Source: Phaeosaccion multiseriatum (lineage: Eukaryota > Protista > Ochrophyta, other classes). Taken from it: a stretch of DNA of 64,000 nucleotides. The translations under genes and the position numbers were made by a program. The stretch spans positions 62,001 through 126,000 of the forward strand of contig OZ218952.1 of the NCBI GenBank assembly GCA_965112735.1, written 5' to 3'. The notes beneath the pieces were generated by a model that saw only the letters and a program-made list of their open reading frames with translations, was not told the origin of the DNA and searched no databases. This document shows, one piece after another, positions 1 to 64,000 of the stretch. Each line of letters opens with the position of its first letter. Position 1 is the stretch's first letter.

Positions 1-3000
1 TTGAGCCCATCCAAGGCCCCACTTGGCGCTGTTGGGGCAATGCAGTATCTCAGTTGGGCCTGTTGTGCTGAGCCAATGCCCGGCGTGAGCATGTTGTGGC
101 CAGCAAACGCGTCGTTCGGGCTGTGTGCGCCCCACAAATGCCGGCTTTAGGCTTTTTTGATCCCAGCACAGAGCCAGATTGGGCCATTTGAGCCCATCCA
201 AGGCCCCACTTGGCGCTGTTGGGGCAATGCAGTATCTCAGTTGGGCCTGTTGTGCTGAGCCAATGCCCGGCGTGAGCATGTTGTGGCCAGCTAACGCGTC
301 GTTCGGGCTGTGTGCGCCCCACAAATGCCGGCTTTAGGCTTTTTTGATCCCAGCACAGAGCCAGATTGGGCCATTTGAGCCCATCCAAGGCCCCACTTGG
401 CGCTGTTGGGGCAATGCAGTATCTCAGTTGGGCCTGTTGTGCTGAGCCAATGCCCGGCGTGAGCATGTTGTGGCCAGCTAACGCGTCGTTCGGGCTGTGT
501 GCGCCCCACAAATGCCGGCTTTAGGCTTTTTTGATCCCAGCACAGAGCCAGATTGGGCCATTTGAGCCCATCCAAGGCCCCACTTGGCGCTGTTGGGGCA
601 ATGCAGTATCTCAGTTGGGCCTGTTGTGCTGAGCCAATGCCCGGCGTGAGCATGTTGTGGCCAGCTAACGCGTCGTTCGGGCTGTGTGCGCCCCACAAAT
701 GCCGGCTTTAGGCTTTTTTTATCCCAGCACAGAGCCAGATTGGGCCATTTGAGCCCATCCAAGGCCCCACTTGGCGCTGTTGGGGCAATGCAGTATCTCA
801 GTTGGGCCTGTTGTGCTGAGCCAATGCCCGGCGTGAGCATGTTGTGGCCAGCAAACGCGTCGTTCGGGCTGTGTGCGCCCCACAAATGCCGGCTTTAGGC
901 TTTTTTGATCCCAGCACAGAGCCAGATTGGGCCATTTGAGCCCATCCAAGGCCCCACTTGGCGCTGTTGGGGCAATGCAGTATCTCAGTTGGGCCTGTTG
1001 TGCTGAGCCAATGCCCGGCGTGAGCATGTTGTGGCCAGCAAACGCGTCGTTCGGGCTGTGTGCGCCCCACAAATGCCGGCTTTAGGCTTTTTTGATCCCA
1101 GCACAGAGCCAGATTGGGCCATTTGAGCCCATCCAAGGCCCCACTTGGCGCTGTTGGGGCAATGCAGTATCTCAGTTGGGCCTGTTGTGCTGAGCCAATG
1201 CCCGGCGTGACCATGTTGTGGCCAGCTAACGCGTCGTTCGGGCTGTGTGCGCCCCACAAATGCCGGCTTTAGGCTTTTTTTATCCCAGCACAGAGCCAGA
1301 TTGGGCCATTTGAGCCCATCCAAGGCCCCACTTGGCGCTGTTGGGGCAATGCAGTATCTCAGTTGGGCCTGTTGTGCTGAGCCAATGCCCGGCGTGAGCA
1401 TGTTGTGGCCAGCTAACGCGTCGTTCGGGCTGTGTGCGCCCCACAAATGCCGGCTTTAGGCTTTTTTGATCCCAGCACAGAGCCAGATTGGGCCATTTGA
1501 GCCCATCCAAGGCCCCACTTGGCGCTGTTGGGGCAATGCAGTATCTCAGTTGGGCCTGTTGTGCTGAGCCAATGCCCGGCGTGAGCATGTTGTGGCCAGC
1601 TAACGCGTCGTTCGGGCTGTGTGCGCCCCACAAATGCCGGCTTTAGGCTTTTTTGATCCCAGCACAGAGCCAGATTGGGCCATTTGAGCCCATCCAAGGC
1701 CCCACTTGGCGCTGTTGGGGCAATGCAGTATCTCAGTTGGGCCTGTTGTGCTGAGCCAATGCCCGGCGTGAGCATGTTGTGGCCAGCTAACGCGTCGTTC
1801 GGGCTGTGTGCGCCCCACAAATGCCGGCTTTAGGCTTTTTTGATCCCAGCACAGAGCCAGATTGGGCCATTTGAGCCCATCCAAGGCCCCACTTGGCGCT
1901 GTTGGGGCAATGCAGTATCTCAGTTGGGCCTGTTGTGCTGAGCCAATGCCCGGCGTGAGCATGTTGTGGCCAGCAAACGCGTCGTTCGGGCTGTGTGCGC
2001 CCCACAAATGCCGGCTTTAGGCTTTTTTGATCCCAGCACAGAGCCAGATTGGGCCATTTGAGCCCATCCAAGGCCCCACTTGGCGCTGTTGGGGCAATGC
2101 AGTATCTCAGTTGGGCCTGTTGTGCTGAGCCAATGCCCGGCGTGAGCATGTTGTGGCCAGCAAACGCGTCGTTCGGGCTGTGTGCGCCCCACAAATGCCG
2201 GCTTTAGGCTTTTTTGATCCCAGCACAGAGCCAGATTGGGCCATTTGAGCCCATCCAAGGCCCCACTTGGCGCTGTTGGGGCAATGCAGTATCTCAGTTG
2301 GGCCTGTTGTGCTGAGCCAATGCCCGGCGTGAGCATGTTGTGGCCAGCAAACGCGTCGTTCGGGCTGTGTGCGCCCCACAAATGCCGGCTTTAGGCTTTT
2401 TTGATCCCAGCACAGAGCCAGATTGGGCCATTTGAGCCCATCCAAGGCCCCACTTGGCGCTGTTGGGGCAATGCAGTATCTCAGTTGGGCCTGTTGTGCT
2501 GAGCCAATGCCCGGCGTGAGCATGTTGTGGCCAGCAAACGCGTCGTTCGGGCTGTGTGCGCCCCACAAATGCCGGCTTTAGGCTTTTTTGATCCCAGCAC
2601 AGAGCCAGATTGGGCCATTTGAGCCCATCCAAGGCCCCACTTGGCGCTGTTGGGGCAATGCAGTATCTCAGTTGGGCCTGTTGTGCTGAGCCAATGCCCG
2701 GCGTGAGCATGTTGTGGCCAGCAAACGCGTCGTTCGGGCTGTGTGCGCCCCACAAATGCCGGCTTTAGGCTTTTTTGATCCCAGCACAGAGCCAGATTGG
2801 GCCATTTGAGCCCATCCAAGGCCCCACTTGGCGCTGTTGGGGCAATGCAGTATCTCAGTTGGGCCTGTTGTGCTGAGCCAATGCCCGGCGTGAGCATGTT
2901 GTGGCCAGCAAACGCGTCGTTCGGGCTGTGTGCGCCCCACAAATGCCGGCTTTAGGCTTTTTTGATCCCAGCACAGAGCCAGATTGGGCCATTTGAGCCC

Positions 3001-6000
3001 ATCCAAGGCCCCACTTGGCGCTGTTGGGGCAATGCAGTATCTCAGTTGGGCCTGTTGTGCTGAGCCAATGCCCGGCGTGAGCATGTTGTGGCCAGCTAAC
3101 GCGTCGTTCGGGCTGTGTGCGCCCCACAAATGCCGGCTTTAGGCTTTTTTGATCCCAGCACAGAGCCAGATTGGGCCATTTGAGCCCATCCAAGGCCCCA
3201 CTTGGCGCTGTTGGGGCAATGCAGTATCTCAGTTGGGCCTGTTGTGCTGAGCCAATGCCCGGCGTGAGCATGTTGTGGCCAGCAAACGCGTCGTTCGGGC
3301 TGTGTGCGCCCCACAAATGCCGGCTTTAGGCTTTTTTGATCCCAGCACAGAGCCAGATTGGGCCATTTGAGCCCATCCAAGGCCCCACTTGGCGCTGTTG
3401 GGGCAATGCAGTATCTCAGTTGGGCCTGTTGTGCTGAGCCAATGCCCGGCGTGAGCATGTTGTGGCCAGCAAACGCGTCGTTCGGGCTGTGTGCGCCCCA
3501 CAAATGCCGGCTTTAGGCTTTTTTGATCCCAGCACAGAGCCAGATTGGGCCATTTGAGCCCATCCAAGGCCCCACTTGGCGCTGTTGGGGCAATGCAGTA
3601 TCTCAGTTGGGCCTGTTGTGCTGAGCCAATGCCCGGCGTGAGCATGTTGTGGCCAGCAAACGCGTCGTTCGGGCTGTGTGCGCCCCACAAATGCCGGCTT
3701 TAGGCTTTTTTGATCCCAGCACAGAGCCAGATTGGGCCATTTGAGCCCATCCAAGGCCCCACTTGGCGCTGTTGGGGCAATGCAGTATCTCAGTTGGGCC
3801 TGTTGTGCTGAGCCAATGCCCGGCGTGAGCATGTTGTGGCCAGCAAACGCGTCGTTCGGGCTGTGTGCGCCCCACAAATGCCGGCTTTAGGCTTTTTGAT
3901 CCCAGCACAGAGCCAGATTGGGCCATTTGAGCCCATCCAAGGCCCCACTTGGCGCTGTTGGGGCAATGCAGTATCTCAGTTGGGCCTGTTGTGCTGAGCC
4001 AATGCCCGGCGTGAGCATGTTGTGGCCAGCTAACGCGTCGTTCGGGCTGTGTGCGCCCCACAAATGCCGGCTTTAGGCTTTTTTTATCCCAGCACAGAGC
4101 CAGATTGGGCCATTTGAGCCCATCCAAGGCCCCACTTGGCGCTGTTGGGGCAATGCAGTATCTCAGTTGGGCCTGTTGTGCTGAGCCAATGCCCGGCGTG
4201 AGCATGTTGTGGCCAGCTAACGCGTCGTTCGGGCTGTGTGCGCCCCACAAATGCCGGCTTTAGGCTTTTTTGATCCCAGCACAGAGCCAGATTGGGCCAT
4301 TTGAGCCCATCCAAGGCCCCACTTGGCGCTGTTGGGGCAATGCAGTATCTCAGTTGGGCCTGTTGTGCTGAGCCAATGCCCGGCGTGAGCATGTTGTGGC
4401 CAGCTAACGCGTCGTTCGGGCTGTGTGCGCCCCACAAATGCCGGCTTTAGGCTTTTTTGATCCCAGCACAGAGCCAGATTGGGCCATTTGAGCCCATCCA
4501 AGGCCCCACTTGGCGCTGTTGGGGCAATGCAGTATCTCAGTTGGGCCTGTTGTGCTGAGCCAATGCCCGGCGTGAGCATGTTGTGGCCAGCTAACGCGTC
4601 GTTCGGGCTGTGTGCGCCCCACAAATGCCGGCTTTAGGCTTTTTTGATCCCAGCACAGAGCCAGATTGGGCCATTTGAGCCCATCCAAGGCCCCACTTGG
4701 CGCTGTTGGGGCAATGCAGTATCTCAGTTGGGCCTGTTGTGCTGAGCCAATGCCCGGCGTGAGCATGTTGTGGCCAGCTAACGCGTCGTTCGGGCTGTGT
4801 GCGCCCCACAAATGCCGGCTTTAGGCTTTTTTGATCCCAGCACAGAGCCAGATTGGGCCATTTGAGCCCATCCAAGGCCCCACTTGGCGCTGTTGGGGCA
4901 ATGCAGTATCTCAGTTGGGCCTGTTGTGCTGAGCCAATGCCCGGCGTGAGCATGTTGTGGCCAGCAAACGCGTCGTTCGGGCTGTGTGCGCCCCACAAAT
5001 GCCGGCTTTAGGCTTTTTTGATCCCAGCACAGAGCCAGATTGGGCCATTTGAGCCCATCCAAGGCCCCACTTGGCGCTGTTGGGGCAATGCAGTATCTCA
5101 GTTGGGCCTGTTGTGCTGAGCCAATGCCCGGCGTGAGCATGTTGTGGCCAGCAAACGCGTCGTTCGGGCTGTGTGCGCCCCACAAATGCCGGCTTTAGGC
5201 TTTTTTGATCCCAGCACAGAGCCAGATTGGGCCATTTGAGCCCATCCAAGGCCCCACTTGGCGCTGTTGGGGCAATGCAGTATCTCAGTTGGGCCTGTTG
5301 TGCTGAGCCAATGCCCGGCGTGACCATGTTGTGGCCAGCTAACGCGTCGTTCGGGCTGTGTGCGCCCCACAAATGCCGGCTTTAGGCTTTTTTGATCCCA
5401 GCACAGAGCCAGATTGGGCCATTTGAGCCCATCCAAGGCCCCACTTGGCGCTGTTGGGGCAATGCAGTATCTCAGTTGGGCCTGTTGTGCTGAGCCAATG
5501 CCCGGCGTGAGCATGTTGTGGCCAGCAAACGCGTCGTTCGGGCTGTGTGCGCCCCACAAATGCCGGCTTTAGGCTTTTTTGATCCCAGCACAGAGCCAGA
5601 TTGGGCCATTTGAGCCCATCCAAGGCCCCACTTGGCGCTGTTGGGGCAATGCAGTATCTCAGTTGGGCCTGTTGTGCTGAGCCAATGCCCGGCGTGAGCA
5701 TGTTGTGGCCAGCAAACGCGTCGTTCGGGCTGTGTGCGCCCCACAAATGCCGGCTTTAGGCTTTTTTGATCCCAGCACAGAGCCAGATTGGGCCATTTGA
5801 GCCCATCCAAGGCCCCACTTGGCGCTGTTGGGGCAATGCAGTATCTCAGTTGGGCCTGTTGTGCTGAGCCAATGCCCGGCGTGACCATGTTGTGGCCAGC
5901 AAACGCGTCGTTCGGGCTGTGTGCGCCCCACAAATGCCGGCTTTAGGCTTTTTTGATCCCAGCACAGAGCCAGATTGGGCCATTTGAGCCCATCCAAGGC

Positions 6001-9000
6001 CCCACTTGGCGCTGTTGGGGCAATGCAGTATCTCAGTTGGGCCTGTTGTGCTGAGCCAATGCCCGGCGTGAGCATGTTGTGGCCAGCTAACGCGTCGTTC
6101 GGGCTGTGTGCGCCCCACAAATGCCGGCTTTAGGCTTTTTTGATCCCAGCACAGAGCCAGATTGGGCCATTTGAGCACATCCAAGGCCCCACTTGGCGCT
6201 GTTGGGGCAATGCAGTATCTCAGTTGGGCCTGTTGTGCTGAGCCAATGCCCGGCGTGAGCATGTTGTGGCCAGCAAACGCGTCGTTCGGGCTGTGTGCGC
6301 CCCACAAATGCCGGCTTTAGGCTTTTTTGATCCCAGCACAGAGCCAGATTGGGCCATTTGAGCCCATCCAAGGCCCCACTTGGCGCTGTTGGGGCAATGC
6401 AGTATCTCAGTTGGGCCTGTTGTGCTGAGCCAATGCCCGGCGTGACCATGTTGTGGCCAGCTAACGCGTCGTTCGGGCTGTGTGCGCCCCACAAATGCCG
6501 GCTTTAGGCTTTTTTGATCCCAGCACAGAGCCAGATTGGGCCATTTGAGCCCATCCAAGGCCCCACTTGGCGCTGTTGGGGCAATGCAGTATCTCAGTTG
6601 GGCCTGTTGTGCTGAGCCAATGCCCGGCGTGAGCATGTTGTGGCCAGCTAACGCGTCGTTCGGGCTGTGTGCGCCCCACAAATGCCGGCTTTAGGCTTTT
6701 TTGATCCCAGCACAGAGCCAGATTGGGCCATTTGAGCCCATCCAAGGCCCCACTTGGCGCTGTTGGGGCAATGCAGTATCTCAGTTGGGCCTGTTGTGCT
6801 GAGCCAATGCCCGGCGTGAGCATGTTGTGGCCAGCTAACGCGTCGTTCGGGCTGTGTGCGCCCCACAAATGCCGGCTTTAGGCTTTTTTGATCCCAGCAC
6901 AGAGCCAGATTGGGCCATTTGAGCCCATCCAAGGCCCCACTTGGCGCTGTTGGGGCAATGCAGTATCTCAGTTGGGCCTGTTGTGCTGAGCCAATGCCCG
7001 GCGTGAGCATGTTGTGGCCAGCTAACGCGTCGTTCGGGCTGTGTGCGCCCCACAAATGCCGGCTTTAGGCTTTTTTGATCCCAGCACAGAGCCAGATTGG
7101 GCCATTTGAGCCCATCCAAGGCCCCACTTGGCGCTGTTGGGGCAATGCAGTATCTCAGTTGGGCCTGTTGTGCTGAGCCAATGCCCGGCGTGAGCATGTT
7201 GTGGCCAGCAAACGCGTCGTTCGGGCTGTGTGCGCCCCACAAATGCCGGCTTTAGGCTTTTTTGATCCCAGCACAGAGCCAGATTGGGCCATTTGAGCCC
7301 ATCCAAGGCCCCACTTGGCGCTGTTGGGGCAATGCAGTATCTCAGTTGGGCCTGTTGTGCTGAGCCAATGCCCGGCGTGAGCATGTTGTGGCCAGCTAAC
7401 GCGTCGTTCGGGCTGTGTGCGCCCCACAAATGCCGGCTTTAGGCTTTTTTGATCCCAGCACAGAGCCAGATTGGGCCATTTGAGCCCATCCAAGGCCCCA
7501 CTTGGCGCTGTTGGGGCAATGCAGTATCTCAGTTGGGCCTGTTGTGCTGAGCCAATGCCCGGCGTGAGCATGTTGTGGCCAGCTAACGCGTCGTTCGGGC
7601 TGTGTGCGCCCCACAAATGCCGGCTTTAGGCTTTTTTGATCCCAGCACAGAGCCAGATTGGGCCATTTGAGCCCATCCAAGGCCCCACTTGGCGCTGTTG
7701 GGGCAATGCAGTATCTCAGTTGGGCCTGTTGTGCTGAGCCAATGCCCGGCGTGAGCATGTTGTGGCCAGCTAACGCGTCGTTCGGGCTGTGTGCGCCCCA
7801 CAAATGCCGGCTTTAGGCTTTTTTGATCCCAGCACAGAGCCAGATTGGGCCATTTGAGCCCATCCAAGGCCCCACTTGGCGCTGTTGGGGCAATGCAGTA
7901 TCTCAGTTGGGCCTGTTGTGCTGAGCCAATGCCCGGCGTGAGCATGTTGTGGCCAGCTAACGCGTCGTTCGGGCTGTGTGCGCCCCACAAATGCCGGCTT
8001 TAGGCTTTTTTGATCCCAGCACAGAGCCAGATTGGGCCATTTGAGCCCATCCAAGGCCCCACTTGGCGCTGTTGGGGCAATGCAGTATCTCAGTTGGGCC
8101 TGTTGTGCTGAGCCAATGCCCGGCGTGAGCATGTTGTGGCCAGCAAACGCGTCGTTCGGGCTGTGTGCGCCCCACAAATGCCGGCTTTAGGCTTTTTTGA
8201 TCCCAGCACAGAGCCAGATTGGGCCATTTGAGCCCATCCAAGGCCCCACTTGGCGCTGTTGGGGCAATGCAGTATCTCAGTTGGGCCTGTTGTGCTGAGC
8301 CAATGCCCGGCGTGAGCATGTTGTGGCCAGCAAACGCGTCGTTCGGGCTGTGTGCGCCCCACAAATGCCGGCTTTAGGCTTTTTTGATCCCAGCACAGAG
8401 CCAGATTGGGCCATTTGAGCCCATCCAAGGCCCCACTTGGCGCTGTTGGGGCAATGCAGTATCTCAGTTGGGCCTGTTGTGCTGAGCCAATGCCCGGCGT
8501 GAGCATGTTGTGGCCAGCAAACGCGTCGTTCGGGCTGTGTGCGCCCCACAAATGCCGGCTTTAGGCTTTTTTGATCCCAGCACAGAGCCAGATTGGGCCA
8601 TTTGAGCCCATCCAAGGCCCCACTTGGCGCTGTTGGGGCAATGCAGTATCTCAGTTGGGCCTGTTGTGCTGAGCCAATGCCCGGCGTGAGCATGTTGTGG
8701 CCAGCTAACGCGTCGTTCGGGCTGTGTGCGCCCCACAAATGCCGGCTTTAGGCTTTTTTGATCCCAGCACAGAGCCAGATTGGGCCATTTGAGCCCATCC
8801 AAGGCCCCACTTGGCGCTGTTGGGGCAATGCAGTATCTCAGTTGGGCCTGTTGTGCTGAGCCAATGCCCGGCGTGAGCATGTTGTGGCCAGCAAACGCGT
8901 CGTTCGGGCTGTGTGCGCCCCACAAATGCCGGCTTTAGGCTTTTTTGATCCCAGCACAGAGCCAGATTGGGCCATTTGAGCCCATCCAAGGCCCCACTTG

Positions 9001-10143
9001 GCGCTGTTGGGGCAATGCAGTATCTCAGTTGGGCCTGTTGTGCTGAGCCAATGCCCGGCGTGAGCATGTTGTGGCCAGCAAACGCGTCGTTCGGGCTGTG
9101 TGCGCCCCACAAATGCCGGCTTTAGGCTTTTTTGATCCCAGCACAGAGCCAGATTGGGCCATTTGAGCCCATCCAAGGCCCCACTTGGCGCTGTTGGGGC
9201 AATGCAGTATCTCAGTTGGGCCTGTTGTGCTGAGCCAATGCCCGGCGTGACCATGTTGTGGCCAGCTAACGCGTCGTTCGGGCTGTGTGCGCCCCACAAA
9301 TGCCGGCTTTAGGCTTTTTTGATCCCAGCACAGAGCCAGATTGGGCCATTTGAGCCCATCCAAGGCCCCACTTGGCGCTGTTGGGGCAATGCAGTATCTC
9401 AGTTGGGCCTGTTGTGCTGAGCCAATGCCCGGCGTGAGCATGTTGTGGCCAGCTAACGCGTCGTTCGGGCTGTGTGCGCCCCACAAATGCCGGCTTTAGG
9501 CTTTTTTGATCCCAGCACAGAGCCAGATTGGGCCATTTGAGCCCATCCAAGGCCCCACTTGGCGCTGTTGGGGCAATGCAGTATCTCAGTTGGGCCTGTT
9601 GTGCTGAGCCAATGCCCGGCGTGAGCATGTTGTGGCCAGCTAACGCGTCGTTCGGGCTGTGTGCGCCCCACAAATGCCGGCTTTAGGCTTTTTTGATCCC
9701 AGCACAGAGCCAGATTGGGCCATTTGAGCCCATCCAAGGCCCCACTTGGCGCTGTTGGGGCAATGCAGTATCTCAGTTGGGCCTGTTGTGCTGAGCCAAT
9801 GCCCGGCGTGAGCATGTTGTGGCCAGCTAACGCGTCGTTCGGGCTGTGTGCGCCCCACAAATGCCGGCTTTAGGCTTTTTTGATCCCAGCACAGAGCCAG
9901 ATTGGGCCATTTGAGCCCATCCAAGGCCCCACTTGGCGCTGTTGGGGCAATGCAGTATCTCAGTTGGGCCTGTTGTGCTGAGCCAATGCCCGGCGTGAGC
10001 ATGTTGTGGCCAGCAAACGCGTCGTTCGGGCTGTGTGCGCCCCACAAATGCCGGCTTTAGGCTTTTTTGATCCCAGCACAGAGCCAGATTGGGCCATTTG
10101 AGCCCATCCAAGGCCCCACTTGGCGCTGTTGGGGCAATGCAGT
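1..10143. repeat. 187-bp tandem satellite, about 54 monomers, continuing beyond the left window edge; candidate centromeric/pericentromeric satellite
   Basis: The unit ttgagcccatccaaggcccc...gagccagattgggccat recurs every 187 bp, and ORF-track starts step by 187. Only a few variable sites: gccagc[A/T]aacg, tga[G/C]catg, tttttt[G/T]atc, and one 1-bp deletion near 3895. The centromeric role is inference. Confidence 0.98.
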
Positions 10144-10939
10144 TTCTCGCGGTCGTTGCGCTCAATCAAAACTGGGTACCCATTGAGAGGCCTCGCTCCT
10201 CCTCATCCAGTCGTCGCCAATGTTGGGGGATAAACTTTTCATTAAGAGTGCAGTCCTGAGAAGGACTCACCTCGGGGCACACAGTGTCTCCGGGGTGTCG
10301 CTTCCCTGACGGGGGCGAGCACGGGCCTTTGGGGGCAGCGGTTCCGAGGAGCCGCTCATCCCCCCCTTAACTACTGAGTATCTAACTACTAAGGACTAAA
10401 CTAATCTAGATGGGTGGGTGGGTGGAAAAGAAAAAACCTTTGGCTAGACGAGAGCACCATCTTGCTAGCGGGTCAGGCCAAGGTTCTCAAACTTCTACTA
10501 GATGCGTGTGCGTAGCGCAAGCCCTTGCGACAGTTAGCATTGGGGGCACCTCTTGTGTTTGCAACTGTTAGCATGACACAAGTAAGCACACAGCATCTTC
10601 ACCCTCACAAGAGAAGCAGTCGGGCCCTACTGCGATCCTTGCTTTCCTACACCATCGGTCTCTACTCTCCTCCCTGCTTGTACACGCTCCCGCACCTGCT
10701 CTCTATCTCCTTCAATCACGGTAGGGTGGCGAGTACAGCAGGGCTCCTCCTCTTCTGAGCTCCAGCGGAAAATCCAAATCCGTTGTTTTCCATCTGCTGC
10801 CATAAATATATTCTATCCTACCAGTCGGGGTCCACACACGCGCTCACGCTCCACCTCCCCTCGGCTCTCAATACCCTGTTTCTCCGTCGACTCCACTCCG
10901 CGAGAACGGAACTTCCGTGGCTTCGCTGCTGAAGCAGCG

Positions 10940-13900
10940 TTCTCGCGGTCGTTGCGCTCAATCAAAACTGGGTACCCATTGAGAGGCCTCGCTCCTCCTC
11001 ATCCAGTCGTCGCCAATGTTGGGGGATAAACTTTTCATTAAGAGTGCAGTCCTGAGAAGGACTCACCTCGGGGCACACAGTGTCTCCGGGGTGTCGCTTC
11101 CCTGACGGGGGCGAGCACGGGCCTTTGGGGGCAGCGGTTCCGAGGAGCCGCTCATCCCCCATTCACCCAAAGTCCCCAGGGCGCAGCCGCGTCTGCATAT
11201 GTATCCTACCGCGCCCTGCCCAGCCCATCATGTATAGCCTCCTGCACGCGTACTGAAATGCCGTGACCCAGGCCCACCTAAGACTGGAGGAGCCGCCAGT
11301 CACCGCCGCTTGCGACCGATGTTGAAGCCTCATCGATCCGCCGTGAGTGGGAGGAGATGCGTGCTATGTCGCTACCAATCTGCTGTGCTCCCACCTGCAG
11401 AGCCATCAGTGAAAGTGAGGGAGACGCGGCACAGCTCTACTCCCTCCTCCATCACCGGGAGCCCCCGCGGAGTCCTCCGAATACGATAGTCGGCGCTCTC
11501 TTCATCACCTCCTCCAATGACGGACCAAGACGGAGGGATCTTTCACCCCCCAATCTAAAAGACTCGCCATCGCCGCAGGTCAAAGGTCGCTCAAATGGCC
11601 AATTGATCGGAATTGAAATTCATTTCGGAATCACAGATCCAAAAGACCCATAGAACCAACCCCGGTAGAAAAACCGAAAACGCCCCAACAGGGGCACTTA
11701 TGTTTTCCGCCCCAAGCTCCTAGAACATCGACTCGTAGACGCGGCCCTGCTGCATACACCGTGCCGAGACCCCTCCACTGCTATCCCAACCGTCCGCTGC
11801 GGACTTCCGCTTGACCCGGTCGACAAAACACCGAGGGCAAAACACCTCGCTGCTGTCGTCCCGCAAAACGAACAAGCCCAAGATCTCAAGCCCTGCTGCC
11901 CCAAAGAATCGACCACCGGGCACTCTGGCACGAGGATATGCCATCCCTACTACCCCAAGTAAGTCGCGCAAGCATAGCAAAACCTAGTGCCTTCTCTCGC
12001 CCATTTTCTTCGTTCGCACCGCTCAAGGGCCCCACACACCCAAAAACCCCTCATCTGACCATCTGCGGCACAGGCGGGCCCAGACACTTACTCCACAGCT
12101 GTTGTGTACGACCAAACGCCACTCCGCCGCCGCCCATTGCAGATAAGTCGCGACATGGTCGATGCCCCACTCTCTGCCGCAACCCCCCAGCGTAGTGCTC
12201 TTTCCCCACACTTAACACGTAGATGCGCACCCTAGATGTTGCTGTGTCGTCCGAGATGAAAGCGCTGTGTACTCGCAATGCTGTCTGCCAACGACCCATG
12301 CCTTCCTTGCTCGCTGCGCCCCTCCTGTTGTACGGGGCTTCTCTGTTGTGGCCACAGGTGGAACAGCCGCTTCACACGCCACCTCGAGGCGCCAAGCACC
12401 ATCAAAGCAGAGCTCACCGGTTCCTTGTCATAGCCCGAACACCTGCCCCGTATCCATGCGGCCGGCGCTGCCACACTCACGAACTCCTTCGCCGTGGCTC
12501 CTGAGGCTCTTGCTGCTTGGCTGAGAGCCCCTTTTCACTCACTTCTGCTGCCGCCCTTCTCCCACACGCAAAACGTCTCCAAAGGCGAGGAAGAGGAAAA
12601 CAAGGCCACCTCCCAGCTATCCTTTCGCCACCATGGCACTCACTCCCATACTACACACCAACTGTCCGTGCGCCCGTGCCCTCCGGCTGCAGCGACACCA
12701 CTGCGCGCTGCTGCTGCCCACACAATACCTCCCCTGAAAGCCCCCCCTGAGTCCACCTGCCCTGTTGCATCTCCGTCGGATACGATCGTCGATACGTGGG
12801 GCTCTCAGCTGCGGCATCTCCGTCCAATACGATACGCGGGGCTCTCATCACCATCAGGACCAGCCAAGGCGGGAGGATCTTTCACCCCCCAACCTAAAAG
12901 AGACGCCACCGCCGCAGCGACGCCACAACCAGGCGGGCTGGGGAAGGGAGGAGACGGAGAGGCTGGGGTGGACGGACCCCGCGAAACGAATGGAGAGGAA
13001 AGGGCGACGAGCTAACGTGGAAGCCCCGTCACCGGCGAGAGAAGAAAGAAAAAAAACCTTTGGCTAGACGAGAGCACCATCTTGCTAGCGGGTCAGGCCA
13101 AGGTTCTCAAACTTCTACTAGATGCGTGTGCGTAGCGCAAGCCCTTGCGACAGTTAGCATTGGGGGCACCTCTTGTGTTTGCAACTGTTAGCATGACACA
13201 AGTAAGCACACAGCATCTTCACCCTCACAAGAGAAGCAGTCGGGCCCTACTGCGATCCTTGCTTTCCTACACCATCGGTCTCTACTCTCCTCCCTGCTTG
13301 TACACGCTCCCGCACCTGCTCTCTATCTCCTTCAATCACGGTAGGGTGGCGAGTACAGCAGGGCTCCTCCTCTTCTGAGCTCCAGCGGAAAATCCAAATC
13401 CGTTGTTTTCCATCTGCTGCCATAAATATATTCTATCCTACCAGTCGGGGTCCACACACGCGCTCACGCTCCACCTCCCCTCGGCTCTCAATACCCTGTT
13501 TCTCCGTCGACTCCACTCCGCGAGAACGGAACTTCCGTGGCTTCGCTGCTGAAGCAGCGTTCTCGCGGTCGTTGCGCTCAATCAAAACTGGGTACCCATT
13601 GAGAGGCCTCGCTCCTCCTCATCCAGTCGTCGCCAATGTTGGGGGATAAACTTTTCATTAAGAGTGCAGTCCTGAGAAGGACTCACCTCGGGGCACACAG
13701 TGTCTCCGGGGTGTCGCTTCCCTGACGGGGGCGAGCACGGGCCTTTGGGGGCAGCGGTTCCGAGGAGCCGCTCATCCCCCATTCACCCAAAGTCCCCAGG
13801 GCGCAGCCGCGTCTGCATATGTATCCTACCGCGCCCTGCCCAGCCCATCATGTATAGCCTCCTGCACGCGTACTGAAATGCCGTGACCCAGGCCCACCTA

Positions 13901-16900
13901 AGACTGGAGGAGCCGCCAGTCACCGCCGCTTGCGACCGATGTTGAAGCCTCATCGATCCGCCGTGAGTGGGAGGAGATGCGTGCTATGTCGCTACCAATC
14001 TGCTGTGCTCCCACCTGCAGAGCCATCAGTGAAAGTGAGGGAGACGCGGCACAGCTCTACTCCCTCCTCCATCACCGGGAGCCCCCGCGGAGTCCTCCGA
14101 ATACGATAGTCGGCGCTCTCTTCATCACCTCCTCCAATGACGGACCAAGACGGAGGGATCTTTCACCCCCCAATCTAAAAGACTCGCCATCGCCGCAGGT
14201 CAAAGGTCGCTCAAATGGCCAATTGATCGGAATTGAAATTCATTTCGGAATCACAGATCCAAAAGACCCATAGAACCAACCCCGGTAGAAAAACCGAAAA
14301 CGCCCCAACAGGGGCACTTATGTTTTCCGCCCCAAGCTCCTAGAACATCGACTCGTAGACGCGGCCCTGCTGCATACACCGTGCCGAGACCCCTCCACTG
14401 CTATCCCAACCGTCCGCTGCGGACTTCCGCTTGACCCGGTCGACAAAACACCGAGGGCAAAACACCTCGCTGCTGTCGTCCCGCAAAACGAACAAGCCCA
14501 AGATCTCAAGCCCTGCTGCCCCAAAGAATCGACCACCGGGCACTCTGGCACGAGGATATGCCATCCCTACTACCCCAAGTAAGTCGCGCAAGCATAGCAA
14601 AACCTAGTGCCTTCTCTCGCCCATTTTCTTCGTTCGCACCGCTCAAGGGCCCCACACACCCAAAAACCCCTCATCTGACCATCTGCGGCACAGGCGGGCC
14701 CAGACACTTACTCCACAGCTGTTGTGTACGACCAAACGCCACTCCGCCGCCGCCCATTGCAGATAAGTCGCGACATGGTCGATGCCCCACTCTCTGCCGC
14801 AACCCCCCAGCGTAGTGCTCTTTCCCCACACTTAACACGTAGATGCGCACCCTAGATGTTGCTGTGTCGTCCGAGATGAAAGCGCTGTGTACTCGCAATG
14901 CTGTCTGCCAACGACCCATGCCTTCCTTGCTCGCTGCGCCCCTCCTGTTGTACGGGGCTTCTCTGTTGTGGCCACAGGTGGAACAGCCGCTTCACACGCC
15001 ACCTCGAGGCGCCAAGCACCATCAAAGCAGAGCTCACCGGTTCCTTGTCATAGCCCGAACACCTGCCCCGTATCCATGCGGCCGGCGCTGCCACACTCAC
15101 GAACTCCTTCGCCGTGGCTCCTGAGGCTCTTGCTGCTTGGCTGAGAGCCCCTTTTCACTCACTTCTGCTGCCGCCCTTCTCCCACACGCAAAACGTCTCC
15201 AAAGGCGAGGAAGAGGAAAACAAGGCCACCTCCCAGCTATCCTTTCGCCACCATGGCACTCACTCCCATACTACACACCAACTGTCCGTGCGCCCGTGCC
15301 CTCCGGCTGCAGCGACACCACTGCGCGCTGCTGCTGCCCACACAATACCTCCCCCCCTGAAAGCCCCCCCTGAGTCCACCTGCCCTGTTGCATCTCCGTC
15401 GGATACGATCGTCGATACGTGGGGCTCTCAGCTGCGGCATCTCCGTCCAATACGATACGCGGGGCTCTCATCACCATCAGGACCAGCCAAGGCGGGAGGA
15501 TCTTTCACCCCCCAACCTAAAAGAGACGCCACCGCCGCAGCGACGCCACAACCAGGCGGGCTGGGGAAGGGAGGAGACGGAGAGGCTGGGGTGGACGGAC
15601 CCCGCGAAACGAATGGAGAGGAAAGGGCGACGAGCTAACGTGGAAGCCCCGTCACCGGCGAGAGAAGAAAGAAAAAACCTTTGGCTAGACGAGAGCACCA
15701 TCTTGCTAGCGGGTCAGGCCAAGGTTCTCAAACTTCTACTAGATGCGTGTGCGTAGCGCAAGCCCTTGCGACAGTTAGCATTGGGGGCACCTCTTGTGTT
15801 TGCAACTGTTAGCATGACACAAGTAAGCACACAGCATCTTCACCCTCACAAGAGAAGCAGTCGGGCCCTACTGCGATCCTTGCTTTCCTACACCATCGGT
15901 CTCTACTCTCCTCCCTGCTTGTACACGCTCCCGCACCTGCTCTCTATCTCCTTCAATCACGGTAGGGTGGCGAGTACAGCAGGGCTCCTCCTCTTCTGAG
16001 CTCCAGCGGAAAATCCAAATCCGTTGTTTTCCATCTGCTGCCATAAATATATTCTATCCTACCAGTCGGGGTCCACACACGCGCTCACGCTCCACCTCCC
16101 CTCGGCTCTCAATACCCTGTTTCTCCGTCGACTCCACTCCGCGAGAACGGAACTTCCGTGGCTTCGCTGCTGAAGCAGCGTTCTCGCGGTCGTTGCGCTC
16201 AATCAAAACTGGGTACCCATTGAGAGGCCTCGCTCCTCCTCATCCAGTCGTCGCCAATGTTGGGGGATAAACTTTTCATTAAGAGTGCAGTCCTGAGAAG
16301 GACTCACCTCGGGGCACACAGTGTCTCCGGGGTGTCGCTTCCCTGACGGGGGCGAGCACGGGCCTTTGGGGGCAGCGGTTCCGAGGAGCCGCTCATCCCC
16401 CATTCACCCAAAGTCCCCAGGGCGCAGCCGCGTCTGCATATGTATCCTACCGCGCCCTGCCCAGCCCATCATGTATAGCCTCCTGCACGCGTACTGAAAT
16501 GCCGTGACCCAGGCCCACCTAAGACTGGAGGAGCCGCCAGTCACCGCCGCTTGCGACCGATGTTGAAGCCTCATCGATCCGCCGTGAGTGGGAGGAGATG
16601 CGTGCTATGTCGCTACCAATCTGCTGTGCTCCCACCTGCAGAGCCATCAGTGAAAGTGAGGGAGACGCGGCACAGCTCTACTCCCTCCTCCATCACCGGG
16701 AGCCCCCGCGGAGTCCTCCGAATACGATAGTCGGCGCTCTCTTCATCACCTCCTCCAATGACGGACCAAGACGGAGGGATCTTTCACCCCCCAATCTAAA
16801 AGACTCGCCATCGCCGCAGGTCAAAGGTCGCTCAAATGGCCAATTGATCGGAATTGAAATTCATTTCGGAATCACAGATCCAAAAGACCCATAGAACCAA

Positions 16901-18827
16901 CCCCGGTAGAAAAACCGAAAACGCCCCAACAGGGGCACTTATGTTTTCCGCCCCAAGCTCCTAGAACATCGACTCGTAGACGCGGCCCTGCTGCATACAC
17001 CGTGCCGAGACCCCTCCACTGCTATCCCAACCGTCCGCTGCGGACTTCCGCTTGACCCGGTCGACAAAACACCGAGGGCAAAACACCTCGCTGCTGTCGT
17101 CCCGCAAAACGAACAAGCCCAAGATCTCAAGCCCTGCTGCCCCAAAGAATCGACCACCGGGCACTCTGGCACGAGGATATGCCATCCCTACTACCCCAAG
17201 TAAGTCGCGCAAGCATAGCAAAACCTAGTGCCTTCTCTCGCCCATTTTCTTCGTTCGCACCGCTCAAGGGCCCCACACACCCAAAAACCCCTCATCTGAC
17301 CATCTGCGGCACAGGCGGGCCCAGACACTTACTCCACAGCTGTTGTGTACGACCAAACGCCACTCCGCCGCCGCCCATTGCAGATAAGTCGCGACATGGT
17401 CGATGCCCCACTCTCTGCCGCAACCCCCCAGCGTAGTGCTCTTTCCCCACACTTAACACGTAGATGCGCACCCTAGATGTTGCTGTGTCGTCCGAGATGA
17501 AAGCGCTGTGTACTCGCAATGCTGTCTGCCAACGACCCATGCCTTCCTTGCTCGCTGCGCCCCTCCTGTTGTACGGGGCTTCTCTGTTGTGGCCACAGGT
17601 GGAACAGCCGCTTCACACGCCACCTCGAGGCGCCAAGCACCATCAAAGCAGAGCTCACCGGTTCCTTGTCATAGCCCGAACACCTGCCCCGTATCCATGC
17701 GGCCGGCGCTGCCACACTCACGAACTCCTTCGCCGTGGCTCCTGAGGCTCTTGCTGCTTGGCTGAGAGCCCCTTTTCACTCACTTCTGCTGCCGCCCTTC
17801 TCCCACACGCAAAACGTCTCCAAAGGCGAGGAAGAGGAAAACAAGGCCACCTCCCAGCTATCCTTTCGCCACCATGGCACTCACTCCCATACTACACACC
17901 AACTGTCCGTGCGCCCGTGCCCTCCGGCTGCAGCGACACCACTGCGCGCTGCTGCTGCCCACACAATACCTCCCCCCCTGAAAGCCCCCCCTGAGTCCAC
18001 CTGCCCTGTTGCATCTCCGTCGGATACGATGCGTCGATACGTGGGGCTCTCAGCTGCGGTCGATACGTGGGGCTCTCAGCTGCCAATCTCCGTCCAATAC
18101 GATACGCGGGGCTCTCATCACCATCAGGACCAGCCAAGGCGGGAGGATCTTTCACCCCCCAACCTAAAAGAGACGCCACCGCCGCAGCGACGCCACAACC
18201 AGGCGGGCTGGGGAAGGGAGGAGACGGAGAGGCTGGGGTGGACGGACCCCGCGAAACGAATGGAGAGGAAAGGGCGACGAGCTAACGTGGAAGCCCCGTC
18301 ACCGGCGAGAGAAGAAAGAAAAAACCTTTGGCTAGACGAGAGCACCATCTTGCTAGCGGGTCAGGCCAAGGTTCTCAAACTTCTACTAGATGCGTGTGCG
18401 TAGCGCAAGCCCTTGCGACAGTTAGCATTGGGGGCACCTCTTGTGTTTGCAACTGTTAGCATGACACAAGTAAGCACACAGCATCTTCACCCTCACAAGA
18501 GAAGCAGTCGGGCCCTACTGCGATCCTTGCTTTCCTACACCATCGGTCTCTACTCTCCTCCCTGCTTGTACACGCTCCCGCACCTGCTCTCTATCTCCTT
18601 CAATCACGGTAGGGTGGCGAGTACAGCAGGGCTCCTCCTCTTCTGAGCTCCAGCGGAAAATCCAAATCCGTTGTTTTCCATCTGCTGCCATAAATATATT
18701 CTATCCTACCAGTCGGGGTCCACACACGCGCTCACGCTCCACCTCCCCTCGGCTCTCAATACCCTGTTTCTCCGTCGACTCCACTCCGCGAGAACGGAAC
18801 TTCCGTGGCTTCGCTGCTGAAGCAGCG
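10940..18827. repeat. Three head-to-tail copies of a ~2.62-kb unit (A-internal-B)
   Basis: Identical ORF sets recur at +2620 and +5241. Copies differ only in homopolymer lengths and a small duplication near 18030-18085. Confidence 0.97.
12090..12615 (-). pseudogene. Decayed tyrosine-recombinase-like sequence (copies at ~14710-15235 and ~17331-17856)
   Basis: Manual minus-strand translation gives LFLAFGDVLRVGE (box I-like), SKSLRSHGEG, and about 125 codons later ALRWGVAAESGASTMSRLICNGRRRSGVWSY (box II-like). It is broken by stops and frameshifts; the motif match is by eye only. Confidence 0.45.
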
Positions 18828-19031
18828 ATCTCAGTTGGGCCTGTTGTGCTGAGCCAATGCCCGGCGTGAGCATGTTGTGGCCAGCAAACGCGTCGTTCGG
18901 GCTGTGTGCGCCCCACAAATGCCGGCTTTAGGCTTTTTTGATCCCAGCACAGAGCCAGATTGGGCCATTTGAGCCCATCCAAGGCCCCACTTGGCGCTGT
19001 TGGGGCAATGCAGTATCTCAGTTGGGCCTGT
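18828..19031. repeat. Terminal ~1.1 monomer of the 187-bp satellite
   Basis: Exact satellite sequence in register with the left array; it ends at gttgggcctgt, abutting Gypsy A. Confidence 0.97.
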
Positions 19032-21199
19032 CGTGCACGGCTCAGAGGGTCAGCCCACAAGTGCTTGTCGCCAGGCAAATGCATGATCGTATAACCAAAT
19101 GCCTGTAACCGAAGTGCCTGTCGCTGCAGCCGCTCTCGCATGGGTTTGGTCAGACCCGGGTGCTGTGGGTCGTTAGACCAGAGAAAAGCCAATTGGCGAT
19201 GGTCTCAGAAAATGTGTACCTCCCTCGCCCCTACCAAAGCGTACTCATTCTGAATCACAGTTCGGTAAGTGGCATCTGCCTCTTTGTCCACAGTTGCTCG
19301 CTTGAGCTCATGCTTCCCGAAGCCGCCTGAACAGAAAGCGACAGGCTCCATGTCCATCTCGTCAAGAGGAAGACCCACGTTCTCGGGTCGACACTGTGCG
19401 ATCATGCCCCCCCAGTAGCGGTCACTGGCGTCTGCAAACACCAGTACTACCTGCTCAGGGTCCGGGTGAGCGCGCACCGTGTTCTCTGCGAGCACGCGCT
19501 TGATCCCCAAGAAAGCCGCGTCATGCTCAACCGTCCACCTCTTGTTTAGTTGAATAGTTGCAGCCACAGCCTCAGAGCGCTTGTGCTGATGCGGTTTGGC
19601 ATTAGCCTCCACCAAACACTCATTCAACAAGTCATACAGAGGCCCAACCCACTGTGCGAAATCTTTCACCCAGCGGTTAAACCACTGTATTCCACACAGG
19701 AACGTCATATCGCCCGCTGTCTCCGGCGTACCCAAGTCTGTCAGACCTTGAATTCGCTCCGGATGGTGACGAGTGCCATGTCTGTCATGCACCCTGCCCA
19801 CGAACTTCAACTCACTTCCGAAACGGAATGAGCTGACTCCCATCTTCAAGTTCTCTCGTGAAGCTTGTCCATGGTGAGTTCGGTCCTCTCGACCAACTCC
19901 TCACCCTCGATAGCCCAGTAGGCGATATTGTCAATGTACACAGCGTGAGTCTTACCGACTTCCTCGCGAAAGACCTCGCTCATGGTACCCTGCACATATG
20001 CCGCTGAGTTGAGGGCTCCCTGTGGTACTCTCGTAGGAGTCACCTTTGCGTCTGAGGTTATGTAAGTGAAATGCTCTTGGCACCACTCCTCGAGTGGAAA
20101 TTGCCAAAAGAAGTCCTTCCCATCAATCTCAATAAACCACCTAGCTCCTCGCAGTGCGAGAGAGATGGTCTCCGTGTGTGCTATGTTCAGATAACGTCAT
20201 ATTATCCTGAACCTCTAGTGTTGCGCAATACTAGAGGTTCAGGATAATATGACGTTATCTGAACATAGCACAAAAATATTTCCGAGGTTGGAGGTTCAGA
20301 TCCCTTGTGTGACCAGAAAGTTAGTCGTCCCGAGGGGAGGATAACTCGTTAGTCGTCCCGAGGGGAGGATAACGGATATGACCCCGCAACCCGGGGAAAT
20401 ATTTTTATGCTATGTTCAGATAACGTCATATTATCCTGAACCTCTAGTATTGCGCAATACTAGAGGTTCAGGATAACATGACGTTATATTATCCTGAACC
20501 TCTAGTATTGCGCAATACTAGAGGTTCAGGATAATATGACGTCATCTGAACATAGCACACGTGTCAGTCATACCGAAATCTACCTTGACTGTGTTCGCGT
20601 TAGCTGCCCGAAGGTCACACACCAGTCTGTACTTACCGGGCTTTCCCGGCTTTCCCACTGCAAAGGCTCGGTTAGAATACACGCTCTGTGGGTTACTGTA
20701 GCCAAAGCCCTTGTCTACCATTTTATTGGTAAACTCGCGCACAAAGGCCGCCTTCGGACCGGGCTGCTTGATAGGGAGCTGCGAATGTGGTTCAGAGCTC
20801 TTGAACTGCACCTTCATCGGCTCAACCTTAGCAGCACCGTCCTCCCACAGTAACTCATCCCGCCACACGTCAGGCCACTTCAGTAGTGCCCTCAGCATTG
20901 GTTCTTTCAACCGCTCGGGAAAATCATGCTCTTCTATAGCATTGTCGACGACTGACCCCAAACGTGCCTCTAGGCTCTCATGTGTGGGCGGCAGTCCGTC
21001 CTCAGGTTGCTGAATGGTATCAGCTACACCGTCATACTGTTTGATCTCTTCATTGTTAAGGTGGTAGGTTCCTACCGCTCCTACTATGGGCGTCTTGCCC
21101 GTCCCCTGCTCAACAGGAAACAAATCATCACTCTCCTTTGAGGGAGCCGACGAAAAGAGACTCATCACTCTACCTGCGCTGGAGCTATGAGGCTCTGCC
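19032..21199 (-). pseudogene. Gypsy/Ty3 element A: truncated, frameshifted pol fragment (RT-RNase H), related to element C
   Basis: ORFs 20542-21168 (GKPGKPGKYRLVCDLR), 19846-20043 (PTRVPQGALNS, YIDN), 19205-19849 (FADASDRYWG) and 18701-19192 (HLPGDKHLWADPLSR). No LTRs. Cut by the satellite on one side and by LTR B on the other. Confidence 0.92.
20177..20559. mobile_element. 383-bp mini-element with palindromic termini (TG...CA), 4-bp TSD CGTG
   Basis: The left end 20177-20272 is a 96-bp near-perfect palindrome. The right end 20406-20559 is the same palindrome with a duplicated core. Removing the element plus one CGTG restores host RT frame GMTDTETISLA. Confidence 0.9.
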
Positions 21200-21473
21200 T
21201 GTAGCCAATCCCGCTATCGCTAGCAAGTCGGAAAGTGAGCCAACATTCGAAGAGATGGGTGCAAGGTTGTAAAGTTTGGAGGCCTTGCCTCAGCTCTAGT
21301 AAAGAACCGAGTCTCCTTTAGCTTTAGGGTGGATAAGCTAAGAGTGAGGGAGCGCCACAGACTACTACTCCCGGTGGGCTGTGTGCCACCTCATTGTGCC
21401 ACGTAAGATGTCATATGGGCATGGTGACAGTTACACGTACTAAGGCAATGAATATGAGGCTGTAGGGGCAACA
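21200..21473 (-). repeat. 3' LTR of element B (274 bp)
   Basis: tgtagcc...ggggcaaca, homologous to 47465-47931; polypurine tract on the minus strand immediately internal. Confidence 0.92.
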
Positions 21474-21601
21474 CTTCCCCCTTGAGAGAGAAGCTCGACT
21501 AACGAGAGCGTGACTAAACTAAATGCTAAAAGAGAAGATGAGAGAGAGAGAACATGTTCATATGAATAAAAGTAACCAAAAAGGTTTCCCGAAGGGTTTC
21601 C

Positions 21602-23999
21602 TTATCGGCGGCCTGCTCGCGGGCGTCGGCGTGACGAGGGGCCGCGAGACCGAAGCAAGCGCTTAGCATCCTCCGCCAAAGAGCGACGAGGGAAAGAGGA
21701 GAGGAATTGCTCTAAAAGAGCAGGAACGTCATCATTCATGACTGTCAAAGGTTCCCAAGTATCGTCGGTGGCATTGAAGCCCTTCCAGGAGGTGTGAACC
21801 TGCCAGGGAGCGCCTTGAGAGGGACGTTGTAGGTCCTTGAAGGCGGAGACGACCCAGGAGGCTGAGTCGTGTGATATCTGCTTAAGTAGCTCAGTACTGA
21901 CATTGAGATGCTGGTCAGCGTAGTAGCACAGGCGACAAGCGTGCACTTCAGAGGTTTGCTTCGAGACAAGGTGTTGCACTTTGTAGACCAGAGTGTCAAT
22001 CTCCTCCAGCACTTTATAAGGGCCTTGCCACACTCCAGAGAGCTTGGAGTAGCGGCTGTTGGAAGCGACAAGGACATAGATGCCCGGCATGTAGAGGCCT
22101 TCGTAGTTGAGGGCAGCCGAGAGAGCCAGCTCCTTGCGGTGTTGATGTCCAAGACGAGTAGTGTCCAGACGACGATTGTGACGGTCGCGAGCCGTCGCCC
22201 GCGAGCGCTCAAGTTGAGCAGCAACCCGTTCGTGTCTCTCTTCAAGAACCGCTTGCAGCTGAGCACCATAGTGGTTGAGCTGTTCAAGAGTTGGCGGCGA
22301 AGATTGGAAGTCAACATCGAAGCTGTCGCCCTGTTGCAAGACGATATCAAGTGGAGTCGTCGAACGTAGGCCAGTGTGCAGAAAGAGTGGAGTCTCTTTG
22401 CGGGTCGAGCTGATCGTGGTGTTGATGGCAGCTTGGACCAGAGGTGTGATCAGATTGTAGTCGTCCGCGTCAATGCGAAACTCAGAGAGGAGAGAGCGGT
22501 AGACTGAAACGACAGTGCGTACAGCTCGTTCAGCGAGACCATTACTCCAAGCAGAGTATGGAGCCGAGAAGCGATGTTTGGCGCGAAGCTCAGTCGCTAG
22601 GCGCTTCATCACATGGTTGAGGAAGTGACTGCCTCGATCACTCTGCCACTTGCTCACTACTCCAAATGTGCTGAACCAGCGCATCAATCCACCAACAGCT
22701 GCGTCTGCAGTGGTGGAAGCGCATTCGTTGAGCATGGTGTAACCACTGAAGGCATCTTGGATGCCCAACAGGTATGGCAAGGAAGTGCAGCCCAAGTCAT
22801 GCATGTGGACGAAGTCGAAATGAATCATCTGATTGGGCTTGGTAGGGTGGACCGCACCGCGAAGAGGGCGAGGTATACGATGCCCATGGGAGTTGGTGAG
22901 GCAATGGAGGCAGAGGTCAACAAAGCGAGTCAGGTCGGCACCAATGGTGTGCCAGTGGAATCGTTCCGAGAGAACGGAGAGAGTGGTGTCGGCAGCGCGA
23001 TGCCCTGCCGATCCTTGATGTGCAATGACAGAGAGTCGGACTTGTAGGTCAATGTCGTCATTGGGTATCCACAGAGGACGTGAAGACGCCGATTGAGGTA
23101 CCACAATGGCGTCGAGGTTAGCATCATGCTCCAGAGAAGCAAGGTGCTGCTGAGCTGCAAGCGCTTCGAGAGTGAGCGTGCCTTGGGCAGCCGCTTGAGA
23201 AGAGCGAATCTCCGCGAGAGAGGGCCACTCAAAGTCACTGTCCATGGAGTCGTGCACTGATCCTGGAGAGAAGGTGCGTTGGAGGGCACTCACGCGTACA
23301 GTGTGGTCTTCCGGAGGATCAAGAGGCTTTGTAGCAGAGCCTGGGACTGAGCGGAAGCGAGAGGTCATGTCACCCCACACGTTCAGCTCGCCACTAAGGT
23401 GGGCGATTTCATAATCAAAGCCCGAGAGGAACACAGACCAGCGTTGCAATCGCTCGCGTGCTGGCTTGTGTACGTCACTGATGATGCTACTGGGCCTGAA
23501 GCAGTATTGCAAATTGCGGTGATCAGTGTAGATGAAGAGGTGCACACCAGACATCAGCCAAGGCAGGCGTTCAAAGGACTGGAGGATAGCAAAGGCTTCC
23601 TTGTCAATGGTGGCGTAGTTGAGCTGAGCTCCGGCAAAGCTACCGCTGAGGAAGGCAAGAGGCTCATGGCGCTGTTCGGCGATGGGCTTGCTGAGGTCCT
23701 CAATGGGCACTTGCGTCACCACATTCCCCCAATGGAGATCACTGGCATCAGGAAAGACACAGCGAGCCTTGTCAGGGTCAGGATGAGCAAGCTTGACTTG
23801 ATCTGCCAGAGCGTCTTTCAGAGCTTGAAAGGCTTTGGAGTGCTCAGGGCCCCACCCCACCGAAGAGAGGGAGACGGAGCGAGCGACACGCTTGGTGCGA
23901 GGAGTAGGAGCGGCAGTGGCGTCAGGGTGACGTCTCTGCTTGCGGTTGCCAGCTGCGGAGAAGACGGTTTGGTTGAGCTCTTGCAGAGGAGCGACGAGC
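21602..23999 (-). pseudogene. Element B pol: RNase H, integrase and chromodomain
   Basis: FPDASDLHWG, YTDHRNL, zinc-binding H..H..CLHC, HFDF / SDRGSHF / NGLAER (DDE), and C-terminal WQVHTSWKGFNATDDTWEP. Confidence 0.93.
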
Positions 24000-26900
24000 T
24001 GTGGTAGATTGTCCTGCCTGAGGGTTTCCGGTCACACATTCTGGGGTATAATAAGAATGTCGGTTTCCTAGGCACGCCCCGAGGGGGTTCAACGGCTCTA
24101 ACGTTTCACCCTCCTCTTTGTGGGCACAAGCTTTGCATCAGCAAGTAGTAGAGATATATTATCAATACGGACACTGACGCCCCACCATAGGCGCAGCATA
24201 TACTTAGTCCAAACCCCTTAACGTTTCTACTATCTTAGCTTAGCACAGAACTAGTTCTCGCTTTAGAAAAGCATTGGAGAAGGATTTTCTCGGACCGATT
24301 GGAGGAGCGGCATCATGGCGGTTCAAGGCATCATCATGAGGGACCCAACCCATTATCCGGAGATACGGACGCCTCTATCTGCGGAAGTCGTCAGCGAGTT
24401 CTTACTGCAGTACGATCAGTCCGCGCTCAGGGATAGGGACAAGCCGCTGGATATCCCCAGCATGGTGCAGCTCATCGAACCAGCACACCGTTTTGGAATA
24501 GCCATCGCCAATAAAGTGTCGGAGGCTCAGCTAACGTCCAAGATGGTACGGGATTACTTGGAGAGGTGGTTGAAGAAGAATCGCAGGGAGGACGTCAACG
24601 GCAACGCCACTCTTAATGAGATCATCAGGAGGACGGTAATCGAGTACGACCCAGACCCTCTTCAGTTCAAGCACAATCTCCAGTATATGTGCCAGCAATA
24701 CCTTCGCGCGATTCACGAGTCGGCAGCAAGGAAGGAGTACCTGAATCTGAACCCCACCGATACGAATTACCTTGGTCCGAACGGAAAGCACGCTGCCAAA
24801 GGGATGCAGCGAGGCTTACTTACCGTCATCAAGAATTATGACCCATGCATGGAGAAGATGCTGGTGGACGCGTTCAAAGATGGACAGAAGGACTGGGGAG
24901 AGCATCACGGGGAGTGGATGGAGAAATTCGTCAAACACTTATGCCAGTGGGCCACCATGAGAGCGGCAGCACGGCGTATCGGCGGTAAGGCCGAACATTT
25001 CCTTCCCGGACTCAAGGGTGACCAAGGGGCATCTGGAGGCGGCGGGGGGGGCGGTGGTGGGCAAGGCAAAGGTGCAGGCGGCAAGCGCAAGTGGCAGCAG
25101 GAGCAGCAGCCAAAGCGTACGGGTGCAGAGACCTCCTCGAAGGAGACAGCGGCGGGCAAAGAGACAGCCAGCAACCCATTGAAGAAGGCCCGTACTCCGA
25201 AGTGCTGGGCCTGCGACAAGCCGCATCGGATTGACGACTGCCCTACAACCACTGCCGAAGACAAGAAACGCATCAAGGCAGAGAAACAGAAGGCATGGGA
25301 GCAGAGGAAGGCTGAGGCGAAGAAACCGGGGGTGACGTCCGTCTCATCTTCTTCGGCTGCGGCAGGTGTTTCTTTGCCAGGGCCAGTTGCTATGGACCTC
25401 ACGGGAGACCGCATGAGCGTGGTTCTCGTGAATGACACGACTCCGGAGGTGCGGATGTCGGCGCAAGCCCTGTTTGACAGCGGATGCGATGTGGGTATGG
25501 TCATGGGTGGTGACCTGGCTCGCACGTGGGTCGGAAAGGGTGGTGGCGTACTAGAGGCCTGTGAGCCTTCGGAGTGCGTCACTGCTGCTGGACCTGTGAC
25601 TGCCAACGAAGTGTTGTGCGGCAGTCACCTTGAGATAGAGCTGAGTCATGGAAGCGTGAGTACAGCGCAGCTGGACAAGGAGTTCAGATCCATATTGGTT
25701 CTTGAGAGCTTGGGCAGCAGACTGATTCTGGGCCGGCCTTTGCATAAGGCACTGGGCTTGGAATCTTTGACTGAGCAGTTGCACAGAGTGCACGAGAAAC
25801 GGTCGGAGGAGACCCTGCAGAGGGAGCGTGACGACGCTTCCCCTGCGACAGGGGCCGCCCCGACTAAGCAGCAGAGTGTTGAGAAGAGCGTGTGTTCTAT
25901 GGGCGTTGAAGCCATCCAAGACTTTGTCGATTATGAGGCAAGCAACTTCCCCGTGAAAGTATTGGGGGTAGGAGCGCAGGAGGTTGCGGCCGAGAGCCCC
26001 CCTCCTGTCGCCAGTGCAGAGACACCAGAGGTTAGCGCCATTGGCGGCCAACCGCTTAATAATAAAGACCGTGAAGAGTGTGAAGGTGTACCGGATACTA
26101 TTCAAGGGCCATCAGAGGGAGTTCCCCCTTCTGAGGCACGCCGTAGAGAGGTGCTAGGTCCCATTGTGGACAAAGCAATCACTGATCATGATTTCCCTGC
26201 GGAGCTGAGAGAGCCAATGATGGAAGCTCTCTTAGAGTTCGACGTATGGCGGGAAGAGTTGCTCTTTAGCGACGGCCCCGCTAACGTAGAGCCAATGGAG
26301 GTGACGTTTACCACTAAGGTACCGAGCTCCCGTCTCCCCATAAGGCAACAAGGCGCAAAGGGTGCTTTTGTAAATGACTTTTGCAACAAGTTGATAGACA
26401 AAGGCCTGGGTTATAGCAACCCGCAGAGCGCTCATGGCAGCCCGGCGTTTGCAGTGGGCAAACCCGGCAAGCCAGGCAAGTACCGTATCGTCTGCGACTT
26501 TCGCGAAGTCAATGAAAAGGTACAGAAGGTCGATTTTGGGATGATGAACATTGAAGACGCCGTAGCCTCCATGTTGGGTTGCCTATGGTTCATCGAGATA
26601 GATGGGGTTGACATGTATTGGCAATTCCCACTAGGCAAGTTGAGCCAAGTTGCTCACACCTATATATTCCCAAATGGCAAAGTGACGCCAACTCGAGTAC
26701 CCCAGGGGGCTAAGAACTCGGGCGCTTACGTCCAAGGCCAGATGACCCACCTCTTTCGCAAAGAGTTGTGCAAGACCCACGCCGTCTACATTCACAACGT
26801 AGCGTACTGGGCAAAGGTGGGAGAGGAGATGGTGAGTCTCACTCGACTGACGATGAAGCGCCTTCACAGCGCCAACATCAAGATAGGATTGAGCTCCTTC

Positions 26901-29796
26901 CGCTTCGGCAAAGAGCTTAAGTTCCTAGGCCGCGTGCACGACCGACGCGGCACACGACATGACCCCGCCAGAGTGCAGGGCCTGACCAGTCTCGCGGCCC
27001 CAGAGACGGCTGGAGATTTGATGACTTTCCTCTGCAGCCTGCAGTGGTTTCATCGATACATCAAGGACTTCGCTAAGCTAGTGGGTCCTTTGAACGCGCT
27101 GTTGAACAAAGCCCTCGGGCAGGCTAACGCTAAGCCTCATCAGCACAAGCGCTCCAAGGCAGTGGCCAAGACGATTCCATTGGCTTCTGTGGGGTGGGAC
27201 ATAGAGCACGACGACGCTTTCTTCCAGATCAAGCGCGTTCTTGCACAGAACACGGTGCTGTCGCACCCAGACCCAACCAAACTGGCACTGGTATTCCCAG
27301 ATGCTAGTGACCTCTACTGGGGATGTATGATTACATACATAGACCCCAAAGAGCTGTGCCTTCCGGTACATGAGATGAACCACATCCCGGTGGCCTTCGG
27401 CTCAGGCGCCTTTGAAGGCGCAGAGCTGAGGCGTGCCACCATCGACAAGGAAGGAGACGCGACACTCCGAGGCTTGATCCAGAACGAGTACGCTTTGGTC
27501 GGGGCACAGAAAGTGCACATCTTTTGCGACCATCGCAACTTGGCGTTCATGATGAGCAACGACAGCAAGTACCCTGGCATGACTAAGCCTATGAGGGACA
27601 GGCTGCAGCGTCAGGCCGTGCGCCTTCAGAGCTTTGACTACGTCATTGTCCACTTCCCTGGTCATCTCCATGATTGGGCCGACCCCATTAGCAGGCGGTA
27701 CACGCACCCGGTGAGCCTCACCCCTAGTGTGCTCGCCTTGGGCAAGTTTGGACCCATGCAAGTGTTTGACACTATGTGTGACGACTTCACTTGGCCCTCC
27801 ACAACTGAGATTGCCAGTCTGCAGGCCGACGCTCTTCAGGAGCTCCAGCAGGCTAGCAAGGAGGTGGGAGAGAACGGGCGCCGCCTGCTCCTCTCATCAG
27901 TTGGTGACGACGGGTTGATTCGAGCGTGCCATCCGACGAGCAACCCCGCTGACAGCACCCGCATTTGGATTCCCTCGGTGGGAGCCAAGGCGGAAGACAT
28001 GCACCTGAGGCTGTGTGTGACTGGCCATCAGGGTATGATGGGCCATCAGGGAGAGACAAACACCTTGAGTGCTATTAAGGAGAAGTTCATTTGGCACTCG
28101 CTAGACAAGGACGTGCGAAGCCTCGTTCAGAACTGTCTCCACTGCCTCACCAACGGCAAGGGCGAGAGAGTGCCTCGCCCCCTGCTAGCTCAATGGCACG
28201 CCACTGGACCCCAGCAACTCATCTGGTTTGACTTCGTCAAGATTGGCGATGGAGTCATATGGGCAGAGTCCCCAGAAGGGTTCATGAAGCTTCAGGTCAA
28301 GCAAGTGCTGTGCATCTTTGATGATTTTTCATCATTGTCAATGTATGAGCCATGTTTGGAAGCTACTGCACGAGTGTGTGCACGCGGTCTGTTGCGCTGG
28401 TTCGCACAGCATGGCGTAGTGCCCAGGTGGCAGAGTGACCGAGGCAGTCATTTCCTAAATGAGGTGATACGTGAGTTAAGTCAGCTCTTGCGGTGCAACC
28501 ACCACTTTGTGGTGGCACACAACCCATACAGTCGAGGATTGGGCGAGCGTGGTGTACAGACACTGCAGAAGATCATGAGATCAATGATGTCTGAACTACG
28601 GCAGCCGCCCGAGACATGGCCGCAGCTACTGCCAGTGATGGAGGCTGTTGAGAACAGCTCCAACAAGAGCAGTCGGTCTAACTTGTCTCCCATCCAGCTG
28701 CACAGTGGTCACGTACCACAGCGGCCTCTCGACACGATTTTGATCCACGACGCGGATCGAATGCAAAAGGTTCGGCTACTGCAGCTGACCCCGGCGCAGA
28801 GAGACACCCTTGCGACACAACTCCATCAGAGGAAGGAGGGGCAGCATGCCGAGGCGGCGCGCCAACTGACTACCCTCCGCGATCACAAGCGCGATGGCAT
28901 CAACCAGAGGTTGATGAGTGGCAGACGTGGTGCAGAGCATCGTCAGGACTTGGCCAGAGCTAAGCAGCTCAACAGCGAGACGCTGTTTCAGGTCGGAGTC
29001 TACGTACTCGTTGCAACAGTAGGGCCTACAAGCAAGATACTAGGCAAGTGGCATGGGCCCTGCCGAGTGCTTGAAGCCCTTGAGCAACACGTGTACAAGG
29101 TGGAGGAGCTTGTGGGCAAGAAGCGTACCTATGAGGTACACATCAGCCGGCTCCGCTACTACTGCGGTGCTCACGTTAACGTCACTACCGACGTACTTCA
29201 ACAGATTTCATATAACACCCAAGACTTTGTGGTGGAGGCCTTTGAAGGCCTCGTTAAGCACGCAGATGATTCATGGCACGTCATTGTTAAGTGGCGTGGC
29301 TTTGACGCCCTCGAGAATAGCGAGGAGCCCATCGAGGCGCTGCACGAAGATACTCCACGTTTACTGGAGACCTACCTGCAGCACCATCAGGACAAGCAGT
29401 TGATCAGCGCAGTCCGAGCCTATCTGCGCAAGACTACGACGCGATCGGCTACTAAGCCGCCGCGCTCCGCGCGCACACGAAAGCGGACACAAACTAGATG
29501 ATAGACACACTTACTTCCCAGTTGGCTCGAACTGTCGCTTGGGGGTAGTGTGGTAGATTGTCCTGCCTGAGGGTTTCCGGTCACACATTCTGGGGTATAA
29601 TAAGAATGTCGGTTTCCTAGGCACGCCCCGAGGGGGTTCAACGGCTCTAACGTTTCACCCTCCTCTTTGTGGGCACAAGCTTTGCATCAGCAAGTAGTAG
29701 AGATATATTATCAATGCGGACACTGACGCCCCACCATAGGCGCAGCATATACTTAGTCCAAACCCCTTAACGTTTCTACTATCTTAGCTTAGCACA
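24000..29796 (+). mobile_element. Full-length chromodomain Gypsy element C, 248-bp LTRs, TSD GAGC
   Basis: LTRs 24000-24247 and 29549-29796 (TG...CA, one mismatch seen). GAGC at 23996-23999 and 29797-29800. PPT-like gggggtag. Removal restores B frame PRFAELVAPLQEL. Confidence 0.97.
24315..29501 (+). CDS. Single-ORF Gag-Pol polyprotein of element C (zinc knuckle, PR, RT, RH, IN, chromodomain), 1728 aa
   Basis: CWACDKPHRIDDC, LFDSGCD, IEIDGVDMYWQFPL, PTRVPQG, YIHN (atypical), FPDASD, SDRGSHF, VKWRGFDALENSEEP. Confidence 0.95.
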   Translation: MAVQGIIMRDPTHYPEIRTPLSAEVVSEFLLQYDQSALRDRDKPLDIPSMVQLIEPAHRFGIAIANKVSEAQLTSKMVRDYLERWLKKNRREDVNGNATLNEIIRRTVIEYDPDPLQFKHNLQYMCQQYLRAIHESAARKEYLNLNPTDTNYLGPNGKHAAKGMQRGLLTVIKNYDPCMEKMLVDAFKDGQKDWGEHHGEWMEKFVKHLCQWATMRAAARRIGGKAEHFLPGLKGDQGASGGGGGGGGGQGKGAGGKRKWQQEQQPKRTGAETSSKETAAGKETASNPLKKARTPKCWACDKPHRIDDCPTTTAEDKKRIKAEKQKAWEQRKAEAKKPGVTSVSSSSAAAGVSLPGPVAMDLTGDRMSVVLVNDTTPEVRMSAQALFDSGCDVGMVMGGDLARTWVGKGGGVLEACEPSECVTAAGPVTANEVLCGSHLEIELSHGSVSTAQLDKEFRSILVLESLGSRLILGRPLHKALGLESLTEQLHRVHEKRSEETLQRERDDASPATGAAPTKQQSVEKSVCSMGVEAIQDFVDYEASNFPVKVLGVGAQEVAAESPPPVASAETPEVSAIGGQPLNNKDREECEGVPDTIQGPSEGVPPSEARRREVLGPIVDKAITDHDFPAELREPMMEALLEFDVWREELLFSDGPANVEPMEVTFTTKVPSSRLPIRQQGAKGAFVNDFCNKLIDKGLGYSNPQSAHGSPAFAVGKPGKPGKYRIVCDFREVNEKVQKVDFGMMNIEDAVASMLGCLWFIEIDGVDMYWQFPLGKLSQVAHTYIFPNGKVTPTRVPQGAKNSGAYVQGQMTHLFRKELCKTHAVYIHNVAYWAKVGEEMVSLTRLTMKRLHSANIKIGLSSFRFGKELKFLGRVHDRRGTRHDPARVQGLTSLAAPETAGDLMTFLCSLQWFHRYIKDFAKLVGPLNALLNKALGQANAKPHQHKRSKAVAKTIPLASVGWDIEHDDAFFQIKRVLAQNTVLSHPDPTKLALVFPDASDLYWGCMITYIDPKELCLPVHEMNHIPVAFGSGAFEGAELRRATIDKEGDATLRGLIQNEYALVGAQKVHIFCDHRNLAFMMSNDSKYPGMTKPMRDRLQRQAVRLQSFDYVIVHFPGHLHDWADPISRRYTHPVSLTPSVLALGKFGPMQVFDTMCDDFTWPSTTEIASLQADALQELQQASKEVGENGRRLLLSSVGDDGLIRACHPTSNPADSTRIWIPSVGAKAEDMHLRLCVTGHQGMMGHQGETNTLSAIKEKFIWHSLDKDVRSLVQNCLHCLTNGKGERVPRPLLAQWHATGPQQLIWFDFVKIGDGVIWAESPEGFMKLQVKQVLCIFDDFSSLSMYEPCLEATARVCARGLLRWFAQHGVVPRWQSDRGSHFLNEVIRELSQLLRCNHHFVVAHNPYSRGLGERGVQTLQKIMRSMMSELRQPPETWPQLLPVMEAVENSSNKSSRSNLSPIQLHSGHVPQRPLDTILIHDADRMQKVRLLQLTPAQRDTLATQLHQRKEGQHAEAARQLTTLRDHKRDGINQRLMSGRRGAEHRQDLARAKQLNSETLFQVGVYVLVATVGPTSKILGKWHGPCRVLEALEQHVYKVEELVGKKRTYEVHISRLRYYCGAHVNVTTDVLQQISYNTQDFVVEAFEGLVKHADDSWHVIVKWRGFDALENSEEPIEALHEDTPRLLETYLQHHQDKQLISAVRAYLRKTTTRSATKPPRSARTRKRTQTR

Positions 29797-29800
29797 GAGC

Positions 29801-30432
29801 TCTGCAAAGCGTGGGATGCAGTCTCGCATCCAGCCAGCAGCGGCGACGAATTGAATCAACTCAGCACCGTTCTTGGGCTCCTCGAGGTCGAGGAGACCTT
29901 GGATCTTGACAGGGTCATGCTTGACGCCGTCGCCATCATAGATCTTCCCGCAGAACTTTTGCGAGTTGCCAATGGATACACCCGAGAGCCCGAGCTTGAA
30001 ACCGGCCTTGGCGAGTGCATCGAGCACAGACTGAAGAATGGAGCGGAACTCTTCCTCCGTGTGGGCCCAGATGGTGATGTTGTCGATCCAGGTAACAAGG
30101 TTGGTGCCGAAATGTTCAGAGAGGCACTTAGCTAGAGTGCTCTGTGCAAACTCACTGGCATTGAGGATGCCTTGAGTCACACGCGTGGGAGTAAACTTCC
30201 CGTCAGGGGTGCAGTAGGTGAGGATCTCTTGGCTGGAGAGATCGAGGGGCAGCTGCCAGAACATGTTGGCAAGGTCAAGCTCACAGAAGAAGCGTGCTCC
30301 GCGCATCTTGGCACTGATCTCAGAGAGATTGGGCATGGGAAAGCGGGAGCGAAGAGTGCGAAGGTTGACTTCTTGGTAGTCAGCTACCTGCCTGAACTGT
30401 CCAGGCTTGTCGGGCTTCTGGATACAGAAAGC
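29801..30432 (-). pseudogene. Element B reverse transcriptase core
   Basis: FRQVADYQEVN, FCELDLANMFWQLPL, PTRVTQGILNA, WIDN; bounded by inserts C and D. Confidence 0.93.
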
Positions 30433-33400
30433 TGAGCTACCTGGGATGTGGGACAGACCACACACCCCAGACAACCAACAAGCAAGGGGTTCTTATCCTA
30501 TGTAGAGCGTGTATTAGCTTTCCTTATCAATCTCACTTTCCTATCTATCCTCCTCCTGCGACATGCCGTTCATATGAAGCACGTGTTCCCCAAATGGCGA
30601 CAATCCGGATTCGAACATAACAAACACCTTTGAGACTCCACAACTTCCCCCCCCCAAGACCGAGGCCAACCAGCCAAGGACTGAGAAAACTGTGGGGCGA
30701 AAAGGAGCAGCTCACACACAAACCTCTAATAGAACTATAGCAAACCAATGGGGAAAGAAACAAAGTCCAAAACCCCATGCATCTAGCAGCAGGCAAAGCA
30801 GCAAAGCATCCATATTCCAAAGCGTAGCACCAACTTCTTCAGCAAACAAAAGAAAATAACGGTGAGACACAACACCAAAAAGAAAAATGAGAACAACCAC
30901 ATACTAACCGACCCGTACCCGTTGTGCACACAGCGAGCTGAAGCATGAATACCGATCAATGCCAACCCCCCAAGTCGTAGCGCCAGCAGTGTTGCCTCCA
31001 AAAGAAAACCAAGCTCTCGAGCTCCAGAAGAGTTGATCAGACCCTGCGCAATAAGCAGCAGTAGCAGTAGCAGCAATCCCATCAATAAAGCAAACCAAAT
31101 CCCAAATGCGTGCAGCGTATCCTCGTCTCAATGTGTGTCATCAAAGGACGGCAATACCTCCAAACAAAGCCGCAGGCAGAGCAGCATAATCCAATTTCCA
31201 TAGCAAGCACCAAGTAACCAGCTCCAGCAGCATCCATGCGGCATATACATCGCGAAAACACTGCGAAATCCGCTGACAAGGCCAGCATAAACAGCAAAGT
31301 GCGTCCGATGCAGCAAATTCAAATTCTTTTTGGAATCACAGATCCAAAAATGTCCATATAACCAACCCCTGTAGAAAAGCCGAAAATGCCCTCACAGAAG
31401 CACTCATGTTTTCCACTCCAAGCTCCTCGAACATCAACTCGTAGAAGCTATCCTTCAGCATACGCCGTACCAAGACCACTCCGCTGCGATTCCAATCGTC
31501 CGCCGCGAACTTCCGCTGTACCAGCTGAACAATACAACGAATGCAAAACACCTCGGTGCTGCGGTCCCGAAAAACGAACAAGTCCAATATCTCAAGCGCT
31601 GCTGCACCAATCCATCGACCACCGAGCCCGATAGCAAGAGGATAATCCATCCCTACTGCCGCAAGTAAGTCGCGCAAGCACAGCAAACCACAAGCCCTTT
31701 TCTCTCCCATTGCCCACGTTCACACCGCTCACGAGCCCCAACGCCGAAAAATCCATCACCTGCTCCTCTGCATCACAGGCAGGCCCCAAAACCCACTCCA
31801 TAGCTATTGTGAACGACCAATCGTCATGCCCCCGCCGTCGATGGCAGATAAGTAGCCACATTGCTCAATGCCCCAATTTCCTTCAGCACCGGACGACGGG
31901 CATCTCCGCACACCCCGTAGATGGCCACCAAATGCTGCTGTACCTCCCGAAATGCAAGCGCCGTACACTCCCAATGCCGCCTTCCAATTCCTAATGCCTC
32001 CCTTGCATGCTGCGCCCCTCCTGTCGCGCTTCGCTTCGCTGTTCTGGCCACAGGTTCAATATCCGCTCCACACGCAAACTCAAGGCGCCAACCACCATCA
32101 AAGTGCTCCCCGGTTCATTCCAACAGCCCGAATAGCTGCCTTCGTATCCATGCTGTCACCGCTGATGCTCGTACTAACTGTCTTGCTGTAGCTGCTTGTC
32201 CTGAGAGCCCAATTGCACCACTGCTGCCGTCCTGCTCTCGCGCAAAAACTCTCCAGGGGCGAGGAAGATGAACACAATGCCACCTTCCGGCTATCCTTTT
32301 GCGACTAATGCACTCACTCCCACTACCCTCGCTGGCCGTGCTCCCGTGCGGCCCGTGTGCATCGATAGTAGGCGGGGGCGAATCACTTATTGCTGTTGCT
32401 GTAGCGTTGCTGCTAAATTCCGCTTCTCCAAGCGGGGCTGTCTCTATGGTTATATCCGTTGCGCCAAGCGGGGCGTTCTCTATGGCTGTAGGCGAAGCAC
32501 TCCCGTGGGCAATTTCCGCTGTATCAAGCGGGGCGGCGGCGTTCTCAATGGCATCACTGATGGCTGTGGCTGTAGCGGTGCTGCAAATTTCCGCTTCTCC
32601 AAGCGGGGCTGTCTCTATGGCTGTATCCGCTTCTCCAAGCGGGGCGTCGGCGTGTTCTATGGCAATTTCCGCTGTATCAAGCGGGGCGGCGGCGTTCTCA
32701 ATGGCATCACTGACGGCTGTGGCTGTAGCGGTGCTGCAAATTTCCGCTTCTCCAAGCGGGGCTGTCTCTATGGCTGTATCCGCTTCTCCAAGCGGGCCGT
32801 CGGCGTGTTCTATGGCAATTTCCGCTGCTCTAAGCGTGGCTTCCTCTCCCTCAATTTCCAAAATACTTCGCTCCATTGCGATCCCTGTTGCTTCCCCGCC
32901 CTCGTCCGCCTTAGACGGAGCGTAAAAGCTATGCATATCCAGTGCCTCATCACAAGACAGCGATGCTGGCGTATCCCCATGCTGTGCTACTCGCTGCGAA
33001 CACAAAGCCTGTCTTCGGTCCTCACGCAATGACTCTGCCTTTGTCTGTTGCATCCACTGTTCCACGAACGGCATAGACAGCTGATGCAACCGCAATACAT
33101 GCTGCTGAAACCAAAGCTGGTCATCACTGCTACGAGGAGAATCCAATCCAACCATCCTGCTGTGCAATCGCCATCGTTCTAGTCTTTGTCTGCTACAGCC
33201 ACGCAACACCAACAAAAGGAAAATCCCTCAGCTTCCACCAAGTTGAGCCACCTGGGATGTGGGACAGACCACACACCCCAGACAACCAACAAGCAAGGGG
33301 TTCTTATCCTATGTAGAGCGTGTATTAGCTTTCCTTATCAATCTCACTTTCCTATCTATCCTCCTCCTGCGACATGCCGTTCATATGAAGCACGTGTTCC

Positions 33401-33453
33401 CCAAATGGCGACAATCCGGATTCGAACATAACAAACACCTTTGAGACTCCACA
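30433..33453 (-). mobile_element. Non-autonomous LTR element D (LARD/TRIM-like), 210-bp LTRs, TSD AAGC
   Basis: LTRs 30433-30642 and 33244-33453 (one mismatch seen). tRNA-type PBS TGGTGGAAGCTGAGGGA on the minus strand 3 nt from the 5' LTR; G-rich PPT. Removal restores B frame AVWASRAFCIQKP. Confidence 0.93.
32115..33215 (-). CDS. Hypothetical acidic Ala/Glu-rich ORF with 51-aa (153-bp) repeats inside element D
   Basis: 366-codon open frame with repeated APLDTAEIAIEHADAPLGEADTAIETAPLGEAEICSTATATA; no recognised domain. Confidence 0.35.
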   Translation of the reverse strand: MLVLRGCSRQRLERWRLHSRMVGLDSPRSSDDQLWFQQHVLRLHQLSMPFVEQWMQQTKAESLREDRRQALCSQRVAQHGDTPASLSCDEALDMHSFYAPSKADEGGEATGIAMERSILEIEGEEATLRAAEIAIEHADGPLGEADTAIETAPLGEAEICSTATATAVSDAIENAAAPLDTAEIAIEHADAPLGEADTAIETAPLGEAEICSTATATAISDAIENAAAPLDTAEIAHGSASPTAIENAPLGATDITIETAPLGEAEFSSNATATAISDSPPPTIDAHGPHGSTASEGSGSECISRKRIAGRWHCVHLPRPWRVFAREQDGSSGAIGLSGQAATARQLVRASAVTAWIRRQLFGLLE

Positions 33454-34682
33454 AAGCGCGGCTGGCCCAGACGGCCTGAGGGTTTGGATAGTGATATCCG
33501 AACTTGGAGAGCTCGTCCGTGAAGTCTCGAAGAAAGTCACGACGGGCACCGGATTGGTAGATGGGCAATTGGCAGATGGGCTCCGCTCCGTCCTTGAGGC
33601 GAATGACCATGGGGTCGACCTTGGCAGGAGGGTCATGCAAGAGCGCTTTGCCTCGCCATACTTCCGGGTGTGAGGTAAGGACCTGATAGAGAGCGGCGGT
33701 GTCGGAGAAGCCTACTGCTGATTGAGCAATGGGGAGCAGAGCTTCTTTGATTTGAGTTTCCGGTAAGACGGGAGAATCAGACACCTCAGGGAGAAGATCA
33801 TCGTAGCGGGCCAAAGGTTCATTATTAGAGGTGCCAACTTCACTGCGAGCAGTAAAGGTGGCGGAAGCTACGTGGAAGACTTCGTCAGAAATGCATTGCG
33901 AAGCATACACATCATCAAAGAGCAGTCCCAGAGATCTATAGAAAAGTTAGCGTTGTCTCCGATACACTGCTCAGGCAAGGAAGCAAGAGAAGCACCCGCT
34001 TGTAACAACGAACTCAGCCACGCGCACCGTTGCAGAAGACGCATCAGTGGGAGTGGAGTTGCGCAGTTCAAAGGGCACTTCCGAACCAGCCACAGCTGCT
34101 TGCTTCTCCGCCTGCTGTCGGAGCTGCTCTCGGGGCAGCGCGAGACCCAGCTGTTGGGCCAGCCCTTTCCCTAGGTAGAAGAGAGGGGCCTCATCCTCGC
34201 GCGGCTCAAAGAGCAATGCAGTGAGAGATGGAAGTGCGACAGAAGAGAGAGGACCCGCGTCCGTATGAATGTGAAAGTGAAAGTTGCTGAGCTCATGCGT
34301 GATGACTTGTGAGGTGCTGCATCCAAAAGGCTGCAGCTGCACCGGCTTAGGAAGAGCGCGAATGGAGACATCCATTCCGTCTGCTACCATCTCGTCCGCC
34401 ACAGGCCTGGGAAGGAGGCAAAAGGTCTCCGCACCGGTGTCGACTAAGCACTCGAGAGAGCGCTTCTTCAGTTGTCCTGTTTGATGCGTAAGAGCATGCA
34501 AAGAAGCAGGAGAGGAAGAAAAGAGAGAGATTGTTCCATCAGTGGGAGAGTGCGAGAGTAAGTCATTAGCAGTGGTCAGAGTACTGACCTCATAGTTCTT
34601 GGGAGGGTTCCAAGGCAGGTTGCGGTCGCTCATAACCTTCATGCGCTCCGCTTTGTTCTTGAGCTGCGGGCAAGTATAGAGC
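33454..34682 (-). pseudogene. Element B: end of gag, aspartic protease and pre-RT region (frameshifted)
   Basis: CLVDTGAETFC in ORF 33971-34642; PPAKVDPMVIRLK and YPNPQAVWASR in ORF 33356-33910. Confidence 0.88.
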
Positions 34683-35328
34683 GGCCATTCTCTCTACCAT
34701 ATGTCCAAGCTGAAGACGGGGGAGGATGGCACACGGCAGGGGCTCGCAGACAGCGGATCGGCGCTCAACGTGTGGCCAAACTTGGATGGACTGTACGATT
34801 TCCGCGCTCATCAGAGTTTAGTGCAACTAGCAGACGGCAAGTCGCACGCGAAGATACTGGGCAAAGGGAAGGTGAACATCAGCTACGTCTCCAACGAGGG
34901 AGTCAGAGGACTGAAGGGGCTGGAGGTAGTGGTGTCGCCAGACGTACCTTTCTGCATTTTCGCAGAGAAGAACCTCTCAGACCTACTGGGGGGGAGCGCA
35001 AGGCCAACGGGGAAGCCAGTCTATTTCGGCCCATCACCCGACGCACCATAGACGGTGCATACGACGCAGGACCCAGAGCTGGAGCTTGACATGCTACAAT
35101 TCAAGATCGAGGAGGCCACGGAGCAGTGGAGTGATTACATGACCTACCACTGCAAGAACGGCCACCGCAACGATCAAGAACTACGGCGACAGGCCAAGCT
35201 GGAGGGCGTGACACTGTGCGGGAAGAGGGCGCCGTGCAAGACATGCGCAGAGGTGAAGATGACGAAGGCAGCTCAGAGCAAGCAGTTCATCGACTACCCC
35301 AAGGCACCGCTGGCACAGGTAACGCTCG

Positions 35329-36953
35329 CCAGCAGGTTGGTCGTTTAGGATGGCTCACGGATAAAGCTAATAGAGACAAGGCTGGCTGCCAGGCTGGCTT
35401 TGGGGTTGCTATTACCTTGTCCATGCGGCTACTCCTATCCTAGGTGGAGAGCAACGTGACTCTTTACAACCCCAAAGAATCCCGAAGGCAGCTGACCTTG
35501 GCCAAGAGGCTCAGGCAGCAGCTCGGTAGCTTTGAGTTTGCCGGGAGCGGTGCCTTACAGCGGGCATGGCTTTCGAGTGTGGCAGCAGTACGGATGTTGC
35601 TGTTACACGGAAATTGCTGCTGGAGCTTGGTGGGCAGTGGAGATGGAGAATTGCCGGGAGCGGTGCCTTACAGCGGGCATGGCTTTCGAGTGTGGCAGCA
35701 GCACGGATGTTGCTGTTACACGGAAATTGCTGCTGGAGCTTGGTGGGCCGTGGAGATAGAGAATTGCCGGGAGCGGTGCCTTACAGCGGGCACGGCTTTC
35801 GAGTGTGGCAGCAGCACGGATGTTGCTGTTACACGGAAATTGCTGCTGGAGCTTGGTGGGCAGTGGAGATGGAGAATTGCCGGGAGCGGTGCCTTACAGC
35901 GGGCATGGCTTTCGAGTGTGGCAGCAGCACGGATGTTGCTGTTACACGGAAATTGCTGCTGGAGCTTGGTGGGCCGTGGAGATAGAGAATTGCCGGGAGC
36001 GGTGCCTTACAGCGGGCACGGCTTTCGAGTGTGGCAGCAGCACGGATGTTGCTGTTGCACGGAAATTGCTGCTGGAGCTTGATGGGCCGTGGAGATAGAG
36101 AATTGCCGGGAGTGGTGCCTTAGTCAGCGGGCATGGCTTTCGAGTGTGGCAGCAGCACGGATGTTGCTGTTGCACGGAAATTGCTGCTGGAGCTTGGTGG
36201 GCCGTGGAGATAGAGAATTGCCGAGAGCGGTGCCCTACAGCGGGCACGGCTTTCGAGTGTGGCAGCAGCGCGGCTGTTGCTGTTGCACGGAGCTTGGCGG
36301 GAGACAGAGAAGGATACTCGCAAGGCTGCTTTAGGGACTGTCTGGGTGCCTTGTAGGCACACCAGTAAACACTTGAGCAGTCAGCATTAGTGGTGCGCAA
36401 CGAGGCTTTGGCAACGCTGGTGGCGAGTAGGAGTGGAGATAGAGAATTGCGCGGGTGAGTTTGAGTCATGGGATGTTCTCATCCGTGAGCCTGTGTGGGT
36501 GAGTTTGAGTCGTGGGGTTTTCTCACCAATACAGGAGGGTGTGTGTTGGAGGAGCGGTCGCACACACCTGGGTGAGTTTTGCATATTTCTCATCCGTTTT
36601 TATTGGAAGCAACATGGAGGCTTTTGCTACAAGTCGAGCTTTAGTAGGCGAACCCGCTTTGAGTTGCGTGGGGACACGCAATAGTTTAGTTCAGGGGGAT
36701 GTTAGAAGTGCAGGGATGGCTGACGGGGATGTTGAAAGTCAGTATTATGTCAATGGCCCAGGCCCAGGCAAATACGGTGAGAAACGGTGCGTGGCCCGTT
36801 TCTCACTCACCTCCCAGCAGGTTGGTCGTTTAGGATGGCTCACGGATAAAGCTAATAGAGACAAGGCTGGCTGCCAGGCTGGCTTTGGGGTTGCTATTAC
36901 CTTGTCCATGCGGCTACTCCTATCCTAGGTGGAGAGCAACGTGACTCTTTACA
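35329..36953 (+). mobile_element. Non-coding LTR element G (TRIM-like) nested in the Copia integrase; 5' LTR truncated
   Basis: Full LTR 36700-36953 (tgttag...tttaca) preceded by a G-rich PPT (tcagggggatgttag); partial LTR 35329-35468; same family as 48412-49034. Confidence 0.88.
35538..36295. repeat. 113-bp tandem repeat, about 6.7 copies, inside element G
   Basis: ttgccgggagcggtgcc... starts at 35538, 35651, 35764, 35877, 35990, 36103 and ~36218. Confidence 0.95.
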
Positions 36954-38316
36954 CATTCCTCTCGAAGGAGAGCACGTGTTGCAGGCGTGCTGCCCGCACA
37001 CGGGTATGGGCTGGTGCAGGAAGGTGGGGGGCAAGACGGAAGCGCACTTCCAGGGAGTGTATGATGATCTCAACACCACAGTATTCATTCCAGGGGAGAG
37101 GACAGCGGGGTACAAGGTGCAGTGTTTGTCAGCAGACAACGGATCGGAGCTCATCAAGACGAAGGCAGCGAAGAAGATGCTCTACTCCCAGGGCATTGAG
37201 GTCAAGCTGACGGACCCTCATTGTCAGGCGCAGAACGGACTGAACGAGGCTCGACACAAGGAGCTGGCACGCATGTCTATTCTTTTCATTGAGGAGGCGA
37301 AGCTGGAGGAGCACTCAAAGCAGCTGAGGTTCGTAGCGTACAAGTTGGCGCAGCTCCTCTACAACACCAGGTGCAGGAGGGGGCGGCAGCAGTCCCCCTA
37401 CGAGCTGTATTTCAAGCGCAAGCCTGACCTACAGCACATTCACATCTTCGGAGAGCAGGCGAAGGTGCGGGTGGGCAACAAGAAGCACAAGCAGTGGCAC
37501 AACGACAAGACGCACTCGGCAGTGTACGTGGGACAGAGCCCCAACCACAGATCAGCCTGTCTCCTTTTCTACATCCCTTCACAGAAGCGGTTCATCTCCA
37601 GCTCGTCCTACACATTCGTGAAGAACCGCAGACACGACGGCACGGTGTTCGGGAGTCACGTGGAGAAGGGGAAGCTACCAGAGACAGCGGAGAAGGAGGA
37701 TGACAGCGAGGACGAGGACCAGCCCTCGAGCAGCACGAGCAGCAAGAGCAGCAGCAGCAGTGCGAGCGGGGGAGGTAAGCACCACCAGCCCTCGAGCAGC
37801 GGGAGCAGCAGCAGGAGCAGCAGCAGCAGCGCGAGCGGGGGAGGTGGGGGCGGGACCAAGAGTGGAACCGTCACATGGAACACGAGATTAGAGGAGGCAC
37901 AGCCAGCCCCACAGCAGCAGCAGACATCACGCTGGGAACAGGTTCTCACCCGAGAGTTCGTGGAGAAGTTACAACTCGAAGGAGAAGGCCTGGAGCGACG
38001 TCAGCACGCCGAGCGGCAACAGCGGGAGCGGACGGCAAAGCAGCAACAGAGAGAGCAGCAGAAACAGCAAGTAGCACAGCATCAGGCAGAGCAGCAGCAG
38101 CAGCAGGCAGAGCAGCAGCAGGCAGAGCAGCAGCAGGAAGAGCCAACGCAGCAGGCTGAGCCGCCAGAGGGAGGCAAACTCTGGACATACGAGGTGGCCA
38201 AAGATGGAGACAAGGGAGCCAAGGAGCACGACTGGGGCCACGATCCCAGCATGGGCCGCACGCGTAGCGGCAAACACTGACATGCAGTCTCCTCCATACT
38301 AGGCCCACTCTTTCTG

Positions 38317-39924
38317 ATGCCAGGCCTAAAGGAGAGCGAGGTACCGATACCACGGTCTCTGGCCCAGGCTCAAGCAGGAGAGTACGCGGAGCAATGGACG
38401 GAGGCGTACTGGGCAGAGCTCAACGCGATCGAGCAACGCCAGGTATGGGAGGAGGTCGATTATGAAGAGGGGATGAATGTACTGCATACAGTCATGCTAT
38501 TCAGAGCAAAGGTGACTGGGGGACTTGTGGATAGGCTCAAGTGTCGATTTGTCGTGATGGGGAACGAGCAGATCGAGGGGGAGGATTACTTTGATACCTT
38601 TGCACCAGTGGTGGGGAGCTCGACGATGAAGATGTTCTTTGCTATCACGTGCCAGAAGAAGTGGGTATTGGAGTTTGCTGATGTGGAGACGGCTTTCCTG
38701 CATGCACCTTTGCATGAGGGAGAGTACGTGTACATTAGAGCACCAGAGGGCATGAGAAAGTTCGGGAAGGTGCTGAGGCTGTTGAAGAGTCTTTACGGTC
38801 TTCATCAGTCTCCCAAGAGGTGGAACGAGACAGTGGTGGCATTTCTACTCGCAATGGGGTGGGTACAGTGCCCAGTGGATCCGTGTCTGTTCGCCAGGTT
38901 CGAGGAGGGGGAGCTAATAGGGCTCATCATTCTATATGTAGACGACCTAGGAGGGTCAGGGGAGGGTGATCTCATTGATTGCACTTTCCAGGAGATTGAC
39001 GAGCGTTTCAAGTTGAAGCGTTTGGGGTCGAATGTGGGGAAATTTCTGGGAGTTGAAGTTGACTACGCATTCGAGGCGGGACGGCTCAGGCTTTCGCTAG
39101 GAGGGTATCTTAGAGCGATGCTTGAGAAGTTCGACATGACGGAGGTACCTGTGTACGGCTCACCAGCAGAGCAGGGGGTACATTTGTCAGTGGGTATGGA
39201 GCCGAGCACCACAGAGGAGGAGGAATTCATGAAGGACAAACCATACTGCTCAGCGGTAGGGTCAATCCTATGGGTTGCCAACTGGGTGAGGCTTGATGTA
39301 TCCTTCGCCATCATGCAGTGTGCTCGTTTTATGAAGAGGCCGGGGCCTCGACACTGGGCAGCATTGCAGCGCATTTTCGGGTACTTTAGGGGTAGTTTAG
39401 ACTTGGGAATTGAGTTTAATCGAGAGGCGGGGCTTCATCTGGAGGCATACGCAGACTCGAGCTGGGCAGATGACGTCGACAGGCGCAGGAGCTCAGGGGG
39501 ATACGTCGTGACATTCGGCGGGGGAGTGATTGCTCACAAGGCAACACTATTCAAGGTCATAGCACAGTGCTCTATGGAAAGTGAGTACATGGCCGCAGCG
39601 GAAGCAGTGAAGGAGTTGCTGTTTCACAGAGGGATTCTGGAGTTTCTGTTTCCAGGAGCCAACATGACGGAGTCGATTGTGCACGAGGACAATCAAGGGT
39701 GCATTCAGATGGCAAATGGCAACGCAGGCACCAAGCGCGTACGTCACATCGACATTCGTTATCATTTCCTGCAGTACCACGTGGAGAAGGGACACGTTCG
39801 GTTTCAGTACATCAGCACAAAGGATCAGCTTGGGGACATCATGACCAAGGCATTTGCACCTCAGGTACACAGCGGTCTGGCGGGGCAGATGCTCAAGAAG
39901 GGAGACAGGAAAGGGGGGGACTAG
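38317..39924 (+). CDS. Copia reverse transcriptase-RNase H open segment (535 aa)
   Basis: RLKCRFVVMGNEQIEGEDYFDTFAPV, YVDD, ESEYMAAAEAVKE, RHIDIRYHF, QLGDIMTK. Confidence 0.9.
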   Translation: MPGLKESEVPIPRSLAQAQAGEYAEQWTEAYWAELNAIEQRQVWEEVDYEEGMNVLHTVMLFRAKVTGGLVDRLKCRFVVMGNEQIEGEDYFDTFAPVVGSSTMKMFFAITCQKKWVLEFADVETAFLHAPLHEGEYVYIRAPEGMRKFGKVLRLLKSLYGLHQSPKRWNETVVAFLLAMGWVQCPVDPCLFARFEEGELIGLIILYVDDLGGSGEGDLIDCTFQEIDERFKLKRLGSNVGKFLGVEVDYAFEAGRLRLSLGGYLRAMLEKFDMTEVPVYGSPAEQGVHLSVGMEPSTTEEEEFMKDKPYCSAVGSILWVANWVRLDVSFAIMQCARFMKRPGPRHWAALQRIFGYFRGSLDLGIEFNREAGLHLEAYADSSWADDVDRRRSSGGYVVTFGGGVIAHKATLFKVIAQCSMESEYMAAAEAVKELLFHRGILEFLFPGANMTESIVHEDNQGCIQMANGNAGTKRVRHIDIRYHFLQYHVEKGHVRFQYISTKDQLGDIMTKAFAPQVHSGLAGQMLKKGDRKGGD

Positions 39925-40247
39925 TTTTAGTTCAGTAGTTTTAGTATGAGGTTTTCAGGACTTTGTCTTGGGGGGGTTTTAGGGCAAGTCAGGTGTTTCC
40001 TCATTGTGTTTGTGGTAGAGTGTCAGCTATCAAGAGAGATAGTGATTCAGTCATAGGAGGGTGTTGTGATAAGTATCGCCATTTGTGACTGAGCACTATA
40101 TCGATGTACAATATCGATGTGGATATCGATATTCATGTATGGCCACGGCCATCACTTCCTTGAACGCATCTCTCAGTAGGTATTATTAATACACGAGTTG
40201 ACACTACTCTAGCTTGTCCCTGTCATCGTAGAGGAGATATCGCAACA

Positions 40248-41154
40248 CCGTGTGATCAGAGTTGCCACACTTGAAGCAAACCCGAGCCTTGGACTCACGT
40301 CCTTGCTTCTTCGGCTTCTTCAGAGGGGGGGCAGTTGCCCGAGAGTCCGCAGAGGCGGGAGCGTCGCGCTTCGGCTGCTGCTGCTGCTGCTGCGGCTGCT
40401 GCTGCTGCTGCTGCTGTCGCCTACCGCCGCCAGCTGGCTTCTTGCCCCCACCAGTGATGACCAATCGCTGTATCTCCTCAAGAGAGGGCAGAGCGACAGC
40501 CCCATTAGAAGTGTCTTGCTGGATGCACCGGTAGATGGGCAAGTACTGATCCACCATGAGGGTCAGTTGCTGGAGAAAGGGCACGTAGGTCTTCAGAAGA
40601 TTCTTGTGAAGAGTGAAGTACCTAGTGAGGTACCCCTTCAGCCCCTGAGGGCGATTGCACGCTTGAAGCAGAGCATTGCACAGAACTTGGCAAGACTCCG
40701 TGCTGACCTGAGTGTTGTCCTCCTTGAAGAAGACTCGAGTCTGGCCATGCTTCTCCAAGAGACCGTGCATCTGCTGATTGAGAGAGCCCACGGGATTCTG
40801 AGTATCCGGTGGCAGATAGAGCTTGCTCTTGAGGTCCTTCAGTAGGGCATTGCCATGGTCCGAGCAGGAGCCGGCATTAGGCTCTACCAGCTGCTGAAGG
40901 TGCTTGTAAAGAAACTCGTGAGTAATAGCTGAGGTAGCTTTACCAAGCTGAGCGCCAAGCGACGTGAGAGAGTGCGTAGGCAAGAGCACCTCAAGAGTCG
41001 TAAGATCAGGCTTCGAACCTACAATGGCATTGTGTCGCCGAACGTAAGTGTCGTACTGCTTGAAGTAAGCAATAACAGCCTTCTCCGTAGTACTAACCTC
41101 CCCAGATGGGAAGTTGGGAGCAGTAAGAGAGAAAATGGCCACTGAGCTGGCTGC
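40248..41154 (-). pseudogene. Element B gag (main part; N-terminus at 47090-47306)
   Basis: The ORF ends in zinc knuckle CFKCGNSDHT, which continues as LYTC at ~34670-34682. Upstream it joins MANTKNKGKG...RMPAAASSVAIF in frame after removal of H. Confidence 0.85.
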
Positions 41155-41401
41155 TCGGCCCCATGCACGCCTACCGGTTTTGCTCTAGGCCGCTAGGCCG
41201 CTCGGCATTCGGCCGATCTATGCCTAGGCCGGTGGCCTCCGGCCGCTCTAGGCCGCTCACTTTTCAGTCCTAGGCGGCCTGCCTATACAGCCCGCCTCTA
41301 GGCAGCCTATACAGCCCGCCTCTAGGCAGCCTCCCAGTGACCGTGGGCGCGTGCGTGGTGCCGCCTAGCAAGTGGGTAGCAGGTGTGCACTCCTCGTAGG
41401 G

Positions 41402-44400
41402 TGTGGAGTAGGCCACTCTTTCATGCCAAATCGGAAACCCGAGGCAATTGTTTAATATATTTTACTCTCGTTCTATCAATAAGGTTTTGACGTCTTATCT
41501 CTCCCACCAAGGAGTGGGGAGTCCACAGACAAAGAGTGTGAGTCACAGTTAGTTAGCGCAAGTTCACCGACGCTACAATAATCGATTATTACTCAGTATT
41601 GGTGATACCAGAACTGAAGAAAGATTCAAAAAGACCGGAGAGGCCAGGATGGCGGATTCGGCACCAATGGCGCAGTCTGCGGAGAAGCTACATGCGCCAC
41701 ACCTTACGCAGGTGGACACCAAGAGCGCGGGTGCGTGGCTGGATAGCCGCAAGTGGTATGAGCAACAGCATAAGGCTCTCGCGAGAAATTTGACACCAGA
41801 GCAGGCCCGGCGCAACCCGGAGGCTACTGTGCAATCGTGCCTAAAGCGCTCGGTAAGAATGCACATCATTAAGGAGATGTTCAGCGATGATGAGAGGACA
41901 GCCTTAGCGGCCGACGATGCAGCAACGAATGCAGCAGTGGAAGCCTCTTTCCTGGCAGCGATTAAACAGCTTGCGGGAAGGACAGCGGAGGCCTCACAGC
42001 GCAACCCCGTGGAGCTGCAAGATGCTATAAGGAAGAGCCTAGTCATGTCCATGCTGGACAAGGAAGGTAACCACATCGACGTAGAGGAAAGGGTACAGAA
42101 TCAGCTCCTTCCCCTGTATGATCTACTCGACAAAAGGGGGTTGGAAGCGGAGTTCATTAACCTCGACACCTACGCGTTCTTACCAACGCATGCCGTTCTG
42201 TTGACGGAAAGCATTCTGGCCGGCCTAAGGCCCAATGAATTCAAACAGCACGTACAGAGCGCGGCAAAGATGAAGGGCTGGGACCAGCTGAAGAAGAACC
42301 CAGATGCCTTTAAAAGATTCGTGAAGGAGGAGGCAAAGCTTTTCAGGTCTGCAGACCAGCTGATGGCTAAGCAGGCCAAACAGAAGAAAGACGGCAAGCA
42401 AAAGGAAACCAAGAAGGGTGACCAAAAGGGCAATGGCAAGAAGAGCGATGGGAAAGATGGAGGCGGCAAGCAGGGCGGTGGCAAAGGCGATGGCAGTAAG
42501 GGAGATGGCAAAGCTGAGGGAAATCGTGACGGAAAGAAAGACAAAGACAAGAAACCCACGCAGGACCCCAACAAGCCAGGCCCATGTGACCACTGCGGGA
42601 GGCCCAACCACGACAAGGAGCACTGCTGGAAGCTACACCCGGAGCAGAAGCCTGCCAGCCTGTCCCAAGGACACCGGAGAGTTACTTTCGAGGAGGAGCT
42701 CACCGAGGACGCAGCAGCAGACGCAGCGGCGGAGGAAGCAGTCAAGAAGGGAGTGGCAGCAAACCAAGACGCAGGTATGCACCAGCTGTTCCTTAGAGAT
42801 GATGGGATGGCGGAGCTCTCTCTCTCGGAGGAGGGACCGGTTGTTAAGATCCCCATCTTGATTGACAGTGGGTCAAGCACCACCAGCCTTAACCTCCCAG
42901 CTTTTCGCCAACTGCGTCACCATTATGGTACCAAGGCCATGGCGCTTGAGCCCATGCCTAGTGCGGTCCAAATGGACACAGCAAATGGCGCAGCAGAGAT
43001 GACGGAGATGACTCCTCCACTTACACTGCGTTTCAGCACACCACAGGGGCCTGTCGAGTTGACAGGGCTCCGCCTGGGTTACGAGAGCAGCGATCAGCCT
43101 GCTCCTCTCGTGATCATAGGACGGCAGACAATCAAGGAGCATTTGCCGGACTTGGACCTGAGCAGCCTCAGCAGCAGTGCGGCCAGCGTCCACAACAATC
43201 TACAGCAGCGACGAGCAGCGGTGGTGGAGCAGGTGCCCCTGTCTGAGGACCTGCCCTACATGTTCATGGAGGTGCAACTGCTGACGGAGGACGAGATCTT
43301 GTTTGATTCAATTCCCCTCTCTTTCTCTTCCTTCGATCAGGAGGACCACAAGGAGAGAGAGCTGGACAAGCGCTACTCTGATTTGGCCGATGTTTTCGAG
43401 AACGCCAAGGCCAACGGCCTCCCCAGTGACCAGCAACGTAAGTACCACGACTGGTTGTGGTCTCATAAGGATCAGTTTCGTTCTGAACTGATAGACGACC
43501 CTCCGGCTGAGGTGGAGCCGATGAAGCCTCGCTGGAAGCAGAATTTTGTGTGCCCCAAAATCCCCTTTCGTCGCATGAAGCCTAACATGAGGGAGTGGCT
43601 TGGAGCTTTCCTGTGCTTGCTGGCAACTTTTGGCCTTGTGTACAAGAACGCTCAGGCTTGCGCAGCATCACCAGCGCTCGTCACCCCTAAGGCTTCGGGA
43701 AGCTTTCGTGCTACTGTGGACTACCGAGTGGTCAACGAAGAACTCCACCCACAGCACTGGCCCATGGAGACCATCATTCCCCAGCTGCAGCAGATACTGT
43801 CCAAGGCGAGACGCCTTGCAGTAGCAGACATGAACAAGGGCTATTGGCAATTCCCTGTTGACAAGGCAAGTCAGGAGATGTTCACCATCGCCACCCCGGA
43901 CGGCCTTTTCACCCCGACGCGAGTCCCTCAAGGCCTGAGCATCAGCGTCGAGTACTACCAGAGCACCATGCAGACAATCCTCGGAGATCTTTTCGGTAAA
44001 TGCTGTGTGGTGTGGCTCGATGATGTGCTGATTTGGGGCGAGGACGATGATGACTTGCTGAACAATTTGACTTTGGTTTTCGATCGATTCGCGAAGGCCA
44101 AGCTTTTTTGCAGCGCACCCAAGTTTGTACTGTATGCTTTGGAACAGACTTACTGCGGTGTGACTTGTGGAGAAAATGGCGTGGGGCAGGACCCGGCACG
44201 CCTTCAGGGGCTGGTGGATTTGGCTGCCCCCACAGACGGAGGGCAATTGATGCAGTTCCTTGCCTCTCTCAACTGGTACCGCAGCCACCTCCCAGACCTC
44301 GCTCGTGTCTCTCTCCCTCTCCAGCAGCTTCTCAATCAGACTCTGGACGGACTGGAGGTGCGCAGCAAAGCACGGGCTGCGAAGCGGCCCATCACAGCAG

Positions 44401-46827
44401 AGGCGTGGACGCCCGAGTGTGCAGCGGCGTTTGCAGCGACGAAGGAGCTCTTGTGCTCTGCGGTCACGCTCACGACTCTGAAGGAGGGCTACGCCGTGTG
44501 CCTGTACACAGATGCATCGCATTTTGGGTGGGGCACCATGATCACGACTTTCCCTAAGGAGCTGTACTCCCCCGGCAAGTCTTTGGAGGACATCCCTCAT
44601 GAGCCACTGGCCTTTGGCAGTGGCCTTTTCAGCGGCAGTCAGCTCAACTGGCCTACATTGGACAAGGAAGGGTATCCAGTGGTACAAGCATTTCTGCGGT
44701 ATGATTACCTCCTCTGGGGCCCTGACGTTATTGTCAATACGGACCACGCCAACGTGTGCTACATTTTTGATCCGAAGCAGCATGTTACGGCCCTCAGCAC
44801 GGCTACTGCACAGCGCCTTCAAGGCTGGGCAGTCATCCTCGGCCAATTTCGGTTTCTTTTGCAGCACCTCCCGGGCGAGAAGAATGTGTGGGGAGACATG
44901 ATCTCCCGCTTTCTCGCATTGCCTCCAGTGGCAACGCGGCAGCGGCACACTCTCTCCCTCCCTCCCCCCCCTCCCCCTGCGTGTCCCACTCTCGTGTCCC
45001 TTGATGCTCTCAGGTTCAGCCAACAGGAGCATGCCCCACTCTCTCAAAAGGGGGAAGGGGTAGATGGGACTGACAAGATTGTGGAGCCCGTTTCAGATAT
45101 TGCTCTCGTGTGGCATGCAGATATGGAGCTCTACAAGACAGCAGCGGGAGAGGTGTGGGTTCCGGCAGCGGACAAGCAGCTTCAGCTACGGTTGTGTACA
45201 GAGGCGCACGCAGGAGGAGCATGCCATAGGCTCAAGACAGCAACCATGGAGCAGCTGCGTTTGATACATTGGCACGGCAAGGCAGATGACGTCAGCGCTT
45301 TCATCAAGCACTGCCTTCACTGCGTGGACTCTAGGGCAGGTGACAAGATACCCCGCCCCCTTGGTGAGACCCTCCACGGCAGCAAGCCTGGAGAGGTGCA
45401 TCACATGGACTGGCTCAGCATTGGAGAGTCGGACTCTGAGTTTGACAAGGGTATGAACAAATACCTCTTTGTGCAGATGGACGACCTCAGCGGCCTTTGC
45501 CTACTCACGGCTCACCCAAGTGTGCACGCTAATCTGGCAGCACGGGATCTTCTTCTGTTTGCCTCTCAGCATGGCATGCCGAGTATATGGGTGAGTGATC
45601 AGCCTACTCACTTCAAGAATCAGCTCTTGCGGGAGATGGAGGACATTTATAAGGTGAATCATCACTTTTCAGTCGCTAACGTAGCGCACAGCAACGGCAC
45701 GGTGGAGCAGCTAATGCGGCAGATCATTGTGGCTTTTCGAGCAGTTCTCTCTGAGCACAAGCTCCCGCCGACGGAGTGGGAGTCAGTCTTGCCCTTAGTC
45801 ATGTATGGTCTCAACTCAGCAGTGCGCAAGCGGACTGGCTTGTCTCCATTGGAGATCATCACAGGGCGGAAACCAGAGGCATTGCTTTCAGCGGAGCTTA
45901 TCAAGCTTGGAGAGCAGTGGCACGTCGAGCCCATCAGCACGGAGAAGCTTCAAGCCATCTTGGCTGATACGCGGCAAGCTTTGGACCAGATGCACAAGAC
46001 GGTGGCAGGCTCTCGTCAGACGCAGAGAGCTGCGGGGCGTAAGTCAGCCTCCAAGGGCAAGTTGCCCAACTTCATGGTCGGAGAGTTTGTTCTGGCAGCT
46101 CGTGTACGCAAGAAAGGACGCATGCACAAGCTCACGGCCACCTGGCGCGGGCCCTACAGAGTGCTTGATGCCTCTCATGCCCACGTCTACCTCATTCAGC
46201 ACCTCCTCAGCGGCGAGCGGCTTACGGTACATGCCGAGCGGCTCATGTTCTACCACGACGCCACTTTGGACATCACGACGGAGCTGAAGACCCACATCGA
46301 GTCGTCGGATAACCTGGCAAGGTATCAGATTGACTCCTTCGTTTCGCTTCGCAAGGAGCAAGGCGAGTATGAGGTGTTCGTTCACTGGCTTGGCTTTGAA
46401 GCCGATGAGCGCACCTGGGAGCCTCTTCATCAGCTTATGGAAGACATGACTGTTGCTACCCTGCAGCGGTTTCTCCGACAGATGAAGCTCTCGACAGCGG
46501 TCAAGCGTGACCTGCTGCACATGCACAAGCTGCGTGTGTGAATGTTTTGTGTGAAGTTTTTTTCCTTTCAAAAGGTTTTTCTCAATTTGGCTACTCACTC
46601 GTTTTGTTCCTCCTTCTTTTCCCTTTAGCTCAACAGGATAGTTTCCTATCAAGCTTCTAAGGGGGGACTGTGGAGTAGGCCACTCTTTCATGCCAAATCG
46701 GAAACCCGAGGCCATTGTTTAATATATTTTACTCTCGTTCTATCAATAAGGTTTTGACGTCTTATCTCTCCCACCAAGGAGTGGGGAGTCCACAGACAAA
46801 GAGTGTGAGTCACAGTTAGTTAGCGCA
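41402..46827 (+). mobile_element. Full-length chromodomain Gypsy element E, TSD AGGG
   Basis: Direct repeats 41402-41560 and 46669-46827 (one mismatch seen). AGGG at 41398-41401 and 46828-46831. PPT aaggggggac. Confidence 0.97.
41649..46541 (+). CDS. Single-ORF Gag-Pol polyprotein of element E, 1630 aa, apparently intact
   Basis: CDHCGRPNHDKEHC, LIDSGSS, ADMNKGYWQ, WLDD, YTDASHFGWG, HMDW / SDQPTHF / NGTVE, and chromodomain VHWLGFEADERTWEP. Confidence 0.96.
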   Translation: MADSAPMAQSAEKLHAPHLTQVDTKSAGAWLDSRKWYEQQHKALARNLTPEQARRNPEATVQSCLKRSVRMHIIKEMFSDDERTALAADDAATNAAVEASFLAAIKQLAGRTAEASQRNPVELQDAIRKSLVMSMLDKEGNHIDVEERVQNQLLPLYDLLDKRGLEAEFINLDTYAFLPTHAVLLTESILAGLRPNEFKQHVQSAAKMKGWDQLKKNPDAFKRFVKEEAKLFRSADQLMAKQAKQKKDGKQKETKKGDQKGNGKKSDGKDGGGKQGGGKGDGSKGDGKAEGNRDGKKDKDKKPTQDPNKPGPCDHCGRPNHDKEHCWKLHPEQKPASLSQGHRRVTFEEELTEDAAADAAAEEAVKKGVAANQDAGMHQLFLRDDGMAELSLSEEGPVVKIPILIDSGSSTTSLNLPAFRQLRHHYGTKAMALEPMPSAVQMDTANGAAEMTEMTPPLTLRFSTPQGPVELTGLRLGYESSDQPAPLVIIGRQTIKEHLPDLDLSSLSSSAASVHNNLQQRRAAVVEQVPLSEDLPYMFMEVQLLTEDEILFDSIPLSFSSFDQEDHKERELDKRYSDLADVFENAKANGLPSDQQRKYHDWLWSHKDQFRSELIDDPPAEVEPMKPRWKQNFVCPKIPFRRMKPNMREWLGAFLCLLATFGLVYKNAQACAASPALVTPKASGSFRATVDYRVVNEELHPQHWPMETIIPQLQQILSKARRLAVADMNKGYWQFPVDKASQEMFTIATPDGLFTPTRVPQGLSISVEYYQSTMQTILGDLFGKCCVVWLDDVLIWGEDDDDLLNNLTLVFDRFAKAKLFCSAPKFVLYALEQTYCGVTCGENGVGQDPARLQGLVDLAAPTDGGQLMQFLASLNWYRSHLPDLARVSLPLQQLLNQTLDGLEVRSKARAAKRPITAEAWTPECAAAFAATKELLCSAVTLTTLKEGYAVCLYTDASHFGWGTMITTFPKELYSPGKSLEDIPHEPLAFGSGLFSGSQLNWPTLDKEGYPVVQAFLRYDYLLWGPDVIVNTDHANVCYIFDPKQHVTALSTATAQRLQGWAVILGQFRFLLQHLPGEKNVWGDMISRFLALPPVATRQRHTLSLPPPPPPACPTLVSLDALRFSQQEHAPLSQKGEGVDGTDKIVEPVSDIALVWHADMELYKTAAGEVWVPAADKQLQLRLCTEAHAGGACHRLKTATMEQLRLIHWHGKADDVSAFIKHCLHCVDSRAGDKIPRPLGETLHGSKPGEVHHMDWLSIGESDSEFDKGMNKYLFVQMDDLSGLCLLTAHPSVHANLAARDLLLFASQHGMPSIWVSDQPTHFKNQLLREMEDIYKVNHHFSVANVAHSNGTVEQLMRQIIVAFRAVLSEHKLPPTEWESVLPLVMYGLNSAVRKRTGLSPLEIITGRKPEALLSAELIKLGEQWHVEPISTEKLQAILADTRQALDQMHKTVAGSRQTQRAAGRKSASKGKLPNFMVGEFVLAARVRKKGRMHKLTATWRGPYRVLDASHAHVYLIQHLLSGERLTVHAERLMFYHDATLDITTELKTHIESSDNLARYQIDSFVSLRKEQGEYEVFVHWLGFEADERTWEPLHQLMEDMTVATLQRFLRQMKLSTAVKRDLLHMHKLRV

Positions 46828-47464
46828 AGGGCCAGCGAGGCGGAAGAGACAACACGAACCAAGTCTACTCCTCACTTCCAATCCCATGCAATGAAACTGA
46901 CTACTCTTTGCACTCTGGGCACTCCCACCGTCCGCCTAGTTGGCTGGCGTCTGCCCTAGGCCGCGCGGGCCTCCGGACCGCCTAGGCCGCCTAGGCGGCG
47001 GCATAAAAATAGGCCGAGGGCCTACGGCCCTCCCTAGGCCGGGCAATTTTCCCAAATAGGCCTAGGCCGCTAGGCGTGCATGGGGCCGATGGCTGCGGCG
47101 GGCATGCGCTGAGACTCCTCTTCGCTGTCCGAGCCACTGCTGCTACTGCTGCTGCCATTCTCCTCGTCGGTGCCGGAAGCTGCTGCCTCGTTGTTCGCCT
47201 CGGATGCTGCATCTGCTGCCCCCGCGACATCATCTGAGTCAGCCACGTCCTGCACCCCCTCAGCCTCCTTAGCCTTGCCCTTCCCCTTGTTCTTGGTGTT
47301 CGCCATGCTGATGCTAAACTCCGCAAAGCTGAGGATCAGAGGTGGTCCGGCTGTCGAGCTGTTCGACTCTAGATCAGAAATGCTGAGGCTGAGAGGTCTC
47401 CCGAATGTAGAGACCGAGAGCTGAGAGTTTCCTGAGTTTTGGCAATTCTCAAATAAAGCTTTAT

Positions 47465-47931
47465 TGTAGCCAACCCTGCTATCGCTAGCAAGTCGGAAAG
47501 TGAGCTAATAATCGAAGAGATGGGTGCAAGGTTGTAAAGTTTGGAGGCCTTGCCTCAGCTCCAGTAAAGAGCCGAGTCTCCTTTAGCTTTAGGGTGGATA
47601 AGCTAAGAGTGAGGGAGCGCCACAGACTACTACTCCCGGTGGTGTAGCGGTATATAAGGAGTCATTGGCTCGCTATAAACCATTCAGCGCTGGCGAAGAT
47701 TGAAGGGTGTTAGCGATTAGAATCGTTCCTCTTCTGTGCATATTTTTGTGGCGGTATATAAGGAGTCATTGGCTCGCTATAAACCATTCTGCGCTGAATG
47801 GTTTATAGCGAGCCAATGACTCCTTATATACCGCTACAGTGCCACCTCATTGTGCCACGTTACACAGTCATATGGGTTGTATGGTGACAGCGACACATAC
47901 TAAGGCAATGAATGAGGCTGTAGGGGCAACA
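47465..47931 (-). repeat. 5' LTR of element B, interrupted by a mini-element
   Basis: Homologous to 21200-21473 with multiple substitutions and small indels. Confidence 0.9.
47643..47838. mobile_element. 196-bp mini-element with TG...CA ends and a 92-bp palindromic right terminus
   Basis: Absent from the other B LTR. 47747-47838 is a near-perfect palindrome and 47643-47688 is one arm of it. TSD imperfect (gtgg/gtgc). Confidence 0.8.
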
Positions 47932-48327
47932 CGCAGCATCCCTGCCATCCCCCGCGCTGCTGGCACGGGAGGAGGAGGAGGAGGAGGCGCTTCGATGGAA
48001 ATATGCCACTCATCCTGTGGCGCGGACACACCATGCTACATGAGCGAGGACTGCCCGGGCCTCGGCTACTCTGTTGGTGGCGTGGAGGGATGCCGGTTCT
48101 GTGGCGGCTCTGGCATTTACTCCGACATCATGTGCCCCACCACGGAAGGCTCCTCGGGAGGTACGATGGTGGGCGGCGGCGGAGTCGATGCTGGTGTCTC
48201 GAGGAATTTTGGGATTTGTGCCCTGTACGGCGGCTACTTGTACGGAGTCGTCTCGGGTGTGACTGGCTTCGTCGAGGACGACAGGGACCTCCTCTTGCCC
48301 TATGACATCATTCCCGCCAAGCTTTGA
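47932..48327 (+). pseudogene. Fragment of a Cys-rich host gene (CRFCG-type motif) cut by LTR B
   Basis: CHSSCGADTPCYMSEDCPGLG...GCRFCGGSGIYSDIMCP; the frame runs into the LTR upstream. Confidence 0.4.
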
Positions 48328-48411
48328 TTCGACAAGCCTTTTCATGACCTTGCCTACATAATTATTTAGTAGAGATAGTACGAGGCAGTGGAGAAAAGAA
48401 ACCACCGTAAG

Positions 48412-49034
48412 TGTTAGAAGTGCAGGGATGGCTGACGGGGATGTTGAAAGTCAGTAATATGTCAATGGCCCAGGCCCAGGCAAATACGGTGAGAAACGGT
48501 GCGTGGCCCGTTTCTCACTCACCTCCCAGCAGGTTGGTCGTTTAGGATGGCTCACGGATATAGCTAATAGAGACAAGGCTGGCTGCCAGGCTGGCTTTGG
48601 GGTTGCTATTACCTTATCCATGCGGCTACTCCTATCCTAGGTGGAGAGCAACGTGACTCTTTACAACCCCAAAGAATCCCGAAGGCAGCTGACCTTGGCC
48701 TAGAGGCTCAGGCAGCAGCTCGGTAGCTTTGAGTTTGCCGGGAGCGGTGCCTTACATCGGGCACGGCTTTCGAGTGTGGCAGCAACACGGATGTTGCTGT
48801 TGCACGGAAATTGCAGCTGGAGCTTGGTGAGCAGAGGAGACAGAAGTAAGATATTCGCAAGCCCGCTTCAGGGACTGTCTGAGTGCCTTGCAGGCACACC
48901 AGTAAACACTTTAGCAGTCAGCACTAGTGGTGCGCAATGAGGCTTTGGCAACGCTGGTGGCGAGTAGGACTGGATACAGATATTGCGCGGATGAGAAGAT
49001 CCCATTGCGCACTAGAGCAACGTGACTCTTTACA
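48412..49034 (+). mobile_element. Second, internally deleted copy of LTR element G
   Basis: Full LTR 48412-48665, a single copy of the 113-bp unit, and only the last ~21 bp of the 3' LTR (agagcaacgtgactctttaca). Confidence 0.87.
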
Positions 49035-50530
49035 ACAGCATGAATGGCTGGGCTGAGTCGAGGACGACAAGGACCTCTTACCCTATGACGTAATTCCCGC
49101 CAAGCTTTGATTCCACGATGCCGTGCTTACATACTATTTAGTAGAGATAGATGGAAGTGGATATGGAGAGAAGAAGCCCATACCGTAAAGATAAATACAT
49201 GAATACATCGTGCTGGGTTGTCGAAGTGGACCAGGGCGCCTGCTCCCACAGCAGAGATTGGTCTTCGTCTGGCGCCCTCGCTCGTGATGCCATCGCACTG
49301 CGTCGGAGGGATCCTCCACACCACCACCACCACCACCACCCTCACCACCCCACCAGTCCTCCTTGCCAAAACTTTGGAGCACCGCTGCAGCCAGGAGAGA
49401 GGCACCCCCTTCATGCCAGCCCCTCATCCCCCATGTCACGTCCAACACCTCCGGGCCAATGTCTCTCTGGGACACTTCAGCCTCTCTTGCTTGCCAAAGA
49501 GAGGGTCGCACATCCTCATCACGTCCAACACGCTTCGGGACGTAAAGTGCTCTCTGTCCGCGGCCAGGAGGAATTAAACACAGGCTACATTGCCTTCCTC
49601 TCGAGCTCTTGTCAGAGCCTTTGCCAGTGATACCCTTCCTGAGAGCAGCTCCAGCGCCGCCACGCTGTGGCCGTTGTCCGGATGAGGCCCTGCGTAGCAA
49701 GATGTTCCATGGCCTCGCAAACCTGCGCCCCCGCCCTAAGCAGGACGGCATCAGAGACTTCCTCTCCGCGCCTCTCCAGCTCTGACAAGACGCCGTGCAG
49801 GGACCTGTGGCCGGCTCAGCCCTGCACAAGGCAAGTGGTCTACTGCTGCTGCTGGCCCGCATGAGGATTCGTCGGGACCGTGGTCTGAGCCAGCCCACGC
49901 GCCAAGTGCCTGTGGCAAGTCGAAGTCAGCCCCCGTGGCAGAGCCTCGCCACTCTGCAGCTTGAGCACCGCCACGTCCTCCCCCCTCCACTTGCCCCGGT
50001 ACACCCGCTGTAGGGCCAACGTTTGGGTCTCTCGCGCGGGCCTCAGCGGCGCAGGGGCAGTGAGCTCTACCCAGGGTAAGGTGGAGATGGATGGCGACGA
50101 GGAAGAGGATGCGCGCTCCAGTGCGGCGGCATTCCTTGCATGGATCTGGGCCTGAGCTTGGATGAGAGGTGTCGGAGTACGCTGCGCTGACTTGGGCCCT
50201 TGTGCAGCTGGTGCTCAGGGGCGAGCGGGAGCGAATTACCTCTTTACCGCCGATGTGCGAACTCTCACACGAGTGGTGGGTTGCCCTTGTGGCTGCTGCT
50301 GCTGCTCATGGCCTTTGTCAGCATGGCCAAAGCGACACGACGACCGACGGTTGCACGCCGCTCCAACCGACCGACCGGCACGGGAGGCGAGCTGCCCTCG
50401 GCTGCTACAAACTCCTCTCTCCGACGACGGACCCATGGCCGCTTGGCCAACCACACTCGGGCCACAGTCTGTTTTATTTGGGTGGGGTGGTGGGATGGGG
50501 TGAGAAATAACTCTCATTTGATGAACGACA

Positions 50531-50965
50531 GGTAGGGTAGACAGGGCACGTAGGTAGGCAGGTAGGTGGGTAGGTGGGTAGGTGGGTGGGTGGGTAGGTA
50601 GGTAGGGGGGTAGGTGGGTGGGTGGGTGGGTGGGTAGGCACGTGGGTAGGCAGGTAGGTAGGTAGGTAGGTAGGTAGGTAGGTAGGTGGATAGATACGTG
50701 GGTACGTAGGTGGGTACGTAGGCAGGGAGGTAGGTGGGTAGGTAGGTAGGTAGGTAGGTGGGTAGGTAGGTTGGTAGATAGGTGGGTAGGTAGGTTGGTA
50801 GGTAGATAGGTGGGTAGGTACGTGGGTAGGTACGTGAGTAGGTACGTGGGTAGATATGTAGGTAGGTGGACGGGTAGGTAGGTAGGGGGGTAGGTTGGTA
50901 GGTGGGTGGGTAGGTAAATAGGTAGGAGGAAGGGGGGGAAGGAAGTGGATAGGTAGGTAGGTAGG
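50531..50965. repeat. Degenerate (GGTA/GGTG)n tetranucleotide microsatellite
   Basis: Runs of ggtaggtaggtgggta over about 430 bp. Confidence 0.95.
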
Positions 50966-52856
50966 AATCCCTCCTTCGAAAATCGGAGTTTCGTAGTCAG
51001 GGAGGACGGAGGGCCAAAAGTCAAAAGTCAGTAGTCACCTGCGAAGGGCTGCCCCCATGAGTCGAATCTCCCTTGCGGCTGCTCCAGTAGAAAGGCGTCC
51101 TCCTCACTCCACTCTTCCACCGTCTTCGTGGCCCGTTCGGCTGCTCTGGTCCTGTTCGCCGCTGCTTGGTCATCCTACTGGCCAGGACCAAGCCGCTGTT
51201 GCTGGCGCTGCTGCGGTGACGTTGCTCGGTCGGTGGGGGTGGGGGTGGGGGTGGGCGTCAGCCTGGCTGCCGATGAGAGGGGCAGCTCGGACTGCGGTAG
51301 TCAGTGCTCTTGTTGGTACTGATGACGGTGGCTTTACGCTGAAGACGAGGCAGTATCGTCAACCTTCAGTAACACAGTGTCCGCGGCGGCCGACTGATTC
51401 GTCTGCCTTTCCTCTTCCACCCCTTCCTCCTGCTGCTGCTGTTGCTGCTGCTGCCCTCGGTGCTGGAAGTGCCGAATTAGCCCACTGACGATTGTACTTC
51501 GTGTAGGCAGCCCGAAGAGCTATGTATTCGTCCTTGGTCTATGCCCCGCTCCCCCTCGCCCCTCTTTCGTTCTTCAGCTCCCATCGGAGGCTATGGCGGC
51601 GTTGATGGCGGTGGCGGTGAAGTAGGGGTCCTACTGCCCCCAGCGGACTCTGGCTGCCTCTGGTGAACCACGGGTAGAACAGTCTGTTGTGCTTCGCCTT
51701 CCCCGCCATGAGCATGGCCATCGTCTCTGCCGTCACGGTGAGCATATAGTATATATAGTATCCGTGCCCCCCCCTCTTACTCTTCGGCCGCCACTGCTTC
51801 TTCATTGGGTCAACCCCCACAGCCTACCTACGCGGGCCGACACGGCCACCTCGAAACCCCAAGCTGCTTCCATCTCCCTTTGGCGAAACAGCGCCTTTCG
51901 CCCTATGGCCACCGCTGAGCCACTGAAGTGCATGGGCCGAAGAATGGGACCAAGGTTCCCGTGTGCCCCTGAATGCGTGCCGAACGCCTCCCTTGTTGCT
52001 GCCCAAATCCTCCTATGAAGGGCCGTGTGCGAGGAGGACTCGAAAGAAAGTCGCGCAGGAGCCAGTCTTGAGGAGGGGGGAAAGAAAAAAGAGAAATGCA
52101 CCTCCGTCTTTGAAGTCTTCACTTCCTCTCTTTCCCTCCTTTCACCGTCGTGCATCCCAGCCCACTGCCCCCTGGCTTCCCCGCAGGATTCCCATCAGGA
52201 CGGATTGCGGGGGGAGTGCATCTACCATCGAACAGGAAGACATATTCTTTGTTTTCTCTCCTCAAAGTGAGGATAGTGGATAGTGAGGGCCCACCAACCG
52301 GAGAGCTGAAATTGAAATTCATTCACATGCCGAAACCCCCTCCAAAGCAAGGGCGCTTCTCTCTATATTGGCTTTCACCGCTCGTCTCTGTGGCGGATCT
52401 GTGCGGTGCGGACTTCCTGGGAGGATGAGGGGTTGGCGCGCCGCCGCCGCCGCCGCTGCTGCTGCTGTTGTTGTCCCTGAAACATAGAAGGGGCCACCTC
52501 AGGTGAGGGCAACTTTTCAACTTTTGTGTCTGTTGCTTCCCGGCACTTGGGCCAGAGGCAAAGGCTGGAGTGGTGTGGGGGCATGTATGGTGAGGATATG
52601 CATGTCTGTGCTCGGAACGCAGCTTGGTGTCCCGGTAGATCTGAGGTAGCCTGCTGCCTTTGTGAAACCCAACGAAGCCCTTGTTGTGTATTAACTTTTG
52701 TAAGGAGGGAGCAAGACAGGTCAGAAATGATATATCAGCTTGTCTGGGGTCGTCTGAGTTGACCCTCTCTGTTCTGTTCTCCTGCTGCTTGTTTCCGGTC
52801 GCTGCTACTACTCTCCGATCAGCTGAGAGGTCCTCTCGCGGGGGAGGCGTTTGACA

Positions 52857-55347
52857 ATGAGCACCACGGACAGCCAAAGCCCAGCCTTTGGACCTCTCAT
52901 CAATGACCAGTACAGAATTACAAAGAGACTGGGCGGGGGCTCTTTCGGAGACATCTATTTGGCTGTGGGGCAAACTGGGGAGAAGGTGAGGCGTGGGATG
53001 GGTTGCTGGGGGGGGAGAGGAAGTGCCGGGAGAAACGAAGCCGATTTTCGTGTCGATTTACACCCTTTTCCTCTGCTGTGTCTTCTCTTGTGTACGTGTA
53101 CTGGCGCTTCAGGTAGCTGTAAAGTTTGAGAAACATTCGACGCGTTGTCCTCAGCTCCGCCATGAGTACAAAGTGTACCGTGAGCTCCAGAACTGCCAAG
53201 GGTTCGGCCGGGTGTACTACTTTGGGATTTACAACAACTACAATGCGATGGTCATGGATTTGCTTGGGCCGTCCTTGGAAGATCTCTTTACAAAGTGCGG
53301 TCGACGATTTAGCCTGAAAACTGTCCTTCAGTTGGCGGAGCAGCTGCTGGAACGAATGGACGCCATGCACTCGAGGCACCTTGTTCATCGTGATGTCAAG
53401 CCTGCTAACTTTGTGTTCGGGCCCGGGAAAGGCTCTCAGACTTGCTTCTCCATTGACTTTGGGCTCAGCACGCGATACCGGCATCCTCGGACGCTGCAGC
53501 ACATTCCCTACAGAGAAGGAAGGAGCTTGACCGGCACCCCTCGATACGCGAGTATCAATAATCATCTGGGAGTAGAACAGAGCCGGAGGGATGATTTGGA
53601 GAGTGTAGGTTACGTCTTGATCTACTTCTTGAAGGGGAGCCTACCATGGCAAGGACTCAAGGCGCGGAACGCCAAGCGTAAGTACAAGATGATTTTGGAG
53701 CGGAAGCAGGCTATTTCCATTCAGCAGCTCTGCCAAGGGCTTCCTCAGCAGTTTGCAGAGTACTTGGCCTACTGCAGAAGTCTCAAGTTTGAGGCCAAGC
53801 CAAATGTGAGCTACCTAAGGGGTCTATTCAGGGAGCTGTACAAGGCGCAGGGATATGGCAGTGCCGAGAGAGAGGGTAGCCCGATTGAGTGGGATTGGAC
53901 CAAGTATGAAACTGCGGACCCACCTGCTTCGAGCGGAGCTAGTGTGACTACAGGAGAAGATGCGGCGGACAAGGGGGTTAGCAGCGGTAAAGGGGCTCTC
54001 GAGAGAAAGGGAGAGACTGGGACGCGAGATGAGAAAGGCCAGCAGGGCTACCCGGAGAGCGGCAGGGTGGGCACACCTTCCGCGGGGGTGGGAGACAGGA
54101 CACACGAAGGGAAGATAGTAGAGGGAAAGCGACGGAGTAACGCAGGGCCTGCCCCTGACAGCAGCCGGGGTCCAGCTGTGAACAGTGGGACTGCTCATGA
54201 GGACGAGGACGGAGGTGGGGGGGGACCACTGACGTCTCGGTCTCGGCGTGGGCACACTAGCAACGGAGTAGTAGGAAGACAAACTGGCAAGGGCCAGTCC
54301 GGGGGTGGTGGGGGGAGAGCAACCGGTCCATCAGATATAGGGAGGGACGCAGTGGTTGGGGAGGATTGCGTGGAGCGGGAGGCGTCTGCTGCTGTTCGAA
54401 AAGGTCATGACCCGCAACAACAACGCTATCAACACCATTCATATCAGCGACCATCACATCAACAGCAACACGAGGAGGAGGAGGACCAGCAACAGCCGGG
54501 CGGTTGGAGTATGTGGAACCTGAGACCCAAGACTAGCGGGGGAGGCTTCTGGGGAGGTGGCATGAGGGGTTGGAGTAACAAAGATCACATGGCGGGGGGC
54601 GAAGATGTCGGTGGGCATGGGGTAGCGGACGCTACTGTTACCAACGGTGGCGGGGTTGGGGCAGTGGAGGGAGATGACAGAGGAGGAGCAGGGAGCGGGG
54701 GGGTGGGGACGGCTCACGCCGCAGGTCCAGGTCAACACGGGGGCGGCACTGGGAATGGCCGGGCGGGACCAGAAGGCACGAAAGCGGGAAGGCCCCATAC
54801 AGCGCACGGTGCGCGGGGAGTGGGGACCGATGCTGTGGCGGGTGGTAGCAAAGCTGCTGGGGCCTCCCCTGTAGTCGCCGGCGCGCGAGGGATGATGAGA
54901 TATCGGGAGGAGCAGAGGCAAGGTGTCGGCGGAGTGAGCGGTGCGTGGGGTGGGGGGACCAGTACGAGAAAATCCTTCGAAGCGACAGGGCAGAGTGGGA
55001 GTGGAGGCGGGGCAGGGTACGCAGGGTATAGCCGGCCAAGCACAAGAACGTCCGCCACGTCCGCGATAGCAGCAAGTGCCGGCGCGGGGGCAAGCGCAGG
55101 GTGGGGGCGCAGCAGTAGCGGAGTGACAGGTGCCAGCGGGTACCCGTCTGGTCTCAGCACTTCAAGACCAGGCACCTCGGGCACGGGCCTAACCAGACAT
55201 GTCGCAGGCAGCTCCTCTGCTGCGCGTAGAGATGGGGGGGCGGGGGGAGGGCCGGGGGGAGGGGCGGGGGCCACCAAAGTCAGACAACGCCCCACCTCTG
55301 CCAGTCGGGGCCTCGTCATGGCTCCTAGACGGCGGCCACAATACTAG
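52857..55347 (+). CDS. CK1: Casein kinase 1 family Ser/Thr kinase with long Gly-rich C-terminal tail; exons 52857-52985 and 53113-55347
   Basis: LGGGSFGDIY, VAVKFE, LLGPSLEDLF, HRDVKPANF, IDFGLS, SLTGTPRYASINNHLGVEQSRRDDLES. A GT-AG intron at 52986-53112 keeps the frame. Confidence 0.95.
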
Positions 55348-55390
55348 ATAGGCCAAGCTCACAGCGCCACGCTCGTGGTACAATATATTC

Positions 55391-57400
55391 TCATGTTTTC
55401 CCTGCTTTGTCCAAATCTATGAAGTCCAGGAAGGTGGACACTGGCAGTCGCTTGCCACGGTACAGCATGAGCGTGTCCAGCGTAGAGATTCTGCCTCTCT
55501 TGATGGCAATGTCCTCTGGCGTGGCAAAGTTCACATCTCGAGCGTCACGACTCGAGCCTACCATGAGCAATACCCGCACACCCTTCGCTCCTCCCTTCGC
55601 TGCGAAATGGAGAGGAGTCCGACCGAGTTTGTCTACTGCTTCTACATCAGCGTTCGCTGCGAGGAGGGCGACCATCTCGCGCACGTGCCCTTTTCTGGCT
55701 GCAACCATCAAAGGAGTTACTCCCTTGGCATCCTTGGTGTCGACCTTTACTCCTTTCTTGAGAAGCCTATAAACACGTCGGTCAAAGGATTGTCAGAGAG
55801 ATGGACCGGACCGGACCGCAAATGCCAATCATCAATGCTGGAATAGAAAGCCGTTGGAATGGAAAGCCGTTGCCCATCCCAGTTGGCACCTACCATAGAA
55901 GGACTGCGACGTTGCCAGACGTTGCAGTACGGTGGAGCAGGTTCTGCTCGTAGCATGGATTGGTTGGATGGCCTTGCCCACTGTTGACGTTGGCGCCGTG
56001 GGACAAGAGTAACTCTATGGTGGCGTTGCAGGACGCTCGTTGCTTTTCGTATTCCTTTCTCGCCTGCGATACAGCATGCCGCGGAGGATGGTCAGCTTTT
56101 CGGATGGAGCATCACTCACACCAAGGGAACCCTGCGGCACCTCACCTTGTTCTCTTCATCTTCTTCTGCTGGCGTTTGAAAGCTGGCGAGCCTCCTCCTG
56201 GTGTTCCTGCTCCTTTCCTCGTCGTCTAGCTCAAGCAACCTTAGCACAGCCGCATAAAAGGGCGTTTGTCCAATGCCCTCGTGCTGTTCGTTGACCTGCA
56301 AAAAGTTTGACGTGAGAACTCTGTTCAAGAAGGAAAGACTGCTAATGCCTACAACTTACCTCGCAACTTTCTGGCTGAGCAAGGGCTTGCGCACAAAGCT
56401 GGGACATTGCAATAGAGGGCGTAGAAAAGGTCTGAGTGCTGTGGTGCGAACTGTCCGCGGTGAACAAAGCGGCATCTCCCTCTTACCTTGACGTCGCCTT
56501 GGGCGGCACCCATGACAAACTCCTCTTGCGAGACTAGCCTGTGCTCGCGATCGAATCTCATGATGGTCCGTTGAGGAGCGGTGATTCCCTTCTGTGCGAC
56601 GGCCACCGTCATTTGCTTGGCGACAGCCATTGTAGACTTCATTGTCTTCCATCCCCCCTTGAGTGACTTTTTCGGGACAGTGGACTGTGTTGCTTCCGCC
56701 TTCGTCAGGCGCATGCTGGACTTGGCCTTCCACAGCTTGAGAGGGGGGCATGTTTGTGAGAAAATGTAAGTCTACCCGCAAAACCAAAACGACAAGACAC
56801 CCCCCCCCCAGATAGATGTAGTACCTGGTGGAGGGATGCCGCGGCGTTCTCAAGGGGCACACTCCCACCCTTCTTCGGCGCATGATCCGGTCGGCCTTCT
56901 CGATGGGCCAACAGAGTGTCATCGTCTTTGACACTTTCATGCAGGCCCACATCCACCGTACCGCCACTGAGAGAGGACTTTGAGAGGACAGCAAGGTAGG
57001 ATTAGCTAAACTGGCCTTTAGCGAGGCACTCCCCCTGAAAAGCAAGCAAGTACCTGAGCCACGCTGTCGATGTCTGCGGAGGCGCCGAGAGGGAGCACCC
57101 CGAGCAACGTTCCCACGGCTATATCCTCTAGTTTTTTCCCGCCCTCCGCCATCTCCCCCCCCATTCCCACGGCTGTTTTCTGTTCAGTGTCGCCCGCCCC
57201 GTACCATTTCCTCCTCTGGTGCTGTGTGAGAGACGCCTCCAAGGCGAACTGTGCCGCCCGCTCCAGTTGCTCTCTGTTAACGCGCAGGAACACTGGTGTT
57301 TGTTCACTTGCATCCCAATCGAAGCAGCTAAATCGATCGAATAGATTGCGTTTCCCCCCAGCCACTAGGGTCGTTCGGAAGGACCACCCACTTACGTTCT
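55391..57400 (-). CDS. Multi-exon ankyrin-repeat protein (5' extent uncertain, may reach ~58.6 kb)
   Basis: KDAKGVTPLMVAARKGH, VDKLGRTPLHFAAKGG, LLLSHGANVN, GQTPFYAAV; exon structure not fully resolved. Confidence 0.65.
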
Positions 57401-58710
57401 CTTTGCCTGCATAATGTCCCGGATCGTGCTGCCAGCGCCTTCTGCTTTGTCCCATAGAGTCGTGTCGTCGAGCAAGCCCCCCAGAGCCACCACGCCGAGA
57501 CGTTCTGTCCCGTGGACCAGAGCCTCTTTGTCTCGCACGCCAGACGAGGTGATCGGGCGTGAGCGGATTTGCTTGTCCCGAGCCTCCCTTCGTAGACGTC
57601 CCTCCAAGCGCTGCCGTCCAATGCAGAAGCGCAACAAAGGGGTTATTTATCATAACCGACACGCGAAAAGGCTACCGCCCCCCCTCCCTTCCTTGACGAT
57701 TCACTCACCTCCCTGGCAGGGCCTCGTGCGGTACGAGTCGGCTCAAGGACAAGAGTTTTGGGGAGGGCTTCCCCGGCTTTCCAGGGCCAGTGGTAGATGT
57801 CTGCGAAAGAAAAGACAGATCACCATCAAAAGCGCGCGCTGCCTGGCGGCTGGTTGATATCACTCACCTGGTGGCTTTCCCTGCGTGCGTGACCCGCTGG
57901 GTTTCTTCTCTTCCGCATCCTTCAAATCAACGAAGGCAGGGTCCACCCGAAACAAGCTCTTGTACTTGTCCTTGAGCTCGTCCATGCGCATTTCCTTGGC
58001 TTCCTACAGTCGCGCCAAAACGGCAGAAGAGAGAGAGAGAAGGTGAGGAGGGGATGGCTTCCCAGCTTGCTTGCTTTCGCCTCGTAAGTACCTCCATATT
58101 CGTCGGACATTTGCCTTTGAGCTTCTCGCGAATAAGGCACCGCCCAAGCGCAGGCCTCGGCATGTGCGATGTATCCCTCAAACGCGAGGGAGCAGTCTCG
58201 TTCAGCACCTCAACCATGGACTGGGGGGGTTTACGGGAGACTCGGGTAGCCGGGGCGTCCTGTGCATGCTTGTGAAACCGTTTCCGCAGGTACGCTTGCT
58301 TGACCCTCGTGGGGGGGCCAACCCTTTGGCAGAACTCATGCAGGCTTCTTGAAAAGTGCTCCTCCTTTGTTGGTGTACAAGGGGGTTGCTGGGGCATAAG
58401 TAGAGACAAGGACGGGGCGTCTTTGTGACGAAACACAAACCTGTGCGTTGAAGCCCTGGCCCGGCAGCGGATGATAGACGAAGCTCTCCTCCCTCGCGTC
58501 CGCCTTGTTCCCCTCCAATCCGACCAAGGACTCTTCCGCACTCGCGCTACTCGCGTCGAGGCTGCCCATTTTGCTCGTTGTGTATCAACCTCAAAAACCG
58601 GATTCTCCCGTCGTCGGACAAACGAAACGGTACTTTTTCTTTCCTGACCCCACCCACCCACGTAAGAGGAGGAGTGGGAGAGGGGAGGAGGGAGCGGGAA
58701 GGAGGGTACA

Positions 58711-61700
58711 ATGCAGCTCAAAGCCTCCCCCGCAGTCTGGTTGGCGGGGGTGGTGCTGCTTCTCGCGTACCAAGTGGCGTTCTCTCTGGGCCTTCCGTAC
58801 TCCCCCCACAGCGTGACCTGGGATATGGTGCAGAACATGCAAAGTGGGGTCAACTCCACCAAGTATGGCAGCACCGACTATGTAGACATGACAGCCAAAG
58901 TAGATTATAGTATACTGGATGGGCCCGGGCGGGAGCTTACAGGGGACCGATTTTTGGGAGACACTGTTTCGAGAGAGACCTTCGTTACACAGTTTGTGCA
59001 GGACGTGGCAGGGGCCGTGAATATTAGTGCGAGCAGAGTGCTAGTCATGGAGATGGCTCCAGGGTGGGTCCATCACGACTGGGAGGCCGAGTGTGTCATA
59101 ATACTGTTCAGGTGTGTCTCGACAGCCAAGTGCCGAAGTGGGAGGCGGCAGGCACGGCAGAGGCTCTGCAGACTACTTAGGTTGTCCTCCCTCTCTCTCT
59201 CTCTCCCAAAGGATTATCGACAACGTCTTGTCGGGTACAACGGGTGAGATTGGTGCGGTGTATGCTCTGCAAAACTTGACTGAGCAGTCGCACCAGAACT
59301 CGTCCAGGCTTTACGACGGGCTCATCACAGGAAGGGTGAGTAAGTAAGACGCGGGGATGGGACTGCCTGGACTTGACGCGTGCCAGTGTTGAGCCCCCCG
59401 CCCTCGCATCCCCTCCGCTCTTCTACTTTGAACTCAGGTGGACCCGTTGTGGGGCATTGTGGCTGTGTCTCTCGATGTGAGTCTGCGTCTCAATATGGCC
59501 ATTGATGTTATCGGGGAAGACCTGGTGCGCGACGGCTACTACCTCAACCAGGGAAGCAGCGGATACTGCGGTACTTGGGAGGGGTCTTTGTCAGAGTCGG
59601 CGTACTGTCAATGGGAGAATTGGTTTCGGCAAGACGTAAGCTCTGCAACCAACATCACCCTGAGCAGAGTGCGGGTGCTGTTCGTGAAAGAGGCGGCGCT
59701 GGACGCAGTCTTGGTGCATTTCCGCTTGCTTCCCCCGGGGAACTACAGCGAGGATGTGCTGGTCGATGACGCTCTCCAGAGCTTGCAGGAGCAAGTGGCC
59801 GACTATTCCAGCCCTCTTTTCCAAGGAAACGTCACGGTCTGGGTGGATCCTGTGTGGGGGCTTTCTGGGGAGGGTGGGGTGCCCAGAAGAGGCGAAGAGG
59901 TCGGCGGTTCACACTTGGCAAGGCACGTGTACCCGGAGCATCAAGGGGATGAGTACGAGAGGTGTAAGGACACACATCGATGTAACCGAGCCTTCACGGG
60001 CTTTAACAGCAGTAGCAGGACTTTCAACTACACGACCCAGGCCTTTCAGAACGGTCTTCATTTCCGTGCCGACCTGTGGGCTGACTTTGAGGATTGGTGG
60101 AGGGCTGGGACGCACGGGTGGGAGTACATCATGACTCCAGGAGGGGGGGCGAAGGGAGATGCGCTGCGCAAGGCAGCGCTGAAGGAGGCTGGGCTGTCCA
60201 TGTCGATGATGGCAGCAGTAGGGGCTGGCTCAGCAGCACCGACAGGCGCACACTTTGACCCTTGGAACTACAGCAGTCGCGGCGATTCCACTACCTCCAG
60301 GGTAGACGGGACGGAAGTGGTCTCCGGCCTGGTGCTGGACGGGCAGCTGAAGGACAGGTGGCTTGCGCAGCTGGACTTGAGCCTTGCGCGACTGGGTAAG
60401 AAGCGGGAGTGGGCGGAGGCCGTCAGGACGGTGGCTAGGTTGGGCGCCACGCTGCGCTCGAGAACGGACGTGAGTGAGGAGATGACAGAGGAGCTTGCCA
60501 AGATTGCATTGGATTTGCAGGAGATGGAACAACTTCGAGCCGATATCAACAACACCCAGTGCTCGGCTTGGTGGGAGATGCAAGAGCCTTCTTGCGGTAG
60601 GAGTGGCAACAATGAGTCGCACTATCGCTGGTGGGAAGACGTGGATGGTAGTGTGGCGGAGGAGCTCAGAAGCGTTGACAACACCACCACTCCATTCAAT
60701 TGCTCCTACTGTGAAGTGTCCTTTAACACGTCTAGTTTGCGGCTCACGGGGGCGACAGAGGCTGAAGGATACCTCAGCACCACGAGCCAGGGCACAGAAG
60801 TGGCCGTGTGGGCTTTTGAGCAGGTGAGAAGCTTTGTGTCGGCTCGGTTGTGCCTCTCTTACTCGGTAATCACACAATACCACACTACCCCCCCCCCACC
60901 CTTGCATCCGCAGGTGGTCATTGGGCCCGAAGTTCGCGTCATTGTTACGGGACAGCGTGCGATGGCACTTCTCAGTCGCAATAGTCTTGTCTTAAATACT
61001 ACCATCAGTGTGGAGCCCGGAGAGCTGGGAGGGTTTCCCGGGGGACAGGTGAGACGTACTCTTCAGCACCTCATACGTGCGGAAGTAATTGACTGACTGT
61101 CCTGACCACCACTCTCCCCCTTTAGAGCGTGGCTCGCAGCTCAGATGACAGGCTGCGTCTTCCCTCGGACATACTCCTGGAGGACCTCGTGGGCTCGAAT
61201 GTGAGCCTTGTCAGCAATAACGTCAATGGGCCGGGCGCGCCCACCACCCGCTTCTACACAATGGCCATCACCACGGCTGCTGACGACGTTCCGGAGAAGC
61301 AGCGAGTGTGTACTACTGCTAACCCTGGCCAGACTCTGCGCGGCTGCTTCCACCTGGAGTACGGAGATGCCCTCCGCACGGGCTGCGTGTCGGTGGAGGC
61401 CTCTGCGGAGGACATGTCGAGGGCTCTGCAGGATGGACTCAACGTGGCGCCACCGCAGGACTCGAGGAGCTTCCCTCTTGATGCTGAGAACAGTCCGCCC
61501 TCCTCGGCGGTGGGGGTGGGGGTTGGACTTGTCAACGTGTCGAGTAATGGCACAGTCATGGATACGCTGGGCAGGTGCTGGGATCTAACCTTCAGTAGCG
61601 CCCCTCGAGGGGTGGCTCAACTACAGCCGACGTGGACGTCCGATTCGCTTGTGGGGGAGGGCGCGAGCGTTAAAGTCGAGACACTTGTGGAGGGCAACGC

Positions 61701-64000
61701 CTTGGGAGGGGAGTGGGTCATCGACCTCTTTGACAGCGCTACTCCGGGCCTGCCGTGGAACGTTTCGGCGGAGGGTCTTGAGGCGGCTCTGCAGGCCATT
61801 CCGGGGGTTGACTCGGTCGCAGTTTCGCGAAGGTATGTGTGTGTGATTGTGTTTGTTTGCGTGTTGTTGTGTTTTTGATGTGGAGTCTGGAAACATCAAC
61901 ATCTTGTCGTGTGGCTAAGCTGCTTTGTCCCCTTGTTTTCTGGCTAGTGCACCTGAGTATCAAGACTGCTCAGACGGACTGTGCGAGGCTGGCGAAATGA
62001 CAGCCGGAGGCGGACTCACCTGGACCATTGAAATCACGACAACGCGAGGCAACATCAGCCCGACCAGCCCCACAGCGGAGAGCGCTTCAGAGGAGGGAGC
62101 TGAGGAGTGGCCTCGGCTGAGTAGCTACCTGAGTGGACAGGGCAGCTCTGTCACGCTTAGCAAGGGCTATGCGCACTCTGCTGGTGACATCCAAGCGTCG
62201 TTCAACGCCACCTCTCCCTTCAGTCTCGCGCGGGGAGGCGCGGGGGGCAGCTACGGAGGTAGCGGGGGGCAGGGAGTGGAAGGGGTGTCGGCTGCGGGTG
62301 TGTACAACGAGGACTATGCTGATCTTTTGGGCGGGAGCGGCGGGGGAAGAGCAGGAGCCTCGCCGCATGTTCTTGCTGTAATTGGACAGGAAATGGGGAG
62401 GGGAGGAGCGGGCGGCGGGGCAATTGAGTTTGTTGCGCTCGGCGACTTGATTCTTGGTAACCAGGCAGTGGTCACCGCAGATGGGGGCACCGGAGACTCG
62501 GACTTTGATGGAGGGGGCGGAGGGGGTAGCGGGGGTATGGTCGTGCTCGTCGCCGGGGGCATGCTGCGGAACGAAGGCCGCATCTCGGCAAGAGGGGCAG
62601 ACGGAGGGCCAACCCACCGACCGAGCTCTGCCCACGGGGGCGCGGGTGGCGGTGGGGGCAGGGTGGCTTTGATAGGGCAGACGGTGTCCCAACCCTCCTC
62701 CAGTGGCGTGGATGTTGGGGGAGGGAGCTGCTTCGTCACCACCAAGGCTGGGAAAAGACGGAGGGGGGCTTGCTCCGAGGAAAGAATGGGTGCAGAGGGC
62801 GCCCTCAAGGTTGTGAGTCTAAGCGACACCAAGGGGGGAGGGGGAGCCCGGGTAGCTATACATAGTAGTATGAGGAACATCAACAGCAGCAGCAGCAGCA
62901 ACAGCAGCAGTAACAGCAGCAGTGTGCACAGGGCTGGAGTTCACGGCACGAACAGCTCTCTTGTGGTGGAGAGGCCAGTGTTGGCAAGTGGCGCTGCTGC
63001 TGACAAGGTCTTGTATGACGGCGTGGAGTACACGTTCGACGAGGCTATACAACCTGAAAGGGTGACAGCGTTTATGATGGCGGAAAGCAGCAGTGATGCC
63101 ACAGCGGCCCCGTCGAAGCTGGATTGGGGGGGCATGTTTGCGCTGCTGGGCTCGCTCCCTACCTTCAACAGCACCTCCAACGCAAGCCTTGGGCAGCTCA
63201 GTCCGGTTGACATGGCGATTGGAGTCAGCATGGGCAGTGCAAGAGGGATTCGACATACCAGGAATTTCGACCCACGGAAGAACGGAGCTGATATTATGGC
63301 GTCCAGCGTCACGCCTCGACGCTGGTACAAACTTGATATGCTCTTGTCTTGGGACCCGTGGACAAACACAAGTACGCATGGCTACGACCACAACGGGACC
63401 AAGGAGGTTGCCAGCGGAAAGTACACTATACTCTTGGATGGGGTAGGCGTCGTGGAAGACGTGCCCTTCTCGGTGACGGGGGGGGGGCTGGGGCGGGTGG
63501 GGCTGTACGCGCTGCCCGCCAGCACGGTCTGGTTCGACGAGATTTACGTGGGACCCGACTTCACCATGGGCTTTAGGTACGTGTGATTCATCTCGCGAAG
63601 GACGCGGTGCCCCCTCTGATTTCTTCATTCCTTTCCTTATATACCCTTGTTCTCAGATGTCCTCTGACTACGAGCAGTGGGATCCAGCTTCAAAACCACT
63701 TTTCCAAAGTGCGCTGGCCTGCCAACGTGGACGAGGCCCTCGACGCGCAAGGGAACGCCGCCTTCGACGCCTGGACGCAGGACGACTCTGCGGCGGACTC
63801 CCCGTTTCCACGTCCCGAGCAACACACCATGCAGCAGCACGAGAACTTCCTCACCACGTAAGGTTTTTGGTCTAGAGTGTGTGTGTCTGGGGGTGAGAAA
63901 CACCGATTGAACCTTCCCCCCTCCCCTGTCGCCCCCTCTGTCCACCAGGCGGAATCTGTACAACGTCGACATTGAAGATCGCCCCATCAAGCTGTTTGAG
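58711..64000 (+). CDS. Large multi-exon secreted/surface protein with Gly-rich (GGAGGG) motifs; runs off the window
   Basis: Signal-peptide-like start MQLKASPAVWLAGVVLLLAYQVAFSLG. Long ORFs at 59438-60822, 61126-61832 and 61948-63576 are separated by short GT-AG introns. Many N-x-S/T sequons. Confidence 0.8.

Follow-up and report, generated by a model that had tools for sequence, protein, structure and literature searches.

Priming of the minus strand is a defining step in the life of LTR retroelements and retroviruses, and reverse transcription needs a primer with its 3' end annealed at a distance of 0-3 nt from the end of the LTR. To our knowledge, only two modes of priming have been demonstrated: by a tRNA, whole or half, and by Tf1-type self-priming from the 5' end of the transcript. 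Within a 64,000-nucleotide stretch of the Phaeosaccion multiseriatum genome (contig OZ218952.1, positions 62,001 to 126,000; hereafter the window), three LTR elements, C, E and B, have a perfect palindrome where a tRNA primer-binding site (PBS) would be expected. The question raised by this locus is what starts reverse transcription in these elements, and whether the palindrome takes part in it.

Anatomy of the three elements and position of the palindromes

The predicted domains of C, B and E identify all three as Ty3/gypsy elements of the chromodomain type: they contain RVT_1 with the domain order RT-RH-IN. In C and E, RVT_1, RNase H and integrase are accompanied by a Chromo match that falls short of the Pfam cut-off (E-values 5e-4 and 1.4e-4), and the domains of B include RNase H, integrase and Integrase_p58_C. 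Element B spans 21200-47931, and C, a small LTR element, a copia fragment and E are nested inside it. The features of the three elements are:

24000-24247, + strand: 5' LTR of C, 248 bp, TGTGG...GCACA, 99.6% identical to 29549-29796
24247-24258, + strand: palindrome of C, AGAACTAGTTCT, whose first A is the final base of the 5' LTR
24260-24275, + strand: hairpin GCTTT-AGA-AAAGC in C, overlapping a second palindrome of 8 nt, AAAGCTTT
29541-29548, + strand: polypurine tract of C, GGGGGTAG
29549-29796, + strand: 3' LTR of C, 248 bp
41402-41577, + strand: 5' LTR of E, 176 bp, TGTGG...GCTACA
41577-41590, + strand: palindrome of E, AATAATCGATTATT, beginning on the final LTR A
46669-46829: 3' LTR of E, 15 bp short in the window copy
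47465-47931, - strand: 5' LTR of B, TGTTG...GGCTACA, matching the 3' LTR at 21200-21473
47452-47465, - strand: palindrome of B, AATAAAGCTTTATT, beginning on the final LTR A
21474-21481, - strand: polypurine tract of B, GGGGGAAG
21200-21473, - strand: 3' LTR of B

Element C is flanked by a 4-bp target duplication (GAGC at 23996-23999 and 29797-29800), and the 5' LTR of B contains a palindrome-ended insertion of 196 bp (47643-47838). The window copy of C has a private A at 24273, where every other copy has T. In the 91% subfamily of C, the LTR, the palindrome and the motif at 24260-24275 are kept, with divergence beyond.

The LTR ends of all three elements were set independently of the palindromes. 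In C they follow from the LTR pair, its target duplication and the polypurine tract. For B, about 17 genomic 3' or solo LTRs stop at query position 96-97, which corresponds to 47465 in the window, and for E, four other genomic copies stop at query position 138-139, that is, at 41577. The first-pass annotation had reported perfect palindromes of 12-14 nt at 24247-24258, 41577-41590 and 47452-47465, with the first base on the A of an LTR-terminal ACA in B and C; its coordinates are right, all three palindromes are perfect, and the other LTR copies place the ends of B and C as it had described. It had only guessed the LTR end of E, and the four 3' or solo LTRs stop precisely there, on the A of ACA. 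Perfect palindromes of at least 12 nt are rare: in 45 kb of the window (satellite and MITE excluded) there are only eight, of which three lie exactly on the LTR ends of C, E and B. Chance is excluded as their origin: at any one fixed position, ∼2e-4 such palindromes would be expected. The palindrome of E has five genomic copies and that of B has eight. In one copy of E (L063), T replaces the first A and the palindrome is reduced to 12 nt.

Spread and symmetry of the palindrome

The same layout is found in a fourth gypsy family of this genome, with the palindrome AATAACTAGTTATT, and in two of its copia families, copia1 and copia2, in which ACA is followed by CGACAGCTGTCG and CGACAATTGTCG. The LTR ends of the copia families are backed by target duplications (GCACC and CTCTA), and their palindromes begin one base past the terminal LTR A rather than on it. 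Outside this genome, about ten related elements share the layout, including elements from a Phytophthora palmivora contig, with the LTR end fixed by a target duplication (AACCT), and from marine metagenomes. In several of the metagenomic contigs, the LTR end was placed solely from the polypurine tract and the terminal inverted repeats. In every family with an independently set LTR end, the palindrome starts on the last LTR base or on the next one. It includes the final LTR A in C, B, E, G, L074-L079, L083, L084/L086, L095 and L096, and the LTRs of L077 and L079 end in ATA instead of ACA. The bacterial and archaeal genome collection yielded a single contig, L089, which is 5'-truncated, and a scan of IMG/VR for such elements found none. 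Two candidates, L080 (AATAATTATT, 10 nt, -4.4 kcal/mol) and L097 (ATATTAATAT), were dropped from the class as too weak, and L098 was unusable since the junction is absent from its sequence.

Altogether, 14 different palindromes were counted among gypsy and copia families of this genome and other sources, with at least six within the one genome, where families were sampled by short sequence stretches. Their lengths are 10-14 nt (16 in one case). The palindrome of C occurs at 33 genomic sites compared with two in the control; all assignable sites are on LTR ends, in at least five subfamilies that include non-coding derivatives, and so are eight of the eight unassigned sites that were checked. 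It is unchanged in the copies of C with a junction read, including the 91% subfamily, with the exception of L043, which has the 17-nt variant AGAACTAG-A-CTAGTTCT. It is also kept in L061 and L074, which belong to families with 61-66% polyprotein/RT identity. The palindrome thus behaves like a cis signal.

Between families, symmetry is kept and sequence varies. B, E and G have common arms (AATAA/TTATT) around different cores (AGCT, TCGA and CTAG). The pattern ACAATAANNNNTTATT has 24 nuclear matches, 21 of them with a self-complementary core, compared with one match in the control. In the copia families the core is AGCT at 17 sites and AATT at 23, with a single AGTT intermediate. The palindromes of E and of L075/L076 (AATATCGATATT) differ by one base pair that has been lost symmetrically. 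This agrees with the first-pass annotation, which had proposed that position and self-complementarity are conserved and sequence is not; the 14 palindromes differ between families in a symmetric, compensatory manner. The external elements were detected with a perfect-palindrome scan, so the absence of G:U pairs partly reflects ascertainment. The central 4 nt are self-complementary in 14/14 palindromes, and the symmetry ends abruptly at the A...T pair. Both features argue for a full two-strand duplex rather than a hairpin.

Search for priming signals and possible roles of the palindrome

We compared the junctions with known priming signals. The post-LTR sequences of the three elements (GAACTAGTTCT, ATAAAGCTTTATT and ATAATCGATTATT) and of the two copia families include none that starts with TGG. 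Neither the LTR of C nor that of E contains an exact complement of at least 7 nt to the post-LTR sequence, and the LTR of B has one 7-mer; RNAduplex energies of the site against the element's own LTR are no better than those of shuffled sequences in 13/13 elements. The first-pass annotation had seen neither an adjacent TGG-type PBS in C, B and E nor a Tf1-style partner inside the LTRs. The former is confirmed at all three LTR ends, and the latter stands for 13 elements, in which complementarity is within the shuffled range. The lack of a TGG start and of an LTR complement beyond shuffles argues against priming by a tRNA 3' end and by a Tf1-style transcript 5' end. No other PBS candidate besides the palindrome was found at the junctions.

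Searches for host RNAs gave a similar picture. An RF00005 scan of the genome scored organellar tRNAs only, so that its comparison covers these alone; B-box pattern matches were at control level, and 12 retrieved candidates contained no tRNA. With ARAGORN, neither the window nor the flanks of transposable elements yielded a tRNA. An Rfam scan of 19000-49500 found nothing at the three junctions and returned a lone sub-threshold match to the miRNA family MIR8139 at 47090-47147. All genomic occurrences of the 12-14-mers that were examined are on LTR ends, and none is inside an RNA gene. Element C was not found in RNA runs, its sole matches being to four Logan-contig runs of one study; over 23900-24700 these contigs showed no informative ends or joints, and contigs cannot reveal the ends of molecules. 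As a side observation, groEL-, thiG- and ycf42-like ORFs are encoded in the plastid of this alga, which suggests that the plastid is of the red lineage.

One neighbouring element serves as a contrast and is outside the palindrome class:

30429-33454, - strand: small LTR element, nested within B
33220-33243, - strand: its junction, ...GGCTCA followed by ACTTGGTGGAAGCTGAG, resembling a TGG-type PBS

The junction can also be read as ...GGCTCA followed by ACT and TGGTGGAAGCTGAGGG, and it forms an imperfect inverted repeat, CTCAACTT-GGTGG-AAGCTGAG, that begins 4 nt within the LTR. The first-pass annotation had assigned a TGG-type PBS to this neighbour. The resemblance holds, but no tRNA gene matching the site was found: a 16-nt tRNA-like complement matches only copies of the element itself, and the matches with one mismatch are not tRNAs.

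A role of the palindrome in priming is, in our view, likely from its sequence and placement. Its exact position counts in favour of this role, because a primer must anneal 0-3 nt from the LTR end. Our preferred reading, to which we assign a probability of roughly one half, is that the palindrome is the PBS and that its counterpart on another RNA molecule of the element acts as the primer. This choice of primer is suggested because the site has no complement other than itself and is not the same from family to family.

Alternatively, the palindrome could be only a dimerisation or packaging signal, with something else as primer (e.g. a short tRNA-fragment match, perhaps of 8-9 nt, or another small RNA). 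Palindromes do mediate RNA dimerisation in retroviruses and Ty1 (PMC5445492), and perfect symmetry through the centre suits an intermolecular duplex. However, in the known cases a dimer site is a short palindrome displayed by a hairpin loop, additional to the PBS (PMC5445492), whereas the site here lies exactly at 0/+1 after the LTR, the place that a primer requires, with no rival PBS within the first nucleotides. Moreover, at least six sequences in one genome would require equally many host primers. We regard this explanation as unlikely.

A hairpin on a single RNA, cut 3' of the palindrome and priming its own U5, would have the same geometry as a duplex in trans, with the 3' end facing the U5 edge. 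The first-pass annotation had named such fold-back as one of two variants of self-priming, the other being an RNA dimer, and some monomer folds do show a small hairpin at the palindrome (E and L077). A hairpin loop of at least 3 nt would nevertheless free the central 4 nt, and this would-be loop is self-complementary in every case; 10-nt sites would leave stems of only 3 bp. With one exception, folding energies of monomer leaders are not better than those of shuffles. A stem that joins U5 and leader on either side of the palindrome reaches significance in four elements (L077, L079, L083 and L095) but does not do so in C, B and the copia families, and we do not count it as part of the feature. 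No downstream partner pairs with the palindrome in the monomer folds, and no second copy of at least 8 nt was found inside C or E. Fold-back is disfavoured by the self-complementary centre, the short stems and the folding energies, and we consider it improbable.

DNA sites of dimeric proteins typically show perfect Watson-Crick symmetry and no G:T, and several cores are classical 6-bp palindromes (ACTAGT, AAGCTT and ATCGAT). The palindrome might accordingly act in the DNA, as the target of a dimeric protein such as integrase or a host regulator (a transcription factor or a repressor), rather than as an RNA priming signal. Yet 14 unrelated sequences would not be recognised by one protein, such a site gives no reason for the lock to the last LTR base across gypsy and copia elements of stramenopiles, an oomycete and fungi, and the absent PBS is left unexplained, which makes this explanation quite improbable. 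The conventional alternatives (priming by a tRNA 3' end, by a tRNA half in the manner of copia/Ty5, or by a Tf1-type transcript 5' end) are the sole demonstrated mechanisms, and self-priming does occur among chromoviruses of the Tf1/sushi/Tcn1 group (PMC6317226), but these alternatives are largely refuted here and very improbable, given that TGG is absent from every junction, LTR complementarity does not exceed shuffles, the 12-14-mers examined never fall in an RNA gene, Rfam has no match at the three junctions and tRNA arms cannot hold perfect palindromes of an even 12-14 nt because their loops are odd-length. For a tRNA half, the evidence against is indirect and consists of the LTR-end location of the 12-14-mers examined, the empty Rfam result at the junctions and the six different palindromes of a single genome.

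For priming by a second RNA, we propose the following steps: (i) a palindrome:palindrome duplex of 10-14 bp would join two genomic RNAs; (ii) one RNA would be cleaved where the duplex has its 3' edge, or directly beside it, most likely by the element's own RNase H on the analogy of Tf1; and (iii) the new 3'-OH would face the last U5 base(s) and be extended into U5-R. Duplexes of AT-rich 10-nt sites are weak (-4 to -9 kcal/mol). In the gypsy families the duplex would take in the LTR-terminal A, which is consistent with retention of the primer up to plus-strand synthesis, and integrase would trim the end at CA afterwards. One of the two RNAs would be sacrificed, because a cut 3' of the site separates the RNA body from R-U5. 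The primer would also template the plus-strand copy of the site, so that progeny elements would carry any alteration of one arm, in mirror form, in the opposite arm too. Such mirror copying would explain why the palindromes are perfect despite sequence drift. We give the trans-duplex, cleavage and mirror copying together little short of an even chance.

Comparison with known systems and implications

The closest likeness is in fungal GalEa copia elements, whose 'Conserved Hairpin Site' is a "palindrome including the final A" at the PBS position, described with no mechanism (Donnart et al. 2017, PMC5445492). These elements have no tRNA PBS and no LTR complement, and their authors proposed that the site replaces the PBS and fits no known model (PMC5445492). 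As in GalEa, where A is followed by CTGATCAGT or CTAATTAGT, the sequence directly 3' of the 5' LTR is palindromic together with the final LTR A. The first-pass annotation had called the feature possibly undescribed. For Ty3/gypsy this stands, in that our literature search found no report of a palindrome at the PBS position; it does not stand in general, as the same feature is known in GalEa copia (PMC5445492). Several differences separate the two cases. C, B and E are Ty3/gypsy and thus fall outside the GalEa clade of Ty1/copia, and the elements described here comprise Ty3/gypsy chromoviruses together with copia families other than GalEa; they come from marine metagenomes as well as from a stramenopile-type alga and an oomycete. 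Their palindromes are longer and widely divergent between families, and those of the two copia families start after the terminal A instead of on it. GalEa also has CHSeq2, a conserved 9-nt sequence 12-41 nt downstream that pairs with the first site with a fixed A/A mismatch (PMC5445492). No CHSeq2-like partner was found in C or E; downstream of the palindrome, C has only the unrelated small hairpin and 8-nt palindrome.

Tf1 is the nearest demonstrated case of self-priming. As summarised in PMC7175516, RNase H cuts an 11-bp RNA duplex to yield the self-primer (Levin 1995, 1996), and the PBS, not itself palindromic there, base-pairs with the initial 11 nt of its own transcript, the complement lying within the LTR. 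Our elements resemble the Tf1/sushi group as chromodomain Ty3/gypsy elements without a tRNA PBS, in the similar duplex length (∼11 vs 10-14 bp) and, if our reading is correct, in the use of their own RNA as primer. They differ in having no LTR complement: the site has no partner but itself, and this implies a second RNA. The dimer initiation sites of retroviruses and the PAL sequences of Ty1 likewise lie in the 5' leader and, being self-complementary, bring two genomic RNAs together, but they are short, usually displayed in loops and located beside a separate tRNA PBS, whereas here the palindrome is at the PBS position. Other chromoviruses might be comparable. SM-Tcn1 of Selaginella (PMC2864245) and Tcn2-5 of Cryptococcus (cited in PMC7175516) are Ty3/gypsy chromoviruses reported to have no identifiable PBS; neither tRNA nor Tf1 priming was identified for them, and the mechanism was called unclear or novel. 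Compared by description only, both differ from our elements in that no palindrome has been reported.

A set of recently amplified gypsy and copia families of this genome lacks signals of the tRNA or Tf1 type, yet has in common a symmetric site with compensatory changes at the priming position, a layout that recurs in oomycete and marine metagenomic relatives. Together with the fungal copia report, our data point to a widespread and overlooked priming mode. PBS checks in the style of LTR_retriever would miss or down-rank such elements, and palindrome priming would account for the chromoviruses of the literature in which no PBS was found. The palindrome also offers a simple experimental handle, since single-arm and double-arm mutations can be compared. 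More tentatively, it may represent a third general way of starting reverse transcription, in which two RNAs pair via a family-specific palindrome that is maintained by replication, and cleavage of one RNA provides the primer for its partner. If true, this mode would be common to Ty3/gypsy and Ty1/copia elements of stramenopile algae, oomycetes and fungi, and would make them independent of host tRNAs.

Window layout and LTR ends

The 67-Mb genome comes with plastid and mitochondrial contigs. A 187-bp satellite with more than 55 nearly identical units fills the window up to about position 10,100 and is followed at 10144–18832 by an array of 2.6-kb tandem units; the window beyond the satellite consists of nested LTR retrotransposons. 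Element limits and identities were obtained from self-BLAST and Pfam.

LTR elements of the window (slash, LTR end)
24000–29796, plus strand: element C, 1728-aa gag-pol with RT, RNase H, integrase and chromodomain
41402–46829, plus strand: element E, 1630-aa ORF with the domains of C
21200–47931, minus strand: element B, split by nested insertions
30429–33454, minus strand: small LTR element nested within B
33220–33243, minus strand: junction of the small LTR element, ...GGCTCA/ACTTGGTGGAAGCTGAGGGATT
36976–39924: 5'-truncated copia fragment (RVT_2) nested within B

B is interrupted by C, the small LTR element, the copia fragment and E, and its 5' LTR holds a 196-bp palindrome-ended insertion. 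A 255-bp LTR (TGTTAGAAG...CTCTTTACA; 36700–36954, 48412–48666 and 35325–35469) belongs to a non-autonomous element with 113-bp tandem repeats in its internal region (35538–36291); ACCCCAAAGAATCCCGAAGG, 3' of its 5' LTR, is not palindromic and does not begin with TGG. Elsewhere, G000:C13:3314500-3323500 (L094) and about 30 like loci are abundant retroelements with frames open for 1,500–3,300 aa and 25–28% RT identity to gypsy RT. The 9 kb examined at L094 revealed no pair of LTRs, and these elements are probably non-LTR or of another class.

The LTR ends were set independently of the palindromes. The LTR pair of C (248 bp, TGTGG...GCACA), a 4-bp duplication (GAGC) on its flanks and GGGGGTAG preceding the 3' LTR set the limits of this element and put its LTR end at 24247, on the first A of AGAACTAGTTCT. 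For B, about 17 3' or solo LTRs stop at 47465 (query position 96–97). The 3' LTR of E in the window ends 15 bp early; four other 3' or solo LTRs stop at query position 138–139, i.e. at 41577, where the first-pass annotation had guessed the end to be. The palindromes it had placed at C, B and E are borne out on the sequence, and they make up three of only eight perfect palindromes of at least 12 nt that the 45 kb of non-satellite sequence contains (MITE excluded).

Conservation and covariation of the palindromes

In family C, the palindrome is unchanged in every copy with a 5' LTR–internal junction read, except L043 (G000:C8:880368-880643, minus strand). A 5-nt insertion there turns AGAACTAGTTCT into AGAACTAG-A-CTAGTTCT, which stays symmetric, with a single central base between 8-nt arms. 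A 91% subfamily of C keeps the palindrome, and divergence begins 37 nt past the LTR. Families represented by L061 and L074 have only 61–66% polyprotein/RT identity to C, yet retain the LTR end ...TAGCACA and AGAACTAGTTCT; at least five subfamilies carry sites of this type, which number 33 in the genome and 2 in the control. The RT active site of C is YIHN (26787–26798), with both YxDD aspartates substituted; the motif is YIDN in the 61%-identical relative P0001/L074 and W[LV]DD in E and metagenomic relatives. About 14 near-identical copies of C have long ORFs despite YIHN. Mobilization of C in trans is conceivable, since its sister families share the LTR end and palindrome.

A search with pattern ACAATAANNNNTTATT gave 26 matches versus 1 in the control.

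Nuclear matches to ACAATAANNNNTTATT by core
AGCT: 8, family B
TCGA: 5, family E
CTAG: 8, a fourth family, G, ...GACTCCACA/ATAACTAGTTATT (copies L099 and L100)
CTTG: 2
TGCG: 1

These counts indicate that B, E and G have common arms and three distinct self-complementary cores. In two Ty1/copia families of this genome, the palindrome begins one base past the terminal A.

Copia junctions
copia1: ...GCAACA/CGACAGCTGTCG, target duplication GCACC
copia2: ...CCAACA/CGACAATTGTCG, target duplication CTCTA, 44% RT identity to copia1

Their cores occur genome-wide at 17 and 23 sites, with one AGTT intermediate (control, 4). As in B, E and G, the two copia cores differ in sequence and are self-complementary; conservation of position and self-complementarity without conservation of sequence had been proposed from the three window elements. 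Single-arm variants are seen in copia (CGACAGTTGTCG, one site, G000:C9:400824-400839) and in family G (AATAACTTGTTATT, G000:C9:2017380 and 2020559, oppositely oriented and separated by 3.2 kb). Such sites may have decayed, or may mark a step from one symmetric state to another.

Outside relatives came from protein search and contig retrieval, with perfect palindromes as the scanning criterion, so that their lack of wobble pairs is in part an ascertainment effect. For circularly assembled contigs, the LTR end was inferred from the polypurine tract and terminal inverted repeats (e.g. TGTAGCC...GGCTACA in L075 and TGTAGAC...GTCTATA in L079).

Junctions of outside relatives (palindrome in parentheses)
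L075, ENA metagenome: GGCTAC(A/ATATCGATATT)
L076, ENA metagenome: CGCTAC(A/ATATCGATATT)
L077/L078, contigs in two bacterial MAGs: GGCCAT(A/ATATCTAGATATT)
L079, ENA metagenome: GTCTAT(A/GTTGTCGACAACT)
L081/L083, metagenome: TTACTA(CA/ATAATATATTATTG)
L084/L086, metagenome: GCAC(A/TTAGCTAAT)
L096, ENA metagenome: GACAAC(A/TTGATCAAT)
L095, Phytophthora palmivora contig: CCACCAC(A/AAGTTAACTTT), clean LTR pair, target duplication AACCT

Between E and L075/L076, one base pair is lost symmetrically. Symmetry ends exactly at the A...T pair in 12 of the 13 tabulated gypsy junctions, and the four central bases are self-complementary in all cases. The family of L074 (Logan contig, SRR29999185; ...GGCTTTAGCACA/GAACTAGTTCTCGCATTTACAAGG) has near-identical leaders at G000:C3:22644, C3:5851781 and C14:2627687. 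SRR29999185 may stem from this species or a sister species, which means that L074 does not count as independent evidence from another taxon.

A candidate self-supplied primer

No TGG is present at any of the palindrome junctions, those of C, B and E included, and no complement of at least 7 nt to the post-LTR sequence occurs in the LTR of C or of E (B has one 7-mer); both absences agree with the first-pass annotation. The TGG-type primer-binding site (PBS) it assigned to the small LTR element holds in appearance, but it has no match at 15/16 or better among tRNA genes of the genome. That junction resembles an 18–19-nt tRNA PBS with a T-loop-like AATCC at its end; it additionally forms an imperfect inverted repeat (CTCAACTT / AAGCTGAG) starting inside the LTR.

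The U5 end in reverse transcription is where the primer 3' end anneals. Given this, the 0/+1 position of the palindrome, its conservation as a cis-signal and the absence of a nearby alternative, we infer from sequence that it is the PBS. As the site is complementary to itself only and differs from family to family, these data point to a primer from the element itself. Palindrome–palindrome duplexes have −9 to −21 kcal/mol, except one weak 10-nt case (L080, −4.4). The best RNA duplex that the site forms with the upstream LTR (up to 300 nt) is no more stable than with shuffled LTRs in the 13 elements compared. No further copy of the palindrome was found within C or E.

A host tRNA fragment with a short match to the site may alternatively be the primer. 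However, tRNA arms cannot accommodate a perfect palindrome of even length (12–14 nt), and six different primers would be demanded in one genome. Assignable genomic occurrences of the 12–14-mers all lie at LTR ends and none in host RNA genes; an Rfam scan of 19000–49500 found no known RNA at the three junctions, its sole match being a sub-threshold miRNA family (47090–47147). Fold-back (hairpin) priming is less likely because a hairpin loop need not be self-complementary. A pure dimerization signal or a DNA site for a protein would leave the missing PBS unaccounted for.

For priming by the element itself, the primer could be the same palindrome on a second element RNA, in a 10–14-bp duplex. In the chromovirus Tf1, RNase H cuts an 11-bp RNA duplex to yield the primer (PMC7175516). 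If the palindrome duplex were cut similarly at its 3' edge, a 3'-OH would be left opposite the U5 end. The gypsy duplex would include the last LTR A, which would fit a primer kept through plus-strand completion, with integrase trimming at CA afterwards. Such retention has reportedly been described for Tf1 (Atwood-Moore, in 2006). Primer RNA would then template the plus-strand copy of the site, and template RNA the minus-strand copy, so that a change in one arm would recur in its mirror arm; the resulting heteroduplex could resolve to a new perfect palindrome. This mirror copying would explain sequence drift alongside perfect symmetry; rare one-arm variants (AGTT, CTTG and a T in copy L063) would have arisen after insertion or would still await resolution.

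Relation to described priming modes

A plant-wide survey reports priming by tRNA, half-tRNA and Tf1-like self-priming only (PMC6317226). The chromovirus SM-Tcn1 is on record in a 'no PBS found'/'novel priming' class (PMC2864245), as are Tcn2–5 in a citing passage of PMC7175516. We found no literature report of a palindromic PBS in gypsy elements or chromoviruses, and to this extent the earlier description of the mechanism as undescribed stands; it does not extend to GalEa copia elements of fungi, whose 'Conserved Hairpin Site' is the sole description of such a feature that we found (PMC5445492), with a single further mention in the literature searched. In contrast to GalEa, where the site has a second conserved sequence (CHSeq2) as partner, the palindrome elements of P. 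multiseriatum lack CHSeq2, and the gypsy families among them are not GalEa members. The feature is therefore a variant that differs from the known, unexplained GalEa kind.
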